Shown here: positions 1 to 64,000 of the stretch, in pieces
Position numbering within the stretch: position 1 is the stretch's first letter
How the letters are laid out: each line of letters begins with the position of its first letter
Assembly (NCBI GenBank): GCA_902768785.1
Contig: CACXMM010000032.1
Span: 1,017 to 65,016, forward strand
DNA: 64,000 bases
Direction: 5' to 3'
Origin: an uncultured Prevotellaceae bacterium
Lineage (GTDB): Bacteria; Bacteroidota; Bacteroidia; Bacteroidales; Bacteroidaceae
Notes under the pieces: model-generated
What the model saw: the letters and a program-made list of their open reading frames with translations, nothing else
What the model was told of the DNA's origin: nothing
Database searches by the model: none
Program-made: the position numbers and the translations under genes

Positions 1-122
1 CAAGCTTTTTTCGTAACTTTGTCTTCGCCGAACTTACTTGGCACTCGGAAATGAAAAAGTAAATGCTGTTTCCTTTTGCATTTCTCTCGTTTTTTCGTAA
101 CTTTGCACACACAAATAGAAAT

Positions 123-764
123 ATGAATATGGATACATTGAAAAAAGCATTCGCAAGAAAGCTGTTAGAGGTGAAAGCCGTGAAGCTGCAACCCAACGAG
201 CCCTTTACGTGGGCCAGTGGATGGAAGTCACCCATCTACACCGACAACCGTAAGACCCTTTCGTTCCCAGAGCTGCGCACGATGGTGAAACTTGCCCTTA
301 CTCACATGGTCTTGGAGCATTTCCCGCAGGCTGAGGCCGTGGCAGGTGTGGCCACGGGAGCTATCGCCCAGGGTGCCCTGGTGGCCGATGAGCTGAACCT
401 TCCCTACGTCTATGTAAGACCCAAACCAAAAGATCATGGTATGGGTAACCAGATTGAAGGAGAGCTGCCCGAAGGTGCCAAGGTGATCGTGGTGGAGGAT
501 CTGATCTCCACAGGTGGCTCTTCCCTGAAGGCCGTCGATGCCCTGCGGCGTGCCGGCTTCGAGGTGGTGGGCATGGTAGCCAGCTATACCTACGGCTTCC
601 CCGTTGCTGAAGAGGCGTTCCGCGAGGCTGGTGTGGAGCTTCTGACGATCTCTGACTATGAGCATGTGGTGAGTGAGGCACAAGCCACAGGTTACATCGC
701 CGAGAAGGATGTGGCCCTGCTGAAGGAATGGCGTAAAGACCCTGCTAACTGGAATAAAGAATAA
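123..764 (+). CDS. pyrE: orotate phosphoribosyltransferase
   Basis: I trimmed ORF 63..764 to the ATG at 123 (MNMDTLKK), just downstream of a TAACTTTG box. It has the PRPP-binding loop VIVVEDLISTGGS and is OPRTase-like along its length. Confidence 0.9.
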   Translation: MNMDTLKKAFARKLLEVKAVKLQPNEPFTWASGWKSPIYTDNRKTLSFPELRTMVKLALTHMVLEHFPQAEAVAGVATGAIAQGALVADELNLPYVYVRPKPKDHGMGNQIEGELPEGAKVIVVEDLISTGGSSLKAVDALRRAGFEVVGMVASYTYGFPVAEEAFREAGVELLTISDYEHVVSEAQATGYIAEKDVALLKEWRKDPANWNKE

Positions 765-768
765 GACA

Positions 769-1197
769 ATGGCAAAGTTTGAAAGTTCTGTGAAGATGAT
801 TCCCTTCACACAAGATCTGGTGTATCGCAGCGTGAGTGACCTCTCGCATCTGGAGAAGGTGCGCGACAGAATTCCTTCGCACGATATGGACAAGATGTCG
901 TTCACTGCCGATGCAATTAGTGTCTCCTCGCCTGTAGGAGAGGTGGCCATGCACATCATCGAACGGGAGGAGCCGAAATGCGTGAAGTTCGAGACGGTGA
1001 AGAGTCCGGTGCCCATGAACCTATGGATCCAGGTGCTGCCCGTTGACGAGGGTAGTTCGAAGATGCGCCTGACGATCGATGCCGATGTCCCCTTCTTCCT
1101 GAAGGGAATGGTGGCGGGTCCGCTGCAGGACGCTGTGGAGAAATTGGCCGATGCCCTCGCCGGCATCCCCTACGACCAGCTGCAGGCAGAACCCTAA
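769..1197 (+). CDS. SRPBCC/START-like small protein (hypothetical)
   Basis: 142-aa ORF starting 5 nt after pyrE. Size and alternating pattern resemble polyketide-cyclase/SRPBCC-fold proteins. No catalytic motif recognised. Confidence 0.45.
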   Translation: MAKFESSVKMIPFTQDLVYRSVSDLSHLEKVRDRIPSHDMDKMSFTADAISVSSPVGEVAMHIIEREEPKCVKFETVKSPVPMNLWIQVLPVDEGSSKMRLTIDADVPFFLKGMVAGPLQDAVEKLADALAGIPYDQLQAEP

Positions 1198-1233
1198 GAT
1201 ATGCGTTTTTCATCAACAACGACCTAAGACACA

Positions 1234-2574
1234 ATGGCAAATAAACTTTGGGAAAAGAATTTCGAGGTGAACCAGGAGATAGAGCGGTTCACCGTGGGAC
1301 GTGACCGTGAGATGGATTTGTATCTGGCTAAATACGACGTGCTGGGTAGTATGGCTCATATCACCATGCTGGAGAGCATCGGACTCCTCGGTAAGGACGA
1401 ACTGCCCCAGCTGCTGCAGGCGCTGAGAGCGATCTATGCACAATGTGAGCGCGGTGAGTTCGTGATCGAAGACGGTGTGGAAGATGTGCACTCGCAGGTG
1501 GAGCTGATGCTCACCCGTGAGCTGGGTGACATGGGTAAGAAGATCCACAGTGGTCGTTCACGCAATGACCAGGTGCTTGTCGATCTGAAGCTCTTCACCC
1601 GTCATGAGCTGAAAGACATTGCCGACCACGTGAAGATTCTTTTCGATGAACTGATCCGGAAGAGTAACCAATATCAAGAGGTGCTGATGCCCGGATATAC
1701 TCACCTGCAGATTGCCATGCCCTCTTCCTTCGGCCTGTGGTTCGGTGCCTATGCGGAGAGTCTGGCGGATGACCTGCTGTTCCTGCAGGCTGCCTACCGC
1801 ATGACCAACCGTAACCCTCTGGGCTCTGCCGCCGGTTATGGCAGCTCGTTCCCGCTGAACCGTACGATGACCACAGAGCTGCTGGGCTTCGATACGATGG
1901 ACTATAACGTGGTGTATGCGCAGATGGGACGTGGTAAGATGGAACGCAACGTGGCCTTTGCCCTGGCGACCATTGCCGGTAGTGTGGCGAAGATGGCCTT
2001 CGATGCCTGTCTGTTCAATTCGCAGAACTTCTCGTTCGTCAAGCTCCCCAAGGAGTGTACGACGGGAAGCAGTATCATGCCCCATAAGAAGAACCCGGAT
2101 GTCTTCGAACTGATCCGTGCGAGATGTAATAAGATACAGGGACTGCCGCAGCAGATCATGCTGATGATGAACAACCTGCCCGTGGGCTATTTCCGCGACA
2201 TGCAGATGATCAAGGAGGTGTTCCTGCCTGCCTTCGACGAATTGAAGGACTGTCTGCAGATGGCTGCCTACATTATTAATAAGATGGAGGTGAACGAACA
2301 TATCCTCGACAACCCGATGTACGACCCGATGTTCTCTGTGGAGGAGGTGAACCGGCTGGCCGCCAGTGGCATGCCTTTCCGTGATGCTTACAAGAAGGTG
2401 GGACTCGACATCGAGGCGGGCACGTTCAAGGCCAACCGACAGATCCATCATACCCATGAGGGAAGCATCGGGAACCTGTGCAATGAACAGATCACTACGT
2501 TGATGGAGCAGACCTTCAACGAGTTCCATTTCGAACGGATGGAACAGGCTGAGCAGAAACTGTTGAACCGCTAA
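1234..2574 (+). CDS. argH: argininosuccinate lyase
   Basis: 446 aa with the fumarate-lyase superfamily signature GSSIMPHKKNPD. The N-terminus (LWEKNF..RF) is typical of ArgH. Confidence 0.92.
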   Translation: MANKLWEKNFEVNQEIERFTVGRDREMDLYLAKYDVLGSMAHITMLESIGLLGKDELPQLLQALRAIYAQCERGEFVIEDGVEDVHSQVELMLTRELGDMGKKIHSGRSRNDQVLVDLKLFTRHELKDIADHVKILFDELIRKSNQYQEVLMPGYTHLQIAMPSSFGLWFGAYAESLADDLLFLQAAYRMTNRNPLGSAAGYGSSFPLNRTMTTELLGFDTMDYNVVYAQMGRGKMERNVAFALATIAGSVAKMAFDACLFNSQNFSFVKLPKECTTGSSIMPHKKNPDVFELIRARCNKIQGLPQQIMLMMNNLPVGYFRDMQMIKEVFLPAFDELKDCLQMAAYIINKMEVNEHILDNPMYDPMFSVEEVNRLAASGMPFRDAYKKVGLDIEAGTFKANRQIHHTHEGSIGNLCNEQITTLMEQTFNEFHFERMEQAEQKLLNR

Positions 2575-2583
2575 TTCTTCTTG

Positions 2584-3174
2584 ATGATCATGGGTGTCGC
2601 TCGTATCAAAGAAGCATGGGTGTCCTGCTGTCTCGTACTGCTCTTGTCGGTGGGCATGCTCTGTTCTTGTGAGAAGTCGGATTTTGAGTACTCCTCACAC
2701 CGTGCCCGTCTGGTGTATGACAACAGTCTGCATCTGGACCCTACCTTGTCGAGTGCGATGAATGCCATGGCACCAGGTATCTTCTGCCGCATCTCCATCT
2801 CCGGCACATACTTTATGTTCTCCAATAACCAAGGTCAGAGCAGCCGACAGGCGATGACGTCGGTGGAACAACAGCGGCTTCCTGTCCTGGGGTGTAACAA
2901 CGAGAGCGGAATCATCGTGGGCTTCGGTCTGCTGACAACCCCCGCGGAGTTTTTCGCCTATGACGCACAATGTATCAACTGCTACGAAAACGACGGCAGA
3001 CCGCGATACCTTCTGTCTGTTTCTACCGATGGGAGGGCGACTTGCGGCAAATGTGGCAGGACCTACAACTTGAACAACGGAGGGATCGTGACCGATGGCG
3101 GCGAAGGGAAGAAGCTTGCACGTTTCCACGCTTCCACAACAGGACCGAACGGTGTTTTATCCGTAAATAATTAG
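2584..3174 (+). CDS. hypothetical lipoprotein with CxxC...CxxC zinc-ribbon-like pair
   Basis: Signal peptide ending LCSC (lipobox-like), plus CINC...CGKC pairs. The ATG at 2584 follows the TTG given in the ORF track. Confidence 0.5.
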   Translation: MIMGVARIKEAWVSCCLVLLLSVGMLCSCEKSDFEYSSHRARLVYDNSLHLDPTLSSAMNAMAPGIFCRISISGTYFMFSNNQGQSSRQAMTSVEQQRLPVLGCNNESGIIVGFGLLTTPAEFFAYDAQCINCYENDGRPRYLLSVSTDGRATCGKCGRTYNLNNGGIVTDGGEGKKLARFHASTTGPNGVLSVNN

Positions 3175-3225
3175 TTGTATGTATTAAAATGTGCAAATAA
3201 TTTTGGCTGTTCGGAGAAATCCCAT

Positions 3226-3233
3226 TATCTTTG
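3226..3233 (+). promoter_or_regulatory. Bacteroidota -7 box TATCTTTG upstream of the tRNA-Gly/tRNA-Leu pair
   Basis: Exact TAnnTTTG match 24 nt before the tRNA 5' end. Confidence 0.6.
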
Positions 3234-3256
3234 CACCGTTTTAAACTAATCGACAG

Positions 3257-3329
3257 GCGGAAATAGCTCAGTTGGTAGAGCACAACCTTGCCAAGGTTGG
3301 GGTCGCGGGTCCGAGTCCCGTTTTCCGCT
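3257..3329 (+). tRNA. tRNA-Gly (anticodon GCC)
   Basis: Cloverleaf read by hand: acceptor GCGGAAA/TTTCCGC, D-arm AGCTCAGTTGGTAGAGC, anticodon stem CAACC/GGTTG with loop TTGCCAA, T-arm GGGTCCGAGTCCC. Confidence 0.9.
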
Positions 3330-3352
3330 CTGATTGTTGCTGTAAAGCAACT

Positions 3353-3438
3353 GCCGCAATGGTGGAATTGGTAGACACGAGGGACTTAAAATCCCTTGGC
3401 CAGTGATGGCTGTGCGGGTTCGAGTCCCGCTCGCGGCA
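3353..3438 (+). tRNA. tRNA-Leu (anticodon TAA), class II with long variable arm
   Basis: GCCGCAATGGTGGAATTGGTAGACAC D-region, anticodon loop CTTAAAA, long variable arm (GGCCAGTGATGGCT), T-arm GCGGGTTCGAGTCCCGC. There is one A-C mismatch in the acceptor stem. Confidence 0.85.
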
Positions 3439-3467
3439 CCTTTAAATCTTTTATTTCAGCAGTCGGC

Positions 3468-5108
3468 ATGATCCTGATGACATCATGCTCCTCTAAGCTT
3501 GGTGCCCTTTCTGCCGACAATTTCAACGTAGTGCCGAATCCGATGGAGACAGAGGCTGGCAAGGTGCCCGTCACCATCAACGGCAAGTTCCCTGAGAAGT
3601 ACCTGAAGAAGAAGGCTGTCGTTACCGTCATTCCTGAGATCCGTTGCAGTAACGGTGACGTGATTCAGGGACAGGGTGCCACCTTCCAGGGAGAGAAAGT
3701 ACAGGGCAACGACCAGACGATCTCTTACAAGGTGGGTGGAAACTACACGATGAAGAACAGCTTTACCTATACTTCTCCCATGCAGAAGAGTGATCTCTAT
3801 CTGACATTTGATGCAAAAGTTGGAAAGAAGAGCGTGAGCGTTCCCGCCGTGAAGGTGGCAGAGGGTGTCATCGCCACTTCCGAGCTGTATCGCAACCTGC
3901 TCACCTCAACAGGTGCCTGCATCGCCCCCGATACCTTCCAGCGTATCAACGCCCACAAGCAGGAGGCACAGATCAAGTTCTTGGTGAACCAGGCTAACCT
4001 GCGCAAGAGTGAGCTGAAGACCAACTCCATCACGGAATTCGTGGAGATGCTGAAGAAGATCAACCGCGAACGTGAGACCCTGGCGATCAAAGATATTGAC
4101 GTACTGGGATTCGCTTCTCCTGAGGGTGCATACGACTTCAACGACAAACTGGCCAGCAAGCGTCAGAATACGGCTGAGCAGTATGTGAAGGAGCAGCTGA
4201 AGAAGACAAAGGTGAATACGGATATCAATGCCAAATATACCGCTGAGGACTGGGACGGTTTCCAGCAGTTGGTACAGGCCAGCAACATCCAGGACAAGGA
4301 CGTGATCTTGCGCGTGCTCTCTATGTACAAGGATCCCCAGGAGCGTGAACAGCAGATCCGTAATATGTCTGCTGGTTATCGTGAACTGGCTGACGGTATT
4401 CTGCCAGAACTCCGCCGCTCTCGTATGATCATCAACTATGAGACCATCGGTCGTAGTGATGAGCAGATTCAGGAGCAGTATGTGGCTGACCCCGCACAAC
4501 TCAGTGTTGACGAGCTTCTCTATGCTGCCACCCTGACCAACGATGCTGACAAGCAGGAGGCTATCTACAAGACGGCAGCCAAGTTGTATCCCGCTGACTA
4601 CCGTGCTCTGAACAACATCGCAGCACTGGAATTCAACAAGGGTAACAACGATACCGCTAAGGATTATATTAATAAGGTGTTCAACGTGCTGGGCAATGCT
4701 CCCGAGGCCAATGCCAACTTGGGTATGATGGCTCTGCAGGAGGGTAATGTGGCAAGTGCTGAGACCTATATCGCCAAGGCCACCAATGCCAATGGACTGA
4801 ACAATGTGCTGGGTGCCTTGAACATCGCCAAGGGTAACTATGCTGAGGCCGCCAAGAATTTGGCAAACGCTGAGAGCAACCTTGCCGGACTGGCAGAGCT
4901 CTTGAACAAGAACTACGCTACCGCAGAGGTGATCCTTCAGGGTGTGAAGAACAAGGACGCAATGACCAGCTACCTGCAGGCTCTCACCGCAGCCCGTCAG
5001 GGAAGGACAAACATTGCTTCCAGCTTCCTGAAAGAGGCTCTGAACCTCGATCCGAGTCTGGCAACTTATGCTGCCAACGACCTGGAGCTTCTTAACGTCA
5101 GCAAATAA
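3468..5108 (+). CDS. OmpA-like / TPR-repeat lipoprotein
   Basis: ORF 3396..5108 overlaps tRNA-Leu, so I trimmed it to the first ATG (3468). It has an OmpA-C-like block (GFASPEG...NDKLASKR) and alanine/asparagine-rich TPR-like repeats at the C-terminus. The exact start is uncertain. Confidence 0.6.
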   Translation: MILMTSCSSKLGALSADNFNVVPNPMETEAGKVPVTINGKFPEKYLKKKAVVTVIPEIRCSNGDVIQGQGATFQGEKVQGNDQTISYKVGGNYTMKNSFTYTSPMQKSDLYLTFDAKVGKKSVSVPAVKVAEGVIATSELYRNLLTSTGACIAPDTFQRINAHKQEAQIKFLVNQANLRKSELKTNSITEFVEMLKKINRERETLAIKDIDVLGFASPEGAYDFNDKLASKRQNTAEQYVKEQLKKTKVNTDINAKYTAEDWDGFQQLVQASNIQDKDVILRVLSMYKDPQEREQQIRNMSAGYRELADGILPELRRSRMIINYETIGRSDEQIQEQYVADPAQLSVDELLYAATLTNDADKQEAIYKTAAKLYPADYRALNNIAALEFNKGNNDTAKDYINKVFNVLGNAPEANANLGMMALQEGNVASAETYIAKATNANGLNNVLGALNIAKGNYAEAAKNLANAESNLAGLAELLNKNYATAEVILQGVKNKDAMTSYLQALTAARQGRTNIASSFLKEALNLDPSLATYAANDLELLNVSK

Positions 5109-5122
5109 TCGCATTCCATTCA

Positions 5123-6121
5123 ATGAAGCGATACTGCTATATCCTGCTCACCCTGGCTCTGGTTTCGTGTGGAGCACCTAGCGGTCAGTTTAAGATCGAA
5201 GGCCGCTTCCTCAACCTGAACCGGGGTGAGTTCTATGTATATAGCACCGACGGACTCGTCAACGGTGTCGATACCATCCATACTGATGGCGGACGTTTCA
5301 GCTATCAGATCCCTTGTGAGCATTCAGGAACACTGATGCTGGTGTTCCCCAATTTCTCTGAACAGCCCATCTTCGCCGAGTCTGGTAAGACAGCTCATGT
5401 CAAGGGTGATGTCACCCACTTGAAAGAGATGTCGGTGGAGGGGACGGCTGCCAACGAGCTGATGACCCGCTTCCGTCAGGCCGTGGTGAATGCCTCACCT
5501 CCTGAGACTGTCACCAAGGCATCGTTGTTCATTCGGGATAATGCGGAATCACCCGTAGGCGTCTTTCTTTTAAAAAGGTATTTCATGCAGGGTGTCAATC
5601 CCGATCTGACGAAAGCGTCCGAGTTGCTGGAGACGTTAGTGAAAGCGCAACCCAAAAACGGAGAGCTGAACCGATTGATGAAAGATGTATCTGTTCTGAA
5701 GACTGCACAGGTGAACGCACCGATGCCTTCTTTCTCAGCGGTGGATATCAATGGACGGACAGTGACGAATGCTGATCTGCGTGGTAAGGTGTCGGTCATC
5801 CATGTGTGGTCAACCTGGAACTACGAGAGTCAGGATATTCAGCGCCGTTTGAGATCGCTCCGCGAGGAGAACGGTAGTAAACTTGGGGTAGTGGGAATCT
5901 GTATCGATGCCAGCAAGCGCGATTGCCGCAACTACCTCAAACACGACTCCGTGGGATGGTCAACAATCTGCGACGAGCAGATGTTGGAGAGTCCACTGCT
6001 TACAAAGCTGGGAATGATGTCGGTACCCGACAATATGATCATAGATACTAGCGGGAGAATCATTGCACGAGGACTGAATCCCAACGATATGCGGGAACGA
6101 CTGGAAAAACTCTTGAAATAA
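5123..6121 (+). CDS. TlpA/thioredoxin-fold lipoprotein lacking the CXXC active site
   Basis: Lipoprotein signal (LALVSCG). The C-terminal redoxin fold reads VIHVWSTWNYES where TlpA-type proteins have WASWCGPC. Confidence 0.6.
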   Translation: MKRYCYILLTLALVSCGAPSGQFKIEGRFLNLNRGEFYVYSTDGLVNGVDTIHTDGGRFSYQIPCEHSGTLMLVFPNFSEQPIFAESGKTAHVKGDVTHLKEMSVEGTAANELMTRFRQAVVNASPPETVTKASLFIRDNAESPVGVFLLKRYFMQGVNPDLTKASELLETLVKAQPKNGELNRLMKDVSVLKTAQVNAPMPSFSAVDINGRTVTNADLRGKVSVIHVWSTWNYESQDIQRRLRSLREENGSKLGVVGICIDASKRDCRNYLKHDSVGWSTICDEQMLESPLLTKLGMMSVPDNMIIDTSGRIIARGLNPNDMRERLEKLLK

Positions 6122-6165
6122 CCTGCCCGTTGTTAACCTAACCCCATTATTAATCAAAATCTAAT

Positions 6166-7713
6166 ATGCTGGTAAAAACATTCTGTGCGGCTGTTAATGG
6201 ATTAGACGTGACCACCGTTACCGTGGAGGTCAGTATGACAAGAGGTGTGCTCTATCATCTGACAGGACTTCCCGACAGTGCTGTAAAAGAGAGTCGCGAC
6301 CGCATTGCCGCCGCATGCCAGAACACTGGTTTTAAATTCCCCGTAGCCGATATCACCGTGAATATGGCTCCCGCTGATCTCAGGAAGGAGGGGAGCAGCT
6401 ACGATCTGCCTTTAGCCATCGCCATCCTTGCTGCCAATAACAAGGTGGAAAGCAGTCATCTGCAGGAGTATATGCTGGTGGGTGAGTTAGGACTTGACGG
6501 GTGTCTGCAACCCATTCGTGGTGCCCTGCCTATTGCTATTCGTGCACGAGCAGAGCATTTCAAAGGACTCATCGTCCCCAAACAGAATATCTGTGAGGCG
6601 GCTGTTGTGAACAATATTTCGGTTTATGGCATGGAGAGTCTGTTGGATGTGATTAACTTCTTCAATGGACAGCAGTTGTTTGAACCTACCGTCATTGATA
6701 CCCGACGGGAGTTCTACGAGCATCAGAGTCATTATGACCTTGACTTCGCTGATGTGCGGGGACAGGAGAACGTGAAGCGTGCCTTAGAGGTGGCGGCAGC
6801 TGGTGGACATAACCTCATTATGATCGGACCTCCTGGAAGTGGAAAGTCGATGATGGCCAAACGACTGCCCAGTATCCTACCTCCCTTGTCCTTAGCGGAG
6901 AGCTTGGAGACAACGCAGATACACTCTGTCGCAGGAAAGTTAGGACGAGATGTCAGTCTGATCTCCCAACGGCCGTTCCGTAGTCCGCATCACACCATCT
7001 CACAAGTAGCGCTAGTAGGTGGAGGGGTGAACCCGCAGCCTGGGGAGATCTCCCTGGCACATAACGGTGTCCTCTTCCTTGACGAGCTACCAGAGTTTAA
7101 CAAGACGACTCTTGAAGTGTTGCGTCAGCCTCTTGAGGATCGACGCATCACCATCAGTCGCGCCAAATATACACTCGAATATCCTTGTTCTTTCATGTTC
7201 GTCGCCTCGATGAACCCTTGCCCTTGTGGTTATTACGGAGATCCCACCCACAACTGCGTGTGTACGCCAGGACAGATTCAACGGTATATGAACAAGATCA
7301 GTGGACCGCTACTCGACCGTATCGATATCCATTGCGAAATACAAGCTGTACCTTTTTCTGAATTGTCACAGATGCGACCCGGCGAAACGAGTGAGATAAT
7401 TCGTAAGCGCGTCATCGCTGCTCGAAAGATCCAAGAAGAACGCTTCAAACCTTTCAAGGGCATCCACTGCAATGCCATGATGACGGAACGCTTGCTCCAT
7501 GAGTTCGCAGAGCCCGATGCCGCCTCACTCGACATGCTCCGTATGGCAATGGAACGGCTAAAACTCTCTGCACGTGCCTATGGTAGAATATTAAAAGTAG
7601 CAAGAACTATTGCAGACTTGGATAACTCAGAAAAAGTGTTGTCACAGCACATTGCCGAAGCCATTGGTTATAGAAACTTGGATAGAGGAGATTGGGCTGA
7701 ACGAGGGGTATAG
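6166..7713 (+). CDS. comM: YifB/ComM family Mg-chelatase-like ATPase
   Basis: Lon-like N-domain, Walker A GPPGSGKS, Walker B LFLDELPEF, and a ChlI-like core with a C-terminal ComM domain. Confidence 0.9.
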   Translation: MLVKTFCAAVNGLDVTTVTVEVSMTRGVLYHLTGLPDSAVKESRDRIAAACQNTGFKFPVADITVNMAPADLRKEGSSYDLPLAIAILAANNKVESSHLQEYMLVGELGLDGCLQPIRGALPIAIRARAEHFKGLIVPKQNICEAAVVNNISVYGMESLLDVINFFNGQQLFEPTVIDTRREFYEHQSHYDLDFADVRGQENVKRALEVAAAGGHNLIMIGPPGSGKSMMAKRLPSILPPLSLAESLETTQIHSVAGKLGRDVSLISQRPFRSPHHTISQVALVGGGVNPQPGEISLAHNGVLFLDELPEFNKTTLEVLRQPLEDRRITISRAKYTLEYPCSFMFVASMNPCPCGYYGDPTHNCVCTPGQIQRYMNKISGPLLDRIDIHCEIQAVPFSELSQMRPGETSEIIRKRVIAARKIQEERFKPFKGIHCNAMMTERLLHEFAEPDAASLDMLRMAMERLKLSARAYGRILKVARTIADLDNSEKVLSQHIAEAIGYRNLDRGDWAERGV

Positions 7714-7781
7714 AAGCAATCCTATTTCTAATTCTATTATGTAGCCCGTTACGAAATAGAGTTACATCTACAAAGATTGGA

Positions 7782-7816
7782 TATACAAGAGAAAAAACTT
7801 CCTTTTCTCTTGTATA
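7782..7816 (+). terminator. perfect 14-bp stem hairpin (TATACAAGAGAAAA / TTTTCTCTTGTATA) downstream of comM
   Basis: Arms at 7782-7795 and 7803-7816 with a 7-nt loop. There is no clean T-run after the stem, so the terminator assignment is tentative. Confidence 0.4.
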
Positions 7817-7832
7817 ATCCCTGATAATTGTT

Positions 7833-7840
7833 TATCTTTG
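7833..7840 (+). promoter_or_regulatory. -7 box TATCTTTG upstream of the giant esterase gene
   Basis: TAnnTTTG match. It implies that the in-frame N-terminal extension from 7828 is untranslated leader. Confidence 0.55.
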
Positions 7841-7965
7841 CACCCGTAACCACTACTAAGGTGTATGACTTACACCGTTCGATACCCATCGTGCTGAAAG
7901 AGACAGCACTTTTTCTTGGACCAGGGAACTACGAAACTACTAATATTCTAAAACAAAGAGAACAT

Positions 7966-10900
7966 ATGAAACAAAGAATCACATTAATCTTAGCCTGTCT
8001 CATAACGGCTGTTATGGGTGCATGGGCAGAGACAGTGACGGCAGAGTGGGACTGGAAGAACAGTTCTCCAGCAACATTGTCTTCTGTTAACATTGAGAAT
8101 ACCACTGGTAATGTGGCTTCTACTGTGGACGGCATCAACATGTATGTGGATGCCACCAGCGGAAAGCTTAAAGCCAATGGTGACAATGTCGCATTTAATG
8201 CTGGTACAAAGCTGCAGGTTCCTGTTGTATCAACCAATGATGTTGTAACAGTCGTGGCTCACCCTTACAATTTTATCAATATCAGCATTGGCGGTACCGT
8301 TTATACTTCTCAAGAAACAAATTATACCGCTACCAGTTACGATGTTAATCAGGGGTATGTGGAGATCATATCGACAAGTTCTCCCTACTTGTATTCCATA
8401 AAGGTTGTTCAGGACAAGACCGCTGCAGAGACTGTTTTCAGGGACATCGTCCTTAATCTTACAGACAATACTCTAATGACCAGTGAGGTAACCGTAAAAA
8501 CATCCTTTGGTGTTAATATTGCCAGCGATGGCACCCCCAACGTAGTGGAGGCCAATGCCGAAAACGCAAACATCAACTTCACTGCATCCGACTACAACGG
8601 TTATCAGCATGGCTGGACAAACCTGACGGCTACAGTAAAGGTTGATGGTCCTGTCAAGGTAACCTTAGGAGGTTGTCAGTATGGCAGTCATGATGCCAGC
8701 ATTACGGATGCTCAAGACAATAAAACCACTTTTACCGTTGCTGCTGCCTGTTGGAACAAATCTCAAGCAACAGAGAACGTAGGAGTAGCATATTATAAAG
8801 GTGAAGCGACTACACTTACCATTAAATGCGCTAATTATACTCCATACATTGCAATTGAGGCAGTAAACCCAGTAGATCTTATCAACGAGGCTACGGTGTC
8901 GTTTGTTTTGGGTGATGCTACTGGCATGGTTCCTGCCTCAGTCAAGGCAGAGGTAGGATCCACGATTACACTTCCCAAGAACTATACTATGTTTGTGGAG
9001 GGTAAGACACTGACTGGCTGGAGCAATGGTGAGACGACCTATGCCCCTGGTACAGGATATACTGTTCCCGATGCAGACATAACACTTACTCCTGTATTTA
9101 CAACCAACGAAGTTTCTCTGGCTAATCGCACGGAAGCTATCACATTGAATTTTGATTTCCAACGCAACAACGGTGCTCCTATAGTGCAATGGCAGAACAC
9201 CAACGGCCATCCTTGGGTAACTCAGGCCACCATAGGCGGAAAGACCATTGACGTGGCAATGACCATCGATACCAATCCTGGTAAGTTCAACAATAGTAGT
9301 AATACTGACTGTACACAGACAAACAGCGGTACTGTTTTCACCATCCCTTCATGTGAGGGTGCAATTGTGGAAACAGAAAGTCATGGTTCGTTCTCAATAT
9401 CTACGACGACCATCGACGGCAAGACCGACTATACTGGCAGTGGGACATCAAAGGTTTCCTGTACCATTGACAACACTTCGGAAGCCATCCAGATTGTCAT
9501 TGGCGACGGTTCCTATTATAAATATGTGAAAGTTACCCTTCCCGTTATTTCAAATGGTAGCGGTGAAGCTACCAACAAAAAGGTGCATACGATAGGTGAC
9601 TCCACCATGGCTTTTTACGATGAAAATACCACAATCACACGTGGTTGGGGAATGTACTTCGGTAACTTCCTCACCAACGGATGGACGAGCGTCAACTATG
9701 CCAAGGGAGGGCGCGACTCTCGTGGTGGTTACAATGAACTGTGGCAGAATGCCAAAGACAACGTGGAGGCCGGTGACTACGTACTCATCCAGTTTGCCCA
9801 CAACGATGAGATGTTCAATGGTGTAGATCATGACGATCTATATAACTATTATGTCTTGAAGGGCGAAACGGCAACAGCTTCTGCCATGGACAGTCGCGGT
9901 ACCAATCCTTCTACAACCTATAAGTCTTTCCTGAAGAACATCATCGATGAGGTGAAGGCAAAGAATGCCACACCTATCCTCGTGGGACCAGCTTGCCGTT
10001 TCTGGTTCACAAATGGTAAGATTCGCCGTTCGGGTCGTCATGACCTTGGCGACAGCTATGATGCCATCGTTAATGGTGAGCTCCAAACCGGATTAAGACT
10101 CTCTTCCGATGACCATACTATGGACTATGCCTATCAGATGAAACAACTTGCTGATGCCGAGGGTGTGAAATATGTAGACCTGACAAGTGCTACAGAGCAA
10201 CTCTTCAATGATTATGGTTCTGAACGTTGCGAGGCTGAACTCCAGTCGGAGAAAACCGAGAACGGTGTAACAAAACCCGACGGCACACACTTCCGCACAG
10301 CCGGTGCCGTACTTGTGGCACGTCTTTGTGCACAGCTTATGAAGGATCAAGGGATCCTTGCAGACAACCTCGTGATACCAACCGACCTAAGTGTTTCACC
10401 CGAGATAGGCGACATGGGTGACATCTATGTTGGGCAGTCAGGCATCAAAGAGTTCAGTTTGAATGGTTTCGGTCTTAATCCCACAAACGGAACAGTCACT
10501 GTTACAGCCAACAACGGTGTAAAACTCTCAACAGACAAATCATCATGGCAGGATGAAATAGAAATAGAATATGCTGGTGGAGTGGTGGTGAAATCATTCT
10601 ATGCACATGCTTCCATGACTTCAGAAGGGACATTCACTGCTACTATCACCATAAATTCCGGCAACAATTCAATAGAAGTTCCACTTACAGCAAATGCCAT
10701 TGAGCTTGGCGGAGGTAATCCTTTCTCTGTTACATGGGCTCTTGATACAGATGGTACTGCTGATGTTGAGGGCAATGTTACGGCAGCAGACGTATCGATT
10801 AATGCAGGTGGCAGCCGTTATAAGAACAATACTCTGCAGGTATACAACGGCAGTAATCTCGGCTCATGGCCAGCGAGCGAGGACGATGACCCGAACCGCT

Positions 10901-13900
10901 ATATCGAATTCAGTGTAACTTGTCCAGAGGGAACAATCCTTAACGTCAACAACATCGGTCTGAAGGTGGGTGCCGTCTCCACTAACAACATAAACTGTCA
11001 TATTTACTACTCCACCGACAACTTCTCCACACGCACTACGATATACTCACCCACGGGTATGACATCAGGTGAGATGAACGAAGTGAGTTCCTCGCCTGTT
11101 ATTCAGCTCGAAGAGGGTGAAAGCGTGAAGTTGCGCATTTATCCTTGGAGTACCAATGCATTTGATAGCGGCAAGTATATTGCAGTTAGCGATGTAGTAA
11201 TTAGTGGAAAGGCAAAGGATGCCGCAGGCGTGAACATTGAAGGGTCTATCACCTATGCGCTTGACAAGGGTGGATTGAATCAAGGCAATGATGTGGTATT
11301 CAATCCGGAAGCGTTAAGTGCAGGTTTCTCAGGAAAGACATGGACGGCAGGAAGTGCGCTGACTGTCAGCGGAACACAAAACTATCAAGGAGCTTCAGGT
11401 GAAGCCAACATTACACAGACAAAGGTCGCAAACGAATCTGGTAGTCAGACAGCTGACACAGCCAATAGAGATAATACACTCACTCTGACCCTTACACCAG
11501 AGGACGGTTTCACTTTCGTTCCCTCAAGAATCAGCTTCGAGGCTGCCCGCTACGGAACAGATGGTGGAAACATTGGTGCTTCTGTTGATGCTGGAGAGAC
11601 ACATGTTGACTTGGTGACCAATGCTGGTGTGAACCGAAGCGGTAAGTCTCTCACAATTGCAAGATTCTCAAATGAGGTCACAAATGTCACTGCCACTGCA
11701 GATAATCCTCTTAAAGTGAACTTCTCATTCTTGAAGATGAACAATGAAAAGTCCATGGGTATCTCTAATGTTGTCATCGAAGGCCAATTGGTAGGCTCTG
11801 CAGCACAAGTAACCAAATACATATTGACTACTCAAGTGTTGCCATCAGCAGAGGCTGGCTCTGTCAGCCGCAATCCTGATCTGGAACAGTATAAGGAAGG
11901 TTCTACGGTGACGTTGAAGGCTACCAAGAATTTCGGTTATCGGTTCGTGGAGTGGCAGGATGCCACAGGTGCAGTAGTAAGCACTGATGCAGAAACCACC
12001 GTCACGATGGATGCCGAGAAGACCATGAAAGCTGTGTTCGAGGCCGTACCGGTATATACCGTCAGTACCCAGGTGACCAACAATGCCGAGCGCGATGGCT
12101 TAGGCAGTATCTCACTGAGTCCCAATAACCATAACGGACAGTACGAGGCAGGAACGACAATTCAAGCTGTGGCCAATGAAAGCAAGATTCTGAAATTCCT
12201 CTCATGGACGGATGAGAATGAGAATGCCAATGCCACTGCAACGCGCGAGGTGACGGTGAATGGCGACATGACACTGGTGGCTAACTACGAGGTGCAGGAC
12301 TTCATTGCCGTATTCGATGCCAGCAAGACTGCTGAATACGCCTCATCAGGCCCCTATCCATTCCCTGCCGACGTGACCTGGGATAACAACCGCAATGCGA
12401 GGGTCTCCGTAGTGAAGCAGAGCGACGGCTCACTTGTCACAGGTACCAACAGTGTCCCAGTTGTTCGTAACCGCACGAACAGCGGTGTACTAACCACGCT
12501 CAGCGGTGTGTTCCAGAACGGTTATAACACCTCAAAGATTGCCTGGCAGTATCAGTTCTCTACAGTAGGCTTCACCTCCGCTACGTTCTATGCTGATATG
12601 GCAGCGAAGAATGCAGCCACCAAGAACTGGAAGGCTGCCATCTCTATCGACGGAACCACTTTTGAAGACCTGGGTGAAGCCTGGACGATGACCGCCAATA
12701 CTTTGACACCACTATCCTTCACACTCCCCGAGTCTGTCATCGGTAAGGAAACAGTATATCTCCGAATCATGGGAACAGGCGAGGAACTGCTCTCTGACAA
12801 ATTTTCTTTCAACGAAGGTACATCAGAAGAAGGATTAACCTATACCAGCAATTCAGAGAGTCAGATAGGTAATGTCTATGTACTTGGCGAGGCTGTGGTT
12901 GAGGCAGATGAGGAAGCTCCAATAGTAACAGCTACCATTCCCGCTGCTAATACCACAGGAGTAAGCGCAACTGGTAAGATCACCATTTCATTCAACGAGC
13001 GCATTCAAGAGGGTAACACCGATGGTCTGTCAACGCTCACTCCAGAGGGTGGTGATGCCATTGGTATGACACCACAATGGAGCAGTAGCTCAGTAAGCTT
13101 CAGATATAACGACCTCGACTACAGCAAGACCTACACCTTCATGATGCCAGCAGGATTCGTTACAGACCGTTCAGGGAATGCTGCCGAAGCAGTGACATTC
13201 AGCTTCACTACCATGCAGCGTCCTACTGTCACGAAGGGTGATTACGATGCTGTGGTGAGCACTGCCGCCGAGCTGAAAGCCGCCATCGATGCTGCCAACA
13301 GCCGTGATGACAAGAGTACTCGCTATCGTATCTTCGTGAAGAAGGGTGAATACAAGCTGCCTACAGGCGCTACGAAGCACTATATCCACCAGAACAATGA
13401 CAAGACCGAAACATACTGGGAAGGTGACCTGCCCGATCCCATCACTTACATCACCGCTGCCAACATCTCGTTCATCGGTGAGGATATAAACGCGACCGTC
13501 ATCACACAGGATATCACTAACGATGAAGACATGCTGTTTACAGGCCAGTTCGGAAAAGTACATAAGTACGAGGAGATCAGCAACAGTGCGGTGCTCCAGT
13601 TAGAGAGTACTGCCACAGGCACTTACTTCCAGGACATCACCATCAAGAGCGGTATTAACGATGCCTTAGGACGTAACCTCGCTATTCACGACAAGAGTTC
13701 GAAGACCATTTATAAGAACACCTTATTGTATGGATACCAAGACACATGGACATCAAATAACCAGAATGGTCTTTTCTATTTCGAGGACGGAGCTGTGCGC
13801 GGACGTACCGACTACCTCTGTGGCAAGGGTGATGCCTACTTCAAGAACGTTGAGCTCCGCCAATTGAAAAGTGGCTATGCTGCCGTTCCTTCTACACCTG

Positions 13901-14625
13901 CCAATATCGGATGGGTGTTCAAGGGATGTACCTTCATCGGGGACGAAAACGGTGTTGATGGAACCTATTCGTTAGGTCGCCCGTGGGGCAAGGGAACACC
14001 CGTGGCAGTGTTCATCGACACCAAGATGAATGTTGAACCCACTCGTGCAGGCTGGAACGAGATGAGCGGTGGATGGCCAAATCGCTTTGCAGAGTATAAC
14101 TCGATGAGTGCCAGCGGTAATGCCATAGACCTGAGCGATCGTAAGACAATCTTTGCCGAGACACATGAGAACAACCCCGTACTCACCGCCGAGGAAGCGG
14201 CAGACTACAGCGACATGACGAAGATGTTCGGAGAATGGCAGCCCACACTGGCCACTGAGCAGGCTCCCGTTCCGACGAACGTCACGGCAAATGGCATGTC
14301 ACTGACATGGGATGGCAGCGACTACGCCTTGCTATGGGCAGTCTGCAAAGACGGCAACGTCATTGGTTTCACCACCGAACCATCATTCACAGTTACAGAG
14401 GAAGGATCATATAGCATCCGTGCTGCCAACGAGATGGGTGGTCTGAGCGTGGCTTCAGAGTCTGTTACTGTTGCTTCCGATGGAATTGCCACAGCCATTG
14501 ATGACAGTATCTCTAAACAAAGCAGCGACTCAACTGTCAAGTGGTACAACCTAAACGGACAGCGCGTTAACAAGCCAGTCAAGGGACTGTATATCACAAA
14601 CGGTAAGAAGATGGTTGTGAAATAG
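7966..14625 (+). CDS. secreted multidomain pectin esterase: rhamnogalacturonan acetylesterase-like SGNH (CE12) + pectin methylesterase (CE8) with InlB-type B-repeats, Ig-like domain and T9SS C-terminal sorting domain
   Basis: Start moved to MKQRITLILACL (signal peptide). SGNH blocks are GDSTM, GGRDS, FAHNDE and DGTH. CE8 motifs are YGYQDTW, GRTDYLCGKGD and LGRPWG. Listeria-Bacteroides repeats are present (TLTGWSNGETTY; GYRFVEWQD). The C-terminus KWYNLNGQRV..GLYITNGKKMVVK is a T9SS tail. Confidence 0.85.
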   Translation: MKQRITLILACLITAVMGAWAETVTAEWDWKNSSPATLSSVNIENTTGNVASTVDGINMYVDATSGKLKANGDNVAFNAGTKLQVPVVSTNDVVTVVAHPYNFINISIGGTVYTSQETNYTATSYDVNQGYVEIISTSSPYLYSIKVVQDKTAAETVFRDIVLNLTDNTLMTSEVTVKTSFGVNIASDGTPNVVEANAENANINFTASDYNGYQHGWTNLTATVKVDGPVKVTLGGCQYGSHDASITDAQDNKTTFTVAAACWNKSQATENVGVAYYKGEATTLTIKCANYTPYIAIEAVNPVDLINEATVSFVLGDATGMVPASVKAEVGSTITLPKNYTMFVEGKTLTGWSNGETTYAPGTGYTVPDADITLTPVFTTNEVSLANRTEAITLNFDFQRNNGAPIVQWQNTNGHPWVTQATIGGKTIDVAMTIDTNPGKFNNSSNTDCTQTNSGTVFTIPSCEGAIVETESHGSFSISTTTIDGKTDYTGSGTSKVSCTIDNTSEAIQIVIGDGSYYKYVKVTLPVISNGSGEATNKKVHTIGDSTMAFYDENTTITRGWGMYFGNFLTNGWTSVNYAKGGRDSRGGYNELWQNAKDNVEAGDYVLIQFAHNDEMFNGVDHDDLYNYYVLKGETATASAMDSRGTNPSTTYKSFLKNIIDEVKAKNATPILVGPACRFWFTNGKIRRSGRHDLGDSYDAIVNGELQTGLRLSSDDHTMDYAYQMKQLADAEGVKYVDLTSATEQLFNDYGSERCEAELQSEKTENGVTKPDGTHFRTAGAVLVARLCAQLMKDQGILADNLVIPTDLSVSPEIGDMGDIYVGQSGIKEFSLNGFGLNPTNGTVTVTANNGVKLSTDKSSWQDEIEIEYAGGVVVKSFYAHASMTSEGTFTATITINSGNNSIEVPLTANAIELGGGNPFSVTWALDTDGTADVEGNVTAADVSINAGGSRYKNNTLQVYNGSNLGSWPASEDDDPNRYIEFSVTCPEGTILNVNNIGLKVGAVSTNNINCHIYYSTDNFSTRTTIYSPTGMTSGEMNEVSSSPVIQLEEGESVKLRIYPWSTNAFDSGKYIAVSDVVISGKAKDAAGVNIEGSITYALDKGGLNQGNDVVFNPEALSAGFSGKTWTAGSALTVSGTQNYQGASGEANITQTKVANESGSQTADTANRDNTLTLTLTPEDGFTFVPSRISFEAARYGTDGGNIGASVDAGETHVDLVTNAGVNRSGKSLTIARFSNEVTNVTATADNPLKVNFSFLKMNNEKSMGISNVVIEGQLVGSAAQVTKYILTTQVLPSAEAGSVSRNPDLEQYKEGSTVTLKATKNFGYRFVEWQDATGAVVSTDAETTVTMDAEKTMKAVFEAVPVYTVSTQVTNNAERDGLGSISLSPNNHNGQYEAGTTIQAVANESKILKFLSWTDENENANATATREVTVNGDMTLVANYEVQDFIAVFDASKTAEYASSGPYPFPADVTWDNNRNARVSVVKQSDGSLVTGTNSVPVVRNRTNSGVLTTLSGVFQNGYNTSKIAWQYQFSTVGFTSATFYADMAAKNAATKNWKAAISIDGTTFEDLGEAWTMTANTLTPLSFTLPESVIGKETVYLRIMGTGEELLSDKFSFNEGTSEEGLTYTSNSESQIGNVYVLGEAVVEADEEAPIVTATIPAANTTGVSATGKITISFNERIQEGNTDGLSTLTPEGGDAIGMTPQWSSSSVSFRYNDLDYSKTYTFMMPAGFVTDRSGNAAEAVTFSFTTMQRPTVTKGDYDAVVSTAAELKAAIDAANSRDDKSTRYRIFVKKGEYKLPTGATKHYIHQNNDKTETYWEGDLPDPITYITAANISFIGEDINATVITQDITNDEDMLFTGQFGKVHKYEEISNSAVLQLESTATGTYFQDITIKSGINDALGRNLAIHDKSSKTIYKNTLLYGYQDTWTSNNQNGLFYFEDGAVRGRTDYLCGKGDAYFKNVELRQLKSGYAAVPSTPANIGWVFKGCTFIGDENGVDGTYSLGRPWGKGTPVAVFIDTKMNVEPTRAGWNEMSGGWPNRFAEYNSMSASGNAIDLSDRKTIFAETHENNPVLTAEEAADYSDMTKMFGEWQPTLATEQAPVPTNVTANGMSLTWDGSDYALLWAVCKDGNVIGFTTEPSFTVTEEGSYSIRAANEMGGLSVASESVTVASDGIATAIDDSISKQSSDSTVKWYNLNGQRVNKPVKGLYITNGKKMVVK

Positions 14626-14653
14626 TCATTATGGTGATTTCCTGACAGTAAAG

Positions 14654-14685
14654 GGAGGATGAAGTAACCTTCATCTTCCTTTTAT
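14654..14685 (+). terminator. rho-independent terminator after the esterase gene
   Basis: GGAGGATGAAG-TAAC-CTTCATCTTCC stem (one mismatch) followed by TTTTATT. Confidence 0.7.
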
Positions 14686-14797
14686 TGTATTTATTTCGTT
14701 AACACGAGTGATAACAATCAACCGTATCAAGTAAAGACACATATAATCCCCTTAGAACTTTTTCCTGTATATTCTTGGCGCTTTCAGTAGAAAAACG

Positions 14798-14805
14798 TAT
14801 CTTTG
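14798..14805 (+). promoter_or_regulatory. -7 box TATCTTTG upstream of the PL11 lyase gene
   Basis: TAnnTTTG match 70 nt upstream of the ATG at 14875. Confidence 0.55.
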
Positions 14806-14874
14806 TATGCTGAAAGAACAATCCTGAAGGAAACTAACAGGACTAAGTAACCCTTGTAACTAAAAGCGAAAACG

Positions 14875-17800
14875 ATGAAACGAATTCTTATACTCGCATT
14901 GGGACTGACGCTTATGACCGTTGGAGCATGCGCACAACGTAAAACAGACAAGTTGGATCGCGGGCTGGTTGCAGTAGCAGTCGGAGGTAATACCTATATT
15001 AGTTGGCGTAGGTTAGCGGAAGAATACTACGATGTCACTTATAATGTATATAGTAACGACGTGAAGATAGCCGAAGGATTAACTGTTTCGAATTATACTT
15101 ATGCTACCAATAGTAGTAATACATATAAGGTTAGAGCTGTCGTAAATGGTGTAGAGCAATCCCCATCAAAAAGTGTTACCCCATGGGGCTACGCAGATAA
15201 TTCAAGTGGTTGTGCGGGGTATATTGACCTTACCTTACCCTCTCCCATTTATGCCCGTGACGGACAGACAGACATGACGGATCAGTATATCCCAAATGAT
15301 ATTGAAATGGCTGATTTGGATGGTGATGGACAATTAGACATCCTGTTGAAACGCAAAAGCGTTTATGATGAAACTGATTTCTATCTACAGCGTACCACAG
15401 AGGCTACGAAGGCGTATGACCGTATAGAAGCTTATAAAATGGATGTCCACGCCAACAACAAACTAACGTTACTTTGGTGGATTGATGTTGGTCCGAACAT
15501 GGTAAGCGGCAACTCCACTGAACTGAATATGCTGGCTTTCGACTGGGATAAGGACGGTGCGGCAGAGGTCTTACTTCGCGGAGCGAACGGTATGATCATA
15601 CACTATCTGAACAATGGCGTTGAGACAGGAACACAGGTTATCGGTGACAACCCTTATGAAGATACCCGTAACGATATATCCCATTTTGCCAATGCCACAT
15701 ATACGTGGAGCGGTGCGGAATACTTGTTGTATCTGAACGGTCGGACTGGTGTACCCTATCCTATCGGTAACAACAATAAGCTATGGATGGATTATCCGCT
15801 AAAGCGTTTGGAACACGGTGAGACAGATGTTCCTGATGCGTGGTGGTATTCAGCACAATATAATGGTGGGAAAACAGGCATATTGGGACACCGCGACAGC
15901 AAGTATTTTTTCGGTGCGCCCTATCTTGACGGACATAATCCCAGCATCTTCCTTGCACGTGGCATCTATACCCGTCATAAAATGATTGCATATGATGTGG
16001 ATGCAAACCATAAACTGACAGAACGATGGAGATGGGATTGTAACGACAGGAACAGTCCCTGGTTTGGTCAGGGCTACCATAACTATATCGTTGCTGATGT
16101 CGATGAGGACGGACGCGACGAGATCGTCTATGGTTCGATGGTGATTGATGACAATGGAAAAGGACTTCACACCACTGGCTATGGACATGGAGATGCACAG
16201 CATGTACGTGACTTCGATCCTTATCGCAAAGGTTTGGAGATGTTTGCCTGTTTGGAGGAATATCCAAATTGGGGAAGTAACTACAGGAATGCATCAACAG
16301 GTGAGATCTATTATAAATACACCTCACCTGTTACTTACACCAACGGGAAAATGGATGATCATGACGATGGGCGTTGTTTGGCTGGTAACTTCTTCAATGA
16401 CATCCCAGGTTCTTTAGGGCGATCAGTGGGTTCTGGTCTCGTGGGTCTCTCAAGAAATGTGAATGGCAAGGCAGAAGAGCTCTTTTCACACGATGAAGCG
16501 GAACCGTGGGTTGACTATTCTTGGCTGAACTTCAGATTATATTGGGACGGTGATCTTCTGGATGAGATCCTTGACAGTCCAGCAGGAGGTACTGCAGATA
16601 ATCATGCGGGGGCGGTGATCAAATACGACCGCGTAAGCACCAACGGTAAAGGAACGAGGCTCTTTAATGCTGATGGCTCTTTATTGAACAATAGCACAAA
16701 GAACAATCCCTGCTTTTTAGGTGACATTCTTGGTGACTGGCGTGAGGAGTTTATTCTCCGAACCAGTCCGACAACCATGCGCCTTTATACAACAGTTGCT
16801 CCTACAACATATCCTATCTACACCCTCTGGCACGACCATCAATATCGTCAGGCAATGAGTACGCAGATGCAGGTTTACAATCTTCCTCCTAATCCAAGTT
16901 TCTTCTTGGGCGAGATGGAAGGAATCACCGTGGCTCCACCACCATTGACAAATAATGGTCGTATTGTGATTGGGAACAATACCACCATCGACAACAGCTA
17001 TAACGGACAACACCTGCTGCACAACGAGTATGCCAACACCTCACTGAGCATAAGCGGCGGTGTACCCGACGTTCTGACCATCAACGTGCCAGCTTGGGTA
17101 CAGGGGCACGACAATAACAATAACATCACCACGATTACCTACACCTGCACACTATCAGACGGAGCTCTGAGCGGCAGCACGAGGTTAGTGAAGCAGGGAA
17201 ACGGCATCCTGAATATGGGCAACACTGTTCATTCCCATACGGGTGAAACCAACATCTGGGGTGGAACCGTGGAATTTAACGGCACGATGCAAAACAGTCA
17301 TGTATGGATGAACCGCCATACGGTGCTGAACACCACAGACAGTCATTTTAACAATGGCCTAACCATGGAGTATGATGCTACGTTGAATATCGGAGGAGCC
17401 TCTATGGGGACAGTGAGCAGCGTGGATATCTCGACATTGACCATGAACTATGGATCGCGTGTGGTGCTGGATGTGAATGGATCGGACGATACCGAACACG
17501 ACTGGCTCAACGTCACTATATTGAATGTGGATGATAGCAAGGTGGGAATTGCTGCATGGGAGGACTACGGACCGGAACATATCGCGCCGGTGATAGAATT
17601 GAGGATGCGGACGACATTGGGTAACGGCATCTACCCCATCGGACATGTCGCCACCGTGAACGGTGATCTCTCAAAGGTGAAGTTAGTGTGCAATACTATC
17701 ATTGCAAGCTACTTGAGTCTTATCGTCGATGATGGGATGCTCTGTCTGCAGGTCTCTGACGTGCCTGTTGTCAATGATGCTTCCTTTGAGATTACAGGGA

Positions 17801-18876
17801 TGGAAAGCTATGATAATGACTACTTCCTGCCAGTCTTAGGCATTATGGCCAACAACACGAATGGTTTAGCCCCTACCCTGACCGGCAAGTTCATTGCCCT
17901 TGACGGAACGGTAACGAATGTAGGAAGCAAAGCTGCAGAAACGCTGTACAGCGAGGAGTTTGAAGGCAGTACAAACTCCAGTGACTATTGGAAGAACGGG
18001 AATGGTGGCATCTATTCACCCAGCTACACAAATAGCGATGGACAGTGCATCGGCATTGTATCGAGTGCTGACAGAGGCGACTATATAACCTTCGATGTTG
18101 ACTATACCGACGTAGAGTTATATCACATCGATTTCGATGTGTATTTTAACAATGCATCAAAAACCACCGATTTCGTTGTCATGAGCCAGAGTCATGAAGC
18201 ATCATGGGTCTATAACTGGGGATACGACTGGTTTACGACCAGCAAATCAGGTCATAACCCTTTCCTGTTCTTTATTAGACGTGGAGAAAGCTCAACATCC
18301 TTCACTGTGAACGAAACCGCCCAAACGATGACACTGAATAACAGTACGTGGTATCATTTCACGCTGACTGTAGATGTTCAAAATGGATCTGTGGATTATG
18401 TGGTCACACAGAAAGGCAGTTCGTCAGTGGTAAGCAGAGGGTCATACACCTTGCCTGAAGGGGAAAGTGCAGCGTGTGACGGTTTCTATATCCGTAATGG
18501 AAGATACAATTATGAACCAGGTGGAGCCGGCATAGACAACATCATTATTTCCACACCAGAATCAAGCTTCGACAGCTATACTTTCACCAAACCAGGCACG
18601 CTTGAGGTGACATCTTCTTTGGAAGGCTACGCTTCAAGCACCAAGTCGTTTGAGGTGTTGTGCCCCTATATCAAGGTAGGGAACACGGGTAACATCGCCA
18701 TTGACTACATCCCTGAGTGCTCGCACAATGAGTCGGGTATCACCACGAATATGGAAACCACCCCGTTCTTCATCAACAGCAACGATGTGATGTACGACTT
18801 ACAAGGACGGAAACTGCAGAACGGTAGTGTAGCCAAAGGAATCTACATCTTAGGGAACAAGAAAGTCGTAAGATAA
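14875..18876 (+). CDS. rhamnogalacturonan lyase (PL11-like beta-propeller) with beta-helix repeats, lectin-like domain and T9SS C-terminal domain
   Basis: FG-GAP/calcium-type repeats (DLDGDGQLDILL, DWDKDGAAEVLL, DVDEDGRDEIVYG, GDILGDWREEFILR) and a YesW-like block LWHDHQYRQAMSTQMQVYNLPPNPSFFLG. It also has a PATR-like LVKQGNGILNMGN repeat and the C-terminal tail YDLQGRKL..GIYILGNKKVVR. Confidence 0.8.
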   Translation: MKRILILALGLTLMTVGACAQRKTDKLDRGLVAVAVGGNTYISWRRLAEEYYDVTYNVYSNDVKIAEGLTVSNYTYATNSSNTYKVRAVVNGVEQSPSKSVTPWGYADNSSGCAGYIDLTLPSPIYARDGQTDMTDQYIPNDIEMADLDGDGQLDILLKRKSVYDETDFYLQRTTEATKAYDRIEAYKMDVHANNKLTLLWWIDVGPNMVSGNSTELNMLAFDWDKDGAAEVLLRGANGMIIHYLNNGVETGTQVIGDNPYEDTRNDISHFANATYTWSGAEYLLYLNGRTGVPYPIGNNNKLWMDYPLKRLEHGETDVPDAWWYSAQYNGGKTGILGHRDSKYFFGAPYLDGHNPSIFLARGIYTRHKMIAYDVDANHKLTERWRWDCNDRNSPWFGQGYHNYIVADVDEDGRDEIVYGSMVIDDNGKGLHTTGYGHGDAQHVRDFDPYRKGLEMFACLEEYPNWGSNYRNASTGEIYYKYTSPVTYTNGKMDDHDDGRCLAGNFFNDIPGSLGRSVGSGLVGLSRNVNGKAEELFSHDEAEPWVDYSWLNFRLYWDGDLLDEILDSPAGGTADNHAGAVIKYDRVSTNGKGTRLFNADGSLLNNSTKNNPCFLGDILGDWREEFILRTSPTTMRLYTTVAPTTYPIYTLWHDHQYRQAMSTQMQVYNLPPNPSFFLGEMEGITVAPPPLTNNGRIVIGNNTTIDNSYNGQHLLHNEYANTSLSISGGVPDVLTINVPAWVQGHDNNNNITTITYTCTLSDGALSGSTRLVKQGNGILNMGNTVHSHTGETNIWGGTVEFNGTMQNSHVWMNRHTVLNTTDSHFNNGLTMEYDATLNIGGASMGTVSSVDISTLTMNYGSRVVLDVNGSDDTEHDWLNVTILNVDDSKVGIAAWEDYGPEHIAPVIELRMRTTLGNGIYPIGHVATVNGDLSKVKLVCNTIIASYLSLIVDDGMLCLQVSDVPVVNDASFEITGMESYDNDYFLPVLGIMANNTNGLAPTLTGKFIALDGTVTNVGSKAAETLYSEEFEGSTNSSDYWKNGNGGIYSPSYTNSDGQCIGIVSSADRGDYITFDVDYTDVELYHIDFDVYFNNASKTTDFVVMSQSHEASWVYNWGYDWFTTSKSGHNPFLFFIRRGESSTSFTVNETAQTMTLNNSTWYHFTLTVDVQNGSVDYVVTQKGSSSVVSRGSYTLPEGESAACDGFYIRNGRYNYEPGGAGIDNIIISTPESSFDSYTFTKPGTLEVTSSLEGYASSTKSFEVLCPYIKVGNTGNIAIDYIPECSHNESGITTNMETTPFFINSNDVMYDLQGRKLQNGSVAKGIYILGNKKVVR

Positions 18877-19015
18877 CTGATCACGGAAAGCTCAGATCTT
18901 ACGGATGAAGTCCTTAAAGTCCCAAAGTCCGTAGAGCATTATATCTAATTTGTATCATTTACCACAGCGGTAGTATTTTTTTCACTCTTCACTTTTCACT
19001 ATTACCTTTTTTTTG

Positions 19016-19023
19016 TACCTTTG
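19016..19023 (+). promoter_or_regulatory. -7 box TACCTTTG upstream of metG
   Basis: TAnnTTTG match 24 nt before the ATG, preceded by a TTCACTN x3 tract. Confidence 0.6.
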
Positions 19024-19046
19024 CAGGCAAAACAAAAATACATTCA

Positions 19047-21116
19047 ATGGAAGAGAACAAGAAGTATAAGAGAACGACGGTGACGTCGGCACTGCCGTAT
19101 GCTAACGGCGGTGTGCATATCGGTCATTTAGCCGGTGTGTATGTGCCAGCAGATATCTATGTGCGCTACCTGCGACTGAAGAAGCGCGAGGTGCTTTTCA
19201 TCGGTGGATCGGATGAACACGGTGTACCCATCACTATTCGTGCCCGCAAGGAAGGCATCACCCCACAGGACGTGGTAGATCGCTACCATGAGATGATCAA
19301 GAAGAGCTTCGAGGAGTTCGGCATCTCGTTCGATATCTACAGCAGGACAACCTCGGAAACCCATCACAAGTTCGCAGCCGACTGGTTCCGGAAACTTTAT
19401 GATGAGGGAAAGTTGGTAGAGGAAACCACCACCCAACTTTACGATGAGGAGGCCAAACAGTTTCTTGCCGACCGCTACGTGACAGGAGAGTGCCCTCATT
19501 GTCATAACGAGAACGCATACGGTGACCAGTGTGAGAAGTGCGGCCGTGACCTCTCTCCCACTGAGCTCATCAACCCCAAGTCAACCATCTCCGGTTCCAC
19601 TCCAGTACTGAAAGACACCAAGAACTGGTATCTTCCCTTGAACGAGTATCAGGAATGGCTGAAGCAGTGGATTCTGGAAGAGCACAAGGAATGGCGCCCA
19701 AACGTGTACGGACAATGTAAGTCATGGTTAGACATGGATCTTCAGCCACGTGCCATGACACGTGACCTTGACTGGGGAATCCCCGTGCCCATCGAGGGTG
19801 CCGATGGAAAAGTGCTCTACGTATGGTTCGATGCCCCCATCGGCTATGTCAGCAATACCGTTGAACTCTGTCAGAAGGAACCTGAGAAATGGGGCAACTG
19901 GGAGAAGTGGTGGCAGGATGAGGATACCCGACTGGTGCATTTCATCGGCAAGGACAACATCGTATTCCATTGCATTATCTTCCCCGTGATGATGAAGGCA
20001 CACGGTAAGTTTATCATGCCTGATAATGTGCCCGCCAATGAGTTCCTGAACTTAGAGAATGACAAGATCTCCACCTCAAGGAACTGGGCTGTCTGGTTGC
20101 ACGAATATCTGGTTGATATGCCAGGCAAACAAGATGTGCTGCGCTATGTACTGACAGCCAATGCGCCTGAGACCAAAGACAATAACTTCACCTGGAAGGA
20201 TTTCCAAGATCGTAATAACAACGAACTCGTGGCTGTCTATGGCAACTTCGTCAACCGTGCCTTGCAGCTGACAAAGAAATACTGGAATGGTATTGTGCCA
20301 GCTTGTGGCGAACTGCAGGAAGTGGATCAGCAGGCATTGGATGAGTTCAAGGACGTAAAGCAGAAGGTGGAAGCCCTGCTCGATCAGTTCAAGTTCCGCG
20401 ATGCCCAGTTCGAGGCCATGAACCTTGCTCGTATCGGTAATCGTTATATCACGGAATGCGAGCCATGGAAAGTATGGAAGACTGACCCTAAGCGCTGTGA
20501 GACCATCCTGAATATCTGTCTGCAGCTGACTGCCAACCTCGCCATTGCCTTTGAGCCTTTCTTGCCTTTCTCAAGTAAAAAGTTGCGTGATTTGCTCAAT
20601 CTGGATACTTTTGAGTGGGATCAGTTGGGCAGTACCGATCTGCTGAAGGCCGGTCATCAGTTAAATGAACCAACCCTGCTCTTCGAGAAGATCGAGGATG
20701 ACGTCATCCAAAAACAGCTCGACAAGCTGGAAGCAACGAAGAAGGCCAATGAAGCAGCTCAGTATAAGGCGGCTCCCATTAAGGATACCGTCTCGTTCGA
20801 GGACTTCGAGAAGCTGGACATCCGTGTGGGATTGGTAAAAGACTGTCAGAAGGTGAAGAAATCGAAGAAGCTCCTTCAGTTCACCATCGATGATGGAACA
20901 GGTACTGATCGCACGATCTGTTCAGGTATCGCAGCCTTCTACGAAAATCCCGAGGAACTGATCGGCAAGCGCATTCTCTTCGTGGCCAACTTCGCTCCGC
21001 GGAAGATGATGGGCATCGAGAGTCAGGGCATGATCCTCTCAGCCGTTGACTTCGATGAGAGCCTCAGTGTGGTGACCACTACCAAAGACGTGAAGCCAGG
21101 CTGTCAGGTGGGGTAA
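19047..21116 (+). CDS. metG: methionine--tRNA ligase
   Basis: HIGH-type motif (GGVHIGH), zinc knuckles CPHC...CEKC, KMSKS-like KISTSR, and a C-terminal Trbp111/EMAP-like tRNA-binding domain. Confidence 0.93.
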
Positions 21117-21119
21117 ATA

Positions 21120-22493
21120 CTATTGTACGATTACCTTCTTCCCACCCTTCGCGTAAATGCCGCGGGGAAGCCGGAGCAAATCGGTACCGACCCTGACACC
21201 TTGGAGGCTATAGAAAACGGCGGAACGATCCGCATTCCATTTGATACCCCGTACTCCCGTATTCGTGGTGGCGGGGTATATTTCTTGGATGCCCTCCATG
21301 GCATAGGGGTTGTAGATGGAGAGGTCTCGGCGGTTGATGACGGTCATGGTGCCCTGTGTACCGTGCTGGTTGACGTCATTGATGTCCCAAATATAAGGCA
21401 CCATACCGCCAAATTCCTTGCAGAGCCGATGCAGTTCTCGATAATGTGCTTTGATGGAGGCATTGTGTTTCTCCTGATTCTCCCCAGACTGTTTCGAGAG
21501 GTCACGCCAGTTAGCACCGAACTCCCCAATGATGATGGGATAGCCCTTGTCCACGAAGTTCGTCTTCATCTTCTGCAGTTGATCTCTCATCGTACTCTCC
21601 TCACCCCAAGTAGCATTATGCTGCGAGCCTGTGTGATGGTTGCCGCTGCCCCAGTAATAGAACATCTTTCCCCAGTTTTCATCCTTGGTCATACCCCAGA
21701 ACTGCCACGGATTATAATAATGTACCTCGATGGCCAGGCGATCGGAGGCTGGATCTGTAGGCAGGTCGGTCATATACTTCACGGTCTTATCGATATCCGT
21801 GCTGGGTCCTTGGATCACCAGCACCCGCTGAGCATTGTTTCCGCCTGTGGCTCGAACCGCATCGATGAACACTTGCTCGTATTCCACTAAGCGATTGGTT
21901 TGCTGCCTTCCCAAGATTGCATTTCTCCCGTCACCATCATCCACGTTTGGCTCGTTGAGTCCTGCGAAGAGCAAGTGTTCATCATAGTCTCTGAATGTCT
22001 CGGCAATCTGTGTCCATATTCTGTGTAGAGTACTTTTCTTCTCTGCAATACCATTGGCATCCGTGTCAGAGATGTTATTCTCCAGCCATCCTCCGTCCCA
22101 GTGATCATTCAGCACCACATAGAGCCCGGCATGGATACAGTAGTCAACGACTTCCTTCACCCGTGCCATCCATGCCTCATCGATTTTCATCGTCTTCTTA
22201 TCAGCGATATGTCCGGCCACCCATGCACACGGAATGCGTACTGAGCGGAAACCCTGTGCCTTGACATAGTCAATGACTGCCTGTGATGTTTTGGTCTGCT
22301 GCCAATAAGTCTCTGTGCCAAGGCCCCCCTGGTTTGTATAGTTCCAACCGTTATTTGTTGCCTCCATTGTGTTACCGAGATTCCATCCTGGTACCATCTC
22401 CCCAGCAATCTGCATTGCAGTTTTCTCCATTCCCACTTGGGAAAAAGCGGCGGTAGCCCATGCCACCGCCGTCACCAATAATAAACTCCTCAT
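21120..22493 (-). CDS. glycoside hydrolase family 5 enzyme with T9SS C-terminal domain
   Basis: GH5 catalytic blocks GLNEPN (acid/base) and IIIGEFG (nucleophile). Start set at MRSLLLVTAVAW (22493), downstream of a TATCTTTG box on the minus strand. C-terminus is YSLQGVRV..GIYAKGGKKVIVQ. Confidence 0.8.
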   Translation of the reverse strand: MRSLLLVTAVAWATAAFSQVGMEKTAMQIAGEMVPGWNLGNTMEATNNGWNYTNQGGLGTETYWQQTKTSQAVIDYVKAQGFRSVRIPCAWVAGHIADKKTMKIDEAWMARVKEVVDYCIHAGLYVVLNDHWDGGWLENNISDTDANGIAEKKSTLHRIWTQIAETFRDYDEHLLFAGLNEPNVDDGDGRNAILGRQQTNRLVEYEQVFIDAVRATGGNNAQRVLVIQGPSTDIDKTVKYMTDLPTDPASDRLAIEVHYYNPWQFWGMTKDENWGKMFYYWGSGNHHTGSQHNATWGEESTMRDQLQKMKTNFVDKGYPIIIGEFGANWRDLSKQSGENQEKHNASIKAHYRELHRLCKEFGGMVPYIWDINDVNQHGTQGTMTVINRRDLSIYNPYAMEGIQEIYPATTNTGVRGIKWNADRSAVFYSLQGVRVGTDLLRLPRGIYAKGGKKVIVQ

Positions 22494-22665
22494 TAATATA
22501 TTGACCTTAGTTATGTATGTATGGTGCAAAGATACACATAAAAAAATGAACAGGCATGCTGATATGTTTTCAATTGCTGACAGAAATGTTATCTGCTCCC
22601 AAAAGATGCGTCAGACCATGATAAATAAAAAGGAAGAATTATTTTGTATTGTCTTTGATTTGTAT

Positions 22666-22673
22666 TATCTTTG
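22666..22673 (+). promoter_or_regulatory. -7 box TATCTTTG upstream of tRNA-Arg
   Basis: TAnnTTTG match 19 nt before the tRNA 5' end. Confidence 0.6.
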
Positions 22674-22691
22674 CACCTTGAAAAGACAAGA

Positions 22692-22763
22692 GGTCTAATA
22701 GTTCAATGGATAGAACAAGTCTCTCCTAAAGATTAGATCCGGGTTCGATTCCCGGTTGGACCA
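22692..22763 (+). tRNA. tRNA-Arg (anticodon CCT)
   Basis: Acceptor GGTCTAA/TTGGACC, D-arm GTTCAATGGATAGAAC, anticodon stem AGTCT/AGATT with loop CTCCTAA, T-arm CCGGGTTCGATTCCCGG. Length 72 nt. Confidence 0.88.
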
Positions 22764-22785
22764 CAAACTATCAAACACGACAACT

Positions 22786-23574
22786 ATGTTAGGAGCTATC
22801 ATTGGAGATATTGTAGGCTCACGGTTTGAATTCTCAGAGCCCCCACAGCCAGGATTCAAACTATTCACATCCGATTGTGACTATACCGATGACACGATTT
22901 GCACCATAGCCATTGCCGATGCAATCCTGAACGGGAAGAGCTATCGTGATGCGCTGTTGGAATGGTGTCGCCGCTATCCCGAGCCCATGGGCAGCTACGG
23001 AGGGAAGTTCTATAAATGGATCAACAGCAACGATCCGCAGCCTTACGGTTCTTTTGGCAACGGCTCCGCCATGCGTGTCTCTCCTGTGGCTTGGCTCTTT
23101 GACGATTTCTCGGATGTACAGGAACAGGCCCGTCTGACGGCGATGCCCTCCCACAATCATCCTGAAGGCATCAAGGGAGCTGAGTGTATCGCCACCTTAT
23201 GCTACTGGCTTCGTACTTGTCGTATTACCAAGGATGAGGTGGAGCGGAAGGTGGAGAAGCTGTGGGGATATGAGATTCCCTCCCTTCGCGATATCTATAA
23301 GATCGGTAGTGAGAACCATTTCGACGGTACCTGCATGGAAACGGTTCCAATGGCCATCCGCTGTTTTCTGGAGAGTCAGAACTTCGAGGATGCTATCCGT
23401 ATCGCAGTATTGGCTGATGGCGATACCGATACGAAGGCGAATATTACGGGAGCACTGGCCGAAGCGTTTTACGAAGTGCCCGAGCCCCTCATCGAAAAAG
23501 CCTTCAGTTACCTGCCTGATGATATGCTCGACATCATCACACAGTATTCCCAACGGATAGGGGAGAAGATTTGA
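22786..23574 (+). CDS. ADP-ribosylglycohydrolase family protein
   Basis: The ORF-track start overlaps tRNA-Arg, so I trimmed it to the ATG at 22786 (MLGAIIGDIVGSRFEF). ARH motifs are YTDDT, GNGSAMRVSP and DGDTDT. Confidence 0.8.
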   Translation: MLGAIIGDIVGSRFEFSEPPQPGFKLFTSDCDYTDDTICTIAIADAILNGKSYRDALLEWCRRYPEPMGSYGGKFYKWINSNDPQPYGSFGNGSAMRVSPVAWLFDDFSDVQEQARLTAMPSHNHPEGIKGAECIATLCYWLRTCRITKDEVERKVEKLWGYEIPSLRDIYKIGSENHFDGTCMETVPMAIRCFLESQNFEDAIRIAVLADGDTDTKANITGALAEAFYEVPEPLIEKAFSYLPDDMLDIITQYSQRIGEKI

Positions 23575-23581
23575 ATTGCCG

Positions 23582-26227
23582 TTATCGTTCAAAGAAAGAA
23601 CGGATGGGAGTCAGATAGGGGGTCAGCTCCCTGGTCATCACCCTGCCCCATGGAGACACATACTGACGGGAGTATGCTACGATGAGGCGTTTCTTGGCGC
23701 GTGAGATGGCCACATAGAATTTCCGTGCCTCCTCACCTTTTACCGCTCCCTCGTCAGCATAATAGCTGGGGAATTTCCCTTTCACAGCATCAAAGACGAT
23801 GACATGATCAAACTCAAGACCCTTGGCCTTGTGCACCGTTGAGACAAACACCCGTTCACGCATGCTCTTACTACCACAGAGATCAGCCTCCTTCAAGGTG
23901 TTGATCTCCTGCATGTGGACTGTCAGCTGCTCATACAGTGACGCCTCCCCCTGCAATAGGTCAGCTTGCAGATAGTCGAGGATATACGGCAGTTTGGGAA
24001 TCTCCCCGATCCGTTTCATCTCGCGCAGGTGCTGATAGACATAGTTCATCTCGCTCACCAGATCGGAACTCTCATGACGTTGGTACATCAGTTTTTTGGT
24101 ATGTGCAAAGATCTCTCCGTAGAGACGACGGAAACGTCCTATCACTGAAGCATGCCGATGAAGGAAGGACAGCTGTGCCTCGATGACCTCTCTTCCCCGC
24201 TGATAGCAGGCATTCACCACACTCAGCGTAGCCATGATATCGTCATTGGCCAAATGAGAGTTCTCTCCTTCCAGATGAAGTGATGTCAGCAGGTCCTTCA
24301 GTTTGTAGCTCCGCAGGTTAGGTATCACCAGTCGTGACAGTTTCAGTGAATCATAGTAGGAGGGCCACAGCTGCGCCATCTCACAGCCCTGACAATAGCG
24401 GCGCATGTTGTGATCCATGATCTGATAATCGTAGGTAGCGTTATGTCCTAAGATCATGCACCCGGCCGCGAACTCAGCGAAACGATTCATAGCCTCCCGA
24501 TGGGAGAGGTGTTCATGGAGGGCATACTCCTCTACCAACGGGTTTACCATATCTCCCAGCATGGAAGGAATCTCCCTTTCTGTCTCTATGAACAGGTTCA
24601 AGGTGTCGAGCACCTTTCCTGCCCGTACCTTCACCGCTGCTATCTGCACCACATCATCCTCGAAGACGTTCAGTCCGGTAGTCTCTGTATCAAAGATCAC
24701 GAAATCACGTTCCTGATAGTCTTTCAGGAATTCATTCAGGTAGCTCGTTCCCTCATACTGCAGGAAGTCAACCGGCGAGATGGCATGTGTCATCAACTCA
24801 TGCATGAACTGACGAGCCGCCGAATGACAGCCAAAGAGTTTCAGTCCTGTGAAGATCCGCGCCCAGGCAATAAAATTTGTCTCCTGCATCATCACATTAA
24901 AATGCGACAGCAGCAGACGGACATCTGCCGTGGTGAACACATCCACGCCGGAGATCTTGAAATGAGGTATCCGCAGCGCCTTGCTCACGTCATCGGCATC
25001 GTTGTTGAAAGCTACGATCACCGCGATGGTGTCCGTGGAATATGCTTGTGAGAGCTGCTCCACCAGTTGTGCCACCTCATGACACTCATCGATGTTGTTC
25101 AGGCTCTCCAGTAACCGTACCGCTCCCGGCTCTTGCTGCTGGTCCTCCCCCAGACTCTTAGGCAACAGTTCCGGTGCAATACCCAACTGATGTTCGCCGT
25201 AGCAGTTGTAGATATCCAATAGATACTTGGGGGAGCGGTAGTTGACAAAGAAATTATGCAGGCCATCCGCACCGCATCGCTGCCGTAGCATATTCAGTGT
25301 GTCGAGCTTGGCTCCCATAAAGGAGAAGATAGCCTGCTGGGCATCACCCAGATAGACCACCGTGGCCCCCTTGGCGGTGAACAGGTCGATGATTGCCAGC
25401 TGCAGGGGGTTCAGGTCCTGCACCTCATCCACCTGTATCCACCGGTATTGTTTTCTCGATGGTGCTGATCGTGAAGCGGAAGTGTTCGTCAGTTCCGCAT
25501 AGGTGCGCAGCAGCAGGTCCTCGAAGTCGAGCAGGTGATGCTCTTCCTTATACCGCTCGTAGCAGTGTGCCGCATAGAGAGCTTTCAGCAACGACTGTGC
25601 CTCGGCACTCATCCATACCGGCTGACTGGCATAATGGTCAATATGCTCATACAGTTCAATGGTGGAATCCTGGGTATAGGGCATGCTGAAATCCGTGCAC
25701 AGCTCCCGCAGGGCTACAGCTGACAACGCATCCCGGTGAACCATCAGTTCGCCGGGATCATGCCGGCGACACTGTACCATCAGGTGCTGAAGGTTCATCA
25801 CCTGTGAGTAGTGCTGACGACTCTTGTTGTCTGCCAGCACCTGTAGCTCATCGTCACCCATGTAGTCGGCGATGATACTCACCGACACGTCGTTATCGAT
25901 GATCGACGTATCCTCCTCTACCACCCCGTATTCAAACAGGAACTGGGAACAGAAGCGATGCACGTTACCCACAAAGAGCCCACTCGTATCCAGGTTGTTT
26001 GAGGCAGAGAACATCTCGATTCGTTCCCGCATACCTCGCGAAGCCCTGTTGGTAAAGGTGAGGCATGCCATTTCCTCGAAAGGCACGCCTCGCTCGTGAG
26101 CCTTAATGATCCTCTCTGCCAACACCGCCGTCTTTCCACATCCCGGAGGTGCCAGCACCAGATGGTAGCCGTCGGCAACCTCAATCACCGCCTGCTGCTC
26201 CTCATTGAACTGTCTTTCGTCATTCAT
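23582..26227 (-). CDS. UvrD/PcrA-type SF1 helicase with embedded DnaQ-like (DEDDh) 3'-5' exonuclease domain
   Basis: Walker A APPGCGKT and motif II IQVDEVQD. The exonuclease ExoI block is VIFDTETTGL, and HNATYDY...HLANDD follows later. A UvrD C-terminal block (STVHKAKGLEFD) is present. Confidence 0.8.
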   Translation of the reverse strand: MNDERQFNEEQQAVIEVADGYHLVLAPPGCGKTAVLAERIIKAHERGVPFEEMACLTFTNRASRGMRERIEMFSASNNLDTSGLFVGNVHRFCSQFLFEYGVVEEDTSIIDNDVSVSIIADYMGDDELQVLADNKSRQHYSQVMNLQHLMVQCRRHDPGELMVHRDALSAVALRELCTDFSMPYTQDSTIELYEHIDHYASQPVWMSAEAQSLLKALYAAHCYERYKEEHHLLDFEDLLLRTYAELTNTSASRSAPSRKQYRWIQVDEVQDLNPLQLAIIDLFTAKGATVVYLGDAQQAIFSFMGAKLDTLNMLRQRCGADGLHNFFVNYRSPKYLLDIYNCYGEHQLGIAPELLPKSLGEDQQQEPGAVRLLESLNNIDECHEVAQLVEQLSQAYSTDTIAVIVAFNNDADDVSKALRIPHFKISGVDVFTTADVRLLLSHFNVMMQETNFIAWARIFTGLKLFGCHSAARQFMHELMTHAISPVDFLQYEGTSYLNEFLKDYQERDFVIFDTETTGLNVFEDDVVQIAAVKVRAGKVLDTLNLFIETEREIPSMLGDMVNPLVEEYALHEHLSHREAMNRFAEFAAGCMILGHNATYDYQIMDHNMRRYCQGCEMAQLWPSYYDSLKLSRLVIPNLRSYKLKDLLTSLHLEGENSHLANDDIMATLSVVNACYQRGREVIEAQLSFLHRHASVIGRFRRLYGEIFAHTKKLMYQRHESSDLVSEMNYVYQHLREMKRIGEIPKLPYILDYLQADLLQGEASLYEQLTVHMQEINTLKEADLCGSKSMRERVFVSTVHKAKGLEFDHVIVFDAVKGKFPSYYADEGAVKGEEARKFYVAISRAKKRLIVAYSRQYVSPWGRVMTRELTPYLTPIRSFFER

Positions 26228-26238
26228 GAACAGTCCTC

Positions 26239-28266
26239 TTACCAGATCTGTGCTCTTTTCTTCTTGGGAATGAACAACTTGTCACTCTTCTTCACCTTGA
26301 ACGCATCGTACCATGCATCGATATGGGGCAGGGCAGCATTCACACGAGCTTTGTTGGGTGAGTGCGTATCCACGGTGATGAGGTATTCCACATATTCCGG
26401 TCGCATATTACTGGCCCATACTCTTGCCCAGGAGAGGAAGAAACGCTGTTCGGGAGTAAAGCCGTCGATCACACCCAGCGGCTTCTCCTGCATGGAGTTC
26501 TTCAGGGCACGGAATGCCACGTTCAGTCCGCCGTTGTCACCAATATTCTCACCCAGCGTCTGTTTTCCGTTGATATTCTTTCCAGGCACAGCCTCCACCG
26601 TACTGAAGAAGGTCTCCAGCACCTTGGTGCGCTGATCATAGTTCTTCTTATCCTGGTCTGTCCACCAGTTATGCTGGTTTCCCGTCTTATCGAACTGCGA
26701 TCCCTGGTCGTCGAAGCCATGACTCATCTCATGACCGATCACACCGCCGATAGCACCGTAGTTCACGGCATCGTCGGCATTCGGATCGAAGAATGGCGGC
26801 TGCAGGATAGCGGCAGGGAAGCAGATCTCGTTGGTAGTGGGGTTGTAGTAGGCGTTTATGGTCTGCGGTGTCATCAGCCACTCCATCTTGTCCACGGGTT
26901 TGTTCACCTTTCGCTGCAGCTCCTCGAGGGTCAGGAATTCCGAGATGTTCTGCAGGTTCTCATACAGAGAGAGGCTCTCATCCACCTGCAGACCGCTATA
27001 GTCCTTCCATTTGTCGGGATAGCCGATTTTCACGATGAAGTTCTCCAGTTTGTCCTTCGCCTTCGCCTTGGTCTCCGCACTCATCCAGGTAGCTTCCTCG
27101 ATGCGTTGTCCCAAGGCAGTTTGAAGATTCTTCACCAGACGGAGCATGTGCTGCTTACTGCTCTCAGGGAAATACTTCTCCACATAGAGCTTACCGATGG
27201 CCTCACCCATCACACCACTCACCAAGCCCACGGCACGCTTCCATCGCGGACGGTCCTGCTGCACGCCATTCATCACCTGACTGAGCTTGAAGGCCTCCGC
27301 ACGGAAGTCATCACTCAGCTGACTGGCAGCGCCGGCGATGACCTTGATCTCCGCATAGGCTTTCAGATCATCCAAGGGTGTATCAGCTAAGATCTTCTCT
27401 ACCTCATGGATAGGCTCCGGCTGTCCTACATCCACCATGTCGAAGGCGGGGAAACCCGAGAGCAGGAAGATATTCCCCCAGTCGATGCCGGGGTAGTCCT
27501 CCACCAGCTGTGTGTAGCTCATCTTGTGGTAGTTCGCGTCGATGTCGCGCAGCTGCACCCGGCTGTAGCTCACCTGTGCAATACGTTTCTCGATGGCCAT
27601 CACGGCCTCCATCTTCCGTTGTGCAGCAGCCTCGTCACTTCCTGTCATCTGAAAGAGTTTTCGCAGATAATTCTGATACGTCTCGCGGATTCTGACGGTC
27701 TGCTCATCATCATTCAGGTAATAGTCGCGTGTGCCTAAGCCCAAGCCACCCTGACCGATGCTCACAAGGTTCATGCCTGCATTGCGCATGTCGGCACCTA
27801 CGCCCATGCCAAACATCATCGTGCCCTCACCGCGACGGTCGAGCTGTGCCGTTACCAGCTGATACTCTTTCCGGCTCTTGATGGCAGCGATCTTCTCCAG
27901 TGTGGGCTTCAGTGGGGCATATCCCTCTTTGTTCAGTCGCACACTGTCCATCATCAATCGGTACAGACTGCCGATCTTCTGTCCCAGTGAGCCCTGACTC
28001 TGCTTACCGTCGGCATATTGCAGGATCAGTTCCTGGATACGTTTCTGGTTCTGCTCACTCAGATCGGTGAACGCACCGTTATCCACATGCTCTGCATCCA
28101 GCGGATGACTCTTCAGCCATCCTCCTGCTGCATACTGATAGAAATCATCACCTGGACGCACCGACAGGTCGAGGTTGGCCTTGTCGATGCCCGTTTGTCC
28201 ATTTTGTGCCCATGCCGTTCCCACGGTCAGGGCAAGTACCCATGTTAGTAATCTCGTTTTCTTCAT
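26239..28266 (-). CDS. pepO: M13 family zinc metallopeptidase (PepO/neprilysin-like)
   Basis: HEMSHGFD (HExxH) and GENIGDNGG (ENxADxGG-type) motifs, a signal peptide, 675 aa. Confidence 0.88.
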   Translation of the reverse strand: MKKTRLLTWVLALTVGTAWAQNGQTGIDKANLDLSVRPGDDFYQYAAGGWLKSHPLDAEHVDNGAFTDLSEQNQKRIQELILQYADGKQSQGSLGQKIGSLYRLMMDSVRLNKEGYAPLKPTLEKIAAIKSRKEYQLVTAQLDRRGEGTMMFGMGVGADMRNAGMNLVSIGQGGLGLGTRDYYLNDDEQTVRIRETYQNYLRKLFQMTGSDEAAAQRKMEAVMAIEKRIAQVSYSRVQLRDIDANYHKMSYTQLVEDYPGIDWGNIFLLSGFPAFDMVDVGQPEPIHEVEKILADTPLDDLKAYAEIKVIAGAASQLSDDFRAEAFKLSQVMNGVQQDRPRWKRAVGLVSGVMGEAIGKLYVEKYFPESSKQHMLRLVKNLQTALGQRIEEATWMSAETKAKAKDKLENFIVKIGYPDKWKDYSGLQVDESLSLYENLQNISEFLTLEELQRKVNKPVDKMEWLMTPQTINAYYNPTTNEICFPAAILQPPFFDPNADDAVNYGAIGGVIGHEMSHGFDDQGSQFDKTGNQHNWWTDQDKKNYDQRTKVLETFFSTVEAVPGKNINGKQTLGENIGDNGGLNVAFRALKNSMQEKPLGVIDGFTPEQRFFLSWARVWASNMRPEYVEYLITVDTHSPNKARVNAALPHIDAWYDAFKVKKSDKLFIPKKKRAQIW

Positions 28267-28290
28267 TGCTATATCAATAATACATTAAAA

Positions 28291-28388
28291 TCTCTAATCT
28301 CTCATCCCTCATCTCTCATCCCTCATCTTTCATCCCTCATCTTTCATCTTTCATCTTTCATCTTTCATCTTCCATCTTCCATCTTTCA
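28291..28388. repeat. heptanucleotide tandem array TCYYTCA x14 spanning the MATE stop codon
   Basis: Units read in register: tctctaa, tctctca, tccctca, tctctca, tccctca, tctttca, tccctca, tctttca x4, tcttcca x2, tctttca. Confidence 0.9.
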
Positions 28389-29767
28389 TCCAGTCCCCCT
28401 CTCATCCATTTGCCACGGAACATCCGCCACAGGAAGATGCATCCCCTGAAGGTCAGCTCGATGGCCATGGCAGTCCACACACCCCGCAAACCATAGTCCT
28501 TTGCCAGCCATGCGGCTAACGTCAGACGCACCAGCCACATCGAACAGAGGTTCATGATGGCCGGACGTAAGGTATCGCCGGCGCCCACGAAGGCACTGTA
28601 GCAGACGATCGAGGCGGCAAACATCGGTTCGGCAAAGGCCTCGATGCGTAACACCGAAGCACCTAAGTCAATGATCTCTTGCACAGGAGTCATCAATGCC
28701 ATCAGTTCTGGTGCAAAGAGATACATCACCGCTCCCATCAGGGCCATCACCAGCATTCCCGAGAACACCGTCATCCGGGCAAAGCTATGGCAAAGCTCCC
28801 TACGCCCTGCACCCATGCTTTGACCAATCAGTGTTGTGGCAGCCTCCCCCAGACCATAGCCCGGCATGTAGCACAGACTTTCAGCAGTGATGGCAAAGGT
28901 GTTTGCGGCAATGGCGATATTCCCCAAGGGTGCCACGATCATCGTACTCACAATCTGCGCCCCACTCATCAAGATGCTTTGGGCAGCCATCGGGATACTG
29001 ATCTTCAGGGCATTCCGGATATACTGACCGTTCCAAGTGAACCGTGACATCCGCTGTCGCATACGACTCACTAGGGCCAATGACTCACTTCTGAAGATCG
29101 CATAGTAGGCAAGCACGCAGCCACCGATCACCATGGCCAGTCCTGTACCCAAGGCGACACCCAACACTCCGAGGTGGAAAATGAAGATGAAGATAAAGTT
29201 AAACACCACATCCATCACACACATGATGATGCTCATCATACTCGGTATGCGCATGTTTCCACTGCATTTCAGCATAGCCCCCGATAGGTTGGAGAGTTGG
29301 AAGAAGGGCATCACCATCATGAACACGGAGAAATAGATGGTGGCATCACCGGCGATGTCGGCACCACCGCCTAACCAATAGGGCAGACGTCCCGCGATGC
29401 ACAAACCGCTGATGCCGATCAGCACACTGAACAGGAGGGTGCACAACAGACCATGGCGGAACACCTCTCGTGCTTTCTCGAAGTCATTGGCACCAATGAA
29501 ATGAGCCACCTGGACGGAGAAACCCATGGAGGCGGCACCTGTCATACTGCCACATAACCAGGTGGATGACTCCACCAAGCCACAGGCGGCAGCGGCCTCC
29601 ACACTGATACGTCCCACCATCGCCTGATCGATGAAAAACATCATCACGCTGGTGATCTGTGCCAATATAGAGGGGATACTCAACTGTACAATCAGGTTGA
29701 GTTTCTGCTGATTCGTCATGGTCTGCCCATTACGAATCATCTCCAGCAACGCTTCACTTTTCTTCAT
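28358..29767 (-). CDS. MATE family efflux transporter
   Basis: Polytopic hydrophobic protein with two MatE-like halves. Start set at MKKSEALLEMI (29767), 20 nt downstream of a TAACTTTG box. The upstream part of the ORF is translation of a duplicated promoter module. Confidence 0.8.
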   Translation of the reverse strand: MKKSEALLEMIRNGQTMTNQQKLNLIVQLSIPSILAQITSVMMFFIDQAMVGRISVEAAAACGLVESSTWLCGSMTGAASMGFSVQVAHFIGANDFEKAREVFRHGLLCTLLFSVLIGISGLCIAGRLPYWLGGGADIAGDATIYFSVFMMVMPFFQLSNLSGAMLKCSGNMRIPSMMSIIMCVMDVVFNFIFIFIFHLGVLGVALGTGLAMVIGGCVLAYYAIFRSESLALVSRMRQRMSRFTWNGQYIRNALKISIPMAAQSILMSGAQIVSTMIVAPLGNIAIAANTFAITAESLCYMPGYGLGEAATTLIGQSMGAGRRELCHSFARMTVFSGMLVMALMGAVMYLFAPELMALMTPVQEIIDLGASVLRIEAFAEPMFAASIVCYSAFVGAGDTLRPAIMNLCSMWLVRLTLAAWLAKDYGLRGVWTAMAIELTFRGCIFLWRMFRGKWMRGGLDERWKMEDER

Positions 29768-29783
29768 GGATGTTGTATCTGAC

Positions 29784-29907
29784 TGCAAAGTTACGGAAAG
29801 TTGAGTGCAGAACAAAACAAATTCATTTGTTTTGTTCTGCCGAGACGGAGTAACTTCACAACTTTGTTGCAAAGTTACTGAAAGTTGAGTGCAGAACAAA
29901 ATAAATT
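29784..29907. repeat. two direct copies of a ~40-nt promoter module (TGCAAAGTTAC[G/T]GAAAGTTGAGTGCAGAACAAAA) 84 bp apart, with a 14-bp perfect hairpin between them
   Basis: Copies start at 29784 and 29868. The hairpin is CAGAACAAAACAAA-TTCA-TTTGTTTTGTTCTG at about 29808-29839. Confidence 0.85.
29786..29793 (-). promoter_or_regulatory. -7 box TAACTTTG (proximal copy) for the MATE gene; a second copy lies at 29870-29877
   Basis: TAnnTTTG on the minus strand. It is part of a ~40-nt module duplicated 84 bp apart. Confidence 0.55.
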
Positions 29908-30146
29908 GTTTCTTTTTTCTATTTTAGGTGTGGATTGCGGATGCGGATTATTTATGCCCGTACCCTTGTGTCTTTGTGTGTATTTGTTATAATTTTGAAG
30001 GATCTTGACGAATTAACTTCGTTTAACGCGAATAACGGGCATTTGGGGAACCAACTGTCCTTTCGGTCGAAAAAACGCGATTCTCGCGAGGTTTGATAAG
30101 TTGCTGATTATGAGCACATTGTGAAAATTCGGCATTTTTGACTTGC

Positions 30147-30240
30147 GAAAACGGCGTTTTTAGGAGCCAAAAACATAGGTTTTAGGGGGTAAAAACACCG
30201 TTTTTAGGTGGTGAAAACACTGTTTTTGTGAGGTAAAAGG
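30147..30240. repeat. four-and-a-bit tandem 22-bp units RAAAACAnnGTTTTTAGGnGGT, each with an AAAAC/GTTTT dyad
   Basis: Units begin at 30147, 30169, 30191 and 30213 (exact 22-bp period), with a partial fifth unit. Confidence 0.9.
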
Positions 30241-30254
30241 ACTATTGTTTCTTT

Positions 30255-30399
30255 CTTGGGGGTGCCCTTACGGGCAGAAATCCTACAAAATTTATCCAAA
30301 ATCAAACAAAATCTATCACCCAAAAACAAATCTATGCCACAGAAATTTGTAAGATTTGGATAAATTTTGTAGGATTTCTGCCCGTAAGGGCACCCCAAG
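30255..30399. repeat. 45-bp inverted repeat (one 1-nt indel) separated by a 54-nt spacer
   Basis: Left arm 30255-30300 is CTTGGGGGTGCCCTTACGGGCAGAAATCCTACAAAATTTATCCAAA. Right arm 30355-30399 is its reverse complement minus one G. Confidence 0.92.
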
Positions 30400-30435
30400 A
30401 ACTTTCAAAAGTAAAAACCGAAAATTTTCGAAGAA

Positions 30436-30527
30436 GCGTCATCTACGGGTTGTTCCGACGGCATCTATCACTCATTCCGCCGTCATCTATAGGGGTAAAG
30501 TGACGGCGGAACGACCCTTAGATGACG
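30436..30527. repeat. CGTCATCTA-type repeats at 22-bp spacing plus an inverted copy; nested hairpins
   Basis: CATCTA occurs at 30440, 30462 and 30484, with the inverted TAGATGACG at 30519. The inner 11-bp stem is TTCCGCCGTCA (30476) / TGACGGCGGAA (30501). Confidence 0.85.
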
Positions 30528-30550
30528 TCGGAAAGGGTGTAAGTAACGTT

Positions 30551-30627
30551 AACCTTTACTTGGGTTTAAAGTAACCTTTACTTGCCTGCAAGGTAACCTT
30601 TACTTTGAGTCCAATTAGCCTTTACTT
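30551..30627. repeat. four direct AACCTTTACTT (one AGCCTTTACTT) units at an exact 22-bp period
   Basis: Unit starts at 30551, 30573, 30595 and 30617. Confidence 0.9.
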
Positions 30628-30816
30628 GCACAAAAAGTGCCTTTTGGATATTTCCATAGCCTCCAACCTTTCACGTTCTCCCAATTAGAGAACTTTTGCA
30701 ATACTTAATTTTTTACGAATTATCTTGACAGAACCTCACGCAGAGTTAACGAAGTTCGCAGAGAATCTCAAAAGAAAACTCACGCTGGAGTGGGGTCAGT
30801 AATTCAATTCGTACAA

Positions 30817-31515
30817 TCAATGGGTGAACCCCAAGGAAAGCAGACTGAGGCATTGGGGATGGGCTTTCTGCAGCTCTTGTCCGCAGGCGATGAGGGTGGC
30901 ACCGGTGGTCACCACGTCATCGATGAGGAGAAGGTGCTTTCCGGAGATTTTGTCTGCGTTGATCAGTTGGAACGCCTTGGCCACATTCTCCTGTCTTGAG
31001 CGTCGGTCTTTCTGTGTCTGACTGTCTGTGAAACTGATACGCCGCAGGGCATCATGACAGATGGGGATCCCTGTGACCTCTTGGATACCCCGTGCGATTT
31101 CCATGCTCTGGTTATATCCGCGTTGCCTTTCCCTGACGGGTGCCAAAGGAACGGGAAGCAGGAAGTCGATGCCTTCGAAGAAGCCACTGCTGATCATCTC
31201 CAGGGCCATCATCCGTCCCATCTGCTCACCCATCTCGGGATGGTTGCCGTATTTCATCTGGTAGATGACTTGGCTCGACTGTGCGTGAGCCTCATAATAG
31301 AACAGGGCTGCTGCTTTCTCTACGGGTATCTGCAGCCAGAACGTCTTGGCCATCTCGTTGTCGAGGGGATGGTTCCAGAAAAAAGTGCGCGGCAGATGAC
31401 GGTTGCAGGAAAGACAGAGCGTCTCTTCTGCTACGCCTAATCTGTTGCCACAGACAGGACAGGCACGGGGGGAGATAAGATCGAAGAGTCGGGTGAAGAA
31501 GCTGATCATCGGCAT
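30817..31515 (-). CDS. comF: ComF family protein (phosphoribosyltransferase domain)
   Basis: N-terminal zinc finger CPVC...CLSC and C-terminal PRTase motif LLLIDDVVTTGATL. Confidence 0.85.
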   Translation of the reverse strand: MPMISFFTRLFDLISPRACPVCGNRLGVAEETLCLSCNRHLPRTFFWNHPLDNEMAKTFWLQIPVEKAAALFYYEAHAQSSQVIYQMKYGNHPEMGEQMGRMMALEMISSGFFEGIDFLLPVPLAPVRERQRGYNQSMEIARGIQEVTGIPICHDALRRISFTDSQTQKDRRSRQENVAKAFQLINADKISGKHLLLIDDVVTTGATLIACGQELQKAHPQCLSLLSLGFTH

Positions 31516-31528
31516 GTCATGTTTGTCG

Positions 31529-31996
31529 TTAGTCCTCTTCCACCTCCATACACTGGTGGATGATGTCCATGGTGAACCCCCGTTGCATGGCGAAGCGGAT
31601 CAGTTTACCATTTAGTTCATAGCTGCTGTTGGCATGTATGTTCTTCCGCTTGGCGGTGAGGAGCGGACGGAGGATGCTTATGTAATCATCGGGATCGACC
31701 TCGCCGAGTACACGCTGCTGGATCTCTTTGGGGATGTGTTTCATGAACAAGGCCTGTTCGATCTTCTTCTGTCCCCATTTGTTGTATTTGATCTTGTCGC
31801 TGACGAAGGCACGGCAGAACCGTTCGTCATCAATGTATTGGTGTTCCGTGAGGTACTGCATGACACGTGCCTGCACCTCTTCGGGAACCTCCCATCGAGT
31901 CATCTTCTCCATCATCTCCTGTGAGCAATGCTCCGCAGCGGCGCAGAGGAATGTCAGTTTCTGCAGTACTTCCTGTTCAGAATATGTCTTTTTCAT
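31529..31996 (-). CDS. recX: regulatory protein RecX
   Basis: Trimmed to MKKTYSEQE (31996), because the longer ORF overlaps prmC. It is a three-repeat helical RecX-like sequence (YIDDERFCRAFVSDK). Confidence 0.75.
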   Translation of the reverse strand: MKKTYSEQEVLQKLTFLCAAAEHCSQEMMEKMTRWEVPEEVQARVMQYLTEHQYIDDERFCRAFVSDKIKYNKWGQKKIEQALFMKHIPKEIQQRVLGEVDPDDYISILRPLLTAKRKNIHANSSYELNGKLIRFAMQRGFTMDIIHQCMEVEED

Positions 31997-32009
31997 AAAC
32001 GGTGTTTCT

Positions 32010-32897
32010 TTAGATTCCTTTTCTTCCCATGATGAAGCGATGCTTCCCGAACTGGTCATCCCTGACAATGATGTCGGTGAACCCTTCTTGACGTAATAGG
32101 ACTTGGAGTGCTTCCATGTAGAGCGGATTTGCCTCGAAGTAGAGGCTACCGCCAGGATGGAGGGTATGACGGGCATAGCGGCTGATGGCCTGATAGAACA
32201 GCAATGGCTCTTCCTCTGGAACAAAAAGGGCGAGATGAGGCTCGTAAGTCAGTACGTTCCTGTCCATGGCAGTCTGCTCACTGGGACAGATATAGGGTGG
32301 ATTGCTCACGATGGTGGACCATTTTGATGAGGGATGAGGGATGAGGGATGAGGGATGAGAGAGTATGTCGCGTTGTTCAAAGGTTACGTGAACATTATTA
32401 CGTCTGGCATTCTGTTGTGCAATCCTCAGGGCATCGTCGGAGATGTCCCAGGCGGTTACCTTCGATTCTGGGAGTTCCGAGGCCAAGGTGACGGCGATAC
32501 AGCCACTGCCCGTACCGATATCGAGTATGCTCTCTCTTTCCTCCTTCCTCCTTTCTCCTTTCTCCTTTCTCCTTTCTCCTGTCTCCTTCCTGATAATCCA
32601 TTGACACAGATCGGCGGTTTCTGGTCGGGGGATGAGTACGCCTGGCTCCACATGGAACGACCGACCGCAGAACTCGGCTACGCCCACCACATACTGTACG
32701 GGCTCACCCTGTAACAATCGGCTACGCAATTCCTTCAGTTCCTCCTCAGGTAATCTTTCCACCCCGCCACAGACAATATCCGTCATGGTCAGTCCATAGC
32801 GTACTTCCAACAGATAGCGGGCAACGGCTTTTGCCTCACCAGAATCATAGACGTTGGATAGGGGTTTCCAGAGCTCTTCATATTTCATCAGTTGCAA
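32010..32897 (-). CDS. prmC: release-factor glutamine N5-methyltransferase PrmC/HemK
   Basis: SAM motif LDIGTGSGC and catalytic IVSNPPY. It contains two heptamer-array-encoded insertions. Confidence 0.88.
   Translation of the reverse strand: MQLMKYEELWKPLSNVYDSGEAKAVARYLLEVRYGLTMTDIVCGGVERLPEEELKELRSRLLQGEPVQYVVGVAEFCGRSFHVEPGVLIPRPETADLCQWIIRKETGERRKEKGERRKEERESILDIGTGSGCIAVTLASELPESKVTAWDISDDALRIAQQNARRNNVHVTFEQRDILSHPSSLIPHPSSKWSTIVSNPPYICPSEQTAMDRNVLTYEPHLALFVPEEEPLLFYQAISRYARHTLHPGGSLYFEANPLYMEALQVLLRQEGFTDIIVRDDQFGKHRFIMGRKGI
32326..32360. repeat. heptanucleotide array GATGAGG x5 inside prmC
   Basis: Units at 32326, 32333, 32340, 32347 and 32354. On the sense strand it encodes HPSSLIPHPSS. 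Confidence 0.9.
32541..32589. repeat. heptanucleotide array CTCCTTT x7 inside prmC
   Basis: Units at 32541-32589. On the sense strand it encodes GERRKEKGERRKEE. All three minus frames are open here. Confidence 0.9.
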
Positions 32898-32976
32898 AAG
32901 TAGGCATTTCCACGGGAATATGCAAAGGTTCGGGAGAATTATTCGTTATTTATTTTGTATTGTTCTCGCTTATTCG

Positions 32977-32984
32977 TAACTTTG
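32977..32984 (+). promoter_or_regulatory. -7 box TAACTTTG upstream of ribD
   Basis: TAnnTTTG match 6 nt before the ATG at 32990, giving a very short leader. This is the same TTCGTAACTTTG word as at pyrE. Confidence 0.5.
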
Positions 32985-32989
32985 TTGCC

Positions 32990-33937
32990 ATGAATCAGCA
33001 AGAGATGGACGAGAAGTACATGCGGCGTTGCCTGCAATTGGCTGCCAACGGACGACAGAATGCACGTCCCAATCCGATGGTAGGAGCTGTCATCGTTGTG
33101 GGGAACGCGGCGTCATCGAGGATTATCGGTGAAGGCTATCATGTGCGCTGCGGAGAAGGTCATGCGGAGGTGAACGCCTTCGCTTCCGTGAGAAAAGAGG
33201 ATGAACCGCTGCTGAAGGAAGCAACCATCTATGTGTCGCTGGAGCCCTGCTCGCATTATGGGAAGACACCACCCTGTGCCGACTTGATTATTAAGAAAGG
33301 GGTACGTCGTGTGGTGGTGGGCTGTATCGATGAGTTTGCCAAGGTACAGGGTAGGGGAATCCAGAAACTGCGCGATGCAGGCATTGAGGTTACCGTCGGC
33401 GTACTTGAAGAACAATGCCGATGGTTGAATCGCCGCTTCTTCACTTTCCACCGTTTACATCGACCGTATATCATCTTGAAATGGGCGCAGACAGAAAACG
33501 GTTTCATCGATAATCATGGCAAACCCCTCGCCATCTCTACGCCCTTTACCAAGATGCTGATGCATAAACTACGGGCAGAGGAAGATGCGATTCTTGTGGG
33601 TCGCGTAACTGATGAGCGGGAACATCCGCAGCTCAATGTACGTGAATGGGTGGGTCCTGATCCTTTGCGAATGGTACTCGACCATAATCATCCGCTCGAC
33701 TTGCAGCGTCTTTACGACCAGCAGATACAATCACTCATCGTTGAAGGGGGTGCGAAAACGCTTCAATCCTTTATTGATCAAGATCTTTGGGATGAGATCC
33801 GTGTAGAAACTGCTTCTATCAAGGTAGATGACGGTACTCCTGCTCCGTCTTTTCCTGCCAATGCGGTTATTACCGACTGTCAGGAATACGATGGGAACAA
33901 GATTTCATGGTGGATGAACAGCCACCGATGTTCATAG
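32990..33937 (+). CDS. ribD: bifunctional riboflavin biosynthesis deaminase/reductase RibD
   Basis: Trimmed to MNQQEMDEKYMRRCLQLA. Deaminase zinc motifs are HAEVNA and PCSHYGKTPPC, followed by a C-terminal reductase domain. Confidence 0.88.
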   Translation: MNQQEMDEKYMRRCLQLAANGRQNARPNPMVGAVIVVGNAASSRIIGEGYHVRCGEGHAEVNAFASVRKEDEPLLKEATIYVSLEPCSHYGKTPPCADLIIKKGVRRVVVGCIDEFAKVQGRGIQKLRDAGIEVTVGVLEEQCRWLNRRFFTFHRLHRPYIILKWAQTENGFIDNHGKPLAISTPFTKMLMHKLRAEEDAILVGRVTDEREHPQLNVREWVGPDPLRMVLDHNHPLDLQRLYDQQIQSLIVEGGAKTLQSFIDQDLWDEIRVETASIKVDDGTPAPSFPANAVITDCQEYDGNKISWWMNSHRCS

Positions 33938-33960
33938 AGTTTGACTGTACGAAACAAAAC

Positions 33961-34428
33961 TTATTTCCTTCCGAAGTCAGCGGGAATCTCGCCCCATTGG
34001 GCGGTCTCCCATTTGATGATGGGATTGCGGAAGGTATTGGTGCGGAGCCAGTTCTCGGCACGAGCGATGATCTGGTGCAGTTGCTCTGTTTCGGGATTGT
34101 GGGGAAGGGTGGTCTTGCAGCGTTTCTTGTTTACCCAGAGGATGGCGTTGTAGCTGTCACTATAGATGGTCTTGCAGATTCCCATCTGCTGTTGTAAGGC
34201 CAAAGCATGGACAATAGCGAGGAACTCACCGATGTTGTTAGTGCCGTACATCGGTCCGAAATGAAACACCTGCTGTCCTGTGGCCAAATCTATTCCCTGA
34301 TATTCCATCTTACCAGGATTGCCGCTGCAGGCGGCATCCACCGCCCAAGCGTCCGCCCTCACCTCAAGAGGTAAGGGCAGTACCGTATCATTTCGATTCT
34401 CTGGTGGATTTAAATGATCAATTTTCAA
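33961..34428 (-). CDS. rnhA: ribonuclease H (type 1) family protein
   Basis: AWAVDAACSGNPG..MEYQG block and TNNIGEFLAIVHAL. There is no ATG before the catalytic Asp, so the only in-frame start is the TTG at 34428, inside a heptamer array. The start is uncertain. Confidence 0.7.
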   Translation of the reverse strand: MKIDHLNPPENRNDTVLPLPLEVRADAWAVDAACSGNPGKMEYQGIDLATGQQVFHFGPMYGTNNIGEFLAIVHALALQQQMGICKTIYSDSYNAILWVNKKRCKTTLPHNPETEQLHQIIARAENWLRTNTFRNPIIKWETAQWGEIPADFGRK

Positions 34429-34446
34429 TTTTCAATTACCAATTTT
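34419..34446. repeat. heptanucleotide array CAATTTT x4 between the argS stop and the rnhA start
   Basis: Units at 34419, 34426, 34433 (CAATTAC) and 34440. Confidence 0.9.
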
Positions 34447-34453
34447 CAGTTCC

Positions 34454-36238
34454 TTACATTCTCTCCGGCACTTCGATTCCTAACAGGGCCATGCCATTCT
34501 TGATGATCTTGGCGACGTTCTTGGCGAGGACGAGGCGTACTTGTTTCTTCTGCTCATCAGGCTCGTTCAGGATACTGTAGTCGTTGTAGAACTGGTTAAA
34601 GATCTTAGTCAGCTCATAGCAGTAGTTGGCGATACCGCTGGGAGAGTAGTCTTTGCCAGCCTGTTCCACGGCAGCACTGTATTCGCTCATCTTCTGGATC
34701 AGCTCGATCTCCTTAGGAGATAATTGACAATTGACAATTGACAATTGACAATTCTGGGTGGCCGCTTTCCTTAGGATGCTTCGGATACGGGCGTGGGTAT
34801 ATTGGATGAAGGGACCGGTATTGCCGTTGAAGTCAATACTTTCTTCAGGGTTGAACAGCATATTCTTGCGGGCATCCACTTTCAGGATGAAGTATTTCAA
34901 GGCACCCATGCCCACGATGCGGGCAATCTCGCGGCGCTCCTCTTCGGTGATGTCATTGAACTTCCCAAGCTCCATGCTGGTACGGTAGGCGTCGCTGACC
35001 ATCAGTTCCATCAGGTCATCGGCATCCACCACCGTTCCCTCACGACTCTTCATCTTACCATTAGGCAGTTCCACCATACCATAGGAAAAATGCACCAATT
35101 CCTTACCCCATTTGAAGCCAAGACGGTCGAGTAGGATAGAGAGTACCTGGAAATGGTAGTTCTGCTCATTGCCCACCACATAGATCATCTTGTCGATGGG
35201 GTAGTCGTTGAAGCGCATCTCAGCGGTACCGATATCCTGTGTCATATAGACACTGGTTCCGTCACTTCGAAGCAACAGTTTTTTGTCGAGTCCCTCATTG
35301 GTGAGGTCAGCCCATACACTGTTGTCATCGTGGCGTTCGAAGAGTCCTTTGGCGAGTCCTTCCTCCACCTTGGCCTTACCTTTCAGGTAGGTCTGACTCT
35401 CATAATAGATCTTATCGAACGCAACACCTAATTTCTTGTATGTCTCATCGAAACCGGCATAGACCCAACTGTTCATCTTCTCCCACAAGGCACGTACTTC
35501 AGGATCATTCTGTTCCCATTTCACTAACATCTCATGGGCTTCTTTGATCAGAGGAGCCTCTTGCTTGGCTTTCTCTTCATCCATGCCCTGAGCCATCAGT
35601 TCCTTGACTTCCTCGCGGTAGTGCTTGTCGAAGGCTACGTAATAGTCACCAATCAGGTGGTCACCTTTCTTACCACTGCTCTCGGGAGTCTCACCGTTGC
35701 CCCATTTCAGCCATGCCAGCATTGACTTACAGATATGGATACCACGGTCGTTCACAATGTTGGTCTTCACCACCTTGTTCCCGTTGGCGGTCATAATCTG
35801 TGCCAAGCTCCATCCTAACAGGTTGTTGCGCACATGACCTAAATGCAATGGCTTGTTGGTGTTGGGTGAGGAATATTCGATCATCACCAAAGGTGACGCA
35901 TCGGTGGCCGTCTTTTCTCCATAGTGGTCATGGGTATCAATGTCACCAAGCAGGTCGAGCCATGCCTCCTGTGAGATGACCAGATTCAGGAATCCCTTCA
36001 CTACATTGAAATCATCAATTTCCCTGCATTGTGCTTTCAACCATCCGCCAATTTCCTGGGCTGTGTCTTCGGGTTTTTTCTTGGAAATCTTCAGGAACGG
36101 GAATACCACCAAGGTGAGATTCCCTTCGAATCCGGCTTTTGTCTTTTGTAACTGTACCATTTGCTGAGGTACATCCTGACCATACAATTCTTTCACGGCC
36201 GCCATCACGGCACGCTCAATGGATCTTTCTATCTTCAT
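34454..36238 (-). CDS. argS: arginine--tRNA ligase
   Basis: Class I HIGH-type block PNTNKPLHLGHVRN and a DALR anticodon-binding C-terminus ending GIEVPERM. 594 aa. Confidence 0.92.
   Translation of the reverse strand: MKIERSIERAVMAAVKELYGQDVPQQMVQLQKTKAGFEGNLTLVVFPFLKISKKKPEDTAQEIGGWLKAQCREIDDFNVVKGFLNLVISQEAWLDLLGDIDTHDHYGEKTATDASPLVMIEYSSPNTNKPLHLGHVRNNLLGWSLAQIMTANGNKVVKTNIVNDRGIHICKSMLAWLKWGNGETPESSGKKGDHLIGDYYVAFDKHYREEVKELMAQGMDEEKAKQEAPLIKEAHEMLVKWEQNDPEVRALWEKMNSWVYAGFDETYKKLGVAFDKIYYESQTYLKGKAKVEEGLAKGLFERHDDNSVWADLTNEGLDKKLLLRSDGTSVYMTQDIGTAEMRFNDYPIDKMIYVVGNEQNYHFQVLSILLDRLGFKWGKELVHFSYGMVELPNGKMKSREGTVVDADDLMELMVSDAYRTSMELGKFNDITEEERREIARIVGMGALKYFILKVDARKNMLFNPEESIDFNGNTGPFIQYTHARIRSILRKAATQNCQLSIVNCQLSPKEIELIQKMSEYSAAVEQAGKDYSPSGIANYCYELTKIFNQFYNDYSILNEPDEQKKQVRLVLAKNVAKIIKNGMALLGIEVPERM
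34722..34754. repeat. heptanucleotide array AATTGAC x4.5 inside argS
   Basis: Units at 34722, 34729, 34736, 34743 and a partial one at 34750. On the sense strand it encodes QNCQLSIVNCQLS. Confidence 0.9.
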
Positions 36239-36265
36239 ATACTTTCGTGGTTGTCATTTTGGGTG

Positions 36266-36273
36266 CAAAGGTA
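36266..36273 (-). promoter_or_regulatory. -7 box TACCTTTG upstream of argS
   Basis: TAnnTTTG on the minus strand 27 nt before the ATG, with an ATTTCACTC word 30 nt further upstream. Confidence 0.6.
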
Positions 36274-36302
36274 CGAATAAAAAGTAAAAGTAAAGAGTGA
36301 AA

Positions 36303-36340
36303 TAAAAAAAAGTTTGGCGTGACATCCCGTCAGGCCAAAC
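36303..36340 (-). terminator. rho-independent terminator (minus strand)
   Basis: GTTTGGC-g-TGAC ATCCC GTCA-g-GCCAAAC hairpin, followed on the minus strand by T8. Confidence 0.7.
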
Positions 36341-36549
36341 AAAAAAGTATAATTATATTATGAAACGATGATAAGCTAACCTAATAACCTAAAATATCAA
36401 ATCTTTAACCTATGTAACTAATTACTTGCTTTTCCTTTCATCATTTATTTCCGTTGCAAAGGTATAAAACTAATTTGGTTCTACCAAATATTTTGACAGA
36501 AAAATAATCAGTTTCGCATATATAAGCTCATTTTATCTACAAATCGAAA

Positions 36550-38487
36550 CTATTTTTCACTTTTTTCGATAAATTGATAAAGTTTCTGGTAGAACGGATG
36601 GCGGGTCAAAGTACTGGTGTCGCCTAAGATTATCAGCTTCATCCTGGCACGGGTGATAGCCACATTCATGCGTCGTAGGTCGCGAAGGAAACCGATTTGT
36701 CCGTCATCGTTGGCGCGAACCAGTGATATCATGATGATGTCGCGTTCCTGTCCTTGGAAACCATCCACGGTATTGATGCTGATGAGTCTGCGGTAGGGCT
36801 TGAAGAATTCCTGCTTCTTCACCAGCTGTCGGAGGTATTGCACCTGTGCCCGATAAGGTGAAATGATGCCCACATCGATTCGTTCCTCGAGAATCCGTTC
36901 CTTTCCGATCTTTTCGAAATAATGCTGCAGCACAGCTAAGGTAAGTAAGGCCTCCGTCTTGTTTACCCTTCCGAAGGTCTCGCCTACGAACTCCTCTTTT
37001 GCGTCAATGTCGGAGGTGTCGATCCATTCAATGGGTTCGTCATAGTCGAGGATACCGCGATACTTCACCTCTGGGGCACTCTCCACCTGTCCATGGTAGA
37101 AGTAATCACTGGAGAAGCGCATGATCTCTTCGTTCATGCGGTATTGCATCTTGAGGAGGGTTACTACACTAGGTTGTGTTTCAACGATACGTTCCATCAG
37201 TGTCTTGTCCAGACCGCCGTGCATGGCTGCCAGACTTTTAATGGTTGGAGGCAACTGACAATGGTCGCCGGCAAGTACTACACGGGAGGCTTTGCGGATG
37301 GGTATCCAGCAGGCTGCTTCGAGTGCCTGTGCCGCTTCGTCGATGAAGAGGGTGCCATACTTCTGTCCTTGTAGCAGGCGGTTGGCACTGCCCACTAATG
37401 TGCAGGCGATTACTCTGGCCTCACCGAACAGCTCTGCGTTGATGCGTATCTCCAATTCTGTGGCCCGGCTCTTCAGACGTTCAATCTTCTGGTGGAATTT
37501 GTCATCACCGCGTTTACGATGCTGACGAATCTCACGGATGGTCTTGCGGATGACCCACAGAGCAGGGTAGTCGGGATGTGCTTCAAAGCGACGTTCGTAT
37601 GTGAATGACAGCATTTTGTCGTTCACCCGACTGGGATTACCGATACGTAGCACATTGATACCGCGGTCAACCAATCGCTCACTGATCCAGTCTACAGCCA
37701 TGTTACTCTGTGCACATACCAGCACTTGGTTTTCACGCATCAGTGTTTCATAGATAGCCTCTACGAGGGTGGTGGTCTTTCCTGTTCCCGGCGGTCCGTG
37801 AACAACGCTCACATCCTTGGCGCAGAGCACTTCATTCACGGCATGCTCTTGTGTCTTGTTCAGATAGGGGAACCTCATCTCACTGAATGTGAACCGCTGA
37901 GGCTTCATCGAGGGGGTATAGAACAGGTCGCGTAGATAAGCCAATCGGTTCCCTTTGGCACGTATCACCCTGTCGAGTGCCTCGAACATTGTTTTGTAGC
38001 TGGTTTCATCAAATGACAGTTGGACGCCCACAGGCTCTGTACTGTTCAGGACCTCGGTAACAGGTGCAGAATCAGGTACTGTCACTACCATGCGATCGCC
38101 ATCAACGAAGCTCACCGTACCGGTAAAGTTGAGCAAGGCCACCCCGGGAGAATTGGCACTATGGGATTGCACCTCCTTATGGAGGGGCTGGGGGTGGCTG
38201 TTAGAAACACGGAAAAAGGAAACGGGGCGTCCGAACTCGAAATTGTGCTCGATGTCCTCATCACCGGTGCGGTACACCTCAATGCATAGTTGGTTGAGAC
38301 TGTTATAATAGCTCTTACCGGGTTTCAAGGGGAACCAGGCATCTCCACGCTTCACCTTCCGCTGCACCCCGATGGCCTCGGTGAGCTTGCGGAAATTCTC
38401 CTTTTCGCAGCTGTATTCAATCTCCAACAGCATGCGTTGCTGTTGAAGGGTGAGAATGGGGGATGTACTGTTCCTTCTTTCCTTCAC
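36550..38487 (-). CDS. SF1 (Upf1/IGHMBP2-like) AAA_11/AAA_12 DNA helicase
   Basis: Walker A GPPGTGKT and motif II FIDEAAQ, plus LAGDHCQLPP, VDGFQGQERD and NVAITRAR. Confidence 0.85.
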   Translation of the reverse strand: MKERRNSTSPILTLQQQRMLLEIEYSCEKENFRKLTEAIGVQRKVKRGDAWFPLKPGKSYYNSLNQLCIEVYRTGDEDIEHNFEFGRPVSFFRVSNSHPQPLHKEVQSHSANSPGVALLNFTGTVSFVDGDRMVVTVPDSAPVTEVLNSTEPVGVQLSFDETSYKTMFEALDRVIRAKGNRLAYLRDLFYTPSMKPQRFTFSEMRFPYLNKTQEHAVNEVLCAKDVSVVHGPPGTGKTTTLVEAIYETLMRENQVLVCAQSNMAVDWISERLVDRGINVLRIGNPSRVNDKMLSFTYERRFEAHPDYPALWVIRKTIREIRQHRKRGDDKFHQKIERLKSRATELEIRINAELFGEARVIACTLVGSANRLLQGQKYGTLFIDEAAQALEAACWIPIRKASRVVLAGDHCQLPPTIKSLAAMHGGLDKTLMERIVETQPSVVTLLKMQYRMNEEIMRFSSDYFYHGQVESAPEVKYRGILDYDEPIEWIDTSDIDAKEEFVGETFGRVNKTEALLTLAVLQHYFEKIGKERILEERIDVGIISPYRAQVQYLRQLVKKQEFFKPYRRLISINTVDGFQGQERDIIMISLVRANDDGQIGFLRDLRRMNVAITRARMKLIILGDTSTLTRHPFYQKLYQFIEKSEK

Positions 38488-38503
38488 GATGTTCGATATT
38501 TAT

Positions 38504-40627
38504 CTAAGGCATCTTCTGTAATCCTTCCCAGCGCACATCCCACGTACCGTTGTGAGGGAATCCGGGGTTCTTCTCCGTGCATCCGTCCCAGCCGGCACAC
38601 ATCAGTGCCAGGGCAGTGAGCAGACCTCCATTGCCGGGGAGGTAGAGGCGAAGGCGCTGATCCTGGTAGTTATGACCGCTCACCAAATAGGTGTTGGTAC
38701 GTTTGTCCATAAGTAGGGCATCCACGGCTTTCTGTGGTTCATTAAGTCGTGCTGCTGTCATGGCCACCATGGGATAGTCCCATCCCCAAGTCTTGTCCCA
38801 GTTCCAGTGGTCCCATATCCAATTGAGGGTATTCCGCATAACCCTGGTATTTACCTGTGGGGAATATGGCAGGATGCCGAATGCTCCCAGCAAAGCGGGA
38901 TGGTCACTGGTAAAGCGGATGTCGCGATACGTATCGGTAGCGGTTTCGGCTGCCAAGTACAGTTGGTCGGTGTTATAGGCCAGTGATGACAGCTTATTGG
39001 TCATCCTGTTCCATACCTTATTATAAAGATGCGCTTGGTTCCTGCGCTGCTGCCAAGCCATTGCCGTTTGCATGCCCCAATGCCAGTATGAGAGTTCGAA
39101 CGGGGGGTTGACGGTCTCGGCGGCACGCAGTGTCTCTTGTGCAGGGATGATGCCTTTCAATACATAACGGTCGCTCTTGGCGTCGTAGTCGGCAAAGTCG
39201 AACATAAAGCGTGCGGTCTCCTCCACCAGACCTCCATACTTATCCACAATGCGCTTGCCGTCGGAGGCCTTTTCTGCGCGTCGCAACAATTCAGCAAGGT
39301 AGATCAGATGGGGCTGTTGCCAGATGAGGAAGCTACCCACCTTTGAAGGAGCCTCCTCCGCACTGGGATCGGTCATCTTCATCCAACGCAGTCCGTCGAA
39401 GCCCTGACGACGTGCTATCTCGCGTGCCTTGGGTGCCGCCTTGAAATACCAGTCGAGCGAGTGTTCCAGCAGTTCAGGATGTCCCCAGAGGGCGAACTGT
39501 GCCTGATGCCACCAGATCATTTCCAGATGGTATTTCCCGAACCATGAGTTATAGGTGAGACCCGTCTCCTGCGGTGGGGTATCCCCAGCACAGTTCACTG
39601 CCAGAAGGTACTGGCTCAGTACAGTACGGCGTTCCAATTCCTTTGCCCTTGGATCGGTGCAGTGCGAGAAGTCGATGATGGCCCCTTGGTTCCAGTAGTT
39701 ACGCCAGTGCTGTTTAGTCTGCTCAATTGCTTCGGTGCTGATGGGCGCCTCTGTCGATGGTATCTGTGCTGAGTATTCGCATGAGAATGACAGTCCCGGC
39801 TCTTTCGGTGTCAGCACATAGACATTGTCAGACTCCTTGGAGAAGGTGGCGTCATTTTCCCAACGGACGGAAACATAGTAAACGGTGTTATCGAGGGTGC
39901 GACGTAATACAGCAGTACTATCGCTCTGACGGACGATTTCCGTCGTGTTATGTCCAGGATGGGGGGTCCAGTCGCAGCCTGAGTCAGTATGTTTACCTGT
40001 GGGATAGGGGAAACGGAACTTCACGGGCATGGGCTTCGTGGCATCGGTCATATAGCCTGAATAGACGATGTCACGTTCGGGATGCACCCATGTGTACGTG
40101 AAATAGCCGGCACCGCCATAGCTGAAAGCGCTTCCCATGTGCCCTTCATAAAGGTCAAGTTCCTGTCCTTTGGGTTCCACGAGGGAGATATCAGAAGCAG
40201 GAATGTCGTAGCCGATGCATCCCAGATGCAACCGATGGGGGTTGGCACGCAGGTAGCTGGCTGCTGCCCGTGACCGTTCGTCCCCTTTATTCTCCACGCT
40301 ATAGGTGCCGCTGACACCGTTATGATGACCGAAGTCGTACTCCTTCAACGCCTCCTCGGCGCGGTAGTTCTCAGGATTGGGAAACGAGTGCCAGCCCCAG
40401 TCACTCATGGTACCAAGGGGAACGCCGTTTTCATAATACTCAGGAAAGGTCTGCAGACCGGTAGCATCCACGGTGAAGGCAAAGCCGCCGTTGCCCACCG
40501 TAAGTGATGCCAGTGAGTCGATGACTGTCACCGTAGGGTTGTTGCGCCTTACTACGTCATACCTGTCTATCTGTGCCTGTGCTGTCATGACAAAGCCAAC
40601 CATCAGAATCATCCAGTATTTTTTCAT
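38504..40627 (-). CDS. secreted glycoside-hydrolase-like protein (probable alpha/alpha-barrel, family not assignable by eye)
   Basis: Start at MKKYWMILMVGFVMTAQAQ (signal peptide). It is Trp-rich with helical-repeat-like blocks (WWHQAQFALWGHPELLEHSLDWY) and sits next to a GH3 gene. No catalytic motif identified. Confidence 0.4.
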   Translation of the reverse strand: MKKYWMILMVGFVMTAQAQIDRYDVVRRNNPTVTVIDSLASLTVGNGGFAFTVDATGLQTFPEYYENGVPLGTMSDWGWHSFPNPENYRAEEALKEYDFGHHNGVSGTYSVENKGDERSRAAASYLRANPHRLHLGCIGYDIPASDISLVEPKGQELDLYEGHMGSAFSYGGAGYFTYTWVHPERDIVYSGYMTDATKPMPVKFRFPYPTGKHTDSGCDWTPHPGHNTTEIVRQSDSTAVLRRTLDNTVYYVSVRWENDATFSKESDNVYVLTPKEPGLSFSCEYSAQIPSTEAPISTEAIEQTKQHWRNYWNQGAIIDFSHCTDPRAKELERRTVLSQYLLAVNCAGDTPPQETGLTYNSWFGKYHLEMIWWHQAQFALWGHPELLEHSLDWYFKAAPKAREIARRQGFDGLRWMKMTDPSAEEAPSKVGSFLIWQQPHLIYLAELLRRAEKASDGKRIVDKYGGLVEETARFMFDFADYDAKSDRYVLKGIIPAQETLRAAETVNPPFELSYWHWGMQTAMAWQQRRNQAHLYNKVWNRMTNKLSSLAYNTDQLYLAAETATDTYRDIRFTSDHPALLGAFGILPYSPQVNTRVMRNTLNWIWDHWNWDKTWGWDYPMVAMTAARLNEPQKAVDALLMDKRTNTYLVSGHNYQDQRLRLYLPGNGGLLTALALMCAGWDGCTEKNPGFPHNGTWDVRWEGLQKMP

Positions 40628-40762
40628 TTTGTTTAGCAATTCGTTTGTTTCTGGCGGCAAAGGTACGAATTAGTGAGTGAAATACAAAATAAATGTATTT
40701 ATTTTTATTCCTGAACGAAAGTACTTTAGGCGAAAACCAAAGATACATATTCAATAAAAAAA

Positions 40763-40787
40763 GCGAGAATCACTTCTCGCTTTTTTT
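40763..40787 (-). terminator. bidirectional rho-independent terminator after the GH3 gene
   Basis: GCGAGA-ATCACT-TCTCGC stem flanked by an A-run and a T-run. Confidence 0.75.
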
Positions 40788-40794
40788 ATTACTT

Positions 40795-43734
40795 TTATAA
40801 CTTTACTTCAAAGTCAAGACTCTGCAGGTCCTTGTCAAGGGAGGAACTGCCATAGAGAATCTGGTAGTGTCCTGGACGCGTTGACAGTTCGTCGATAGAT
40901 GGATCGTAGTATTCGAATGACTCGCCATCGAGGGATATCGTTGCTGTAGCTGTCTGCCCAGGCTCAAGTGTCAGCTTCTGGAAGCCCTTCAGCGACTTGA
41001 TCGGTGCATCGGGATAGTCAAGTGCCTTCACATATACCTGAACAATTTCGGCACCGGCCCGCTTACCTGTATTCGTGACAGGAACGGTAAGGGTCACCTT
41101 GTCGCCGCCCTTCATGGCTTTCTTTGAGAGCTTACCCTTGCCATACGAGAATGAGGTGTACGACATTCCATAGCCGAAAGCATAAAGGGGATTACCGCGG
41201 AAATAACGATAGGTACGGTTCTCCATACTGTAGTCGAGGAAGTCGGGCAGGTCATTATTCGATGCATAGAAGGTGACGGGCAGTTTTCCGCAGGGGTTGA
41301 AGTCACCGAAGAGCACGTCGGCGAGTGCCTGGGCACCGCCTTGTCCGGGATACCATGCCTGAAGCAGGGCATCATACTGATCCTCCAGACTACCGAAGGC
41401 GATGGCAGAACCAGAACAGTTGACAAAGACGACAGGCTTTCCCGTCTTGTGCATAGCCTTCAGAAGAAGTTGTTGTACCACGGGCAGTTCAATGGTCTGC
41501 TTGTCACCGCCTTCTCCTTCCATACGGGCAGAGATTCCACCGATGATGATGATGGCATCGGCACCCTTCACCTCATTGGCAAGATCGGTGAAGTCGGCAA
41601 GCTGACGCTCACAGATGTCACCGCGGAGCATGGCGAACTGTCCGTTACCACGACGGTACTCGATGACGACATCGTAGGTCTGGCCCTTCTCCACCTTGAA
41701 TGACTTATATTGCACGCCACGGAAGCCACCGAATCCGAAGCCTCGGCGTCCACCGCCCTTGTTCTCTTCGATAACCTCGCCATTAACCTTCATTACATAA
41801 CCGTTGTCAGTACTCAGCGTATATTTCATCTCACCGGTAAAGGTTGCGGTGTACTTACCACTGATACGTACCGAGAGGTTATCATTATCGATACCTTCAG
41901 CGAAGCCCCAGGCACCGAAGGTCGAGAAATTCAGCTCTTTGTAGTAGTCGGTCTTATCAGGATCGCCACTGAGTTCTTTGTTATTCCAGAACTCCACCTT
42001 GACGCCCTTACCGTCGTTGAAGTCACCCAGGTGGTGAACGGTAGTGTACTCATCGTTCAGCTCACAGGCTTTATGGTAGATGATATTCGTGTTGGGCAGT
42101 GCAGCCTTGATTCCGCTGAGTAACGAGTGCTGATGTGCCTTCGTGGGTGTTCCTCCGTAGTTCCCGTTCAGCAGTTCAATGTCATCGGCATTGGGACCAA
42201 CCACAGCAAGGGTTTTGAGGTTCTTCGACAGAGGCAGAATATTGTTGTTCTTCAACAGTACCATCGACTCGCGGGCAGCTTGTGTGGCCAGCTCGTTGTT
42301 GCTCTCGCTGCTGATTACCTCAGGACCGAGGTTTGCCCATGGACTCATCTCTGCAGGATCGAACATTCCTAACTCAAAACGACCATAGAGCGTCTTGCGA
42401 AGATGATCGTCGAGGGTGCTTTCCTGAATCAACCCTTTTTGCAGGGCTTCAGTAAGTACCATGAACACCTTACCACATTCGAGATCGGTACCGTTGAGCA
42501 CAGCATCCACAGAGGCAGACAGCGGATCTTTATGTGTCTCATGCTGTCCTTTGTTATAGAAATTGTTGATGGCATCGCAGTCGGTGAGCACGATGGCGTC
42601 ATAGTCCCACTTCCTGCGGAGGATATCCACCAGCAGACGGTCACTGGTACAGCAGGGAACACCTTCGTAACGGTTATAGGCACACATCACTTCCCGTACG
42701 TTTCCTTTCTTCACCAGTGCCTTGAAAGCAGGGAGATAGGTCTCCCACAAGTCACGCATCGATACTGATGCATTGTAGGAGTGACGTAAAGGCTCCGGTC
42801 CACTGTGTACGGCATAGTGTTTGGCACAGGCGTGGGTTTTGAAATATTTGTCATCATTGCCTTGCATGCCTAAGACTGTCTGTACTCCTAATACGGCATT
42901 CAGATAAGGATCTTCTCCACAGGTCTCCTGACCACGCCCCCAACGGGGATCACGGAATATGTTCACGTTTGGACACCAGAAAGTGAGTTCGGGATTGCCA
43001 GGATAATAGGTTGCACCCATCTTCACATTGAAAATGTTATGGTCTGAACGGTTCCAGTTGGCACGTGCTTCATCGGAAACGGCTGAGAAAACATCATACA
43101 CCTGCTGGGAATTGAAGGCGGCAGCCATACCGATAGGCTGGGGGAAAACGGTATAGTCGCTTTGGCGTACTCCATGACAAGCCTCACTCCACCAGTTATA
43201 GGAGGGGATGCCAAGACGGTCGATAGACACCGACTTGTTCATCATCAGTCCTACCTTCTCCTCGGGGGTGAGCAGGGAGATGAGATTCTCCACACGCTCA
43301 GCATACGAGAGGGAGGTGTCCTGATAAGGATATTGGCTAATCGCCTGTCCCTTCCCGTCGCTCACAACAGCTTTCAATGAGAGGGCACCCAATGTCTTAC
43401 CTTGTGCATCGAGCAATTCTACACTACGGAAACTCTTCCCGAGCGACTTGGCTGGAGCAAAGGCGACCATCACTTGAGCCTTGGCTCCTGGAGCGATGGC
43501 CTCGGTGGGGAAGAATGCCTGCACACACTCGCAGCTCGGAATGGCCTTCTGAATGGTGACTGGGGTTTTCGATTTGTTCTGTAACGTGAACGTATGGCAG
43601 ATTGTTCCCGCCGCAGCATTCACTTGACCGAAATCCCATTCGTAGGCATCAAATGATACTGCGCTTTTTTTCTGAGCCGTGACAGTCATGACGGCCATCA
43701 GCGCACAAATAGTGATAATAATAGTTCTTTTCAT
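40795..43734 (-). CDS. glycoside hydrolase family 3 (beta-glucosidase/xylosidase type) with N-terminal DUF1573-like domain and PA14 insert
   Basis: GH3 blocks SIDRLGIPSYNWWSEACHGV, VLTDCDA and FGYGMSYTSF. A PA14-like segment reads VKVEFWNNKELSG. The N-terminus has FGQV...SCEC, as in DUF1573. Confidence 0.85.
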   Translation of the reverse strand: MKRTIIITICALMAVMTVTAQKKSAVSFDAYEWDFGQVNAAAGTICHTFTLQNKSKTPVTIQKAIPSCECVQAFFPTEAIAPGAKAQVMVAFAPAKSLGKSFRSVELLDAQGKTLGALSLKAVVSDGKGQAISQYPYQDTSLSYAERVENLISLLTPEEKVGLMMNKSVSIDRLGIPSYNWWSEACHGVRQSDYTVFPQPIGMAAAFNSQQVYDVFSAVSDEARANWNRSDHNIFNVKMGATYYPGNPELTFWCPNVNIFRDPRWGRGQETCGEDPYLNAVLGVQTVLGMQGNDDKYFKTHACAKHYAVHSGPEPLRHSYNASVSMRDLWETYLPAFKALVKKGNVREVMCAYNRYEGVPCCTSDRLLVDILRRKWDYDAIVLTDCDAINNFYNKGQHETHKDPLSASVDAVLNGTDLECGKVFMVLTEALQKGLIQESTLDDHLRKTLYGRFELGMFDPAEMSPWANLGPEVISSESNNELATQAARESMVLLKNNNILPLSKNLKTLAVVGPNADDIELLNGNYGGTPTKAHQHSLLSGIKAALPNTNIIYHKACELNDEYTTVHHLGDFNDGKGVKVEFWNNKELSGDPDKTDYYKELNFSTFGAWGFAEGIDNDNLSVRISGKYTATFTGEMKYTLSTDNGYVMKVNGEVIEENKGGGRRGFGFGGFRGVQYKSFKVEKGQTYDVVIEYRRGNGQFAMLRGDICERQLADFTDLANEVKGADAIIIIGGISARMEGEGGDKQTIELPVVQQLLLKAMHKTGKPVVFVNCSGSAIAFGSLEDQYDALLQAWYPGQGGAQALADVLFGDFNPCGKLPVTFYASNNDLPDFLDYSMENRTYRYFRGNPLYAFGYGMSYTSFSYGKGKLSKKAMKGGDKVTLTVPVTNTGKRAGAEIVQVYVKALDYPDAPIKSLKGFQKLTLEPGQTATATISLDGESFEYYDPSIDELSTRPGHYQILYGSSSLDKDLQSLDFEVKL

Positions 43735-43999
43735 GAGTAAAATAATACTGATTATGTTTGAGAAGCAAATTTACTGCTTTTCTGAGACACCAACAACTTT
43801 TGTTAATGATTTTTAAGTTGGTAGCTCCCTTTTGTTACATGAACGAAAATCATTGTTACTTCTTCCTGTCAGCAGGTTGGATGTCTGAGAAACAAATTTT
43901 TTATGACAAATGCAATAATTTGGAGAGATTTGTGAGTGATTCGGAATATTTTCGTATCTTTGTCCCCAAAAGATATTTTTTTATTTATTCATTTGAATT

Positions 44000-44569
44000 A
44001 TGGCACTAATTATTATCATTGTTTTAGCCGTTCTCATTTTCGGCTATTTTGTTTCGACCCAGCGGTCGTTAGTGAATCTCGATGAGATGTGCAAGAATGC
44101 ACTGAGTCAGATTGAAGTTCAGCTGAACTCCCGTTTTGATGCTGTCATCGCCTTGGCAAAGACGGCAGCCCAGTATGCCAAGCATGAGTCGGAAACGATT
44201 ATCCAGGCTGTGCAAGCTCGTGGCGGTAATAGTGGAGCTGCTGCCAATACACCAGCTGCCATCAATGAGCAGAGCGACTTGCTCACCCAGATGATGGGAC
44301 GCCTGAACGTAGTCTTTGAGCGCTATCCTGAACTGAAAGCCAGTGAGCTTTACAAGGAAGCCCAGGCAGGCATGAAGCAGTACGAGGAGAATGTGCGCAT
44401 GTCGCGTATGGTCTATAACGACACCGCTACGAAGATGAACCGCATGGTGCGCCAGTGGCCGTCGAGCATCGTGGCTTCCATCCTTCACTTCGTAGAGAAG
44501 GAATATCTGAAAGTGGATAACGAAGCGAAGAAAGACTATCCGAATCTCGATGAGGCTTTCAAGAAATAA
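44000..44569 (+). CDS. lemA: LemA family protein
   Basis: N-terminal TM helix followed by a LemA-like helical body (LVNLDEMCKNALSQIEVQLNSRFD...YNDTATKMNRMVRQWPSS). Confidence 0.85.
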   Translation: MALIIIIVLAVLIFGYFVSTQRSLVNLDEMCKNALSQIEVQLNSRFDAVIALAKTAAQYAKHESETIIQAVQARGGNSGAAANTPAAINEQSDLLTQMMGRLNVVFERYPELKASELYKEAQAGMKQYEENVRMSRMVYNDTATKMNRMVRQWPSSIVASILHFVEKEYLKVDNEAKKDYPNLDEAFKK

Positions 44570-46220
44570 GGCGGTTCTGTTGCTGGCATTCATCGTGTCA
44601 GCAACCACCCTTTTTGCACGTCCGAGACTCAACGACCTGACCATTCAGGTTGTCTTGAGTCCCAACGGTGATGCCCACATCACTGAAATAAGGCAGATGG
44701 ACATCGACTCCGAAGGAACGGAATGCTACATCGTCTTGGGAAACCTGAACGGTAGTAGTGTGAACGACCTCCAAGTGAGTGATGAGTCGGGTACGGTCTA
44801 TGAGAATGTTGGTAGTTGGGATATCGATCGGAGTCGTAGCTGGAAGACATCCAAATGCGGCATTGTCACGAAACGTGACGGTTATGAATTGTGCTGGGGA
44901 TTGGGTGATAGCGGAAATCGCACCTATACCACAAGCTATGTCGTGACCAACCTGTTGCGTGGCTATTCCGATGCCGATGGCTTTAACTATATGTTCGTGG
45001 CAGAAGGAATCGAACCAAGACCATCGCATGTGAAGGTGACCATCATGCCTGAAGGTATGGACACTAATCCGATGGATGTTGATTCTACGGCGGTTATCTT
45101 CTCAGATGCCAACAGCGCCATCTGGGGATTCCGCTACAGGGGTGATGTACGTTTCGAGAATGGTACCATCGTTGCCGAATCAAGTGAGCCGTTTACCAAT
45201 GGAAGTGCCATGATCGTGATGGCACGGTTCAACAAAGGACTCTTCTCGCCATCTGTCATCAATGATACGGCTTTCGAACAGGTAAAAGAACGAGCATTCG
45301 AGGGAAGCGACTATACGTATGAGGGAAGCGACTCGGATGATACCTTCATCCTGCTTGTCTTGGCTGTGTGCCTCTTCCTGTTCCCCCTCCTCCTCTTCTT
45401 GGGATACCTCTTCTATATGTGGCGTTCGAGAAAGAAGGTGATGAAGGACCTGCTATGGTATCGGGATATTCCTGCCAATGGAAACCTCCAGTGGGCAAAC
45501 GATGTGCAGAACGCGTACAAGTATTTCACTACCGACTACAACAACCTGCTCTCTGCCTGTGTCCTGAAACTCATTGACATGGGAGCCATCACCATCGATA
45601 AGTCTTTGGATAACAGAGGAAAGACAGTACAACAGTTTGTGATCCATGACTTACCGGAAAGGGATCAACAGCCACGCTTGATGCAATTGGTACACGAGAT
45701 TTTCCAAAAGGCTGCAGGAGACGATACCGTCCTCGAACCCAAAGAACTGAAGACATGGATGAAGAAATCGTATAACCAGAGTACGACCGATTCGTTCATC
45801 CAGACACTCCATACCCGTTCGAGCATCTACCAGTTCAGAAAGCAACGTGAGGAAGTGCGACAACTGTTCGGACTCAAGAAATTCCTCAAGGAGTTCTCGC
45901 TCTTGGATGAACGGCATGTCCAGGAAGTGAGCCTGTGGAAAGACTATATGATCTATGCTACCCTCTTCGGTATTGCCGACCAGGTGATCAAGGACATGAA
46001 GAAGATCAATCCCGACTACTTCAATATGGATCAGGTGGCACAGCAGATGGCAGATGACCTGACGCTGCCTACTATCTACTCAACCTTGCATTCCAGTACG
46101 ACAAGGGCTACCGTGAGCAAGGCAGAGCGTGAGGCACGTGCTTCCGGACGAGGAGGATCCGTTTCTTGGGGAGGCGGCGGTGGCTTCTCTGGCGGCGGCT
46201 TCGGCGGTGGCGTACGATGA
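44550..46220 (+). CDS. DUF2207-type membrane protein (LemA partner)
   Basis: Overlaps lemA by 20 nt. It has a signal peptide, central TM helices and a glycine-rich tail GGGGGFSGGGFGGG, which is typical of DUF2207. Confidence 0.75.
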   Translation: MRLSRNKAVLLLAFIVSATTLFARPRLNDLTIQVVLSPNGDAHITEIRQMDIDSEGTECYIVLGNLNGSSVNDLQVSDESGTVYENVGSWDIDRSRSWKTSKCGIVTKRDGYELCWGLGDSGNRTYTTSYVVTNLLRGYSDADGFNYMFVAEGIEPRPSHVKVTIMPEGMDTNPMDVDSTAVIFSDANSAIWGFRYRGDVRFENGTIVAESSEPFTNGSAMIVMARFNKGLFSPSVINDTAFEQVKERAFEGSDYTYEGSDSDDTFILLVLAVCLFLFPLLLFLGYLFYMWRSRKKVMKDLLWYRDIPANGNLQWANDVQNAYKYFTTDYNNLLSACVLKLIDMGAITIDKSLDNRGKTVQQFVIHDLPERDQQPRLMQLVHEIFQKAAGDDTVLEPKELKTWMKKSYNQSTTDSFIQTLHTRSSIYQFRKQREEVRQLFGLKKFLKEFSLLDERHVQEVSLWKDYMIYATLFGIADQVIKDMKKINPDYFNMDQVAQQMADDLTLPTIYSTLHSSTTRATVSKAEREARASGRGGSVSWGGGGGFSGGGFGGGVR

Positions 46221-46295
46221 TCAGAAGTGAACGATGCGTAATATCAAGAATATACGAGGCACCTTTGACTCCAAACTGCCATAGAAGTCAAGTCG

Positions 46296-46880
46296 TCATT
46301 TTTCCAGGATTTCATTGGGCGGGATGCTAATGGTTACAAGATTATCTGCTGCCATCTGCATCCCGCCTTCTTCCTCCAATCTCGGATAAGAGTTCCTGAC
46401 TGAATGGTCGTCCAGCCAAATCTTGTTCAGGGTGAACGCTAATGATTCCAACGTTTCTTCCCGCTTTGAAGGCTTCAATTCACACTCCCACACTGTGATG
46501 CAGTGCCATCCCATCTCTGCCAGACGCTTCTGGTCCTCTATATCCCGTTGCTTGTTCCTTCGTATCTTGTTCACCCAGAACTCCCTGTTCGTCTTCGGAA
46601 TCTTACAGCACTCCGAATTCTCAATTATCCATTGTCCATTTTCAATTTGTGCAGTTGGTAACTGCACATGGTGTCCGTGCCAGAAACACCCGTTCACGAA
46701 GATACATGTCCTGTATTTCCTCAGCACTAGATCTGGATGTCCAGGCAATCGCTTATGGTTCAGACGGAATCTGAATCCCCTCCTCCACAGTCCACGCCGC
46801 ACAACCATCTCAGGCTTTGTGTCCTTCGACCGGATCGCCGCCATGTTCTTATGTCGTTGTTCTGCAGATAGCTTGTCCAT
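46296..46880 (-). CDS. vsr: very short patch repair endonuclease with loop insertion and C-terminal extension
   Basis: Vsr blocks RSKDTKPE, PGHPDLVL, FVNGCFWHGH, PKTNREFW and ITVWECEL. There is an insertion of roughly 15-20 aa after FWHGH. Confidence 0.85.
   Translation of the reverse strand: MDKLSAEQRHKNMAAIRSKDTKPEMVVRRGLWRRGFRFRLNHKRLPGHPDLVLRKYRTCIFVNGCFWHGHHVQLPTAQIENGQWIIENSECCKIPKTNREFWVNKIRRNKQRDIEDQKRLAEMGWHCITVWECELKPSKREETLESLAFTLNKIWLDDHSVRNSYPRLEEEGGMQMAADNLVTISIPPNEILEK
46614..46667. repeat. degenerate TCAATTN heptamer tract (x5) plus 8-bp-stem hairpin inside vsr
   Basis: Units read cgaattc, tcaatta, tccattg, tccattt, tcaattt, followed by GTGCAGTT-GGT-AACTGCAC (46649-46667). 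Confidence 0.7.
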
Positions 46881-47108
46881 ACCATTTGTAATAATGACTG
46901 ATGATAGCAGATCCTTTTTTCACTGCGCACCCCACATTCTGACGAGGAGTCCTATGAGTGCCATGTGTCAGGTATCTGTTTCATGTGACTGCAAAAATAC
47001 ATATTATTTTTCAATTAATGCCATAATCCGCGAAACCTTTTTGTACTATATTTGACTGGTCATGCAAATAAAACCCCCGACGATGCATGGGCTGTCAGGG
47101 AAAATGTG

Positions 47109-47116
47109 TATCTTTG
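47109..47116 (+). promoter_or_regulatory. -7 box TATCTTTG upstream of the SASA esterase gene
   Basis: TAnnTTTG match 44 nt before the ATG. Confidence 0.55.
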
Positions 47117-47159
47117 CACATCATTTTGAGGTTATGTAGCTAAGAATAATTATAAAGAA

Positions 47160-48656
47160 ATGAGAAGAATCGTATTATTGATGGCAGTTGTGGCAGCCGC
47201 CCTGCAGAGCGCGCGTGCCGAAGTAGATCCGAATTTCTACATCTATATCTGTTTCGGACAATCGAATATGGAGGGCAATGCTCAGTGGGAAGCACAGGAT
47301 GTGGGCAATGTGGATCCCCGTTTCCAGATGCTGGCAACCTGTAACTTTACCAACCCCAAACGTACACTTGGCAACTGGTACACGGCTGAATGCCCCATTG
47401 TCAGTCCTGACGGAAAACTTGGTCCTACCGACTATTTTGGCCGTACCATGGTGAAGGAACTCCCCGATAAGAAAATCGGTGTCATTGCCGTTGCCATGGG
47501 TGGCAGTCCCATCGAAATGTTCGACAAAGACTTATATCAGGACAAGCTAAATGAAAAGCCCAACGATTGGTGGGCTGTTCTGGCCAAGCGTCACTATGGC
47601 GGCAACCCCTATGGCCGTATCATCGAGATGGCCAAGAAAGCTCAGGAGGTAGGTGTCATCAAGGGTATCCTATTGCACCAAGGAGAGACGAACAATGGAG
47701 ATGAAAAGTGGCCTGGTATGGTGAAGAAAATCTATAGGGACATACTCTCCGACCTTGGCCTGAAGGCTGCCGATGTACCTATCTTTGTAGGTGAGACGGA
47801 GTATGCCGAGATGGGTGGCAGCTGCTCATGGCATAATCATGTTGTCGCAAAGATTCCCGAGGTCATACCCACCGGCCATGTTGTATCAGCCGAGGGCATT
47901 CCTGGTAATGGTGTAGACCCCTGGCATTTTTCTGCCGAGGGCTATCGCACCTTAGGTAAGCGCTATGCCGAAAAAGTCCTGGATGTGATGAATCATCCTG
48001 AGGCTTATACAAAATATTGGACCATCGATCAGCGTCTCACTACATTATCCGATCTGGGCGGTAAGCTATTCGCCATAGTCAACGAGGCCGAGGGTAAGGC
48101 CTTCTATGGTATCTCTGGTCAGCAACTGGGCTACGATGACTATCAGACGGCATTTGTGAATACCAACGAGGGTTGTCTTTTCAAGATGAGCAGGATTACC
48201 GGTGGACGAAGTCTGCGTCTCTTTACCACTAATGGTGAGGAGTACAAAGTAGCTGGCGAAGTAGGCTATCTGAACTCACAGGATATGACGGGTACTTGTT
48301 GCTTTCTCCAGGGCTTGAACAACCAGAGAGGTTACGAAATACCCAATGGTGCTGTATGGATTCCTGAATATGTGGAAGGAAAGGGCTGGATACTGAAGAA
48401 CGGGGGTACTGGCAAGTACCTGAAGGATGCAACTCCCGCCAAGTACGACGAGCCTACCTACTTTACTTTCTGCACCCTTACCGAAGTCACTACAGGCATC
48501 CAGATCATTGACTATTCTCCATCGACCCTTGATCATTCACGGTATGGAGAACCTGTTTATAACCTCCAAGGGGTTAGGGTAGGGGACAGGAACGACTGGA
48601 ATCGTCTGCCCCCTGGCCTTTATATCGTTAATGGGAAAGCAACGCTAAAGAAATAG
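47160..48656 (+). CDS. SASA/DUF303-type carbohydrate O-acetylesterase with T9SS C-terminal domain
   Basis: N-terminal block YICFGQSNMEGN and LLHQGETN. The C-terminus YNLQGVRV..GLYIVNGKATLKK is a T9SS tail. Confidence 0.75.
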   Translation: MRRIVLLMAVVAAALQSARAEVDPNFYIYICFGQSNMEGNAQWEAQDVGNVDPRFQMLATCNFTNPKRTLGNWYTAECPIVSPDGKLGPTDYFGRTMVKELPDKKIGVIAVAMGGSPIEMFDKDLYQDKLNEKPNDWWAVLAKRHYGGNPYGRIIEMAKKAQEVGVIKGILLHQGETNNGDEKWPGMVKKIYRDILSDLGLKAADVPIFVGETEYAEMGGSCSWHNHVVAKIPEVIPTGHVVSAEGIPGNGVDPWHFSAEGYRTLGKRYAEKVLDVMNHPEAYTKYWTIDQRLTTLSDLGGKLFAIVNEAEGKAFYGISGQQLGYDDYQTAFVNTNEGCLFKMSRITGGRSLRLFTTNGEEYKVAGEVGYLNSQDMTGTCCFLQGLNNQRGYEIPNGAVWIPEYVEGKGWILKNGGTGKYLKDATPAKYDEPTYFTFCTLTEVTTGIQIIDYSPSTLDHSRYGEPVYNLQGVRVGDRNDWNRLPPGLYIVNGKATLKK

Positions 48657-48698
48657 GATACGATGTCTTGAGAGATTGGCTCCCTTCCCTATCTGGTA

Positions 48699-49019
48699 TC
48701 AGAGAATGACAACAGCGGTGCCACTGGTGGCAACCATCAGCATGGAGTTGTTGGCTCCGATGGTTTCATAGTCAATGTCTATGCCTACCACGGCGTTAGC
48801 TCCCATCTCCTTGGCACGATCCAGCATTTCCTGCATCGATGTGTCCTTGGCTTCACGCAGCACTCTCTCATAACTGCCGGAACGGCCTCCTACAACGTCG
48901 CGGATACCAGCAAAGAAATCCTTGACAAAGTTTGCTCCGATGATTGTTTCTCCTGTCACGACACCCTTGTACTCGCGGATGGTGTGACCTTCAATTGTTG
49001 GGGTTGTTGATAATATCAT
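48699..49019 (-). CDS. ybjQ: YbjQ (UPF0145) family protein
   Basis: 106 aa: [20 protein letters not shown]...GGRSGSYE...[13 protein letters not shown]. Confidence 0.85.
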
Positions 49020-49096
49020 AATTGTCCATTTTAAGGGTTTTATCTATCTGACGATACGAGTAATGGAAAAGTTGCAGGATTATGAATTTTTTTGTT

Positions 49097-49104
49097 TATC
49101 TTTG
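49097..49104 (+). promoter_or_regulatory. -7 box TATCTTTG upstream of the LD-carboxypeptidase gene
   Basis: TAnnTTTG match 23 nt before the ATG. Confidence 0.55.
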
Positions 49105-49126
49105 CAGCGTCATATAAATAAATACA

Positions 49127-50245
49127 ATGAAAGAGATGAAAATATGGATGCTGACCGCCATCTTTACTTTCTGCGGTCTGACTATGCTGACATCGTGTAG
49201 CGATGAAGATGAGGTGACGCTTCCGAATCCAGAAAGGCCGGTTGAGATCAAATGTGTGAAGCCCGACTATCTGAGACTGGGCGACAAGGTTGCCCTGATC
49301 TCTCCCTCGTACTTCACTCCGATGGAGAACGTGGAAAAGACTGCCGACGTACTGCGCAGATGGGGACTGGAGCCTGTTGTAGGACCGAATGTGGGTAAGG
49401 TGGTTGACGGCCGGTATGCGGGGACAGTAAACGAGCGCATCAGCGACATCCGCTGGGCTCTTAACGATCCTTCCATCAAGGCCATCATCTGCAATCGTGG
49501 TGGATATGGTACCATTCAGTTGATAGACCAGTTGTCATTAGCAGAACTGAAGGCCTCTCCCAAATGGCTGGTGGGATTCAGTGACATCTCCACGCTGCAT
49601 GGGATGCTGAGCCGTGCAGGAGTGATGAGTGTTCATGGTACGATGAGTTCGTTCCTCGCCAAAGGAGGCACCGACGAGACGAGTACGCTGATGCGCGATC
49701 TGCTGATGGGACAGGTGCCTCGTTATGAGTTACCAGCGCATAAGGAGAATATCACGGGCAGGGCCAGTGGCGTCCTCGTTGGTGGTAACCTGTGCACCTT
49801 CGCACCGAACCTCGGCTCACAGGCTGATGCCACGAAGGGCAAAGACCTGATTCTCTTCGTGGAGGAGGTGGAGGAGTCAATGCATAACATTGACCGTCAG
49901 ATGCGTATCCTCCAGATGAATGGCGTGCTCGATCGTTGTAAGGGCGTTATCCTCGGAGAGTTCACCGATTGCGGTACTGAGTTCACTTATGGGAGTGTGG
50001 AGGCTATGATTCACAACCTGCTGTCACAGTACAACATTCCTGTGCTCTGTGGCTTTCCGGGTGGTCATGGTGATGTGAACCTACCGCTCGTTATGGGTGC
50101 TCCTGTCACCATCGATGTCCGTAGCAATGGTTCCACCCTGCAATTCGACATCGATGGCACACAGCATGATATACGCACTGCCGATATCATGACCACACCG
50201 ACACCCGCTGCTGCTCGTATGATACTGGCAGGGAAGAAGGAATAG
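49127..50245 (+). CDS. S66 family LD-carboxypeptidase lipoprotein
   Basis: Lipobox LTSC, nucleophile block VGFSDIS, and a downstream FVEEVEE / GFPGGHG triad region. Confidence 0.78.
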   Translation: MKEMKIWMLTAIFTFCGLTMLTSCSDEDEVTLPNPERPVEIKCVKPDYLRLGDKVALISPSYFTPMENVEKTADVLRRWGLEPVVGPNVGKVVDGRYAGTVNERISDIRWALNDPSIKAIICNRGGYGTIQLIDQLSLAELKASPKWLVGFSDISTLHGMLSRAGVMSVHGTMSSFLAKGGTDETSTLMRDLLMGQVPRYELPAHKENITGRASGVLVGGNLCTFAPNLGSQADATKGKDLILFVEEVEESMHNIDRQMRILQMNGVLDRCKGVILGEFTDCGTEFTYGSVEAMIHNLLSQYNIPVLCGFPGGHGDVNLPLVMGAPVTIDVRSNGSTLQFDIDGTQHDIRTADIMTTPTPAAARMILAGKKE

Positions 50246-50362
50246 AAATGAACAATGATAGTCAAGTTATAAAGGCTTAGATAATATTGTGAGAAGACCT
50301 TTGTAAAGAATTGGCAGTAGGAAGTCATCAAGGCTTTTAGAGAACGAAATGCGCAGAGGTGT

Positions 50363-50445
50363 TGCACAAGCTGTGCAGCACCTTTGCACAAGTTGTGCAA
50401 CATATCTGCACAAGTTGTGCAACGCATCTGCACTATTCGTGCGAG
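50363..50445. repeat. four units at an exact 22-bp period, each carrying the palindrome TGCACAA-N-TTGTGCA (outer units degenerate)
   Basis: TGCAC starts at 50363, 50385, 50407 and 50429. Units 2 and 3 are a perfect 7-1-7 palindrome. Confidence 0.9.
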
Positions 50446-50534
50446 CCATTGCCTACTAAAAAAACATTAAAACTGAAGGTATCTGTTAGAAAAATCGTAT
50501 ATTTGCATCGTAATAATCACAAATCTATTCAAGC

Positions 50535-50669
50535 ATGAAAAGATTATCATTGGCCATTGTCTTGCTGTGCTCCACCATGGTGATGACAGCACAGGAAACT
50601 ATCCGAGTGAATTATCAAGGAGCAAAACCCACCATCGGCGACTTTGCATGGGACAGGTACTACCCCTAA
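50535..50669 (+). CDS. possible 44-aa secreted peptide or N-terminal gene fragment
   Basis: MKRLSLAIVLLCSTMVMTAQETIRVNYQGAKPTIGDFAWDRYYP. It has a signal-peptide-like N-terminus and a TATATTTG box about 35 nt upstream. It is below the ORF-track size cut-off. Confidence 0.2.
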   Translation: MKRLSLAIVLLCSTMVMTAQETIRVNYQGAKPTIGDFAWDRYYP

Positions 50670-50697
50670 CCAATAATCGTAGGATAATAGGAGAAAG

Positions 50698-51090
50698 ATG
50701 AAGCAAATTGAAGTGGTAGCGGCTATCATCTGCAAAGAAGATAAGATTTTTGCAACCCAACGTGGATATGGCGATTGGAAAGACTGGTGGGAGTTCCCTG
50801 GCGGGAAGATGGAAGTAGGTGAAACACCAGAGGAAGCGCTGAAACGTGAGATACGTGAAGAACTTTCTACGGAAATCAGTGTGGATAAGTACCTTTGTAC
50901 GGTGGAATACGACTACCCCCAATTTCATCTGACCATGCATTGTTATATCTGTTCGTTGCTTACCGAGGCGCTACATCTGAATGAGCACGAAGCCGCAAAA
51001 TGGCTGGCGGAGGATGAACTTGATAATGTTCGATGGTTGCCTGCTGATTTACATGTGATCCAAGAATTAAAAATCTTTCCGACCGCATAA
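50698..51090 (+). CDS. mutT: NUDIX hydrolase (MutT-like 8-oxo-dGTP diphosphatase)
   Basis: NUDIX box GGKMEVGETPEEALKREIREEL. 130 aa. Confidence 0.85.
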   Translation: MKQIEVVAAIICKEDKIFATQRGYGDWKDWWEFPGGKMEVGETPEEALKREIREELSTEISVDKYLCTVEYDYPQFHLTMHCYICSLLTEALHLNEHEAAKWLAEDELDNVRWLPADLHVIQELKIFPTA

Positions 51091-51119
51091 CCTCTGTAAT
51101 TTAAAGAAAATACAGTACG

Positions 51120-52709
51120 ATGAATCGATATTGTCTCTTGTTGTTCAGTCTTTTGTTCTCGTCTGTCTCTATGATTGCAGAAAATGATTTGCCCGTCATA
51201 GAGATCAAGGCAGACAGGACGATGATTTATCCTCAGCGGATGGAGCTGATGGGGGAAGAGTCGTTGATGGATGTCCTCCAGATGGTGCCCGAACTGATGA
51301 TTGGCGGTTATGAGGATGTCATCGACAGCTATAACCTACGCATCGACAACTGTCCGATGAATGGTGACACAAGGTTGATTCTGAGTCAGATGAAAGCCAA
51401 GGATATCGCTAAGATTCAGGTTTGTGACAATACGGGTGTTGCGAAGGGAACCATTGGAATGGGCAGGGTGCTGGATATAAACATGAAGATGCCTGAAAGG
51501 TTGAAAGGCTTCGTGGAAGGACAGGGAGATTTTGGGAAAGAGGTAGCTGGTATCGGATCCGTGAATGTGTTATACGGTAGTCAGGGCTCCGACCTCTATG
51601 CCAATGCATCCTATCGTCATCAGGATGGGAATAAGGAGTATCTGACGCTTCATGCGACGAACCGGTTTGATGATAGAAACAGGCTGTTGACCTATTTCAC
51701 CCAGCAATATCTTGACCATCCTTCAGGTACGTCGCGTAAGGTCATGGGCAGAGCAAGATACTTCCACACCTTCAATGACCAGGGTACGGAGCTGCTCATC
51801 GTGGGCGGCTATCAGTATGCCAGTGATCTGGCCTTATCCAACAAGCTGCCATTGTATATCGTTGAACTGAATACGCCTTTGCTGACCAATCGGTTGTCCA
51901 TGATGCTGGGTGCTGAGGGTGATTTCCTCATGACCAAGCAAAAGAATACGGACAGGAGCTGGGATGTCTTCAATAATGATATCTATTTGCAGTTCACCTA
52001 TTCATTGCCTAAATGGAGGTTTACTGTTGGTAATCGTGTGATGTTCTATGACTACAAGCTGATGAATCGGGAAATCAGTCAAAAGCATTCCAACACCCGC
52101 GACAATGCAAACGCCTGCGTCATCTGTGTTCCAGATAACCGGAATCAGATACAGCTGGGCTATTATCGAAAATACTACAATCCTTCCTACTTAGTCCTCT
52201 TTTCAAATGCCAATACGCTTATTGATGAGGAGTGGGCGAGGGCTAAAGGACTGCTGAAGGAATGGACTATCAATCAGGTAAAGTTGGCTTACGCCTATAG
52301 TAGGCAGAAGCTGACTGTGCAGACGGTGGCGAGTTATTATGCTGTCGAAGATGGCGAGAATTTTGCTGAACTGGGTGTGTCGGCCTATTGGAAGACGAGA
52401 TGGCTCACTATGACAGGAGGCTCAAATCTATATACAGCTAAGAGTGGAACCTATGCTTCATTCCGATTTGCTCCGACTGCCTATCTTCCTCATGAATGGC
52501 GGATAGGCATGCAAGTGGTATATTTTACCAGCAAGACACCAGAACGCGAGATGACTGGCGTGCCTGTGTATGGATGCCTGTCTGTGAACAAGCAATTGGG
52601 AAGGAAATGGAATTTGGGCGTTGACTGGCATGATATGTTTGATGCATTCTGTAATCAAGCAAAAGTAAATAGACATGCTGCCAATATGAAGTTGCAATAT
52701 AGATTCTAA
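51120..52709 (+). CDS. outer-membrane beta-barrel protein (TonB-dependent-receptor-like)
   Basis: Signal peptide, a plug-like N-terminal segment, alternating beta-strand pattern, and a terminal aromatic residue (LQYRF). Confidence 0.65.
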   Translation: MNRYCLLLFSLLFSSVSMIAENDLPVIEIKADRTMIYPQRMELMGEESLMDVLQMVPELMIGGYEDVIDSYNLRIDNCPMNGDTRLILSQMKAKDIAKIQVCDNTGVAKGTIGMGRVLDINMKMPERLKGFVEGQGDFGKEVAGIGSVNVLYGSQGSDLYANASYRHQDGNKEYLTLHATNRFDDRNRLLTYFTQQYLDHPSGTSRKVMGRARYFHTFNDQGTELLIVGGYQYASDLALSNKLPLYIVELNTPLLTNRLSMMLGAEGDFLMTKQKNTDRSWDVFNNDIYLQFTYSLPKWRFTVGNRVMFYDYKLMNREISQKHSNTRDNANACVICVPDNRNQIQLGYYRKYYNPSYLVLFSNANTLIDEEWARAKGLLKEWTINQVKLAYAYSRQKLTVQTVASYYAVEDGENFAELGVSAYWKTRWLTMTGGSNLYTAKSGTYASFRFAPTAYLPHEWRIGMQVVYFTSKTPEREMTGVPVYGCLSVNKQLGRKWNLGVDWHDMFDAFCNQAKVNRHAANMKLQYRF

Positions 52710-52728
52710 CGATAACAAAAAAGAGCGT

Positions 52729-53997
52729 ATGACAAGTATTGAACTGGATATGATACAGACTGCCGGTATAGGTGCTTTAGCCCTCATTGTCGGTATGATT
52801 CTAACGCGAAAGGTTTCTTTCCTCCAGAAATTCTGTGTGCCGTCGCCAGTAAGCGGTGGTATCATCTTTTCATTGATTACCCTCGTGCTATATGGTTGGT
52901 TCGATGTCGTGGTGTCGTTTGATGGTACATTGAAGGATGTTTTCATGCTGGCATTCTTTACCAGTGTTGGTTTCCAAAGTGACCTGAAAGTATTAAAGCA
53001 AGGTGGCAGACTATTGATCATCATGCTGACTCTTCTGGTTGTCGTTATTGCTTTGCAGAACTTAATGCCAATGGGAATTGCCTGCCTCATGGGTGTTGAT
53101 CCTCTGATTGGAATGGCTTCAGGTAGTATATCCATGACAGGCGGACATGGTACAGCAGCAGGATTTGCAAGTGTCCTTGAAGGCATGGGACTGTCTGGTG
53201 CAGGAACAATCGGTATGGCAGCAGCTACCTTTGGTCTGATTGCCGGTTCTATGATAGGCGGACCGTTGGCAGAGAGGATTATCCGCAAGAAACTGACGCA
53301 TGAACAGATTCAACAACAAGATGATGATGTTGACCCTGCAATGGCTGGTATCGAGAGTGATGAGGCTTCACCAACAGGTCGTGCCAAGCGAATCAGCACG
53401 AATGAGCAGGAGTTTCAACAGTATGCAAAGGCTTCTTATTGCATCATTCTGGTCATGGGCGGAGGTACTTTACTGAGTTGGTTGTTCGCAAAGACAGGTA
53501 TCACGTTCCCGACCTATTTCGGAGCTTTGATCTTAGCCGCCATTGTTCGTAATACACTGGGATTCGTCAGTTACAAAGAAAACGGGAAAAAGATGAAAGC
53601 AGAAAGACTGCTTGACATGGAGCGGATTATCAGTGTGGGTAACATCTGCCTGTCTCTGTTCCTAGGAATGGCCATGATATCCCTTAAACTTTGGGAACTC
53701 CAAAGTTTAGCTCTTCCATTGATGGTCATCCTGATATCTCAGGTACTGATGATGGCACTATTTGCCTACATGGTAGCATTCCCTCTTTTGGGACGCGATT
53801 ATGATGCTGCCGTATTGTGTGCAGGACTATGTGGTTTCGGACTTGGTGCGACCCCCAATGCTATGGCTAACATGAGTGCTGTGTGTTATAAATACCACTA
53901 TACCGTCAAGCCTTTCCTCATAGTTCCCATCATTGGCGCCATGTTCGCTGATTTGATAAATACAGGCATCATCTCCATCTTCCTGAATATTCTTTAA
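52729..53997 (+). CDS. gltS: sodium/glutamate symporter
   Basis: Collinear with my recollection of E. coli GltS (LTRKVSFLQKF.VPSPVSGG, MLAFFTSVGFQSDL, SISMTGGHGTAAGF, ATFGLIAGSMIGGPLAE). Confidence 0.85.
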   Translation: MTSIELDMIQTAGIGALALIVGMILTRKVSFLQKFCVPSPVSGGIIFSLITLVLYGWFDVVVSFDGTLKDVFMLAFFTSVGFQSDLKVLKQGGRLLIIMLTLLVVVIALQNLMPMGIACLMGVDPLIGMASGSISMTGGHGTAAGFASVLEGMGLSGAGTIGMAAATFGLIAGSMIGGPLAERIIRKKLTHEQIQQQDDDVDPAMAGIESDEASPTGRAKRISTNEQEFQQYAKASYCIILVMGGGTLLSWLFAKTGITFPTYFGALILAAIVRNTLGFVSYKENGKKMKAERLLDMERIISVGNICLSLFLGMAMISLKLWELQSLALPLMVILISQVLMMALFAYMVAFPLLGRDYDAAVLCAGLCGFGLGATPNAMANMSAVCYKYHYTVKPFLIVPIIGAMFADLINTGIISIFLNIL

Positions 53998-54001
53998 ACT
54001 C

Positions 54002-54036
54002 AAAAAAGTGCAGACCACCATTGGCCTGCACTTTTT
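54002..54036. terminator. bidirectional terminator at the core/island junction
   Basis: A6-GTGCAGACC-ACCATT-GGCCTGCAC-T5: a 9-bp stem with one mismatch. Confidence 0.65.
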
Positions 54037-54224
54037 CTATCTAATAACACTTTATTACTTCACCTCCTCGAAAACGACTTTAACTGACTATCAATGCGTT
54101 AGCACCGGATGTTGCACACATGTCGCAAAAACGGAAATAACCATTGATAATCATTTGGTTGGGTGTAGAATGCTCAAATGGCAATGAAACGGTAAATGGA
54201 GAAAGAAATGCCACATAACTCTTC

Positions 54225-56540
54225 CTACTCATTTTCTTGGTTAACAGCAGCTTCTTCAGTGGGAATAAAAGGAGCTACTTTGTCCACATTGTCATATTCT
54301 CCTTCATTAGTCAAACGATATTTTATTTTGATGCTGACTATAGGATATTTATTAGGTTTAAAGAATAACTTTGGCCCCCATATTGCAGTAAACAAAGAAT
54401 ACTGATTAACCTTATCGCCAAGCTTAGTCTTTATTGGCTCTTCAAGTAATTCTGGATGCTCAGATATCTTTTCAAGAGACAGCCAAAGGCCATATAAATC
54501 ATTCATCTTCTCCAAACATAACTTCTCCTGTTCTTCTACTGTTGGTTCATAAAAATCCAAGAAAGGTCGGTCTTCAAATCTCATTACATAAACCATCTGA
54601 GAGAAAAATTCTGTACTGCAATCCAATGAAAGAATCTGGATTCCTTTATACGAATACTTATGATCCGTTCCTTTCTTAAGATCTTTTATTGTACCAATAT
54701 AGTAATCAAAATAAAGTCCAAAAGCAATTATATAATGCTGCTCGTTGAGATTTAGTTTATCAATAGCTTGGAACAAATCTTCTGATGACAAGCTATAGTC
54801 CGTTTGACTATGTTCCGCATAGAACGAACTTGCAAACATATGCTGAAAATTGTGTAGCATATAGGATGACACACAACCAGCAATACCAGCATGTCCCACA
54901 TCTGGATTATTCAAAAATGCAGTATTTGGGAAAGGCATTGTCACTGATGAGTTCAAGTTATAGCACTTATCCTGCGAGAATCTTCTTCCTAACAAATCGC
55001 CATATGGCGCCATTGCTCTTATAATATTACCAGTTAACTCATGTTCTTCAGAATCGATTTTCTCTTCGCTTAATGGAAGGGTTGTCCTTAAATGTTCCAT
55101 TTTGGCAAGAATTTCCTTTTGCATACGAGAAGCCAATTGGTCTGGTCGCAATAGATTTGCTTTGTCATAAATCAATGCTTTTTCTTCGATTTCCTTGTCA
55201 AAGGAGGTAAAACGTACGACATTGAGCAAGTCTTTATTATCTTTAATCCGTTCTAACCATCGTTTGAATACATCTAAATTTTCCTTCAATGTGTTGAGTT
55301 CTGACAGAGTGTCTGGTAATGCACCTGTATTTAGTATAGACTCATATCCATAGTTCCAACGTATAACATAAATACGATAAGCCAATAGTGCAAGGTAGCA
55401 ATTTGCGGCACCGACAATTTTGCCTTCTGTAATACCATGCATATTAGGCATTTGGTATCTTGATTCATAATAGAACGGATCAACAAAACTATTATGGTTT
55501 ATTCTATTGAAGGCAGCTATTATATCACTTAAATTTGAAGGCACTAAAGGATAAGATGGGGGTTCTGATTGTGTAAATGAAAGCATAAGTTCCAACAATC
55601 TATATTTCTTCTCTTGGATGAGCATTGAACACAACATGATGTGAAACTCCATGAATTTCTCACGTTGTTTCTGATTTTCTTCAATTTGCTCCTGAGTATA
55701 AGGCTTACCGTCCTCATCATAGATATATTGGTGTATTGGTTTCATAAAAAGACCTATCTTCTGTGATGCCATTTTCCAATACTCCATAATCCACTCATCT
55801 TTGTTATAAAACATTTGTATTCTAAGATTCCTCCATAGATAAATATAGGTGGTTTCAGATACTACAGAATCCAACAAAATAAGGGAGGTCAAAATGGAGT
55901 TTTCATTGTTGACTGATATTGGTTTTGATTCACCTTTACTCAGAAATTCATTAATACGAGAAACACCTTCATAATAATATTGGTCAAATTCCAAAGATTT
56001 ACCCTTGTTGTCCTTGTTTTCTTTGTATGCCCGCGCCGTATATTTAGGTAATTCTCTATATACATCTTGTACAATTTCATCATCTGGAGATTTCCCTAGT
56101 TCCCCCAATAGGTCAACCCATTGAGTAAAATATTTTGCTTCTTTCGCTTTGTCTTTCTTTTCTACGGCCTTATTGTAATCTTCTATTATTTCCTTTTGTA
56201 AGTCATTGATTTTATAGTAAGTGATAATCTTTGAAAAGAGAAGCAAAGCGCACGAAACCAGAACAATAGCACCAATGCATTGCAACCCCATTATAATTCT
56301 TGCATGAGTACACATATCCATAAGGAAAGGGAATAGTACCGCCATAATAAGATTTATCACTAAACATCGCTTAAACCAAATGAATATAGTTTCACCCATA
56401 AATCTTTCAGATAGCTTTGTGGAACCAAACTTATCTTCTATTTTTCCAATGCATCCTATCACTAACGGATAAGACAAACCAAATAGTGTAGATAGGATAG
56501 ATAATACTCCGCTATATGTATAGTTTACAAAATCGAACAT
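54225..56540 (-). CDS. 771-aa membrane-anchored protein of unknown function (three N-terminal TM helices plus a large unassigned domain)
   Basis: Hydrophobic segments are GVLSILSTLFGLSYPLVIGCIG, CLVINLIMAVLFPFLM and IIMGLQCIGAIVLVSCALLLF. The rest is K/E/N/Y-rich and soluble, with no motif I recognise. Its start is 2 nt after the upstream stop. Confidence 0.6.
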   Translation of the reverse strand: MFDFVNYTYSGVLSILSTLFGLSYPLVIGCIGKIEDKFGSTKLSERFMGETIFIWFKRCLVINLIMAVLFPFLMDMCTHARIIMGLQCIGAIVLVSCALLLFSKIITYYKINDLQKEIIEDYNKAVEKKDKAKEAKYFTQWVDLLGELGKSPDDEIVQDVYRELPKYTARAYKENKDNKGKSLEFDQYYYEGVSRINEFLSKGESKPISVNNENSILTSLILLDSVVSETTYIYLWRNLRIQMFYNKDEWIMEYWKMASQKIGLFMKPIHQYIYDEDGKPYTQEQIEENQKQREKFMEFHIMLCSMLIQEKKYRLLELMLSFTQSEPPSYPLVPSNLSDIIAAFNRINHNSFVDPFYYESRYQMPNMHGITEGKIVGAANCYLALLAYRIYVIRWNYGYESILNTGALPDTLSELNTLKENLDVFKRWLERIKDNKDLLNVVRFTSFDKEIEEKALIYDKANLLRPDQLASRMQKEILAKMEHLRTTLPLSEEKIDSEEHELTGNIIRAMAPYGDLLGRRFSQDKCYNLNSSVTMPFPNTAFLNNPDVGHAGIAGCVSSYMLHNFQHMFASSFYAEHSQTDYSLSSEDLFQAIDKLNLNEQHYIIAFGLYFDYYIGTIKDLKKGTDHKYSYKGIQILSLDCSTEFFSQMVYVMRFEDRPFLDFYEPTVEEQEKLCLEKMNDLYGLWLSLEKISEHPELLEEPIKTKLGDKVNQYSLFTAIWGPKLFFKPNKYPIVSIKIKYRLTNEGEYDNVDKVAPFIPTEEAAVNQENE

Positions 56541-56542
56541 AG

Positions 56543-56851
56543 TTACTTTTTGTTATTTTGATATATCTTCTTCTGAAATTTTAGGATCTCATCCGAATTG
56601 TCTCTTATTTTTTGTATCTCCTCTTTTATAATTGAGTTGCTAGATTTGTGGTCTAAGTTCATAGAGTCCAATACTGAAGACTTTCCTAGCAACATATCTT
56701 GCATTTCTACCTGTCTGTGAAATAAACTATCCTTTGACAAATCTGTAGATTTTTTGCTCTGCATCTCTTCATTGAAGGAAATATTATTGAGTATTGCGAA
56801 CCCAATAATGACAACACAAAGTAGTATGATAAAAGTTATAATTTTCTTCAT
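56543..56851 (-). CDS. small single-TM coiled-coil protein of unknown function
   Basis: ATG at 56851 (MKKIITFIILLCVVIIGFAIL). The ORF-track start at 56890 is a TTG. Translationally coupled to the 771-aa gene. Confidence 0.5.
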   Translation of the reverse strand: MKKIITFIILLCVVIIGFAILNNISFNEEMQSKKSTDLSKDSLFHRQVEMQDMLLGKSSVLDSMNLDHKSSNSIIKEEIQKIRDNSDEILKFQKKIYQNNKK

Positions 56852-56960
56852 ATTATTGCTTTTGCGTCTTTTGTAATCTTTCCAAGCCAACTTCCACGCA
56901 TCTTTTGATACTTAATTTTAGGTGACAGTACGGAGCTGTTTGGGGAGATATCCCCTAATA

Positions 56961-57539
56961 CTATTTTTCTTTAGCTAATTGACGTATATCCTCTGCCAAC
57001 ATTTCAATCAATCTATAAATGCCAGTTGATGGATTCTGGAATTCACCCAATTTCTTTGCTCTTGTAACAGCAACATCTGTGTTGCTGTTCAGAAATGCTT
57101 TTTGAGTATCAGTGAAAGCTGACTTGGAATAATTCTTCCACACAGGAGCGCTTTTCTTCAACTCTTTGATGAGTGCATCCGTTTCGATGGCTGCCTTCTG
57201 GTCTTTGGCATGAAGTAGCAACCATATTTCAAAACAAGGATTGCTTAACAGCATTTCAGCCTTGCATTTACGTAGTTTTTCATTGATAGCCTGCACGTCC
57301 ATGTCGTACATGAGGAACGTATGCACCTTGTCCCATTGAGAGATTTTGAGTTCCTTTGTACGCTTCTCAACCAACGATGGCGTGATCTTTGTGCCTTCTA
57401 TGTGCGAAATGATTCTGATGGGTGACTTATACCACGATTTCAGAAGATTGATATAGCAAACCTCTGTCTCGCCCTCGCAAATGACAAGGGCGATCTTTCG
57501 CATTCGCAAAGATGGTGACGGTTCTCTTTTGCTTGCCAT
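56961..57539 (-). CDS. RloB-like (Toprim-type) protein, AbiLii-like
   Basis: IALVICEGETEVCY (RloB CEGExTE signature; Toprim Glu) and FLMYDMD (DxD). Its start is 2 nt after the ATPase stop. Confidence 0.7.
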   Translation of the reverse strand: MASKREPSPSLRMRKIALVICEGETEVCYINLLKSWYKSPIRIISHIEGTKITPSLVEKRTKELKISQWDKVHTFLMYDMDVQAINEKLRKCKAEMLLSNPCFEIWLLLHAKDQKAAIETDALIKELKKSAPVWKNYSKSAFTDTQKAFLNSNTDVAVTRAKKLGEFQNPSTGIYRLIEMLAEDIRQLAKEK

Positions 57540-57541
57540 AA

Positions 57542-58771
57542 TCAGCCTTCCAATAATTGTTTGATACTTGACACCGATGAATCAACATAAGGCACAGCAT
57601 CAAAGCGACCTTGTATATATCCCTTCTCGGCATCCATATTCTCACGGAAATCCTTGAAGTCGTATAATGAATACACCTCCGTTGCACCTTGCTCCGACTT
57701 GTTGACAAAAACAATTTGGTCACGTCTCAGTCGTTTGACATCGATAAGGTTCGTGTTATGGGAAGTAAACAGTAACTGACTACTTTCTGAAGCATGAATC
57801 AAGTCGAGAATGAAATCAGCAAGACGAGTGTGTAATCCCATGTCAAACTCGTCCATCATAATACTCTTCTTGTTCTTTACCACATCCAAGAGTCGTATCA
57901 GAATCTGGAATAGTTTTCTTGTACCATTAGATTCTTCCATGTCCATGTCGAACATAATGTCCTTTTGGTTGCGATGGTACGTCTTGAAGCGAAGCACATC
58001 CACCAGTTTGTATGATAGTTCTGTTTGACCTGGAACAACTACAGGAGCAGGCATTTGCTCTTTCCTTGCCTCGATGTCAGTAATATCTGTATCGCATATT
58101 TCAAGTGCTTTAAGTATCACCTTCTTGTAGGCATTGAAACTATCCAGCACCATCATATCGTTTACGTTCACAAGCCCCAGCAGGAATTGATTCATGAAAT
58201 AACGATATAACTTTTGTGCTATATCACGGTTCATAGAGCTGGCACGACTCAGGAAAAGGTTCTTTTCACTGGTGTTTGTAACCACATCCGAAGGCTTAGC
58301 CATAACGCCTGTACCAAAGCTGTATTTTCCGTCAGCGTCGCGAACAAAGATTTTTGCACGTCTGCCAACTGGGTAATGATATAGACTTTCACTGATGATA
58401 TGATCATGTGTTAATTCAAAAGCATATTCGTATTCCACTCCATCGTACACAAAATCAATCAAGAACTTACTTGATCTATCTTGCCAGCCATCGAATTTGA
58501 AAGGTTCGAAATTGAATATCGCACCTTCATTGTAGAGGTGTGACTCCAAAATCATTCTACAGCAAAAAGTAATGGCTTTCAGAATATTCGATTTGCCAGA
58601 AGCATTAGGCCCAAACAGGCCAATAGTTTTAAGTACGGGCACACCGTTCCACTCCATCACATTATGGCTTAACTCCCGTGCAAGAGCTGTATTGATGTTT
58701 CCTGCTCTGAAGTCGATTCTTATTCTATCTCTAATAGAAAAGAAATTCTCAAATTCGATTTTTAATATCAT
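57542..58771 (-). CDS. ABC-type AAA ATPase (AAA_15/AAA_21-like), AbiLi/AriA-like
   Basis: Start set at MILKIEFENFFSIRD. Walker A is GLFGPNASGKSN, Walker B/D-loop is SIMMDEFDMGLH, and the H-loop region is LFTSHNTNLI. Confidence 0.75.
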   Translation of the reverse strand: MILKIEFENFFSIRDRIRIDFRAGNINTALARELSHNVMEWNGVPVLKTIGLFGPNASGKSNILKAITFCCRMILESHLYNEGAIFNFEPFKFDGWQDRSSKFLIDFVYDGVEYEYAFELTHDHIISESLYHYPVGRRAKIFVRDADGKYSFGTGVMAKPSDVVTNTSEKNLFLSRASSMNRDIAQKLYRYFMNQFLLGLVNVNDMMVLDSFNAYKKVILKALEICDTDITDIEARKEQMPAPVVVPGQTELSYKLVDVLRFKTYHRNQKDIMFDMDMEESNGTRKLFQILIRLLDVVKNKKSIMMDEFDMGLHTRLADFILDLIHASESSQLLFTSHNTNLIDVKRLRRDQIVFVNKSEQGATEVYSLYDFKDFRENMDAEKGYIQGRFDAVPYVDSSVSSIKQLLEG

Positions 58772-59150
58772 TATACGCTTGATTTTGTAGAATTGCTGCA
58801 AAATTAGCGATTTAATTTGAATTCACAAAGCTTTTAGGACTATAAATAGTCTTATTGTTGTCGTTTTTAACATTTATCTACCGAAACAATAGGTCTATAT
58901 GACAAAAATCGCATGCTTGCTATTGCGAATTTATGTAAGAAGAGAAAAAACTCAAACTGGAATTCAACTATGTTTTAACCTCGTTTTTACCACCGCCTCG
59001 CAAAAATCGAACTTAAATCGCAAAATATATGTTTTTCACTTGTTCCCTACTGAATGGATGTTCCCGCGCTCGGCTCTGACGCTTTGCCAAGCAAAGATCG
59101 TTCTTTGCTTCCTTCATGAATGGGGATTGCACCCAAGCTATGTAACAGAT

Positions 59151-59349
59151 AATGGCGGTAATGTTGGCGGTAATGTTGGCGGTAAAAATGGCGGTGTCCC
59201 TAGCTTGTCCCCAGCTGTCCCCAGCTTTGTCACAAGTCTTGTCACAAGTCTTGTCACAAGACGAAGAAAAGGATGCAAGTATTGATGCAAAAGATGCAAC
59301 CTCCAGTTCAAAGGTTGCAACCTTGGATGAAAAGGTTGCAAGTTTGGAG
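59151..59349. repeat. mosaic of five different short tandem repeats in the divergent intergenic region
   Basis: ATGTTGGCGGTA-type 12-mers x4 (59151-59196); GTCCCYAGCT x3 (59196-59228); TTGTCACAAGTC x3 (59227-59262); GATGCAA x3 (59272-59298); AAGGTTGCAA..TTGGA x2, including the 12-bp palindrome AGGTTGCAACCT (59312-59323 and 59333-59344). Confidence 0.9.
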
Positions 59350-59422
59350 CCAAAGGATACAAAAGTGAAGAAAAAGGCAACAGAAAAGATGATTTTCCTT
59401 CGTTATTTCGTGAGAAATTAGC

Positions 59423-59430
59423 TAATTTTG
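59423..59430 (+). promoter_or_regulatory. -7 box TAATTTTG upstream of the HTH gene
   Basis: TAnnTTTG match 43 nt before the ATG at 59473. Confidence 0.5.
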
Positions 59431-59472
59431 TACGTGTAAATTATAATAAGGTACAACCTCAGCACAATAAGA

Positions 59473-59670
59473 ATGGAAAATAGAATCAAAGTAGTTCTTG
59501 CGGATAAGAAGAGAACAAACAAGTGGCTATCCGAGCAGTTGGAGTGTGCACCGACTACCGTGAGTAAATGGTGTACCAATGTCAGCCAGCCACCTATGGA
59601 GACATTCGTCAAGATTGCAGAACTCCTCGAAGTCGATATAAACGAACTGTTGAGGATAGAAAAGAAGTGA
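59473..59670 (+). CDS. XRE-family helix-turn-helix transcriptional regulator
   Basis: 65 aa. NKWLSEQLECAPTTVSKWCTNVSQPPMETFVKIAELLEVDINELL is a classic Cro/CI-type HTH_3 pattern. Confidence 0.8.
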   Translation: MENRIKVVLADKKRTNKWLSEQLECAPTTVSKWCTNVSQPPMETFVKIAELLEVDINELLRIEKK

Positions 59671-59872
59671 CCGTCTTAGAAGCTACGTTTTAACTGATAA
59701 CAATCATCCCTGGCAGAGATACAGAACCATAGCAGAGGAGTAGCAATCCGCCGTCGTTCGAAGGTCGTAGCAAGGACGCAGATAGACGTAGGATTTGCGT
59801 TCGATAGTCTCTCTACAGGGTAAGAAGATAGTAAGAAGTAAACAAGAGTATAAAAAACGAAATATAACTCTG

Positions 59873-60166
59873 ATGGATTGCGACAATGGATTCATATTGC
59901 AGAAGACGGTGGACTGGTCGTTGCTGAATGACGGGATGACCATTCCAGTATCGGTGTACTCGCTGTTCACATCCCACCACATCGGCTACTTCACCCGTTC
60001 GCAGAACAACGACTCTACGAATATCATTATCAGCAGTCCCAACTACCACCGGATTATCCACAAGAACAATCCGAGGTTCAATCGCAAGAAGTTCCAGTTC
60101 GAGTTCGAGAATGGCGAGGTGCTGAGGCTAAAGTTGTATGAGCATTTGAAAGCGTTAACTATTTAA
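59873..60166 (+). CDS. small HNH-like nuclease-fold protein lacking the zinc-binding cysteines
   Basis: TSHHIGYF...DSTNIIISSPNYHRIIHK aligns with the HNH pattern HHI..(N)..LCxNCHxxxH, with C to S and C to Y. I preferred the ATG at 59873 over the TTG at 59795. Confidence 0.45.
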   Translation: MDCDNGFILQKTVDWSLLNDGMTIPVSVYSLFTSHHIGYFTRSQNNDSTNIIISSPNYHRIIHKNNPRFNRKKFQFEFENGEVLRLKLYEHLKALTI

Positions 60167-60174
60167 TTAAGATT

Positions 60175-62742
60175 ATGGCAAAACTGACCACCGAAGATTT
60201 CATAAAGAAAGCCCAAGCGGTTCATGGGGATAGATATGACTATTCCAAGGTGGAGTATGTGAATAATCAAACCAAAGTCTGTATAATCTGCAAAAAACAT
60301 GGTGAATTTTGGCAGAGGCCTTTAGATCATTTAAAGGGTCATGAGTGTTCTGATTGTGGTAAAATTAAGAATGTGGCATCTCGCAAAAAAACGTTAGAAC
60401 AGTTTATTGATGAAACGAGGAAAGTACATGGAGATAAGTATGACTATTCTAATGTAAAATATGATAATACGTCAACAAAGGTTTGCATAATCTGCAAAGA
60501 GCATGGTGAGTTTTGGCAGGCCCCATATTCTCATTTGAATGGACACGGATGTCCAAAATGCGCCTATAAAGGTGACAGACAAAGACATATTTATAGTCAA
60601 GAAGAAATAATTGATAAGATTCGCTCTCTTTTTGGTGAACGTTATAGTTTCGAAAAGGTTATATATAAGGCCATGAAGGTTCCCATCATCCTTGTTTGTC
60701 ATGAGAAAGATGAAAATGGCGTTGAGCATGGCGAGTTTTCTATGCGTCCAGTCAATATCTTCTCAAGTCATCAAGAGTGCCCCAAATGTTCCAAAGAGAA
60801 TAGAATTAGGCTCCAGCGAAAACCTCTTGAAAAGTTTATTGAAGAGGCAAATAAGGTTCATGGCGGTTTATATGATTATCACAAAGTCAACTACATAAAC
60901 ACAAGCACTAAAGTATGTATTGTGTGTCCAATTCATGGTGACTTCTGGCAGATTCCAACCAATCATTTGAAAGGTCAAGGCTGCCCATTTTGTTCTGGCA
61001 ATGCGAAAAAATGGAACAAGGAAACTTGCGAGCAAGAAGCACGTAAATATGAGTATATTTTTGATTTTAGGGTTAGAAGTGGCGGCGCATGCAATATGGC
61101 CCAACGTATGGGGTGGCTAAAGGATTATACATGGTTGAGAAAAATGCCGCCTAAAACTGCAGATTACGATAAAGATACAAAATATATCTATGCATATGAG
61201 TTTTTGAAACAAAGAGCTGTATATGTGGGATTGACAAACAGTTTGATAAGAAGAGATTGGCAACATCGTCACAGTAACGACTCTGCCGTTTTTAAATTTG
61301 CCCAAGAATGCAATTGCGACATTCCTTCTCCTAAACAATTAGAAGATAGCATACCAATTCATGAAAGTGGAAAAAGGGAATCTTTTTGGGTGGAATACTA
61401 CAAGGAGCACAATTGGAAGTTACTAAATAGGGCAAAAACTGGCGAGCGGGAAAGTTCTATTGGAGCATCCTTCCCTTTAAAATGGAACAAAAAGGCAATT
61501 AGAGAAAAGGCAAAAGAATGTGGTTATGATCTTTCTCTATTAATGGAACAATATCCAGGTGCTTATGGTGCCATACTAACACGTTACAAAGGGATGCTTA
61601 ACGAGCTTTTCCCCAATAGACTGATCCACACTCATCATACAATTGAAGATGCACTACTTGTAGTAAAGAAAGGACATTACGCAAATCGTAGCCAATTAAG
61701 ATTTGATTGTTTATGGGCATACAGAGTCCTTTTCGAAAATAATATGCTTGACGATGTTTTTGGAAAACCAAAAGGATATACGAGGGAAGAGGCTCTAAGG
61801 GAGGCTGACAATTACAAGTCTATAGAAATAATTAGACTAAAGAACCATACTTTATGGACCTATTTGAAGAATAATAATCTTTTCAACGAATTGAGACCTA
61901 CTATTATTATGCATGGTAGGATTAAGACCGTTGAAGAAGCATGGGATATATCTCAGTACTTCAAAAATATAAAAGAACTAAGTAATTACTCCAAAAAGGC
62001 TTATCATTTATTAAGAGATGCAGGCCTTTTAAGAAAACGTTATCCCAAACCTGTCAAATATGTAGCCAAAAGTGAAAAGGTGGAGAAACCTAAAAAGACA
62101 ATAATTCCAAAAACAGAAGAATCCAAAGAAATAATAGAAGTTGATTTTGAACAATGCAAGAAAGCATATGAGCAATGCGCATTCGTTTCTGAAGTAAAAA
62201 AGCGTTTTGCGCATATCTACAGAATAGCGGTAAAACAAGGCTGGCATGAGGAGTTGAAGGGCTTTTGTTATGGAAGCCCTACAAAGTGGACGCGAGCAGC
62301 TTGTGAGGAGATCGTGAGAAAGTACACATTCCTCAGAGATTTAGTGAATAATGACCCTAACGTGTATAATGTAATAAAAAAGAATCATTGGGATGATTTG
62401 TTGGAATCATTGAAAAGAGTGCAACATGCACCATACCAATACACTATCGAAGAAATAAAGGAGATTTGTGCACCGTATAAAAGCTTATTAGAACTAAGTA
62501 AAGCAAGGAAGGACATTGACAACTATTGTAGGAAAAAAGGTATCGACTTGTATGCATTGAATGGTTGGAAGAATCTCCGCAATCGTAAAGTGTGCCAAAT
62601 CTTTGATGGCGTAGAAATTGCTACATTTTCTTCTATTTCTGAGGCTGCAAGGGCGATAGATGCTCCTCGTAACAGGATGTGGGAACACGTACAAAGTGGA
62701 GAACCTTATAAGGGTTATGTTTGGAAGTATAAAGATCAATGA
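60175..62742 (+). CDS. 855-aa homing-endonuclease-like protein: four zinc-ribbon repeats + GIY-YIG nuclease domain + helical repeats + C-terminal NUMOD/IENR-type DNA-binding motif
   Basis: Four copies of [HG(D/G)xYDYSxVxY..TKVCIxCxxHGEFWQxPxxHLxGxGCPxC]. The GIY-YIG core is YIYAYEF...AVYVGLTNSLIRRDWQH. The C-terminus FSSISEAARAID....GEPYKGYVWKY follows. Confidence 0.65.
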   Translation: MAKLTTEDFIKKAQAVHGDRYDYSKVEYVNNQTKVCIICKKHGEFWQRPLDHLKGHECSDCGKIKNVASRKKTLEQFIDETRKVHGDKYDYSNVKYDNTSTKVCIICKEHGEFWQAPYSHLNGHGCPKCAYKGDRQRHIYSQEEIIDKIRSLFGERYSFEKVIYKAMKVPIILVCHEKDENGVEHGEFSMRPVNIFSSHQECPKCSKENRIRLQRKPLEKFIEEANKVHGGLYDYHKVNYINTSTKVCIVCPIHGDFWQIPTNHLKGQGCPFCSGNAKKWNKETCEQEARKYEYIFDFRVRSGGACNMAQRMGWLKDYTWLRKMPPKTADYDKDTKYIYAYEFLKQRAVYVGLTNSLIRRDWQHRHSNDSAVFKFAQECNCDIPSPKQLEDSIPIHESGKRESFWVEYYKEHNWKLLNRAKTGERESSIGASFPLKWNKKAIREKAKECGYDLSLLMEQYPGAYGAILTRYKGMLNELFPNRLIHTHHTIEDALLVVKKGHYANRSQLRFDCLWAYRVLFENNMLDDVFGKPKGYTREEALREADNYKSIEIIRLKNHTLWTYLKNNNLFNELRPTIIMHGRIKTVEEAWDISQYFKNIKELSNYSKKAYHLLRDAGLLRKRYPKPVKYVAKSEKVEKPKKTIIPKTEESKEIIEVDFEQCKKAYEQCAFVSEVKKRFAHIYRIAVKQGWHEELKGFCYGSPTKWTRAACEEIVRKYTFLRDLVNNDPNVYNVIKKNHWDDLLESLKRVQHAPYQYTIEEIKEICAPYKSLLELSKARKDIDNYCRKKGIDLYALNGWKNLRNRKVCQIFDGVEIATFSSISEAARAIDAPRNRMWEHVQSGEPYKGYVWKYKDQ

Positions 62743-62781
62743 AACAGAAGGATGTGAAACAGAACAATAGCAAATTAGGTC

Positions 62782-63987
62782 ATGCTTAAGATATATTTAG
62801 ATTGGAATAGTATCAATAACATACAGACAAGGCATCCAAAGCTGTATGAACTGATAAAGGAATATGGACATTTGTTCATCTTCTCGTATTCCAATGCACA
62901 TATTCGTGACCTTATGGTTAGTAAGGATGAGAACAATCCATTTTACCAAAGAGATATAGCTACACTTACCGAAATATGCGGAAAACATTTGCTCCAATTT
63001 GAAGATGAAAACAATTGGACAAGTCCTCTTTTCTGCTTGCCTGAAGATTATATTGATTTAATTGGCACTCCTTTAGAAATCATTCAGAAGACAGACTGGT
63101 TCCCACAGCAAATCTTTCAACAGTTTAAAGAAAATGTCAGGAAGAGCTTTCCCGATAGTGTTCAAAAGAGAATACAGGGTGCTAATCCGGAAGAGGTGTT
63201 TGAGATAATCAACAAAGGTCTGAAATCCATTAATTCCCAATTCACGATTGAGGAATTATCCCTCTCACAAGTCAATAGCATTCGTAATATGATGAATGAG
63301 GAGGCAAAATTCAAGTCTTTGTGTCTGGCACTTGATATGTGTGGATTCAGACCCGAAGATAAGGATAAATCGTTTACTAATATTGATGCTGACGCTAGCC
63401 ACATCTTCTATGCGTCAAAATGTGACATATTAGTTTCTGGTGACAGAAAAATGAGAGGAAAGGCAGAAGCAATGTTTTCTAAATACAACGTTGTTACAAA
63501 AGTTCTCACACCAGAAAAATTTGAAGACTTTATTCTTGAAGAAGTAAATAAGGAATATAGCTTACAGAACCTGTTGTCAAGCATTAGACAATATGGACAT
63601 CCACGTGAAGAAGAGGATGGAGCTCACTACAAATTGATGGAATCCCCCGTATTCGGACTGTTCAACGCTTGTTTCTTGGTTGATGAATACTTTGGATGTA
63701 GCGGCGAGCCTAAATCAGCACTGTTTGTCTATTGCTTTAATAACACGCCCTTCCTGTATTATACGGAGCTAACGAGTTTTTTTGATTTGATTAAAAGTTT
63801 CTTGCCAGAAAAGATGAAGAATGTGTTCCAAAAAGAATACGTTGATGAGATATGCAGTCGAGATAAGAGAAGGGCAATGAATGCAAGATTCTATTTTGAG
63901 TTCCCTGATTTAAACTTGTCATTCGCATTTTATGGTGACCCCATCTCACCTGTGCCATGTCCCATGATGCAGGTGAGGTTTGCTTAG
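62782..63987 (+). CDS. hypothetical protein, possible PIN-like nuclease fold in the N-terminal half
   Basis: The N-terminal strand KIYLDWNS and the later block NIDADASHIFYASKCDILVSGDRKM resemble the first and last acidic motifs of PIN-like domains. Otherwise unassigned. Confidence 0.3.
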   Translation: MLKIYLDWNSINNIQTRHPKLYELIKEYGHLFIFSYSNAHIRDLMVSKDENNPFYQRDIATLTEICGKHLLQFEDENNWTSPLFCLPEDYIDLIGTPLEIIQKTDWFPQQIFQQFKENVRKSFPDSVQKRIQGANPEEVFEIINKGLKSINSQFTIEELSLSQVNSIRNMMNEEAKFKSLCLALDMCGFRPEDKDKSFTNIDADASHIFYASKCDILVSGDRKMRGKAEAMFSKYNVVTKVLTPEKFEDFILEEVNKEYSLQNLLSSIRQYGHPREEEDGAHYKLMESPVFGLFNACFLVDEYFGCSGEPKSALFVYCFNNTPFLYYTELTSFFDLIKSFLPEKMKNVFQKEYVDEICSRDKRRAMNARFYFEFPDLNLSFAFYGDPISPVPCPMMQVRFA

Positions 63988-64000
63988 TGATGATGTAGAA

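Follow-up and report, generated by a model that had tools for sequence, protein, structure and literature searches.

The block that separates the MATE and comF genes in this DNA is very probably one copy of a dispersed, non-coding, modular, intergenic repeat family of ruminant-gut Prevotella. Using a profile built from the block, we found copies, some full and some partial, at ~24 distinct sites in metagenomes from ruminants. These copies are 72-88% identical (that is, they differ by 12-28%), have the order of their parts and their core motifs in common, and include two on different contigs of one Prevotella MAG. Throughout, "the window" is the whole stretch of DNA that was analysed (64,000 nucleotides), coordinates refer to it, and the loci carrying other copies are given labels such as L003 where they must be told apart.

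On the minus strand, the MATE gene starts at 29767 and the stop codon of comF lies at 30817-30819. The intervening DNA, 29768-30816, lacks coding potential, as the earlier note had claimed in calling the block gene-free. No small ORF is conserved among the element copies; the longest open frames vary in strand, frame and position, and the 22-bp indels between copies would break any reading frame. Homology among 12 independent copies begins at ATTTGTTA and stops after TTGACA(A/G), except that in about half of the copies it runs 50 nt further, and the nhmmer family profile aligns to window 29983-30780. We place the limits of the element at ~29982-30732 in a short form and extend them to 30783 in a long form. 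The same note had closed on a hint of a non-autonomous element of ~750 bp; this was right, the end words that it cited mark the limits, and all the sequence features that it listed were found within a few bases of where it had put them. Other copies range from 613 to 924 bp. In each copy the parts follow the order terminal direct repeat, leader, array A, optional palindromic cassette, array B, array C, tail and terminal direct repeat. In the window, the features are as follows.

29982-30783, no strand: whole element, long form (family profile and homology of 12 copies)
29987-30012, plus strand: left terminal direct repeat, TTAtAATTTT--GAAgGATCTTGACGAA (consensus end alignment)
30013-30147, no strand: leader, with conserved blocks TTAACTTCGTTTAACGCGAA, CCTTTCGGTCGAAAAAACGC and CATTTTTGACTTGCGAAAAC (per-column identity)
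30148-30235, plus strand: array A, four 22-bp units with the core AAAAC-NNN-GTTTTTAGG (repeat search, TRF period 22)
30254-30401, no strand: nested palindromic cassette (repeat search and copy comparison)
30437-30533, plus strand: array B, direct units CGTCATCTA-N6-GTTCCGA plus one inverted unit (repeat search)
30550-30627, plus strand: array C, four 22-bp units with the core (AAG)TAACCTTTACTTG (repeat search)
30628-30704, no strand: tail, poorly conserved except for CCAATTAGAGAACTTTTGCAA (column identity)
30705-30732, plus strand: right terminal direct repeat, TTAATTTTTTACGAATTATCTTGACAGA (consensus end alignment)
30733-30783, minus strand: right extension of long-form copies, with a promoter-like site (motif match)

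A metagenome scan yielded 23 loci, all of which were confirmed by BLAST and by the nhmmer profile. The scan used exact patterns of the B and C cores, which biases the sample to copies with intact cores, and part of the multiplicity of copies reflects different strains and species in the metagenomes. The genes beside the copies are unrelated and occur in all four orientation combinations, with some copies between convergent 3' ends, and the block accompanies no particular neighbouring gene. The earlier note had held that many dispersed, near-identical copies would reduce the block to a simple repetitive element. The ~24 sites bear out the dispersal that it named, but the copies are well short of near-identical.

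The dispersal of the block over many sites rules out a unique iteron origin, an oriC-like site and a local operator. An iteron origin of plasmid type had been the leading idea beforehand. As an explanation, an orphan plasmid-type origin (Rep iterons) or a partition site captured in the chromosome would fit the arrays of four or five 22-bp direct repeats, since this is the classic form of iterons in Rep_3-type origins (pPS10, R6K), as well as the phased A and T tracts in array A and a Rep_3 gene near the same operon in a relative (L017). We nevertheless regard it as extremely improbable. Pfam scans of neighbours found no Rep or Par gene beside the ~24 copies, distant-mode BLASTN found no similarity to 72,556 plasmid records (PLSDB) or 50,697 phage records, and pattern scans found no array motif in viral contigs. 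Many copies per genome would also be incompatible with a working origin. We judged the Rep_3 gene in L017 to be unrelated: it is part of an insert linked to a tRNA, across the operon from the block's side, without matching repeats.

The probability that the block is oriC, or a local operator for MATE or comF, is close to nil. Two DnaA-like words, TTATCCAAA, and a shallow local minimum of cumulative GC skew near 30 kb speak for oriC. Besides the element being multi-copy, which counts against an origin and an operator alike, the genes to the left and right of the block share a strand, and a check of the region gave no origin-type switch in gene orientation and no clear reversal of skew. A DnaA-like word had been reported in both arms of the inverted repeat and is indeed present there, but it is not clustered: the two words are mirror images within one palindrome, and the block shows no enrichment, holding two of the 26 one-mismatch words in the window (18 ± 4 expected). 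As for an operator, the block stays with comF when MATE is replaced and is missing from the comF orthologues of related species. A unique origin or local operator, as once proposed, is thus contradicted by the many dispersed copies.

The three arrays and their exact 22-bp period were confirmed. The unit starts of array A are exactly 22 bp apart, and AAAACNNNGTTTTTAGG occurs five times in the window, always in array A (0.31 expected; count reached in 0 of 100 shuffles). Array A also contains phased A and T tracts. Direct units of array B begin at 30437, 30459 and 30481, and the inverted unit ends at 30527; together these units could pair into a hairpin stem, TTCCGCCGTCA/TGACGGCGGAA, that encloses an invariant centre, GGGGTAAAGTGA. 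The window has five matches to GTAACCTTTACTT, four of them in array C. We compared unit numbers between copies, as had been suggested: array A has 0 (L020) to 5 units (L005, L030, L029), array B has 2-4 and differs by the gain or loss of one 22-bp unit, and array C has 3 to 6, with alignment gaps of exactly 22 columns. Units are thus gained or lost in 22-bp steps, and the 22-bp spacing is preserved across copies.

The cores are far better conserved than the spacers between them. Core columns of array A, which was not used as search bait, have a mean pairwise identity of 0.97, compared with 0.73 for its spacers and 0.77 for the whole element. In array C the values are 0.94 and 0.73, a contrast that is partly biased because the C core was search bait. 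This pattern is consistent with the idea, put forward in the earlier note, that the 22-bp arrays are helically phased binding sites. Given that the cores are spaced by exactly two helical turns, they would lie on one face of the DNA, and we read them as probable cis-acting binding sites for proteins supplied in trans.

Elsewhere in the window, a gene has upstream of it another 22-bp dyad array (50362-50442), which differs in sequence and recurs in L011. With this second example, phased dyad arrays seem to be a general theme in these genomes.

Between arrays A and B lies an inverted repeat, which had been described with arms of 45 bp; it is present, but its arms (30259-30300 and 30355-30396) are 42 nt long, 100% complementary and separated by a loop of 54 nt (30301-30354). 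Each arm contains a mini-hairpin, TGCCC-TTAC/GTAA-GGGCA, at 30263-30276 and 30379-30392. Across copies, the loops of the mini-hairpins are GTAA or TTCG, and the mini-hairpins come in two sequence types, GCCC/GGGC and CGCC/GGCG. Three copies (L019, L021 and L029) are without the cassette and retain a single mini-hairpin, whereas L042 has a solo cassette copy, around 12990-13150. The cassette loop in L003 is inverted relative to the window, a 33-nt segment that some copies have on the left appears in other copies as its reverse complement on the right, and in L057 and L058 an unrelated cassette takes the place of this one at the same locus. From these comparisons, the palindrome appears to be a nested cassette, separable from the rest and open to inversion, deletion and replacement.

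At either end of the element is a terminal direct repeat of 26-28 bp that is conserved family-wide, and the related end words noticed near both ends of the block are real and belong to it. The left and right consensus sequences align with a score of 35, which 0 of 300 shuffles reached. An inverted arrangement has no such signal: with the right end reverse-complemented, the left consensus aligns with a score of 15, which is also the mean of the shuffles, and 160 of 300 shuffles scored at or above it. As att or target duplications, the terminal repeats do not appear to be recent. A site-specifically integrated, CIME-like element would have one identical core in the attL and attR of each copy, and such identity within copies was absent: repeats from the same copy scored 16.0 and those from different copies 16.6 (1880 of 2000 permutations were at or above the observed value). 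With ≤3 mismatches allowed, the repeat motif matches the window only at the right terminal repeat, and we found no solo motif in the window that could be a candidate attachment site. Next to the left repeat, the three conserved blocks of the leader have per-column identities of at least 0.9, versus 0.77 element-wide, and the leader also holds a small hairpin, CGCGA-TTC-TCGCG (30076-30088).

These ends bear on whether the element is a MITE of the classical kind, derived by deletion from an insertion sequence with a DDE transposase and mobilised via terminal inverted repeats that are now degenerate. Its size, intergenic site, multiplicity and lack of coding capacity fit, as it is small, non-coding and dispersed, and BrickBuilt, which we discuss below, offers a precedent with IS5-type ends. 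We consider this origin improbable: the ends are direct, not inverted, repeats, and the inverted-end score is no better than its null. No target-site duplication is visible flanking the 12 aligned copies, no transposase or integrase gene adjoins any copy (neighbour genes, Pfam scans), a related insertion sequence was found in none of 61 loci, and a profile search of the same 61 loci found no leader or tail fragment beside a transposase, as an autonomous relative would have. Ordinary MITEs provide a useful contrast in another respect, in that the most conserved parts of this element are internal, namely the phased core arrays, and its ends are direct repeats. The combination points to an undescribed set of DNA-binding proteins and possibly to spread without a transposase.

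Direct repeats at both ends would also suit a gene-less integrative mini-circle or satellite. The terminal repeats would recombine to release a circle of ~720 bp, and the cores and bent DNA would draw in proteins for replication, partition or recombination from a helper (a plasmid, an ICE or a phage), or titrate them as chromosomal decoys. The conserved cores, their exact spacing and the terminal direct repeats are compatible with such a scheme, and the terminal repeats within one copy, which are not identical, run contrary to it; we hold it to be decidedly improbable. If true, the element would be a purely cis-acting parasite or defence made of binding sites only.

The 50-nt right extension contains a putative promoter of the Bacteroidetes type, identified by motif match only, which is on the minus strand and directed into the element (TTTG at 30772-30769, 20 nt, and TAACTCTG at 30748-30741). 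A regex scan found the same TTTG-N20-TAACTCTG site in the window, L038, L042, L021 and L036, or 5 of 12 copies. Neither the leader, as in a tandem or rolling-circle model, nor the neighbouring D3 promoter repeat had significant homology to the right extension.

Such a minus-strand promoter could in principle be one source of transcripts if the elements were genes for a family of structured non-coding RNAs. Besides its orientation into the element in those 5 of 12 copies, this reading draws on the strong folding (z-scores of -8.7 and -11.7) and on the GTAA or TTCG loops of the mini-hairpins. It is very improbable in our judgment, and we rejected it, as the tests of strand asymmetry, wobble bias and covariation were all negative. 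Fold energies and G-U counts are strand-symmetric in the 12 copies, mismatches between the arms are mostly non-wobble (18 other, 7 G:T and 3 A:C), and RNAalifold on the leader gave -7.6 kcal/mol with a covariation term of -0.6 and no convincing consensus structure. Modules that are gained, lost and replaced are likewise a poor fit to a defined fold. No Rfam family reached its gathering score; the sub-threshold matches that a search by E-value brought up, far below it, were to generic long hairpins (plant MIR families, BTnc060). Overall, the analysis lends no support to an origin, to plasmid iterons or to a structured RNA.

Comparisons at individual loci show how the copies behave over time. 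Many contigs break inside the block, including 6 of the 8 contigs with a 99%-identical ComF, which end within the element. The strains at L003 and L004 match the window at 100% for >5 kb on the comF side, drop to 75-88% in the block and have different neighbours beyond it. Their left half inside the block is paralogous, and past the joins MATE is replaced while the block stays with comF. These joins could be assembly chimeras instead of real rearrangements. At the asnB locus, we found mosaic alleles: strains whose flanks are near-identical share ~85% identity in the left half and 99-100% in the right half. Copies exchange segments, and they cause assembly breaks or rearrangement joins.

Related strains retain the copy at a given locus. 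Downstream of comF, the block is missing in relatives at 83%, 69% and 65% identity. Since it is missing beyond comF in other species, the block is lineage-specific at the comF locus and not an ancestral feature of it. Searches with exact and near-exact flanking proteins (comF, MATE and asnB) recovered no empty-site allele at the comF or asnB locus; the close relatives all carry the element and the distant ones have other neighbours, and these searches established neither a target-site duplication nor an insertion boundary.

The family may no longer be mobile, to judge from the 72-88% identity of what would be old copies, and the conservation of the cores could then reflect a host function at each locus. 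In its full form, this reading makes the copies host-domesticated platforms that are immobile and kept by selection, with phased arrays recruiting host DNA-binding proteins (for instance regulators or nucleoid-associated proteins) that act on nearby transcription or on the structure of the chromosome. Cores at 0.94-0.97 beside spacers at 0.73, in copies that differ by 12-28%, are what it would lead one to expect, as are the retention of a copy by its locus in related strains and the left and right terminal repeats without sign of recent recombination. The promoter-like sites at the right end (motif match) and the other 22-bp dyad array upstream of a gene (50362-50442, also L011) can be added to these. 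A common regulatory role is argued against by the occurrence of copies in every gene-orientation context, including convergent 3' ends, and the modules are dispensable, with array A missing in L020 and the cassette in L019, L021 and L029. We regard domestication as a serious but unlikely explanation.

For the dispersed repeat family that we favour, we propose the following mechanism. Proteins supplied in trans would bind the cores and together build a complex of several proteins on the element. Possibly, and we offer this tentatively, the complex serves the recombination-based spread or maintenance of the element itself, with the terminal repeats as the recombining ends. Once inserted, copies would persist for long periods, while slippage during replication, in steps of 22 bp, and gene conversion from one copy to another would diversify them. 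The palindrome in the middle would be a small cassette of its own, similar to a REPIN or MITE and nested with a GC-rich mini-hairpin on either side, that may be inverted, deleted or swapped.

The family also has practical consequences. It breaks metagenome assemblies of rumen Prevotella and may yield chimeric joins, which makes masking the repeat, or resolving it by long-read sequencing, advisable for anyone who builds or interprets MAGs of these abundant bacteria. The strain-level rearrangements beside comF may stem from recombination between copies. The arrays supply defined 22-mers that are directly usable as baits for binding proteins.

Among known systems, iterons (Rep_3, pPS10, R6K gamma) resemble the arrays in having four to five direct 22-bp repeats with AT-rich bent DNA alongside; the Prevotella element differs in having no adjacent rep, being multi-copy in the chromosome, combining three unrelated arrays and yielding no plasmid homologue in the search of PLSDB. 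REP sequences and REPINs are pairs of inverted GC-rich palindromes that are mobilised by RAYT transposases. Only the cassette invites this comparison: two inverted GC-rich mini-palindromes bound 30254-30401 and flank a short spacer, the whole can form a long hairpin, it is present or absent at a fixed site, and it occurs independently, including the solo copy in L042. At ~140-200 bp the cassette is larger than typical REPINs, and its mini-hairpins are of two sequence types.

The closest analogues, judged by architecture, appear to be BrickBuilt and the pneumococcal BOX elements. BrickBuilt of P. gingivalis consists of a leader, a 23-nt minisatellite and a tail, and has 19 intergenic copies with promoter activity (Klein et al. 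2015; PMC4596501). Its single minisatellite is spacerless, its termini are 12-nt IS5-type inverted repeats, GAGACCTTTGCA, and its copies, some of them partial, reach about 1 kb, with variable unit number and promoter-like segments (PMC4596501). The two families belong to the same phylum and share a leader-array-tail plan, and both are dispersed, strictly intergenic and non-coding. They have no sequence similarity. The Prevotella element has three arrays, whose 22-bp units pair a core with a free, variable spacer, and a nested palindromic cassette; it ends in terminal direct repeats, with no detectable inverted repeats, and its ends read ATTTGTTAA... and ...ATCTTGACA in place of GAGACCTTTGCA. 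It is therefore not a member of BrickBuilt.

BOX elements of Streptococcus pneumoniae are built of boxA, a variable number of boxB and boxC; they are roughly 100-400 bp long with boxB units of 45 nt, and neither a transposase of their own nor a route of mobilisation is known for them. They belong to another phylum, are unrelated in sequence and shorter, and have neither 22-bp phased cores nor a nested flipping cassette. What the two have in common is the plan of a modular, non-coding, intergenic repeat with many dispersed copies, strong hairpin potential and an internal module that varies. The fixed module order and variable internal copy number that we found place the Prevotella element among BOX-like modular intergenic repeats, a class that rests on architecture and not on homology.

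The MATE start at 29767 and the stop codon of comF at 30817-30819, both on the minus strand, bound the stretch 29768-30816, which is therefore intergenic. In this gene-free gap, we confirmed the arrays of 22-bp period and the inverted repeat that had been described from the sequence alone, as follows:

30148-30235: array A, four units, each starting exactly 22 bp after the one before
30259-30300 and 30355-30396: the two 42-nt arms of an inverted repeat without mismatch, separated by 54 nt and located between arrays A and B
30437, 30459 and 30481: direct units of array B, together with one inverted unit
30550-30627: array C, four units at 22-bp spacing

The array A motif, AAAACNNNGTTTTTAGG, has five matches in the 64 kb (0.31 expected), all of them within array A, and four of the five window matches to the array C core fall in array C. 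Apart from that fifth match, the element's motifs have no further copy elsewhere within the 64-kb window. Each arm of the 42-nt inverted repeat contains a GC-rich mini-hairpin. The related words near both ends of the block are real, and the closing idea of the earlier note, a non-autonomous element of about 750 bp, was upheld.

The block is one member of a dispersed family of modular, non-coding repeats, whose copies recombine, change in length by slippage in 22-bp steps and interrupt assemblies. When 185,579 species representatives were searched with the 20-mer at the center of array B, it matched two contigs of one uncultured Prevotella MAG, with both copies 72-82% identical to the window and flanked by unrelated neighbors. 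Using an adjacent pair of array C cores as the query, we matched 23 metagenome loci. BLAST aligned every one of these to the block, and each also aligned with an nhmmer profile generated from 16 sequences (12 independent copies). Once same-site loci from different samples were merged, about 24 distinct genomic sites were left. The neighbors include a sugar-binding AraC regulator, an EamA transporter, BspA-type LRR proteins, an asparagine synthase and a ComEA-like protein, in all four combinations of gene orientation, and no mobility genes were found among them. The record names indicate ruminant samples (e.g. “bovine.metagenome” for the loci L053-L055).

This multi-copy state rules out a replication origin, which the earlier note had proposed for the arrays. 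In addition, both DnaA-like words belong to a single palindrome, in which they mirror each other, and show no enrichment, and the genes on either side of the block share one strand. The proposed operator function was likewise rejected. Nor is the block a recognizable plasmid or phage remnant: PLSDB, phage records and viral contigs gave no match.

For locus comparison, we collected contigs encoding an exactly identical ComF protein. Some had a different far-side neighbor, namely SNO/SNZ genes (contig L003) or a Flg_new_2 protein (contig L004), and despite this change a stretch matching window 29981-30816 still followed comF. In both contigs, identity to the window was 100% across more than 5 kb of genes, as far as about 30640, and then fell abruptly to 75-88% inside the block, as expected if paralogous copies had been joined by a crossover or in assembly. 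The block was present in a relative with a 92% identical ComF, and its sequence was absent after comF in relatives at 83%, 69% and 65%, where the gap measured 267, 7 and 171 bp, respectively. Six of the eight contigs encoding a 99% ComF variant ended inside the element, as did four further contigs (L008, L010, L046 and L047). Contig ends of this kind typically mark a repeat that assemblers fail to traverse, and the element is thus of practical relevance to rumen MAG assembly.

Homology among independent copies begins at ATTTGTTAA (window 29982) and ends after ...ATCTTGACA(A/G) at about 30732 or, in about half of the copies, 50 nt further on (30783). The ends carry a terminal direct repeat of 26-28 bp, TTAAATTTTT(AC)GAAT(G/T)ATCTTGAC(G/A)AA, whose score was reached by none of 300 shuffles. 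No terminal inverted repeat was detected, with the test score at chance, and it is therefore unlikely that the copies are classical DDE-type MITEs. The architecture is unusual in its phased, conserved internal cores and in ends that are direct, not inverted. Modules follow a fixed order of leader, array A, an optional palindromic cassette, array B, array C and tail, and every 22-bp array unit consists of a free spacer and one of these conserved cores:

Array A core: AAAAC-NNN-GTTTTTAGG
Array B core: CGTCATCTA-N6-GTTCCGA, with 2-4 units in direct orientation and a single inverted one
Array C core: (AAG)TAACCTTTACTTG

By column across the 12 independent copies, mean pairwise identity in array A was 0.97 for cores versus 0.73 for spacers, with 0.77 for the whole element. 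The core-spacer contrast is no search artefact because array A never served as bait. Several leader blocks were conserved as strongly as the array A cores. Unit number changes mostly in exact 22-bp steps (0-5 units per copy in array A, 2-4 in B and 3-6 in C), and other indels exist; in the window, for example, array C has lost 16 nt at its start. No open frame shared between copies was found.

The cassette is missing from loci L019, L021 and L029, where one mini-hairpin is left in its place, and a solo cassette lies just past a gene on contig L042, about 10 kb from the full element. Compared with the window, L003 carries the 54-nt loop in the opposite orientation, and a 33-nt segment lies on the left side of the cassette in some copies and on its right side, reverse-complemented, in others. 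At the asnB locus, strains with near-identical flanks hold either this palindromic cassette or an unrelated AT-rich one, both bounded by like mini-hairpins; the strains compared differ by about 15% in their left halves and are 99-100% identical in their right halves. From these observations, we conclude that the element is mosaic: copies exchange segments, and a hairpin-bounded slot takes different inserts.

Clusters of TCGCC-NNNN-GGCGA mini-hairpins, spaced by AT-rich inverted-repeat segments (GAAACGAATTTGAATAATT...), occur at 4140-4560 of L019 and about 5050-5290 of another locus, L057. The kind of cassette seen there replaces the palindromic module at the asnB locus in some strains, suggesting a cassette-exchanging, hairpin-bounded slot.

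The element is probably not a structured RNA, as folding is equally good on either strand in every copy, most mismatches between the arms are of non-wobble type, and the conserved leader shows almost no covariation. An Rfam search returned generic hairpin matches and nothing else. A promoter-like motif, TTTG-N20-TAACTCTG (30772-30741, minus strand), is directed into the element in five copies, so that the element may be transcribed.

The conserved cores, two helical turns apart and so on one DNA face, are probably binding sites for proteins supplied in trans. As to what these proteins do, our leading guess, a tentative one, is that they form a complex for recombination or maintenance of the element itself, whose ends would be the terminal repeats. 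Active mobility is argued against by the finding of neither an empty site nor a target duplication, by terminal repeats that are no more alike within one copy than between copies, and by the 12-28% divergence of copies. As the main alternative, which we rate slightly lower than the leading guess, the copies would be old and no longer mobile, kept for a host function. The arrays provide concrete baits for finding the partner proteins.

Additional features were observed in the window and its relatives:

50362-50442: a second 22-bp array, not related to those of the element, made of 3.6 units that each combine TGCACAAGTTGTGCAAC with a 5-nt spacer, with a perfect 8-bp dyad core (TTGCACAA/TTGTGCAA); a small signal-peptide ORF begins about 90 bp downstream (ATG 50537)
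29784-29917: directly upstream of MATE, a 50-nt segment present twice, 84 bp apart, both copies with a minus-strand consensus Bacteroidetes promoter (TTTG-N19-TAACTTTG) and the first overlapping a perfect 16-bp palindrome (29807-29840)
28290-28390, 32326-32359, 32533-32588, 34418-34448 and 34722-34753: five tandem arrays of 7-nt units, e.g. ATCTCTC x14 across the MATE gene end, which could be slippage-prone tracts
54000-64000: GC content of 0.35-0.41 versus about 0.45-0.54 in the rest, possibly a horizontally acquired segment
23582-26227, minus strand: an 881-aa UvrD-type helicase whose UvrD_C C-terminal helicase-domain match spans an inserted RNase_T-type exonuclease domain (residues 510-670)

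The second 22-bp array recurs in contig L011 (4851-4924), downstream of a comF homologue and beside a LytTR/histidine-kinase gene pair; phased 22-bp dyad arrays thus seem a recurring theme in these genomes. Segments like 29784-29917 adjoin other element copies (L030, 6352-6445; L039, 264-382), so this segment appears to represent another small, dispersed repeat that carries a promoter. In the 65% ComF relative (L017, 168-2040), a Rep_3 (plasmid initiator) gene and then a minus-strand tRNA gene lie upstream of prmC, where the window has ribD. This region is probably a tRNA-linked integrated element, and no repeats related to our element were found in it.

In the literature, we found nothing specific on Prevotella intergenic repeats of such design, and we therefore regard the family as undescribed so far. 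Pneumococcal BOX elements share with the Prevotella element a modular design with a variable-number module and likewise have no known mobilization mechanism. The nested cassette of the Prevotella element is REPIN-like. Among described systems, BrickBuilt of P. gingivalis comes closest; this intergenic element consists of leader, 23-nt minisatellite and tail, is present in 19 copies and has promoter activity (PMC4596501). Unlike the Prevotella element, BrickBuilt has one spacer-less array and IS5-type inverted ends.

Follow-up and report, generated by a model that had tools for sequence, protein, structure and literature searches.

Four adjacent genes in the 64-kb window (the whole stretch of DNA analysed) encode an ABC-type ATPase, an RloB-family Toprim protein, and two membrane proteins. 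Do they constitute one four-gene defence system, or are two systems stacked side by side? The earlier note had proposed both readings. We consider it probable that two independent modules, AbiL and an autonomous membrane pair acting in conflict or defence, were juxtaposed by recombination.

Organization of the locus

ORF calling agreed with the four co-oriented minus-strand genes described in the earlier note, at the same coordinates (Table 1). The AT-rich nature of the island was also evident: GC contents of the membrane pair and AbiL were 0.34 and 0.41, respectively, versus 0.46 in the left flank and 0.475 in the entire window, and the low-GC region extended from ~54.1 kb to the window end. 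AbiLii starts 2 nt past the stop codon of AbiLi, 109 nt separate AbiLii from the small membrane gene, and the small gene stops 2 nt ahead of the large one. The gap lengths noted previously (2, ~110, and 2 nt) were therefore correct, but the 109-nt stretch was a decayed gene remnant (see below) and not a plain spacer. The quoted ATPase and RloB motifs were all found in AbiLi and AbiLii, and a hydropathy scan gave the same TM counts: one N-terminal helix for the small protein versus three for the large protein. Neither a coding-strand terminator nor a promoter motif was found between AbiL and the membrane pair; the sole promoter-like motif in the motif scan was located upstream of AbiLi.

Table 1. 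Features of the locus (positions in the window; residues of the respective protein).
Feature	Position	Strand	Residues or length	Basis
AbiLi, ABC-type (AAA_21) ATPase	57542..58771	-	409 aa from ATG	PADLOC, Pfam
AbiLi Walker A, GPNASGKSN	58586-58612	-	54-62	motif coordinates
AbiLi Walker B + D-loop, IMMDEFDMGLH	57830-57862	-	304-314	motif coordinates
AbiLi H-loop, FTSHN	57755-57769	-	335-339	motif coordinates
AbiLii, RloB-family Toprim protein	56961..57539	-	192 aa	Pfam, PADLOC
AbiLii Toprim Glu motif, CEGETE	57462-57479	-	21-26	motif coordinates
AbiLii DxD motif, YDMD	57297-57308	-	78-81	motif coordinates
Candidate Bacteroidetes-type -7 promoter element	58799..58806	-	~28 nt upstream of AbiLi ATG	motif scan
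Decayed relic, 3' end of the gene for a 325-aa two-TM coiled-coil protein	56849..56955	-	107 nt	nhmmer, alignment, translation
Small membrane partner	56543..56851	-	102 aa from ATG	ORF
TM helix of the small partner	56789-56842	-	4-21	TM prediction
Large membrane protein, uncurated family	54225..56540	-	771 aa	ORF, homologue searches
Three N-terminal TM helices of the large protein	56229..56513	-	~10-32, 60-76, 82-102	hydropathy, AlphaFold, conservation
All-alpha middle domain	54993..56213	-	~110-516	AlphaFold model me06d3c874e79
C-terminal alpha/beta domain, predicted HK97-like fold	54306..54953	-	~530-745	domain model + Foldseek

The ATPase and RloB genes as an AbiL system

Profile searches agreed with the previous assignment of the ATPase and RloB proteins to AbiL. 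AbiLi matched the PADLOC AbiLi profile (1e-78) and Pfam AAA_21 (2.1e-26; 94 bits, cut-off 27), and AbiLii matched Pfam RloB (6.4e-26; 92 bits, cut-off 31.5) and the PADLOC AbiLii profile (1.2e-22), with both Pfam scores being above the curated cut-offs. Judged from these matches, the pair is a standard AbiL system, with the same order of AAA_21 ATPase and RloB/Toprim protein as AbiL of Lactococcus lactis (PADLOC model). AbiLi relatives of ≥87% identity fell into more than 120 clusters, mostly of 409 aa, and the unit was autonomous in many genomes. Unlike the lactococcal system, the present pair is from a Bacteroidales host, and two membrane genes follow on the same strand here and at 16 related loci, probably on one transcript; at six of these 16 loci (L020-24 and L028), a gene for a 1227-aa protein is inserted between the two pairs. 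The ~140 nt upstream of AbiLi (58774-58913) was conserved in all AbiL loci, whether or not the membrane pair was present, and contained the candidate -7 element, TAATTTTG, a consensus match only, from which a promoter function is suggested.

AbiL is counted among the ABC-ATPase + TOPRIM systems (PMC11464382). The logic of an ABC ATPase with a Toprim nuclease is shared with PARIS (AriA/AriB), OLD, and Gabija; in PADLOC, AbiLi gave a secondary match to AriA (2.4e-24) and weak matches to GajA and ATPase-Toprim models. On the other hand, the Toprim partner is an RloB-family protein and not a DUF4435 (AriB) protein, no match of AbiLii to the AriB models of PADLOC was found at E ≤1e-2, and, in contrast to OLD and GajA, the Toprim domain is not fused to the ATPase. 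By analogy with these three systems and from knowledge of the families, the AbiLi ATPase is probably the infection sensor, and the AbiLii Toprim protein probably the nuclease effector, with abortive infection as the outcome.

Architecture of the membrane pair

The small partner has a basic N-terminus, one TM helix, KDSL and LDS motifs, a coiled coil, and a Lys-rich tail, and matched no curated family in Pfam, NCBIfam, or PADLOC. Searches of the same three libraries with the 771-aa protein gave no match either, and 31 diverse members of its family matched neither Pfam nor any capsid family of PHROGs. This protein had 270 homologues, and its family comprised 703 representatives after clustering at 50% identity, with full-length alignments. 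Partners of like architecture were found directly upstream of large-protein relatives down to ~33% identity. Since these small partners were still alignable where the large protein was only 33-50% identical, the pair is ancient.

In the full-length AlphaFold model of the large protein (me06d3c874e79; mean pLDDT, 75.9), the N-terminal helices spanned residues 4-38, 51-74, and 80-109. Loop 33-58 is K/R-rich, and D35, K37, Y38, and S40 are conserved family-wide. From the positive-inside rule, we infer an N-out, C-in topology, which would place the large domain in the cytoplasm. No catalytic-looking set was found among the family-wide conserved residues, and the mechanism proposed below therefore has no direct anchor.

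The earlier note had left the large domain unassigned and suggested structure prediction with Foldseek. This yielded only generic helical-repeat PDB matches (E >0.02) for the all-alpha middle domain, and an HK97-like prediction for the C-terminal domain of ~250 residues. When residues 455-771 were modelled alone (m4fbb76be8a42), a pLDDT of 81.7 and pTM of 0.75 were obtained, and pLDDT was 85-95 over most of the region in the best domain model. All of the top 50 PDB matches of the domain model were HK97-fold capsid proteins or encapsulins, including those of very different phages: 15 were at E ≤1e-3 (best, 1.5e-5) and most had a probability of 0.9-1.0, with TM of 0.26-0.45 and rmsd of 5-13 Å. 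The same class emerged from the independent full-length model: capsids at ranks 1-9 in BFVD and rank 1 in PDB. These results suggested that the C-terminal domain has a predicted HK97-like (capsid or encapsulin) fold. We regard it as rather unlikely that structure prediction or Foldseek scoring produced this assignment artefactually, with the domain having an unrelated alpha/beta fold and the capsid analogy being empty. The low TM and high rmsd values point to such an artefact, as do the shallow alignment (13 sequences of 57-88% identity), the low confidence of two of the five domain models, and the lack of any capsid family in Pfam, PHROGs, and a PDB sequence-profile search. However, true HK97-fold proteins often have no detectable sequence similarity to one another, and the uniform class of the PDB matches, its recurrence at the top of two libraries with the full-length model, and the scores of the best domain model argue against it.

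The predicted domain matched only the HK97 class in PDB and BFVD, and the small helical protein encoded directly upstream is analogous in position to scaffolding proteins, the genes of which lie directly ahead of capsid genes. In contrast to capsids and encapsulins, the domain has no sequence similarity to any such family, forms the C-terminal third of a protein after three TM helices and a 400-residue helical domain, and has no portal, protease, terminase, or cargo genes near the pair. Shell formation by the membrane-tethered protein is unlikely. In a survey of encapsulins, TM helices were found only in some Family 3 members, within biosynthetic clusters (PMC8346489).

Zorya (ZorA/ZorB) and Kiwa (KwaA/KwaB) likewise pair a multi-TM protein, the cytoplasmic part of which is long and helical, with a small single-TM partner, and occur in defence islands. 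However, gene order and sizes differed from those of the window pair, no match to the ZorA, ZorB, or Kwa profiles of PADLOC was found, and the TM helix of the small partner lacks an acidic residue, the defining feature of MotB/ZorB/ExbD-type stators. The sole ZorB-like signal was faint (E=8e-4) and came from a 325-aa neighbour in other genomes that is absent from the window.

Separability of AbiL and the membrane pair

Among 55 informative loci, 17 carried AbiL (large protein ≥78% identical to that of the window in all), 13 carried an AlbA_2/HATPase_c_4 protein and the 325-aa protein, 8 had the small + large pair in different settings, and 17 had no small partner by an ORF screen; a finer re-check of ten loci with the large protein alone revealed a candidate small partner in L015 only. 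AbiL was missing at every locus with a large protein of <78% identity and at many above this value, and in most lineages the membrane pair was found without it. The co-occurrence of 771-aa homologues with AbiL, raised in the earlier note, was therefore confirmed for close relatives, while other homologues were found in other contexts or alone. Reciprocally, 15 loci in three AbiLi clusters at 88-91% identity possessed AbiLi and RloB, and not the membrane pair. At the DNA level, L018 shared with the window a single 4.77-kb block (54159-58913), L008 and L012 shared only 54226-56911 and 54224-56871, respectively, and L021 shared 54154-56642 and 57000-58950, with the 1227-aa gene, unrelated, in between. 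In the large-protein tree, AbiL-linked and AlbA_2-linked loci were interleaved, and the deeper branches were all without AbiL.

The junction between the two pairs provided further evidence. An nhmmer profile of the 3' ends of the 325-aa gene gave one significant match in the window, at the junction (E=1.6e-5; the next-best matches were at E=1.9 and 5.5), and the junction could be aligned with these 3' ends as well as with the corresponding gaps in L018, L025, and L071. The relic, which fills the gap between AbiLii and the small gene, is interrupted by stop codons (three-frame translation) and indels; in other genomes, the intact gene overlaps the small-gene start (ATGA). We take the relic as a recombination scar at the AbiL/membrane-pair junction.

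Separate homology blocks, the relic, and the occurrence of each pair alone supported a stacked two-gene membrane system, one of the two readings in the earlier note. The other, an obligate four-gene variant of AbiL with a membrane effector, was not supported, because the pair and AbiL each occur without the other. An integrated system of this kind, in which AbiLi and AbiLii would serve as the infection sensors, and the membrane pair as the effector that receives their signal or works with them, is improbable. Although a 91% identical four-gene block recurs in at least five chromosomal flanks (window, L018, L025, L026, and L071), its genes have one orientation with the sole promoter-like motif ahead of AbiLi and no intervening coding-strand terminator, and Septu, another ATPase + nuclease system, lies directly upstream of the pair in L097/98, this reading conflicts with the census in both directions, the splitting of the pairs by the 1227-aa gene, and the interleaved tree; the gene relic at the junction points to accidental juxtaposition, and AbiL of Lactococcus works with two genes.

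Among close relatives (17/55 informative loci), the four genes do come together repeatedly as one block, in several different chromosomal contexts. The four genes are probably transcribed from the AbiL promoter. Since the block moves as a unit and neither a promoter motif nor a coding-strand terminator separates the pairs, AbiL and the membrane pair may cooperate functionally where it does so.

The relic also raises the alternative that the pair is a crippled leftover of a four-gene unit (AlbA_2/HATPase_c_4, 325-aa, small, and large proteins), non-functional without the lost genes; the four genes are tightly packed in the 13 loci, with a 2-nt gap and 4-nt overlap. We give this little credence: neither membrane ORF is disrupted, both have relatives of 85-99% identity in at least 17 AbiL-linked loci, and small + large pairs without either upstream gene are common in deeper branches, indicating that the pair is viable alone.

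Gene neighbourhoods of the membrane-pair family

Family neighbours included BrxABC, Cas9, DpdF/GajB-like and DruE-like helicases, SIR2, a type IIG R-M system, PDC-S31, HipA, and Fic. One member separated hsdR from hsdM in a type I R-M operon, and the element that bore this operon also encoded a relaxase and an integrase; another had a type II R-M system on one side and a RES-domain gene on the other. A Hymenobacter plasmid member had integrase, RES, and HNH genes nearby, and some members had housekeeping flanks (L006 and L015). Septu (PtuA/PtuB) and the rlo genes of type I R-M loci adjoined or surrounded family members in the same stacking as AbiL, but have no sequence relation to the membrane pair and bear on context only.

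Four independent distant members were found inside capsule-synthesis operons. An alternative, which we consider doubtful, is an envelope or capsule factor with no anti-phage role, for example one that regulates or scaffolds the synthesis or export of polysaccharides; its presence in defence islands would reflect only a hypervariability shared by the two kinds of locus. Members of 22-50% identity, three with a small partner, were embedded in capsule loci, co-directional and sometimes overlapping with glycosyltransferase genes (L090, L093-95, and L096), those of L097/98 bordered capsule loci, and an NAD-epimerase gene was located directly upstream in P. endodontalis; two membrane proteins with no enzyme-like conserved residues also fit such a role. 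On the other hand, most sampled contexts had no polysaccharide genes and were flanked on at least one side by known defence genes, the member between hsdR and hsdM is difficult to accommodate, the capsule loci with the pair also held PDC-S31/DUF2971, SocA_Panacea, AAA_15/21 ATPases, and Septu, and the patchy distribution and low GC of the pair resemble those of accessory genes. By guilt by association only, we put the membrane pair forward as a candidate for a new defence module.

Proposed explanation

In the preferred reading of two juxtaposed modules, the first (56961-58950) is AbiL in its usual form, together with an upstream region of its own, and the second (54154-56911) is an autonomous, ancient pair of the 102-aa single-TM coiled-coil protein and the 771-aa protein. 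In the latter, three TM helices are followed by an all-alpha domain, predicted to be cytoplasmic, and, at the C-terminus, by one with a predicted HK97 capsid/encapsulin fold. In the window lineage, AbiL would have taken the place of an upstream module of AlbA_2/HATPase_c_4 and the 325-aa two-TM protein, which survives only as the relic, and the membrane pair is now probably carried on the AbiL transcript. From gene neighbourhoods only, the pair is most likely a self-contained conflict or defence module. Tethered to the membrane, the capsid-like domain would engage capsid, scaffold, or portal proteins of the phage head under assembly, by which assembly would be poisoned or a membrane-level response elicited through the TM helices and small partner. 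The interest of this locus lies in the capsid-like membrane protein, rather than in its link with AbiL.

Gene organization of the locus

Four minus-strand ORFs were found exactly as an earlier note on this DNA had described, and every motif quoted there was located in the sequence. The genes for the AbiLi ATPase and the AbiLii RloB/Toprim protein (the AbiL half) are followed by those for a small protein with one transmembrane (TM) helix and a large protein with three (referred to as the membrane pair), with intergenic gaps of 2, 109, and 2 nt in this order. The GC content fell from 0.46 in the left flank, which carries gltS, an outer-membrane protein gene, and a NUDIX gene, to 0.34-0.41 over the four genes and stayed low through to the end of the window.

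Features of the locus and of the adjoining island (window positions)
Feature	Position	Strand	Length	Remarks
Large protein	54225-56540	-	771 aa	ORF
Small protein	56543-56851	-	102 aa	ORF
Relic of the 325-aa gene	56849-56955		107 nt	Broken by stop codons and indels
AbiLii	56961-57539	-	192 aa	ORF
AbiLi ATPase	57542-58771	-	409 aa	ORF
Conserved stretch 5' of the AbiLi ATG	58774-58913		~140 nt	Kept in every AbiL locus examined
Tandem-repeat array	59149-59356			12-mer x2.8, 10-mer x3, 12-mer x2.8, 21-mer x2.3
Xre-type HTH gene	59473-59670			Divergent from AbiL
Segment shared with L021-L024	59548-59794		247 nt	3' part of the HTH gene and DNA downstream
855-aa protein	60175-62742	+	855 aa	Several repeated treble-clef zinc-finger modules; Pfam DUF4379 only
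401-aa protein	62782-63987	+	401 aa	No family in Pfam, PADLOC, or NCBIfam

The low-GC island continued to the window end beyond AbiL and the HTH gene, and the 855-aa and 401-aa genes downstream of the latter may be further island cargo. The 247-nt segment was 94% identical to L021:19826-20072 (handles of this type denote loci collected from other genomes); in L021-L024 it lay at the other end of the cassette, separated from the large gene by ~8.5 kb that include RecQ, NUDIX, and PLD-helicase genes, and may mark an island boundary or represent a repeated element.

Characterization of the AbiL half

Profile searches with Pfam and PADLOC matched both proteins and confirmed the assignment to AbiL that had been made from the sequence: AbiLi matched Pfam AAA_21 (2e-26, 94 bits; cut-off of 27) and the PADLOC AbiLi profile (1e-78), with Walker A, Walker B, and the H-loop all intact, while AbiLii matched Pfam RloB (6e-26, 92 bits; cut-off of 31.5) and the PADLOC AbiLii profile (1.2e-22), with CEGETE and YDMD as its Toprim Glu and DxD motifs. 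The two genes are adjacent in the same orientation, 2 nt apart, and the same pair occurred alone in 15 comparison loci (L075-L089). Since the ABC ATPase fold is common to all of them, AriA, GajA, PtuA, and MAD3 were also matched by AbiLi, far more weakly than the AbiLi profile; the GajA and ATPase-Toprim matches were limited to the C-terminal part of the ATPase. PARIS differs in its AriB-type DUF4435 Toprim protein, whereas the partner in the window matched RloB/AbiLii only, with no AriB model at E <=0.01; OLD and Gabija GajA carry ATPase and Toprim in one polypeptide, in contrast to the two separate ORFs in the window. AbiL has been classed with ABC-ATPase + TOPRIM systems, together with the OLD classes and PARIS (PMC11464382). 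Close relatives of AbiLi were very common (>120 clusters at >=87% identity), and the AbiL half simply adds an ordinary member to a known family. By analogy with relatives, abortive infection would result from sensing by the ATPase and nuclease action of the Toprim protein.

A Bacteroidetes-type -7 motif (TAATTTTG) was found within the conserved stretch 5' of AbiLi. Sigma-70 promoter scanning gave a count no higher than that for shuffled sequence and was thus uninformative for Bacteroidetes; an Rfam search of 53-64 kb found no RNA family. The 700 nt that separate the AbiL promoter from the divergent HTH gene contain four different short tandem repeats, back-to-back, which could be an operator or iteron-like array. 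The region 58772-59678 was 94% identical in L071.

Distribution of the membrane pair with and without AbiL

The earlier note had weighed a four-gene AbiL system with a membrane effector against a two-gene membrane system stacked beside AbiL, and had proposed a co-occurrence check on homologues of the 771-aa protein. Among the 98 loci collected, 55 seeded with this protein had enough upstream DNA to judge. AbiL lay upstream of the pair in 17 of them, six of which had an unrelated 1227-aa gene between AbiLii and the small gene. A different upstream module was present in 13/55: an Xre HTH gene, an AlbA_2/HATPase_c_4 protein gene, and a gene for a 325-aa coiled-coil protein with two TM segments, which in these 13 loci ends in a stop codon overlapping the start of the small gene. 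The small and large proteins were found together in other settings in eight loci, and no small partner was detected by an ORF screen in the remaining 17, with a finer re-check of ten such loci giving a candidate in L015 only. When AbiL was linked, the large protein was always at least 78% identical to that of the window; in the large-protein tree, AbiL was confined to the crown clade, and all deeper branches were without it. Interleaving of AbiL-linked with AlbA_2-linked loci in that clade indicates repeated exchange of the upstream module. A reciprocal test covered 15 loci of three AbiLi clusters (88-91% identity): all had AbiLi and RloB, with housekeeping genes or other cargo downstream, and none had the membrane pair. 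The homologues of the 771-aa protein thus co-occur with AbiL in part only, and an obligate four-gene system was not borne out: AbiL was present in 17/55 loci, in the crown clade only, and its relatives at 88-91% identity lack the pair. In those genomes that have both, AbiL and the pair may still be functionally linked, given the recurrence of the four-gene block beside at least five different chromosomal flanks, although this is considered improbable.

The AlbA_2 arrangement (L008-L012, L032-L037, L068-L070, and L091; e.g., L012:5110-10304) consists of four tightly packed genes, AlbA_2/HATPase_c_4 (~515-534 aa; two ORFs in some loci), 325-aa, small TM, and large, with 2-nt gaps or 4-nt overlaps, and may represent a fuller version of the membrane system. 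The 325-aa protein gave a faint ZorB/MotB-like match (E 8e-4).

Junction between AbiL and the membrane pair

Comparisons at the DNA level revealed a mosaic. L018 and the window share one block (54159-58913, 91% identity), L008 and L012 match the window over the membrane pair only (to 56911 and 56871, respectively), and L021 shares two blocks with foreign DNA between them. The 109-nt gap between AbiLii and the small gene aligned with the 3' end of the 325-aa gene. Pairwise tests of this relic were significant against L008 only (z=7) and weak against the others, and the matter was settled by a profile search: a profile of the 3' end of the 325-aa gene had one significant match in the 64-kb window, at the relic (E=1.6e-5), the next-best matches having E=1.9 and 5.5. 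The census, reciprocal loci, DNA blocks, and gene relic agree with the stacked-module alternative, and together show that the former upstream genes were replaced by AbiL through recombination and that the membrane pair is a separate module. Because no promoter motif or coding-strand terminator was found between AbiL and the membrane pair, the pair is now probably co-transcribed with AbiL. This operon fusion is an accident of history and does not itself speak for a shared function, and the locus is a recurrent variant, an AbiL operon that captured two downstream genes.

In the loci with the 1227-aa insert, the small protein was 40% and the large protein 85% identical to those of the window, placing a recombination breakpoint inside the small gene. 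The 1227-aa protein (L020-L024 and L028; e.g., L021:4929-8612) matched nothing in Pfam or PADLOC and lacks TM segments; its gene is preceded by a relic of the 325-aa gene that is longer and in frame (L021:4533-4829).

The membrane pair as a protein family

The membrane pair is autonomous and represents an uncurated family widespread across Bacteroidota. Clustered at 90% identity, homologues of the large protein fell into 270 groups; at 50%, there were 703 representatives (313 with E <=1e-30), which align over the full length and share a median of 22% identity with the window protein. The large protein and 30 diverse relatives matched no Pfam family and no PHROGs capsid family, and scans of these 31 members gave no consistent family. 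Neither protein of the window matched anything in PADLOC or NCBIfam beyond sub-threshold noise; for the small protein, searches of Pfam, NCBIfam, and PADLOC gave only such noise (DUF6675, E 0.009; TrsH, 0.007). The small protein has a basic N-terminus, a TM helix, N..(F/Y)N, (K/R)DS(L/I), and LDS motifs, a coiled coil, and a basic tail. This architecture was recognizable beside large proteins down to 33-50% identity, indicating that the pair is old; some lineages, P. endodontalis among them, have lost the small partner. A Zorya/MotAB-like stator pair was rejected, as neither membrane protein matched a PADLOC Zor model; stator pairs conserve an acidic residue in the TM helix of the small subunit, whereas that of the small protein (KKIITFIILLCVVIIGFAILNN) has no Asp or Glu, nor do the TM helices of its relatives.

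An AlphaFold model of the large protein (pLDDT of 76) consisted of three TM helices, an all-alpha region (110-516), and an alpha/beta region (530-745), and the positive-inside rule predicts that the soluble part is cytoplasmic. Residues conserved family-wide were mostly aromatic, Pro, Gly, or Leu, the only polar ones being D35, K37, and S40 in the first cytoplasmic loop and R389. An enzymatic effector was rejected, as the conserved positions show no catalytic set.

Predicted capsid-like domain of the large protein

Structure prediction and Foldseek, as proposed earlier for the soluble domain of the 771-aa protein, gave HK97-fold matches at its C-terminal end. With the full-length model, the best match in PDB was a phage capsid (E 0.02) and the rest were generic helical-repeat proteins, while the top nine matches in BFVD were all HK97-type major capsid proteins; the full-length PDB search was unusable alone and became meaningful only once the C-terminal domain was modelled separately. 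When residues 455-771 were modelled alone (pLDDT of 81.7, pTM of 0.75), all of the top 50 PDB matches were HK97-fold proteins, including encapsulins and the capsids of unrelated phages (NF5, PhiTE, Douge, HK97 itself, P4, SaPI1, N4, and phiKZ). Fifteen of these 50 had E <=1e-3 (best, 1.5e-5), most probabilities were 0.9-1.0, and the TM-scores of this predicted structure were moderate (0.26-0.45). By sequence, neither the window protein nor 30 relatives belonged to a capsid or encapsulin family (Phage_capsid, Linocin_M18, DUF1884, and PHROGs), and a PDB sequence-profile search with the large protein returned nothing relevant. Because of the moderate TM-scores and the lack of sequence support, the HK97 fold of the C-terminal domain, as predicted from the model, is graded as quite probable and not as proven. 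No portal, protease, terminase, or cargo genes were present in any annotated neighbourhood of the pair, and an encapsulin survey (PMC8346489) mentions TM helices for some Family 3 encapsulins only. No account of this gene pair, or of a comparable HK97-fold (defence) protein on a membrane anchor, turned up in a non-exhaustive literature search.

Genomic neighbourhoods and potential role of the membrane pair

Defence genes adjoining family members included those for AbiL, Septu, BREX BrxABC, Cas9, SIR2, giant helicases (DpdF/GajB-like and DruE-like), type II and IIG restriction-modification (R-M), RES, HipA/Fic, and PDC-S31. Septu stood directly upstream of the pair in one context (PtuA, 1e-68; PtuB, 6e-72). 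One member (L092:5235-14091; 26% identity, no small partner) was inserted between hsdR and hsdM of a type I R-M operon, in an element with a MobA/VirD2 relaxase upstream and a tyrosine recombinase after hsdS. In the neighbourhoods annotated, this siting beside diverse known defence systems recurred in unrelated genomes. Two observations speak against a pure defence reading: four independent, distant members were inside capsule-synthesis operons, and a few members had housekeeping flanks. An envelope or capsule role of the membrane pair would account for the former, and is considered unlikely against the R-M, BREX, Cas9, Septu, and other defence genes beside many family members. Bacteroidales capsule loci (L093-L098) carried, besides the pair, several conflict-type genes (PDC-S31/DUF2971, SocA_Panacea, 23S_rRNA_IVP, Septu, putative AbiC, type I R-M, and AAA_15/21 ATPases including PDC-M62A), and capsule operons may therefore be landing sites for defence genes. 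Defence and capsule loci are both hypervariable and phage-facing in Bacteroidales.

Phage-borne superinfection exclusion was rejected, as the only homologue in a 'phage' record (MT835729.1, 'UNVERIFIED: Bacteriophage sp.') lies in a bacterial capsule locus; the ten ORFs scanned included genes for glycosyltransferases, acyltransferases, a flippase, and a TPP enzyme, and none was identified as a phage gene. Relatives were found in 2 of the 2.9 million contigs of IMG/VR, one of them the L092 mobile element, which is listed as viral and on whose contig (relaxase, type I R-M, and integrase) no phage genes were identified.

Judging from fold and neighbourhood, the pair is best read as an autonomous conflict or defence module, the cytoplasmic capsid-like domain of which would engage phage head-assembly proteins. 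As a capsid mimic, the membrane-tethered HK97-fold domain might co-assemble with or trap these proteins; alternatively, contact with them might trigger an abortive response at the membrane. The full model, an undescribed autonomous anti-phage system of small-TM and 3-TM capsid-fold proteins acting by capsid mimicry, is put forward as tentative. Eukaryotic capsid-derived restriction factors, such as the Gag-derived Fv1, are known.

Biological significance

The locus illustrates clearly, and in datable form, the building of a defence island: where the upstream half of another operon once stood, a two-gene system moved in, leaving 107 nt of the old genes as a relic and probably taking the genes downstream onto its transcript, so that tight spacing and shared orientation are not evidence of functional coupling. 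The captured pair, not the routine AbiL, is the part that deserves experimental follow-up. If confirmed, the predicted structure would show the capsid fold put to unusual use in cells, carried on a membrane anchor, and would provide a testable candidate for defence aimed at phage head assembly, of relevance to phage-host dynamics in gut and oral Bacteroidales. If capsid mimicry holds, the pair would be a prokaryotic counterpart of eukaryotic capsid-derived restriction factors, and its frequent embedding in capsule and R-M operons would mark a widespread immunity module of Bacteroidota.
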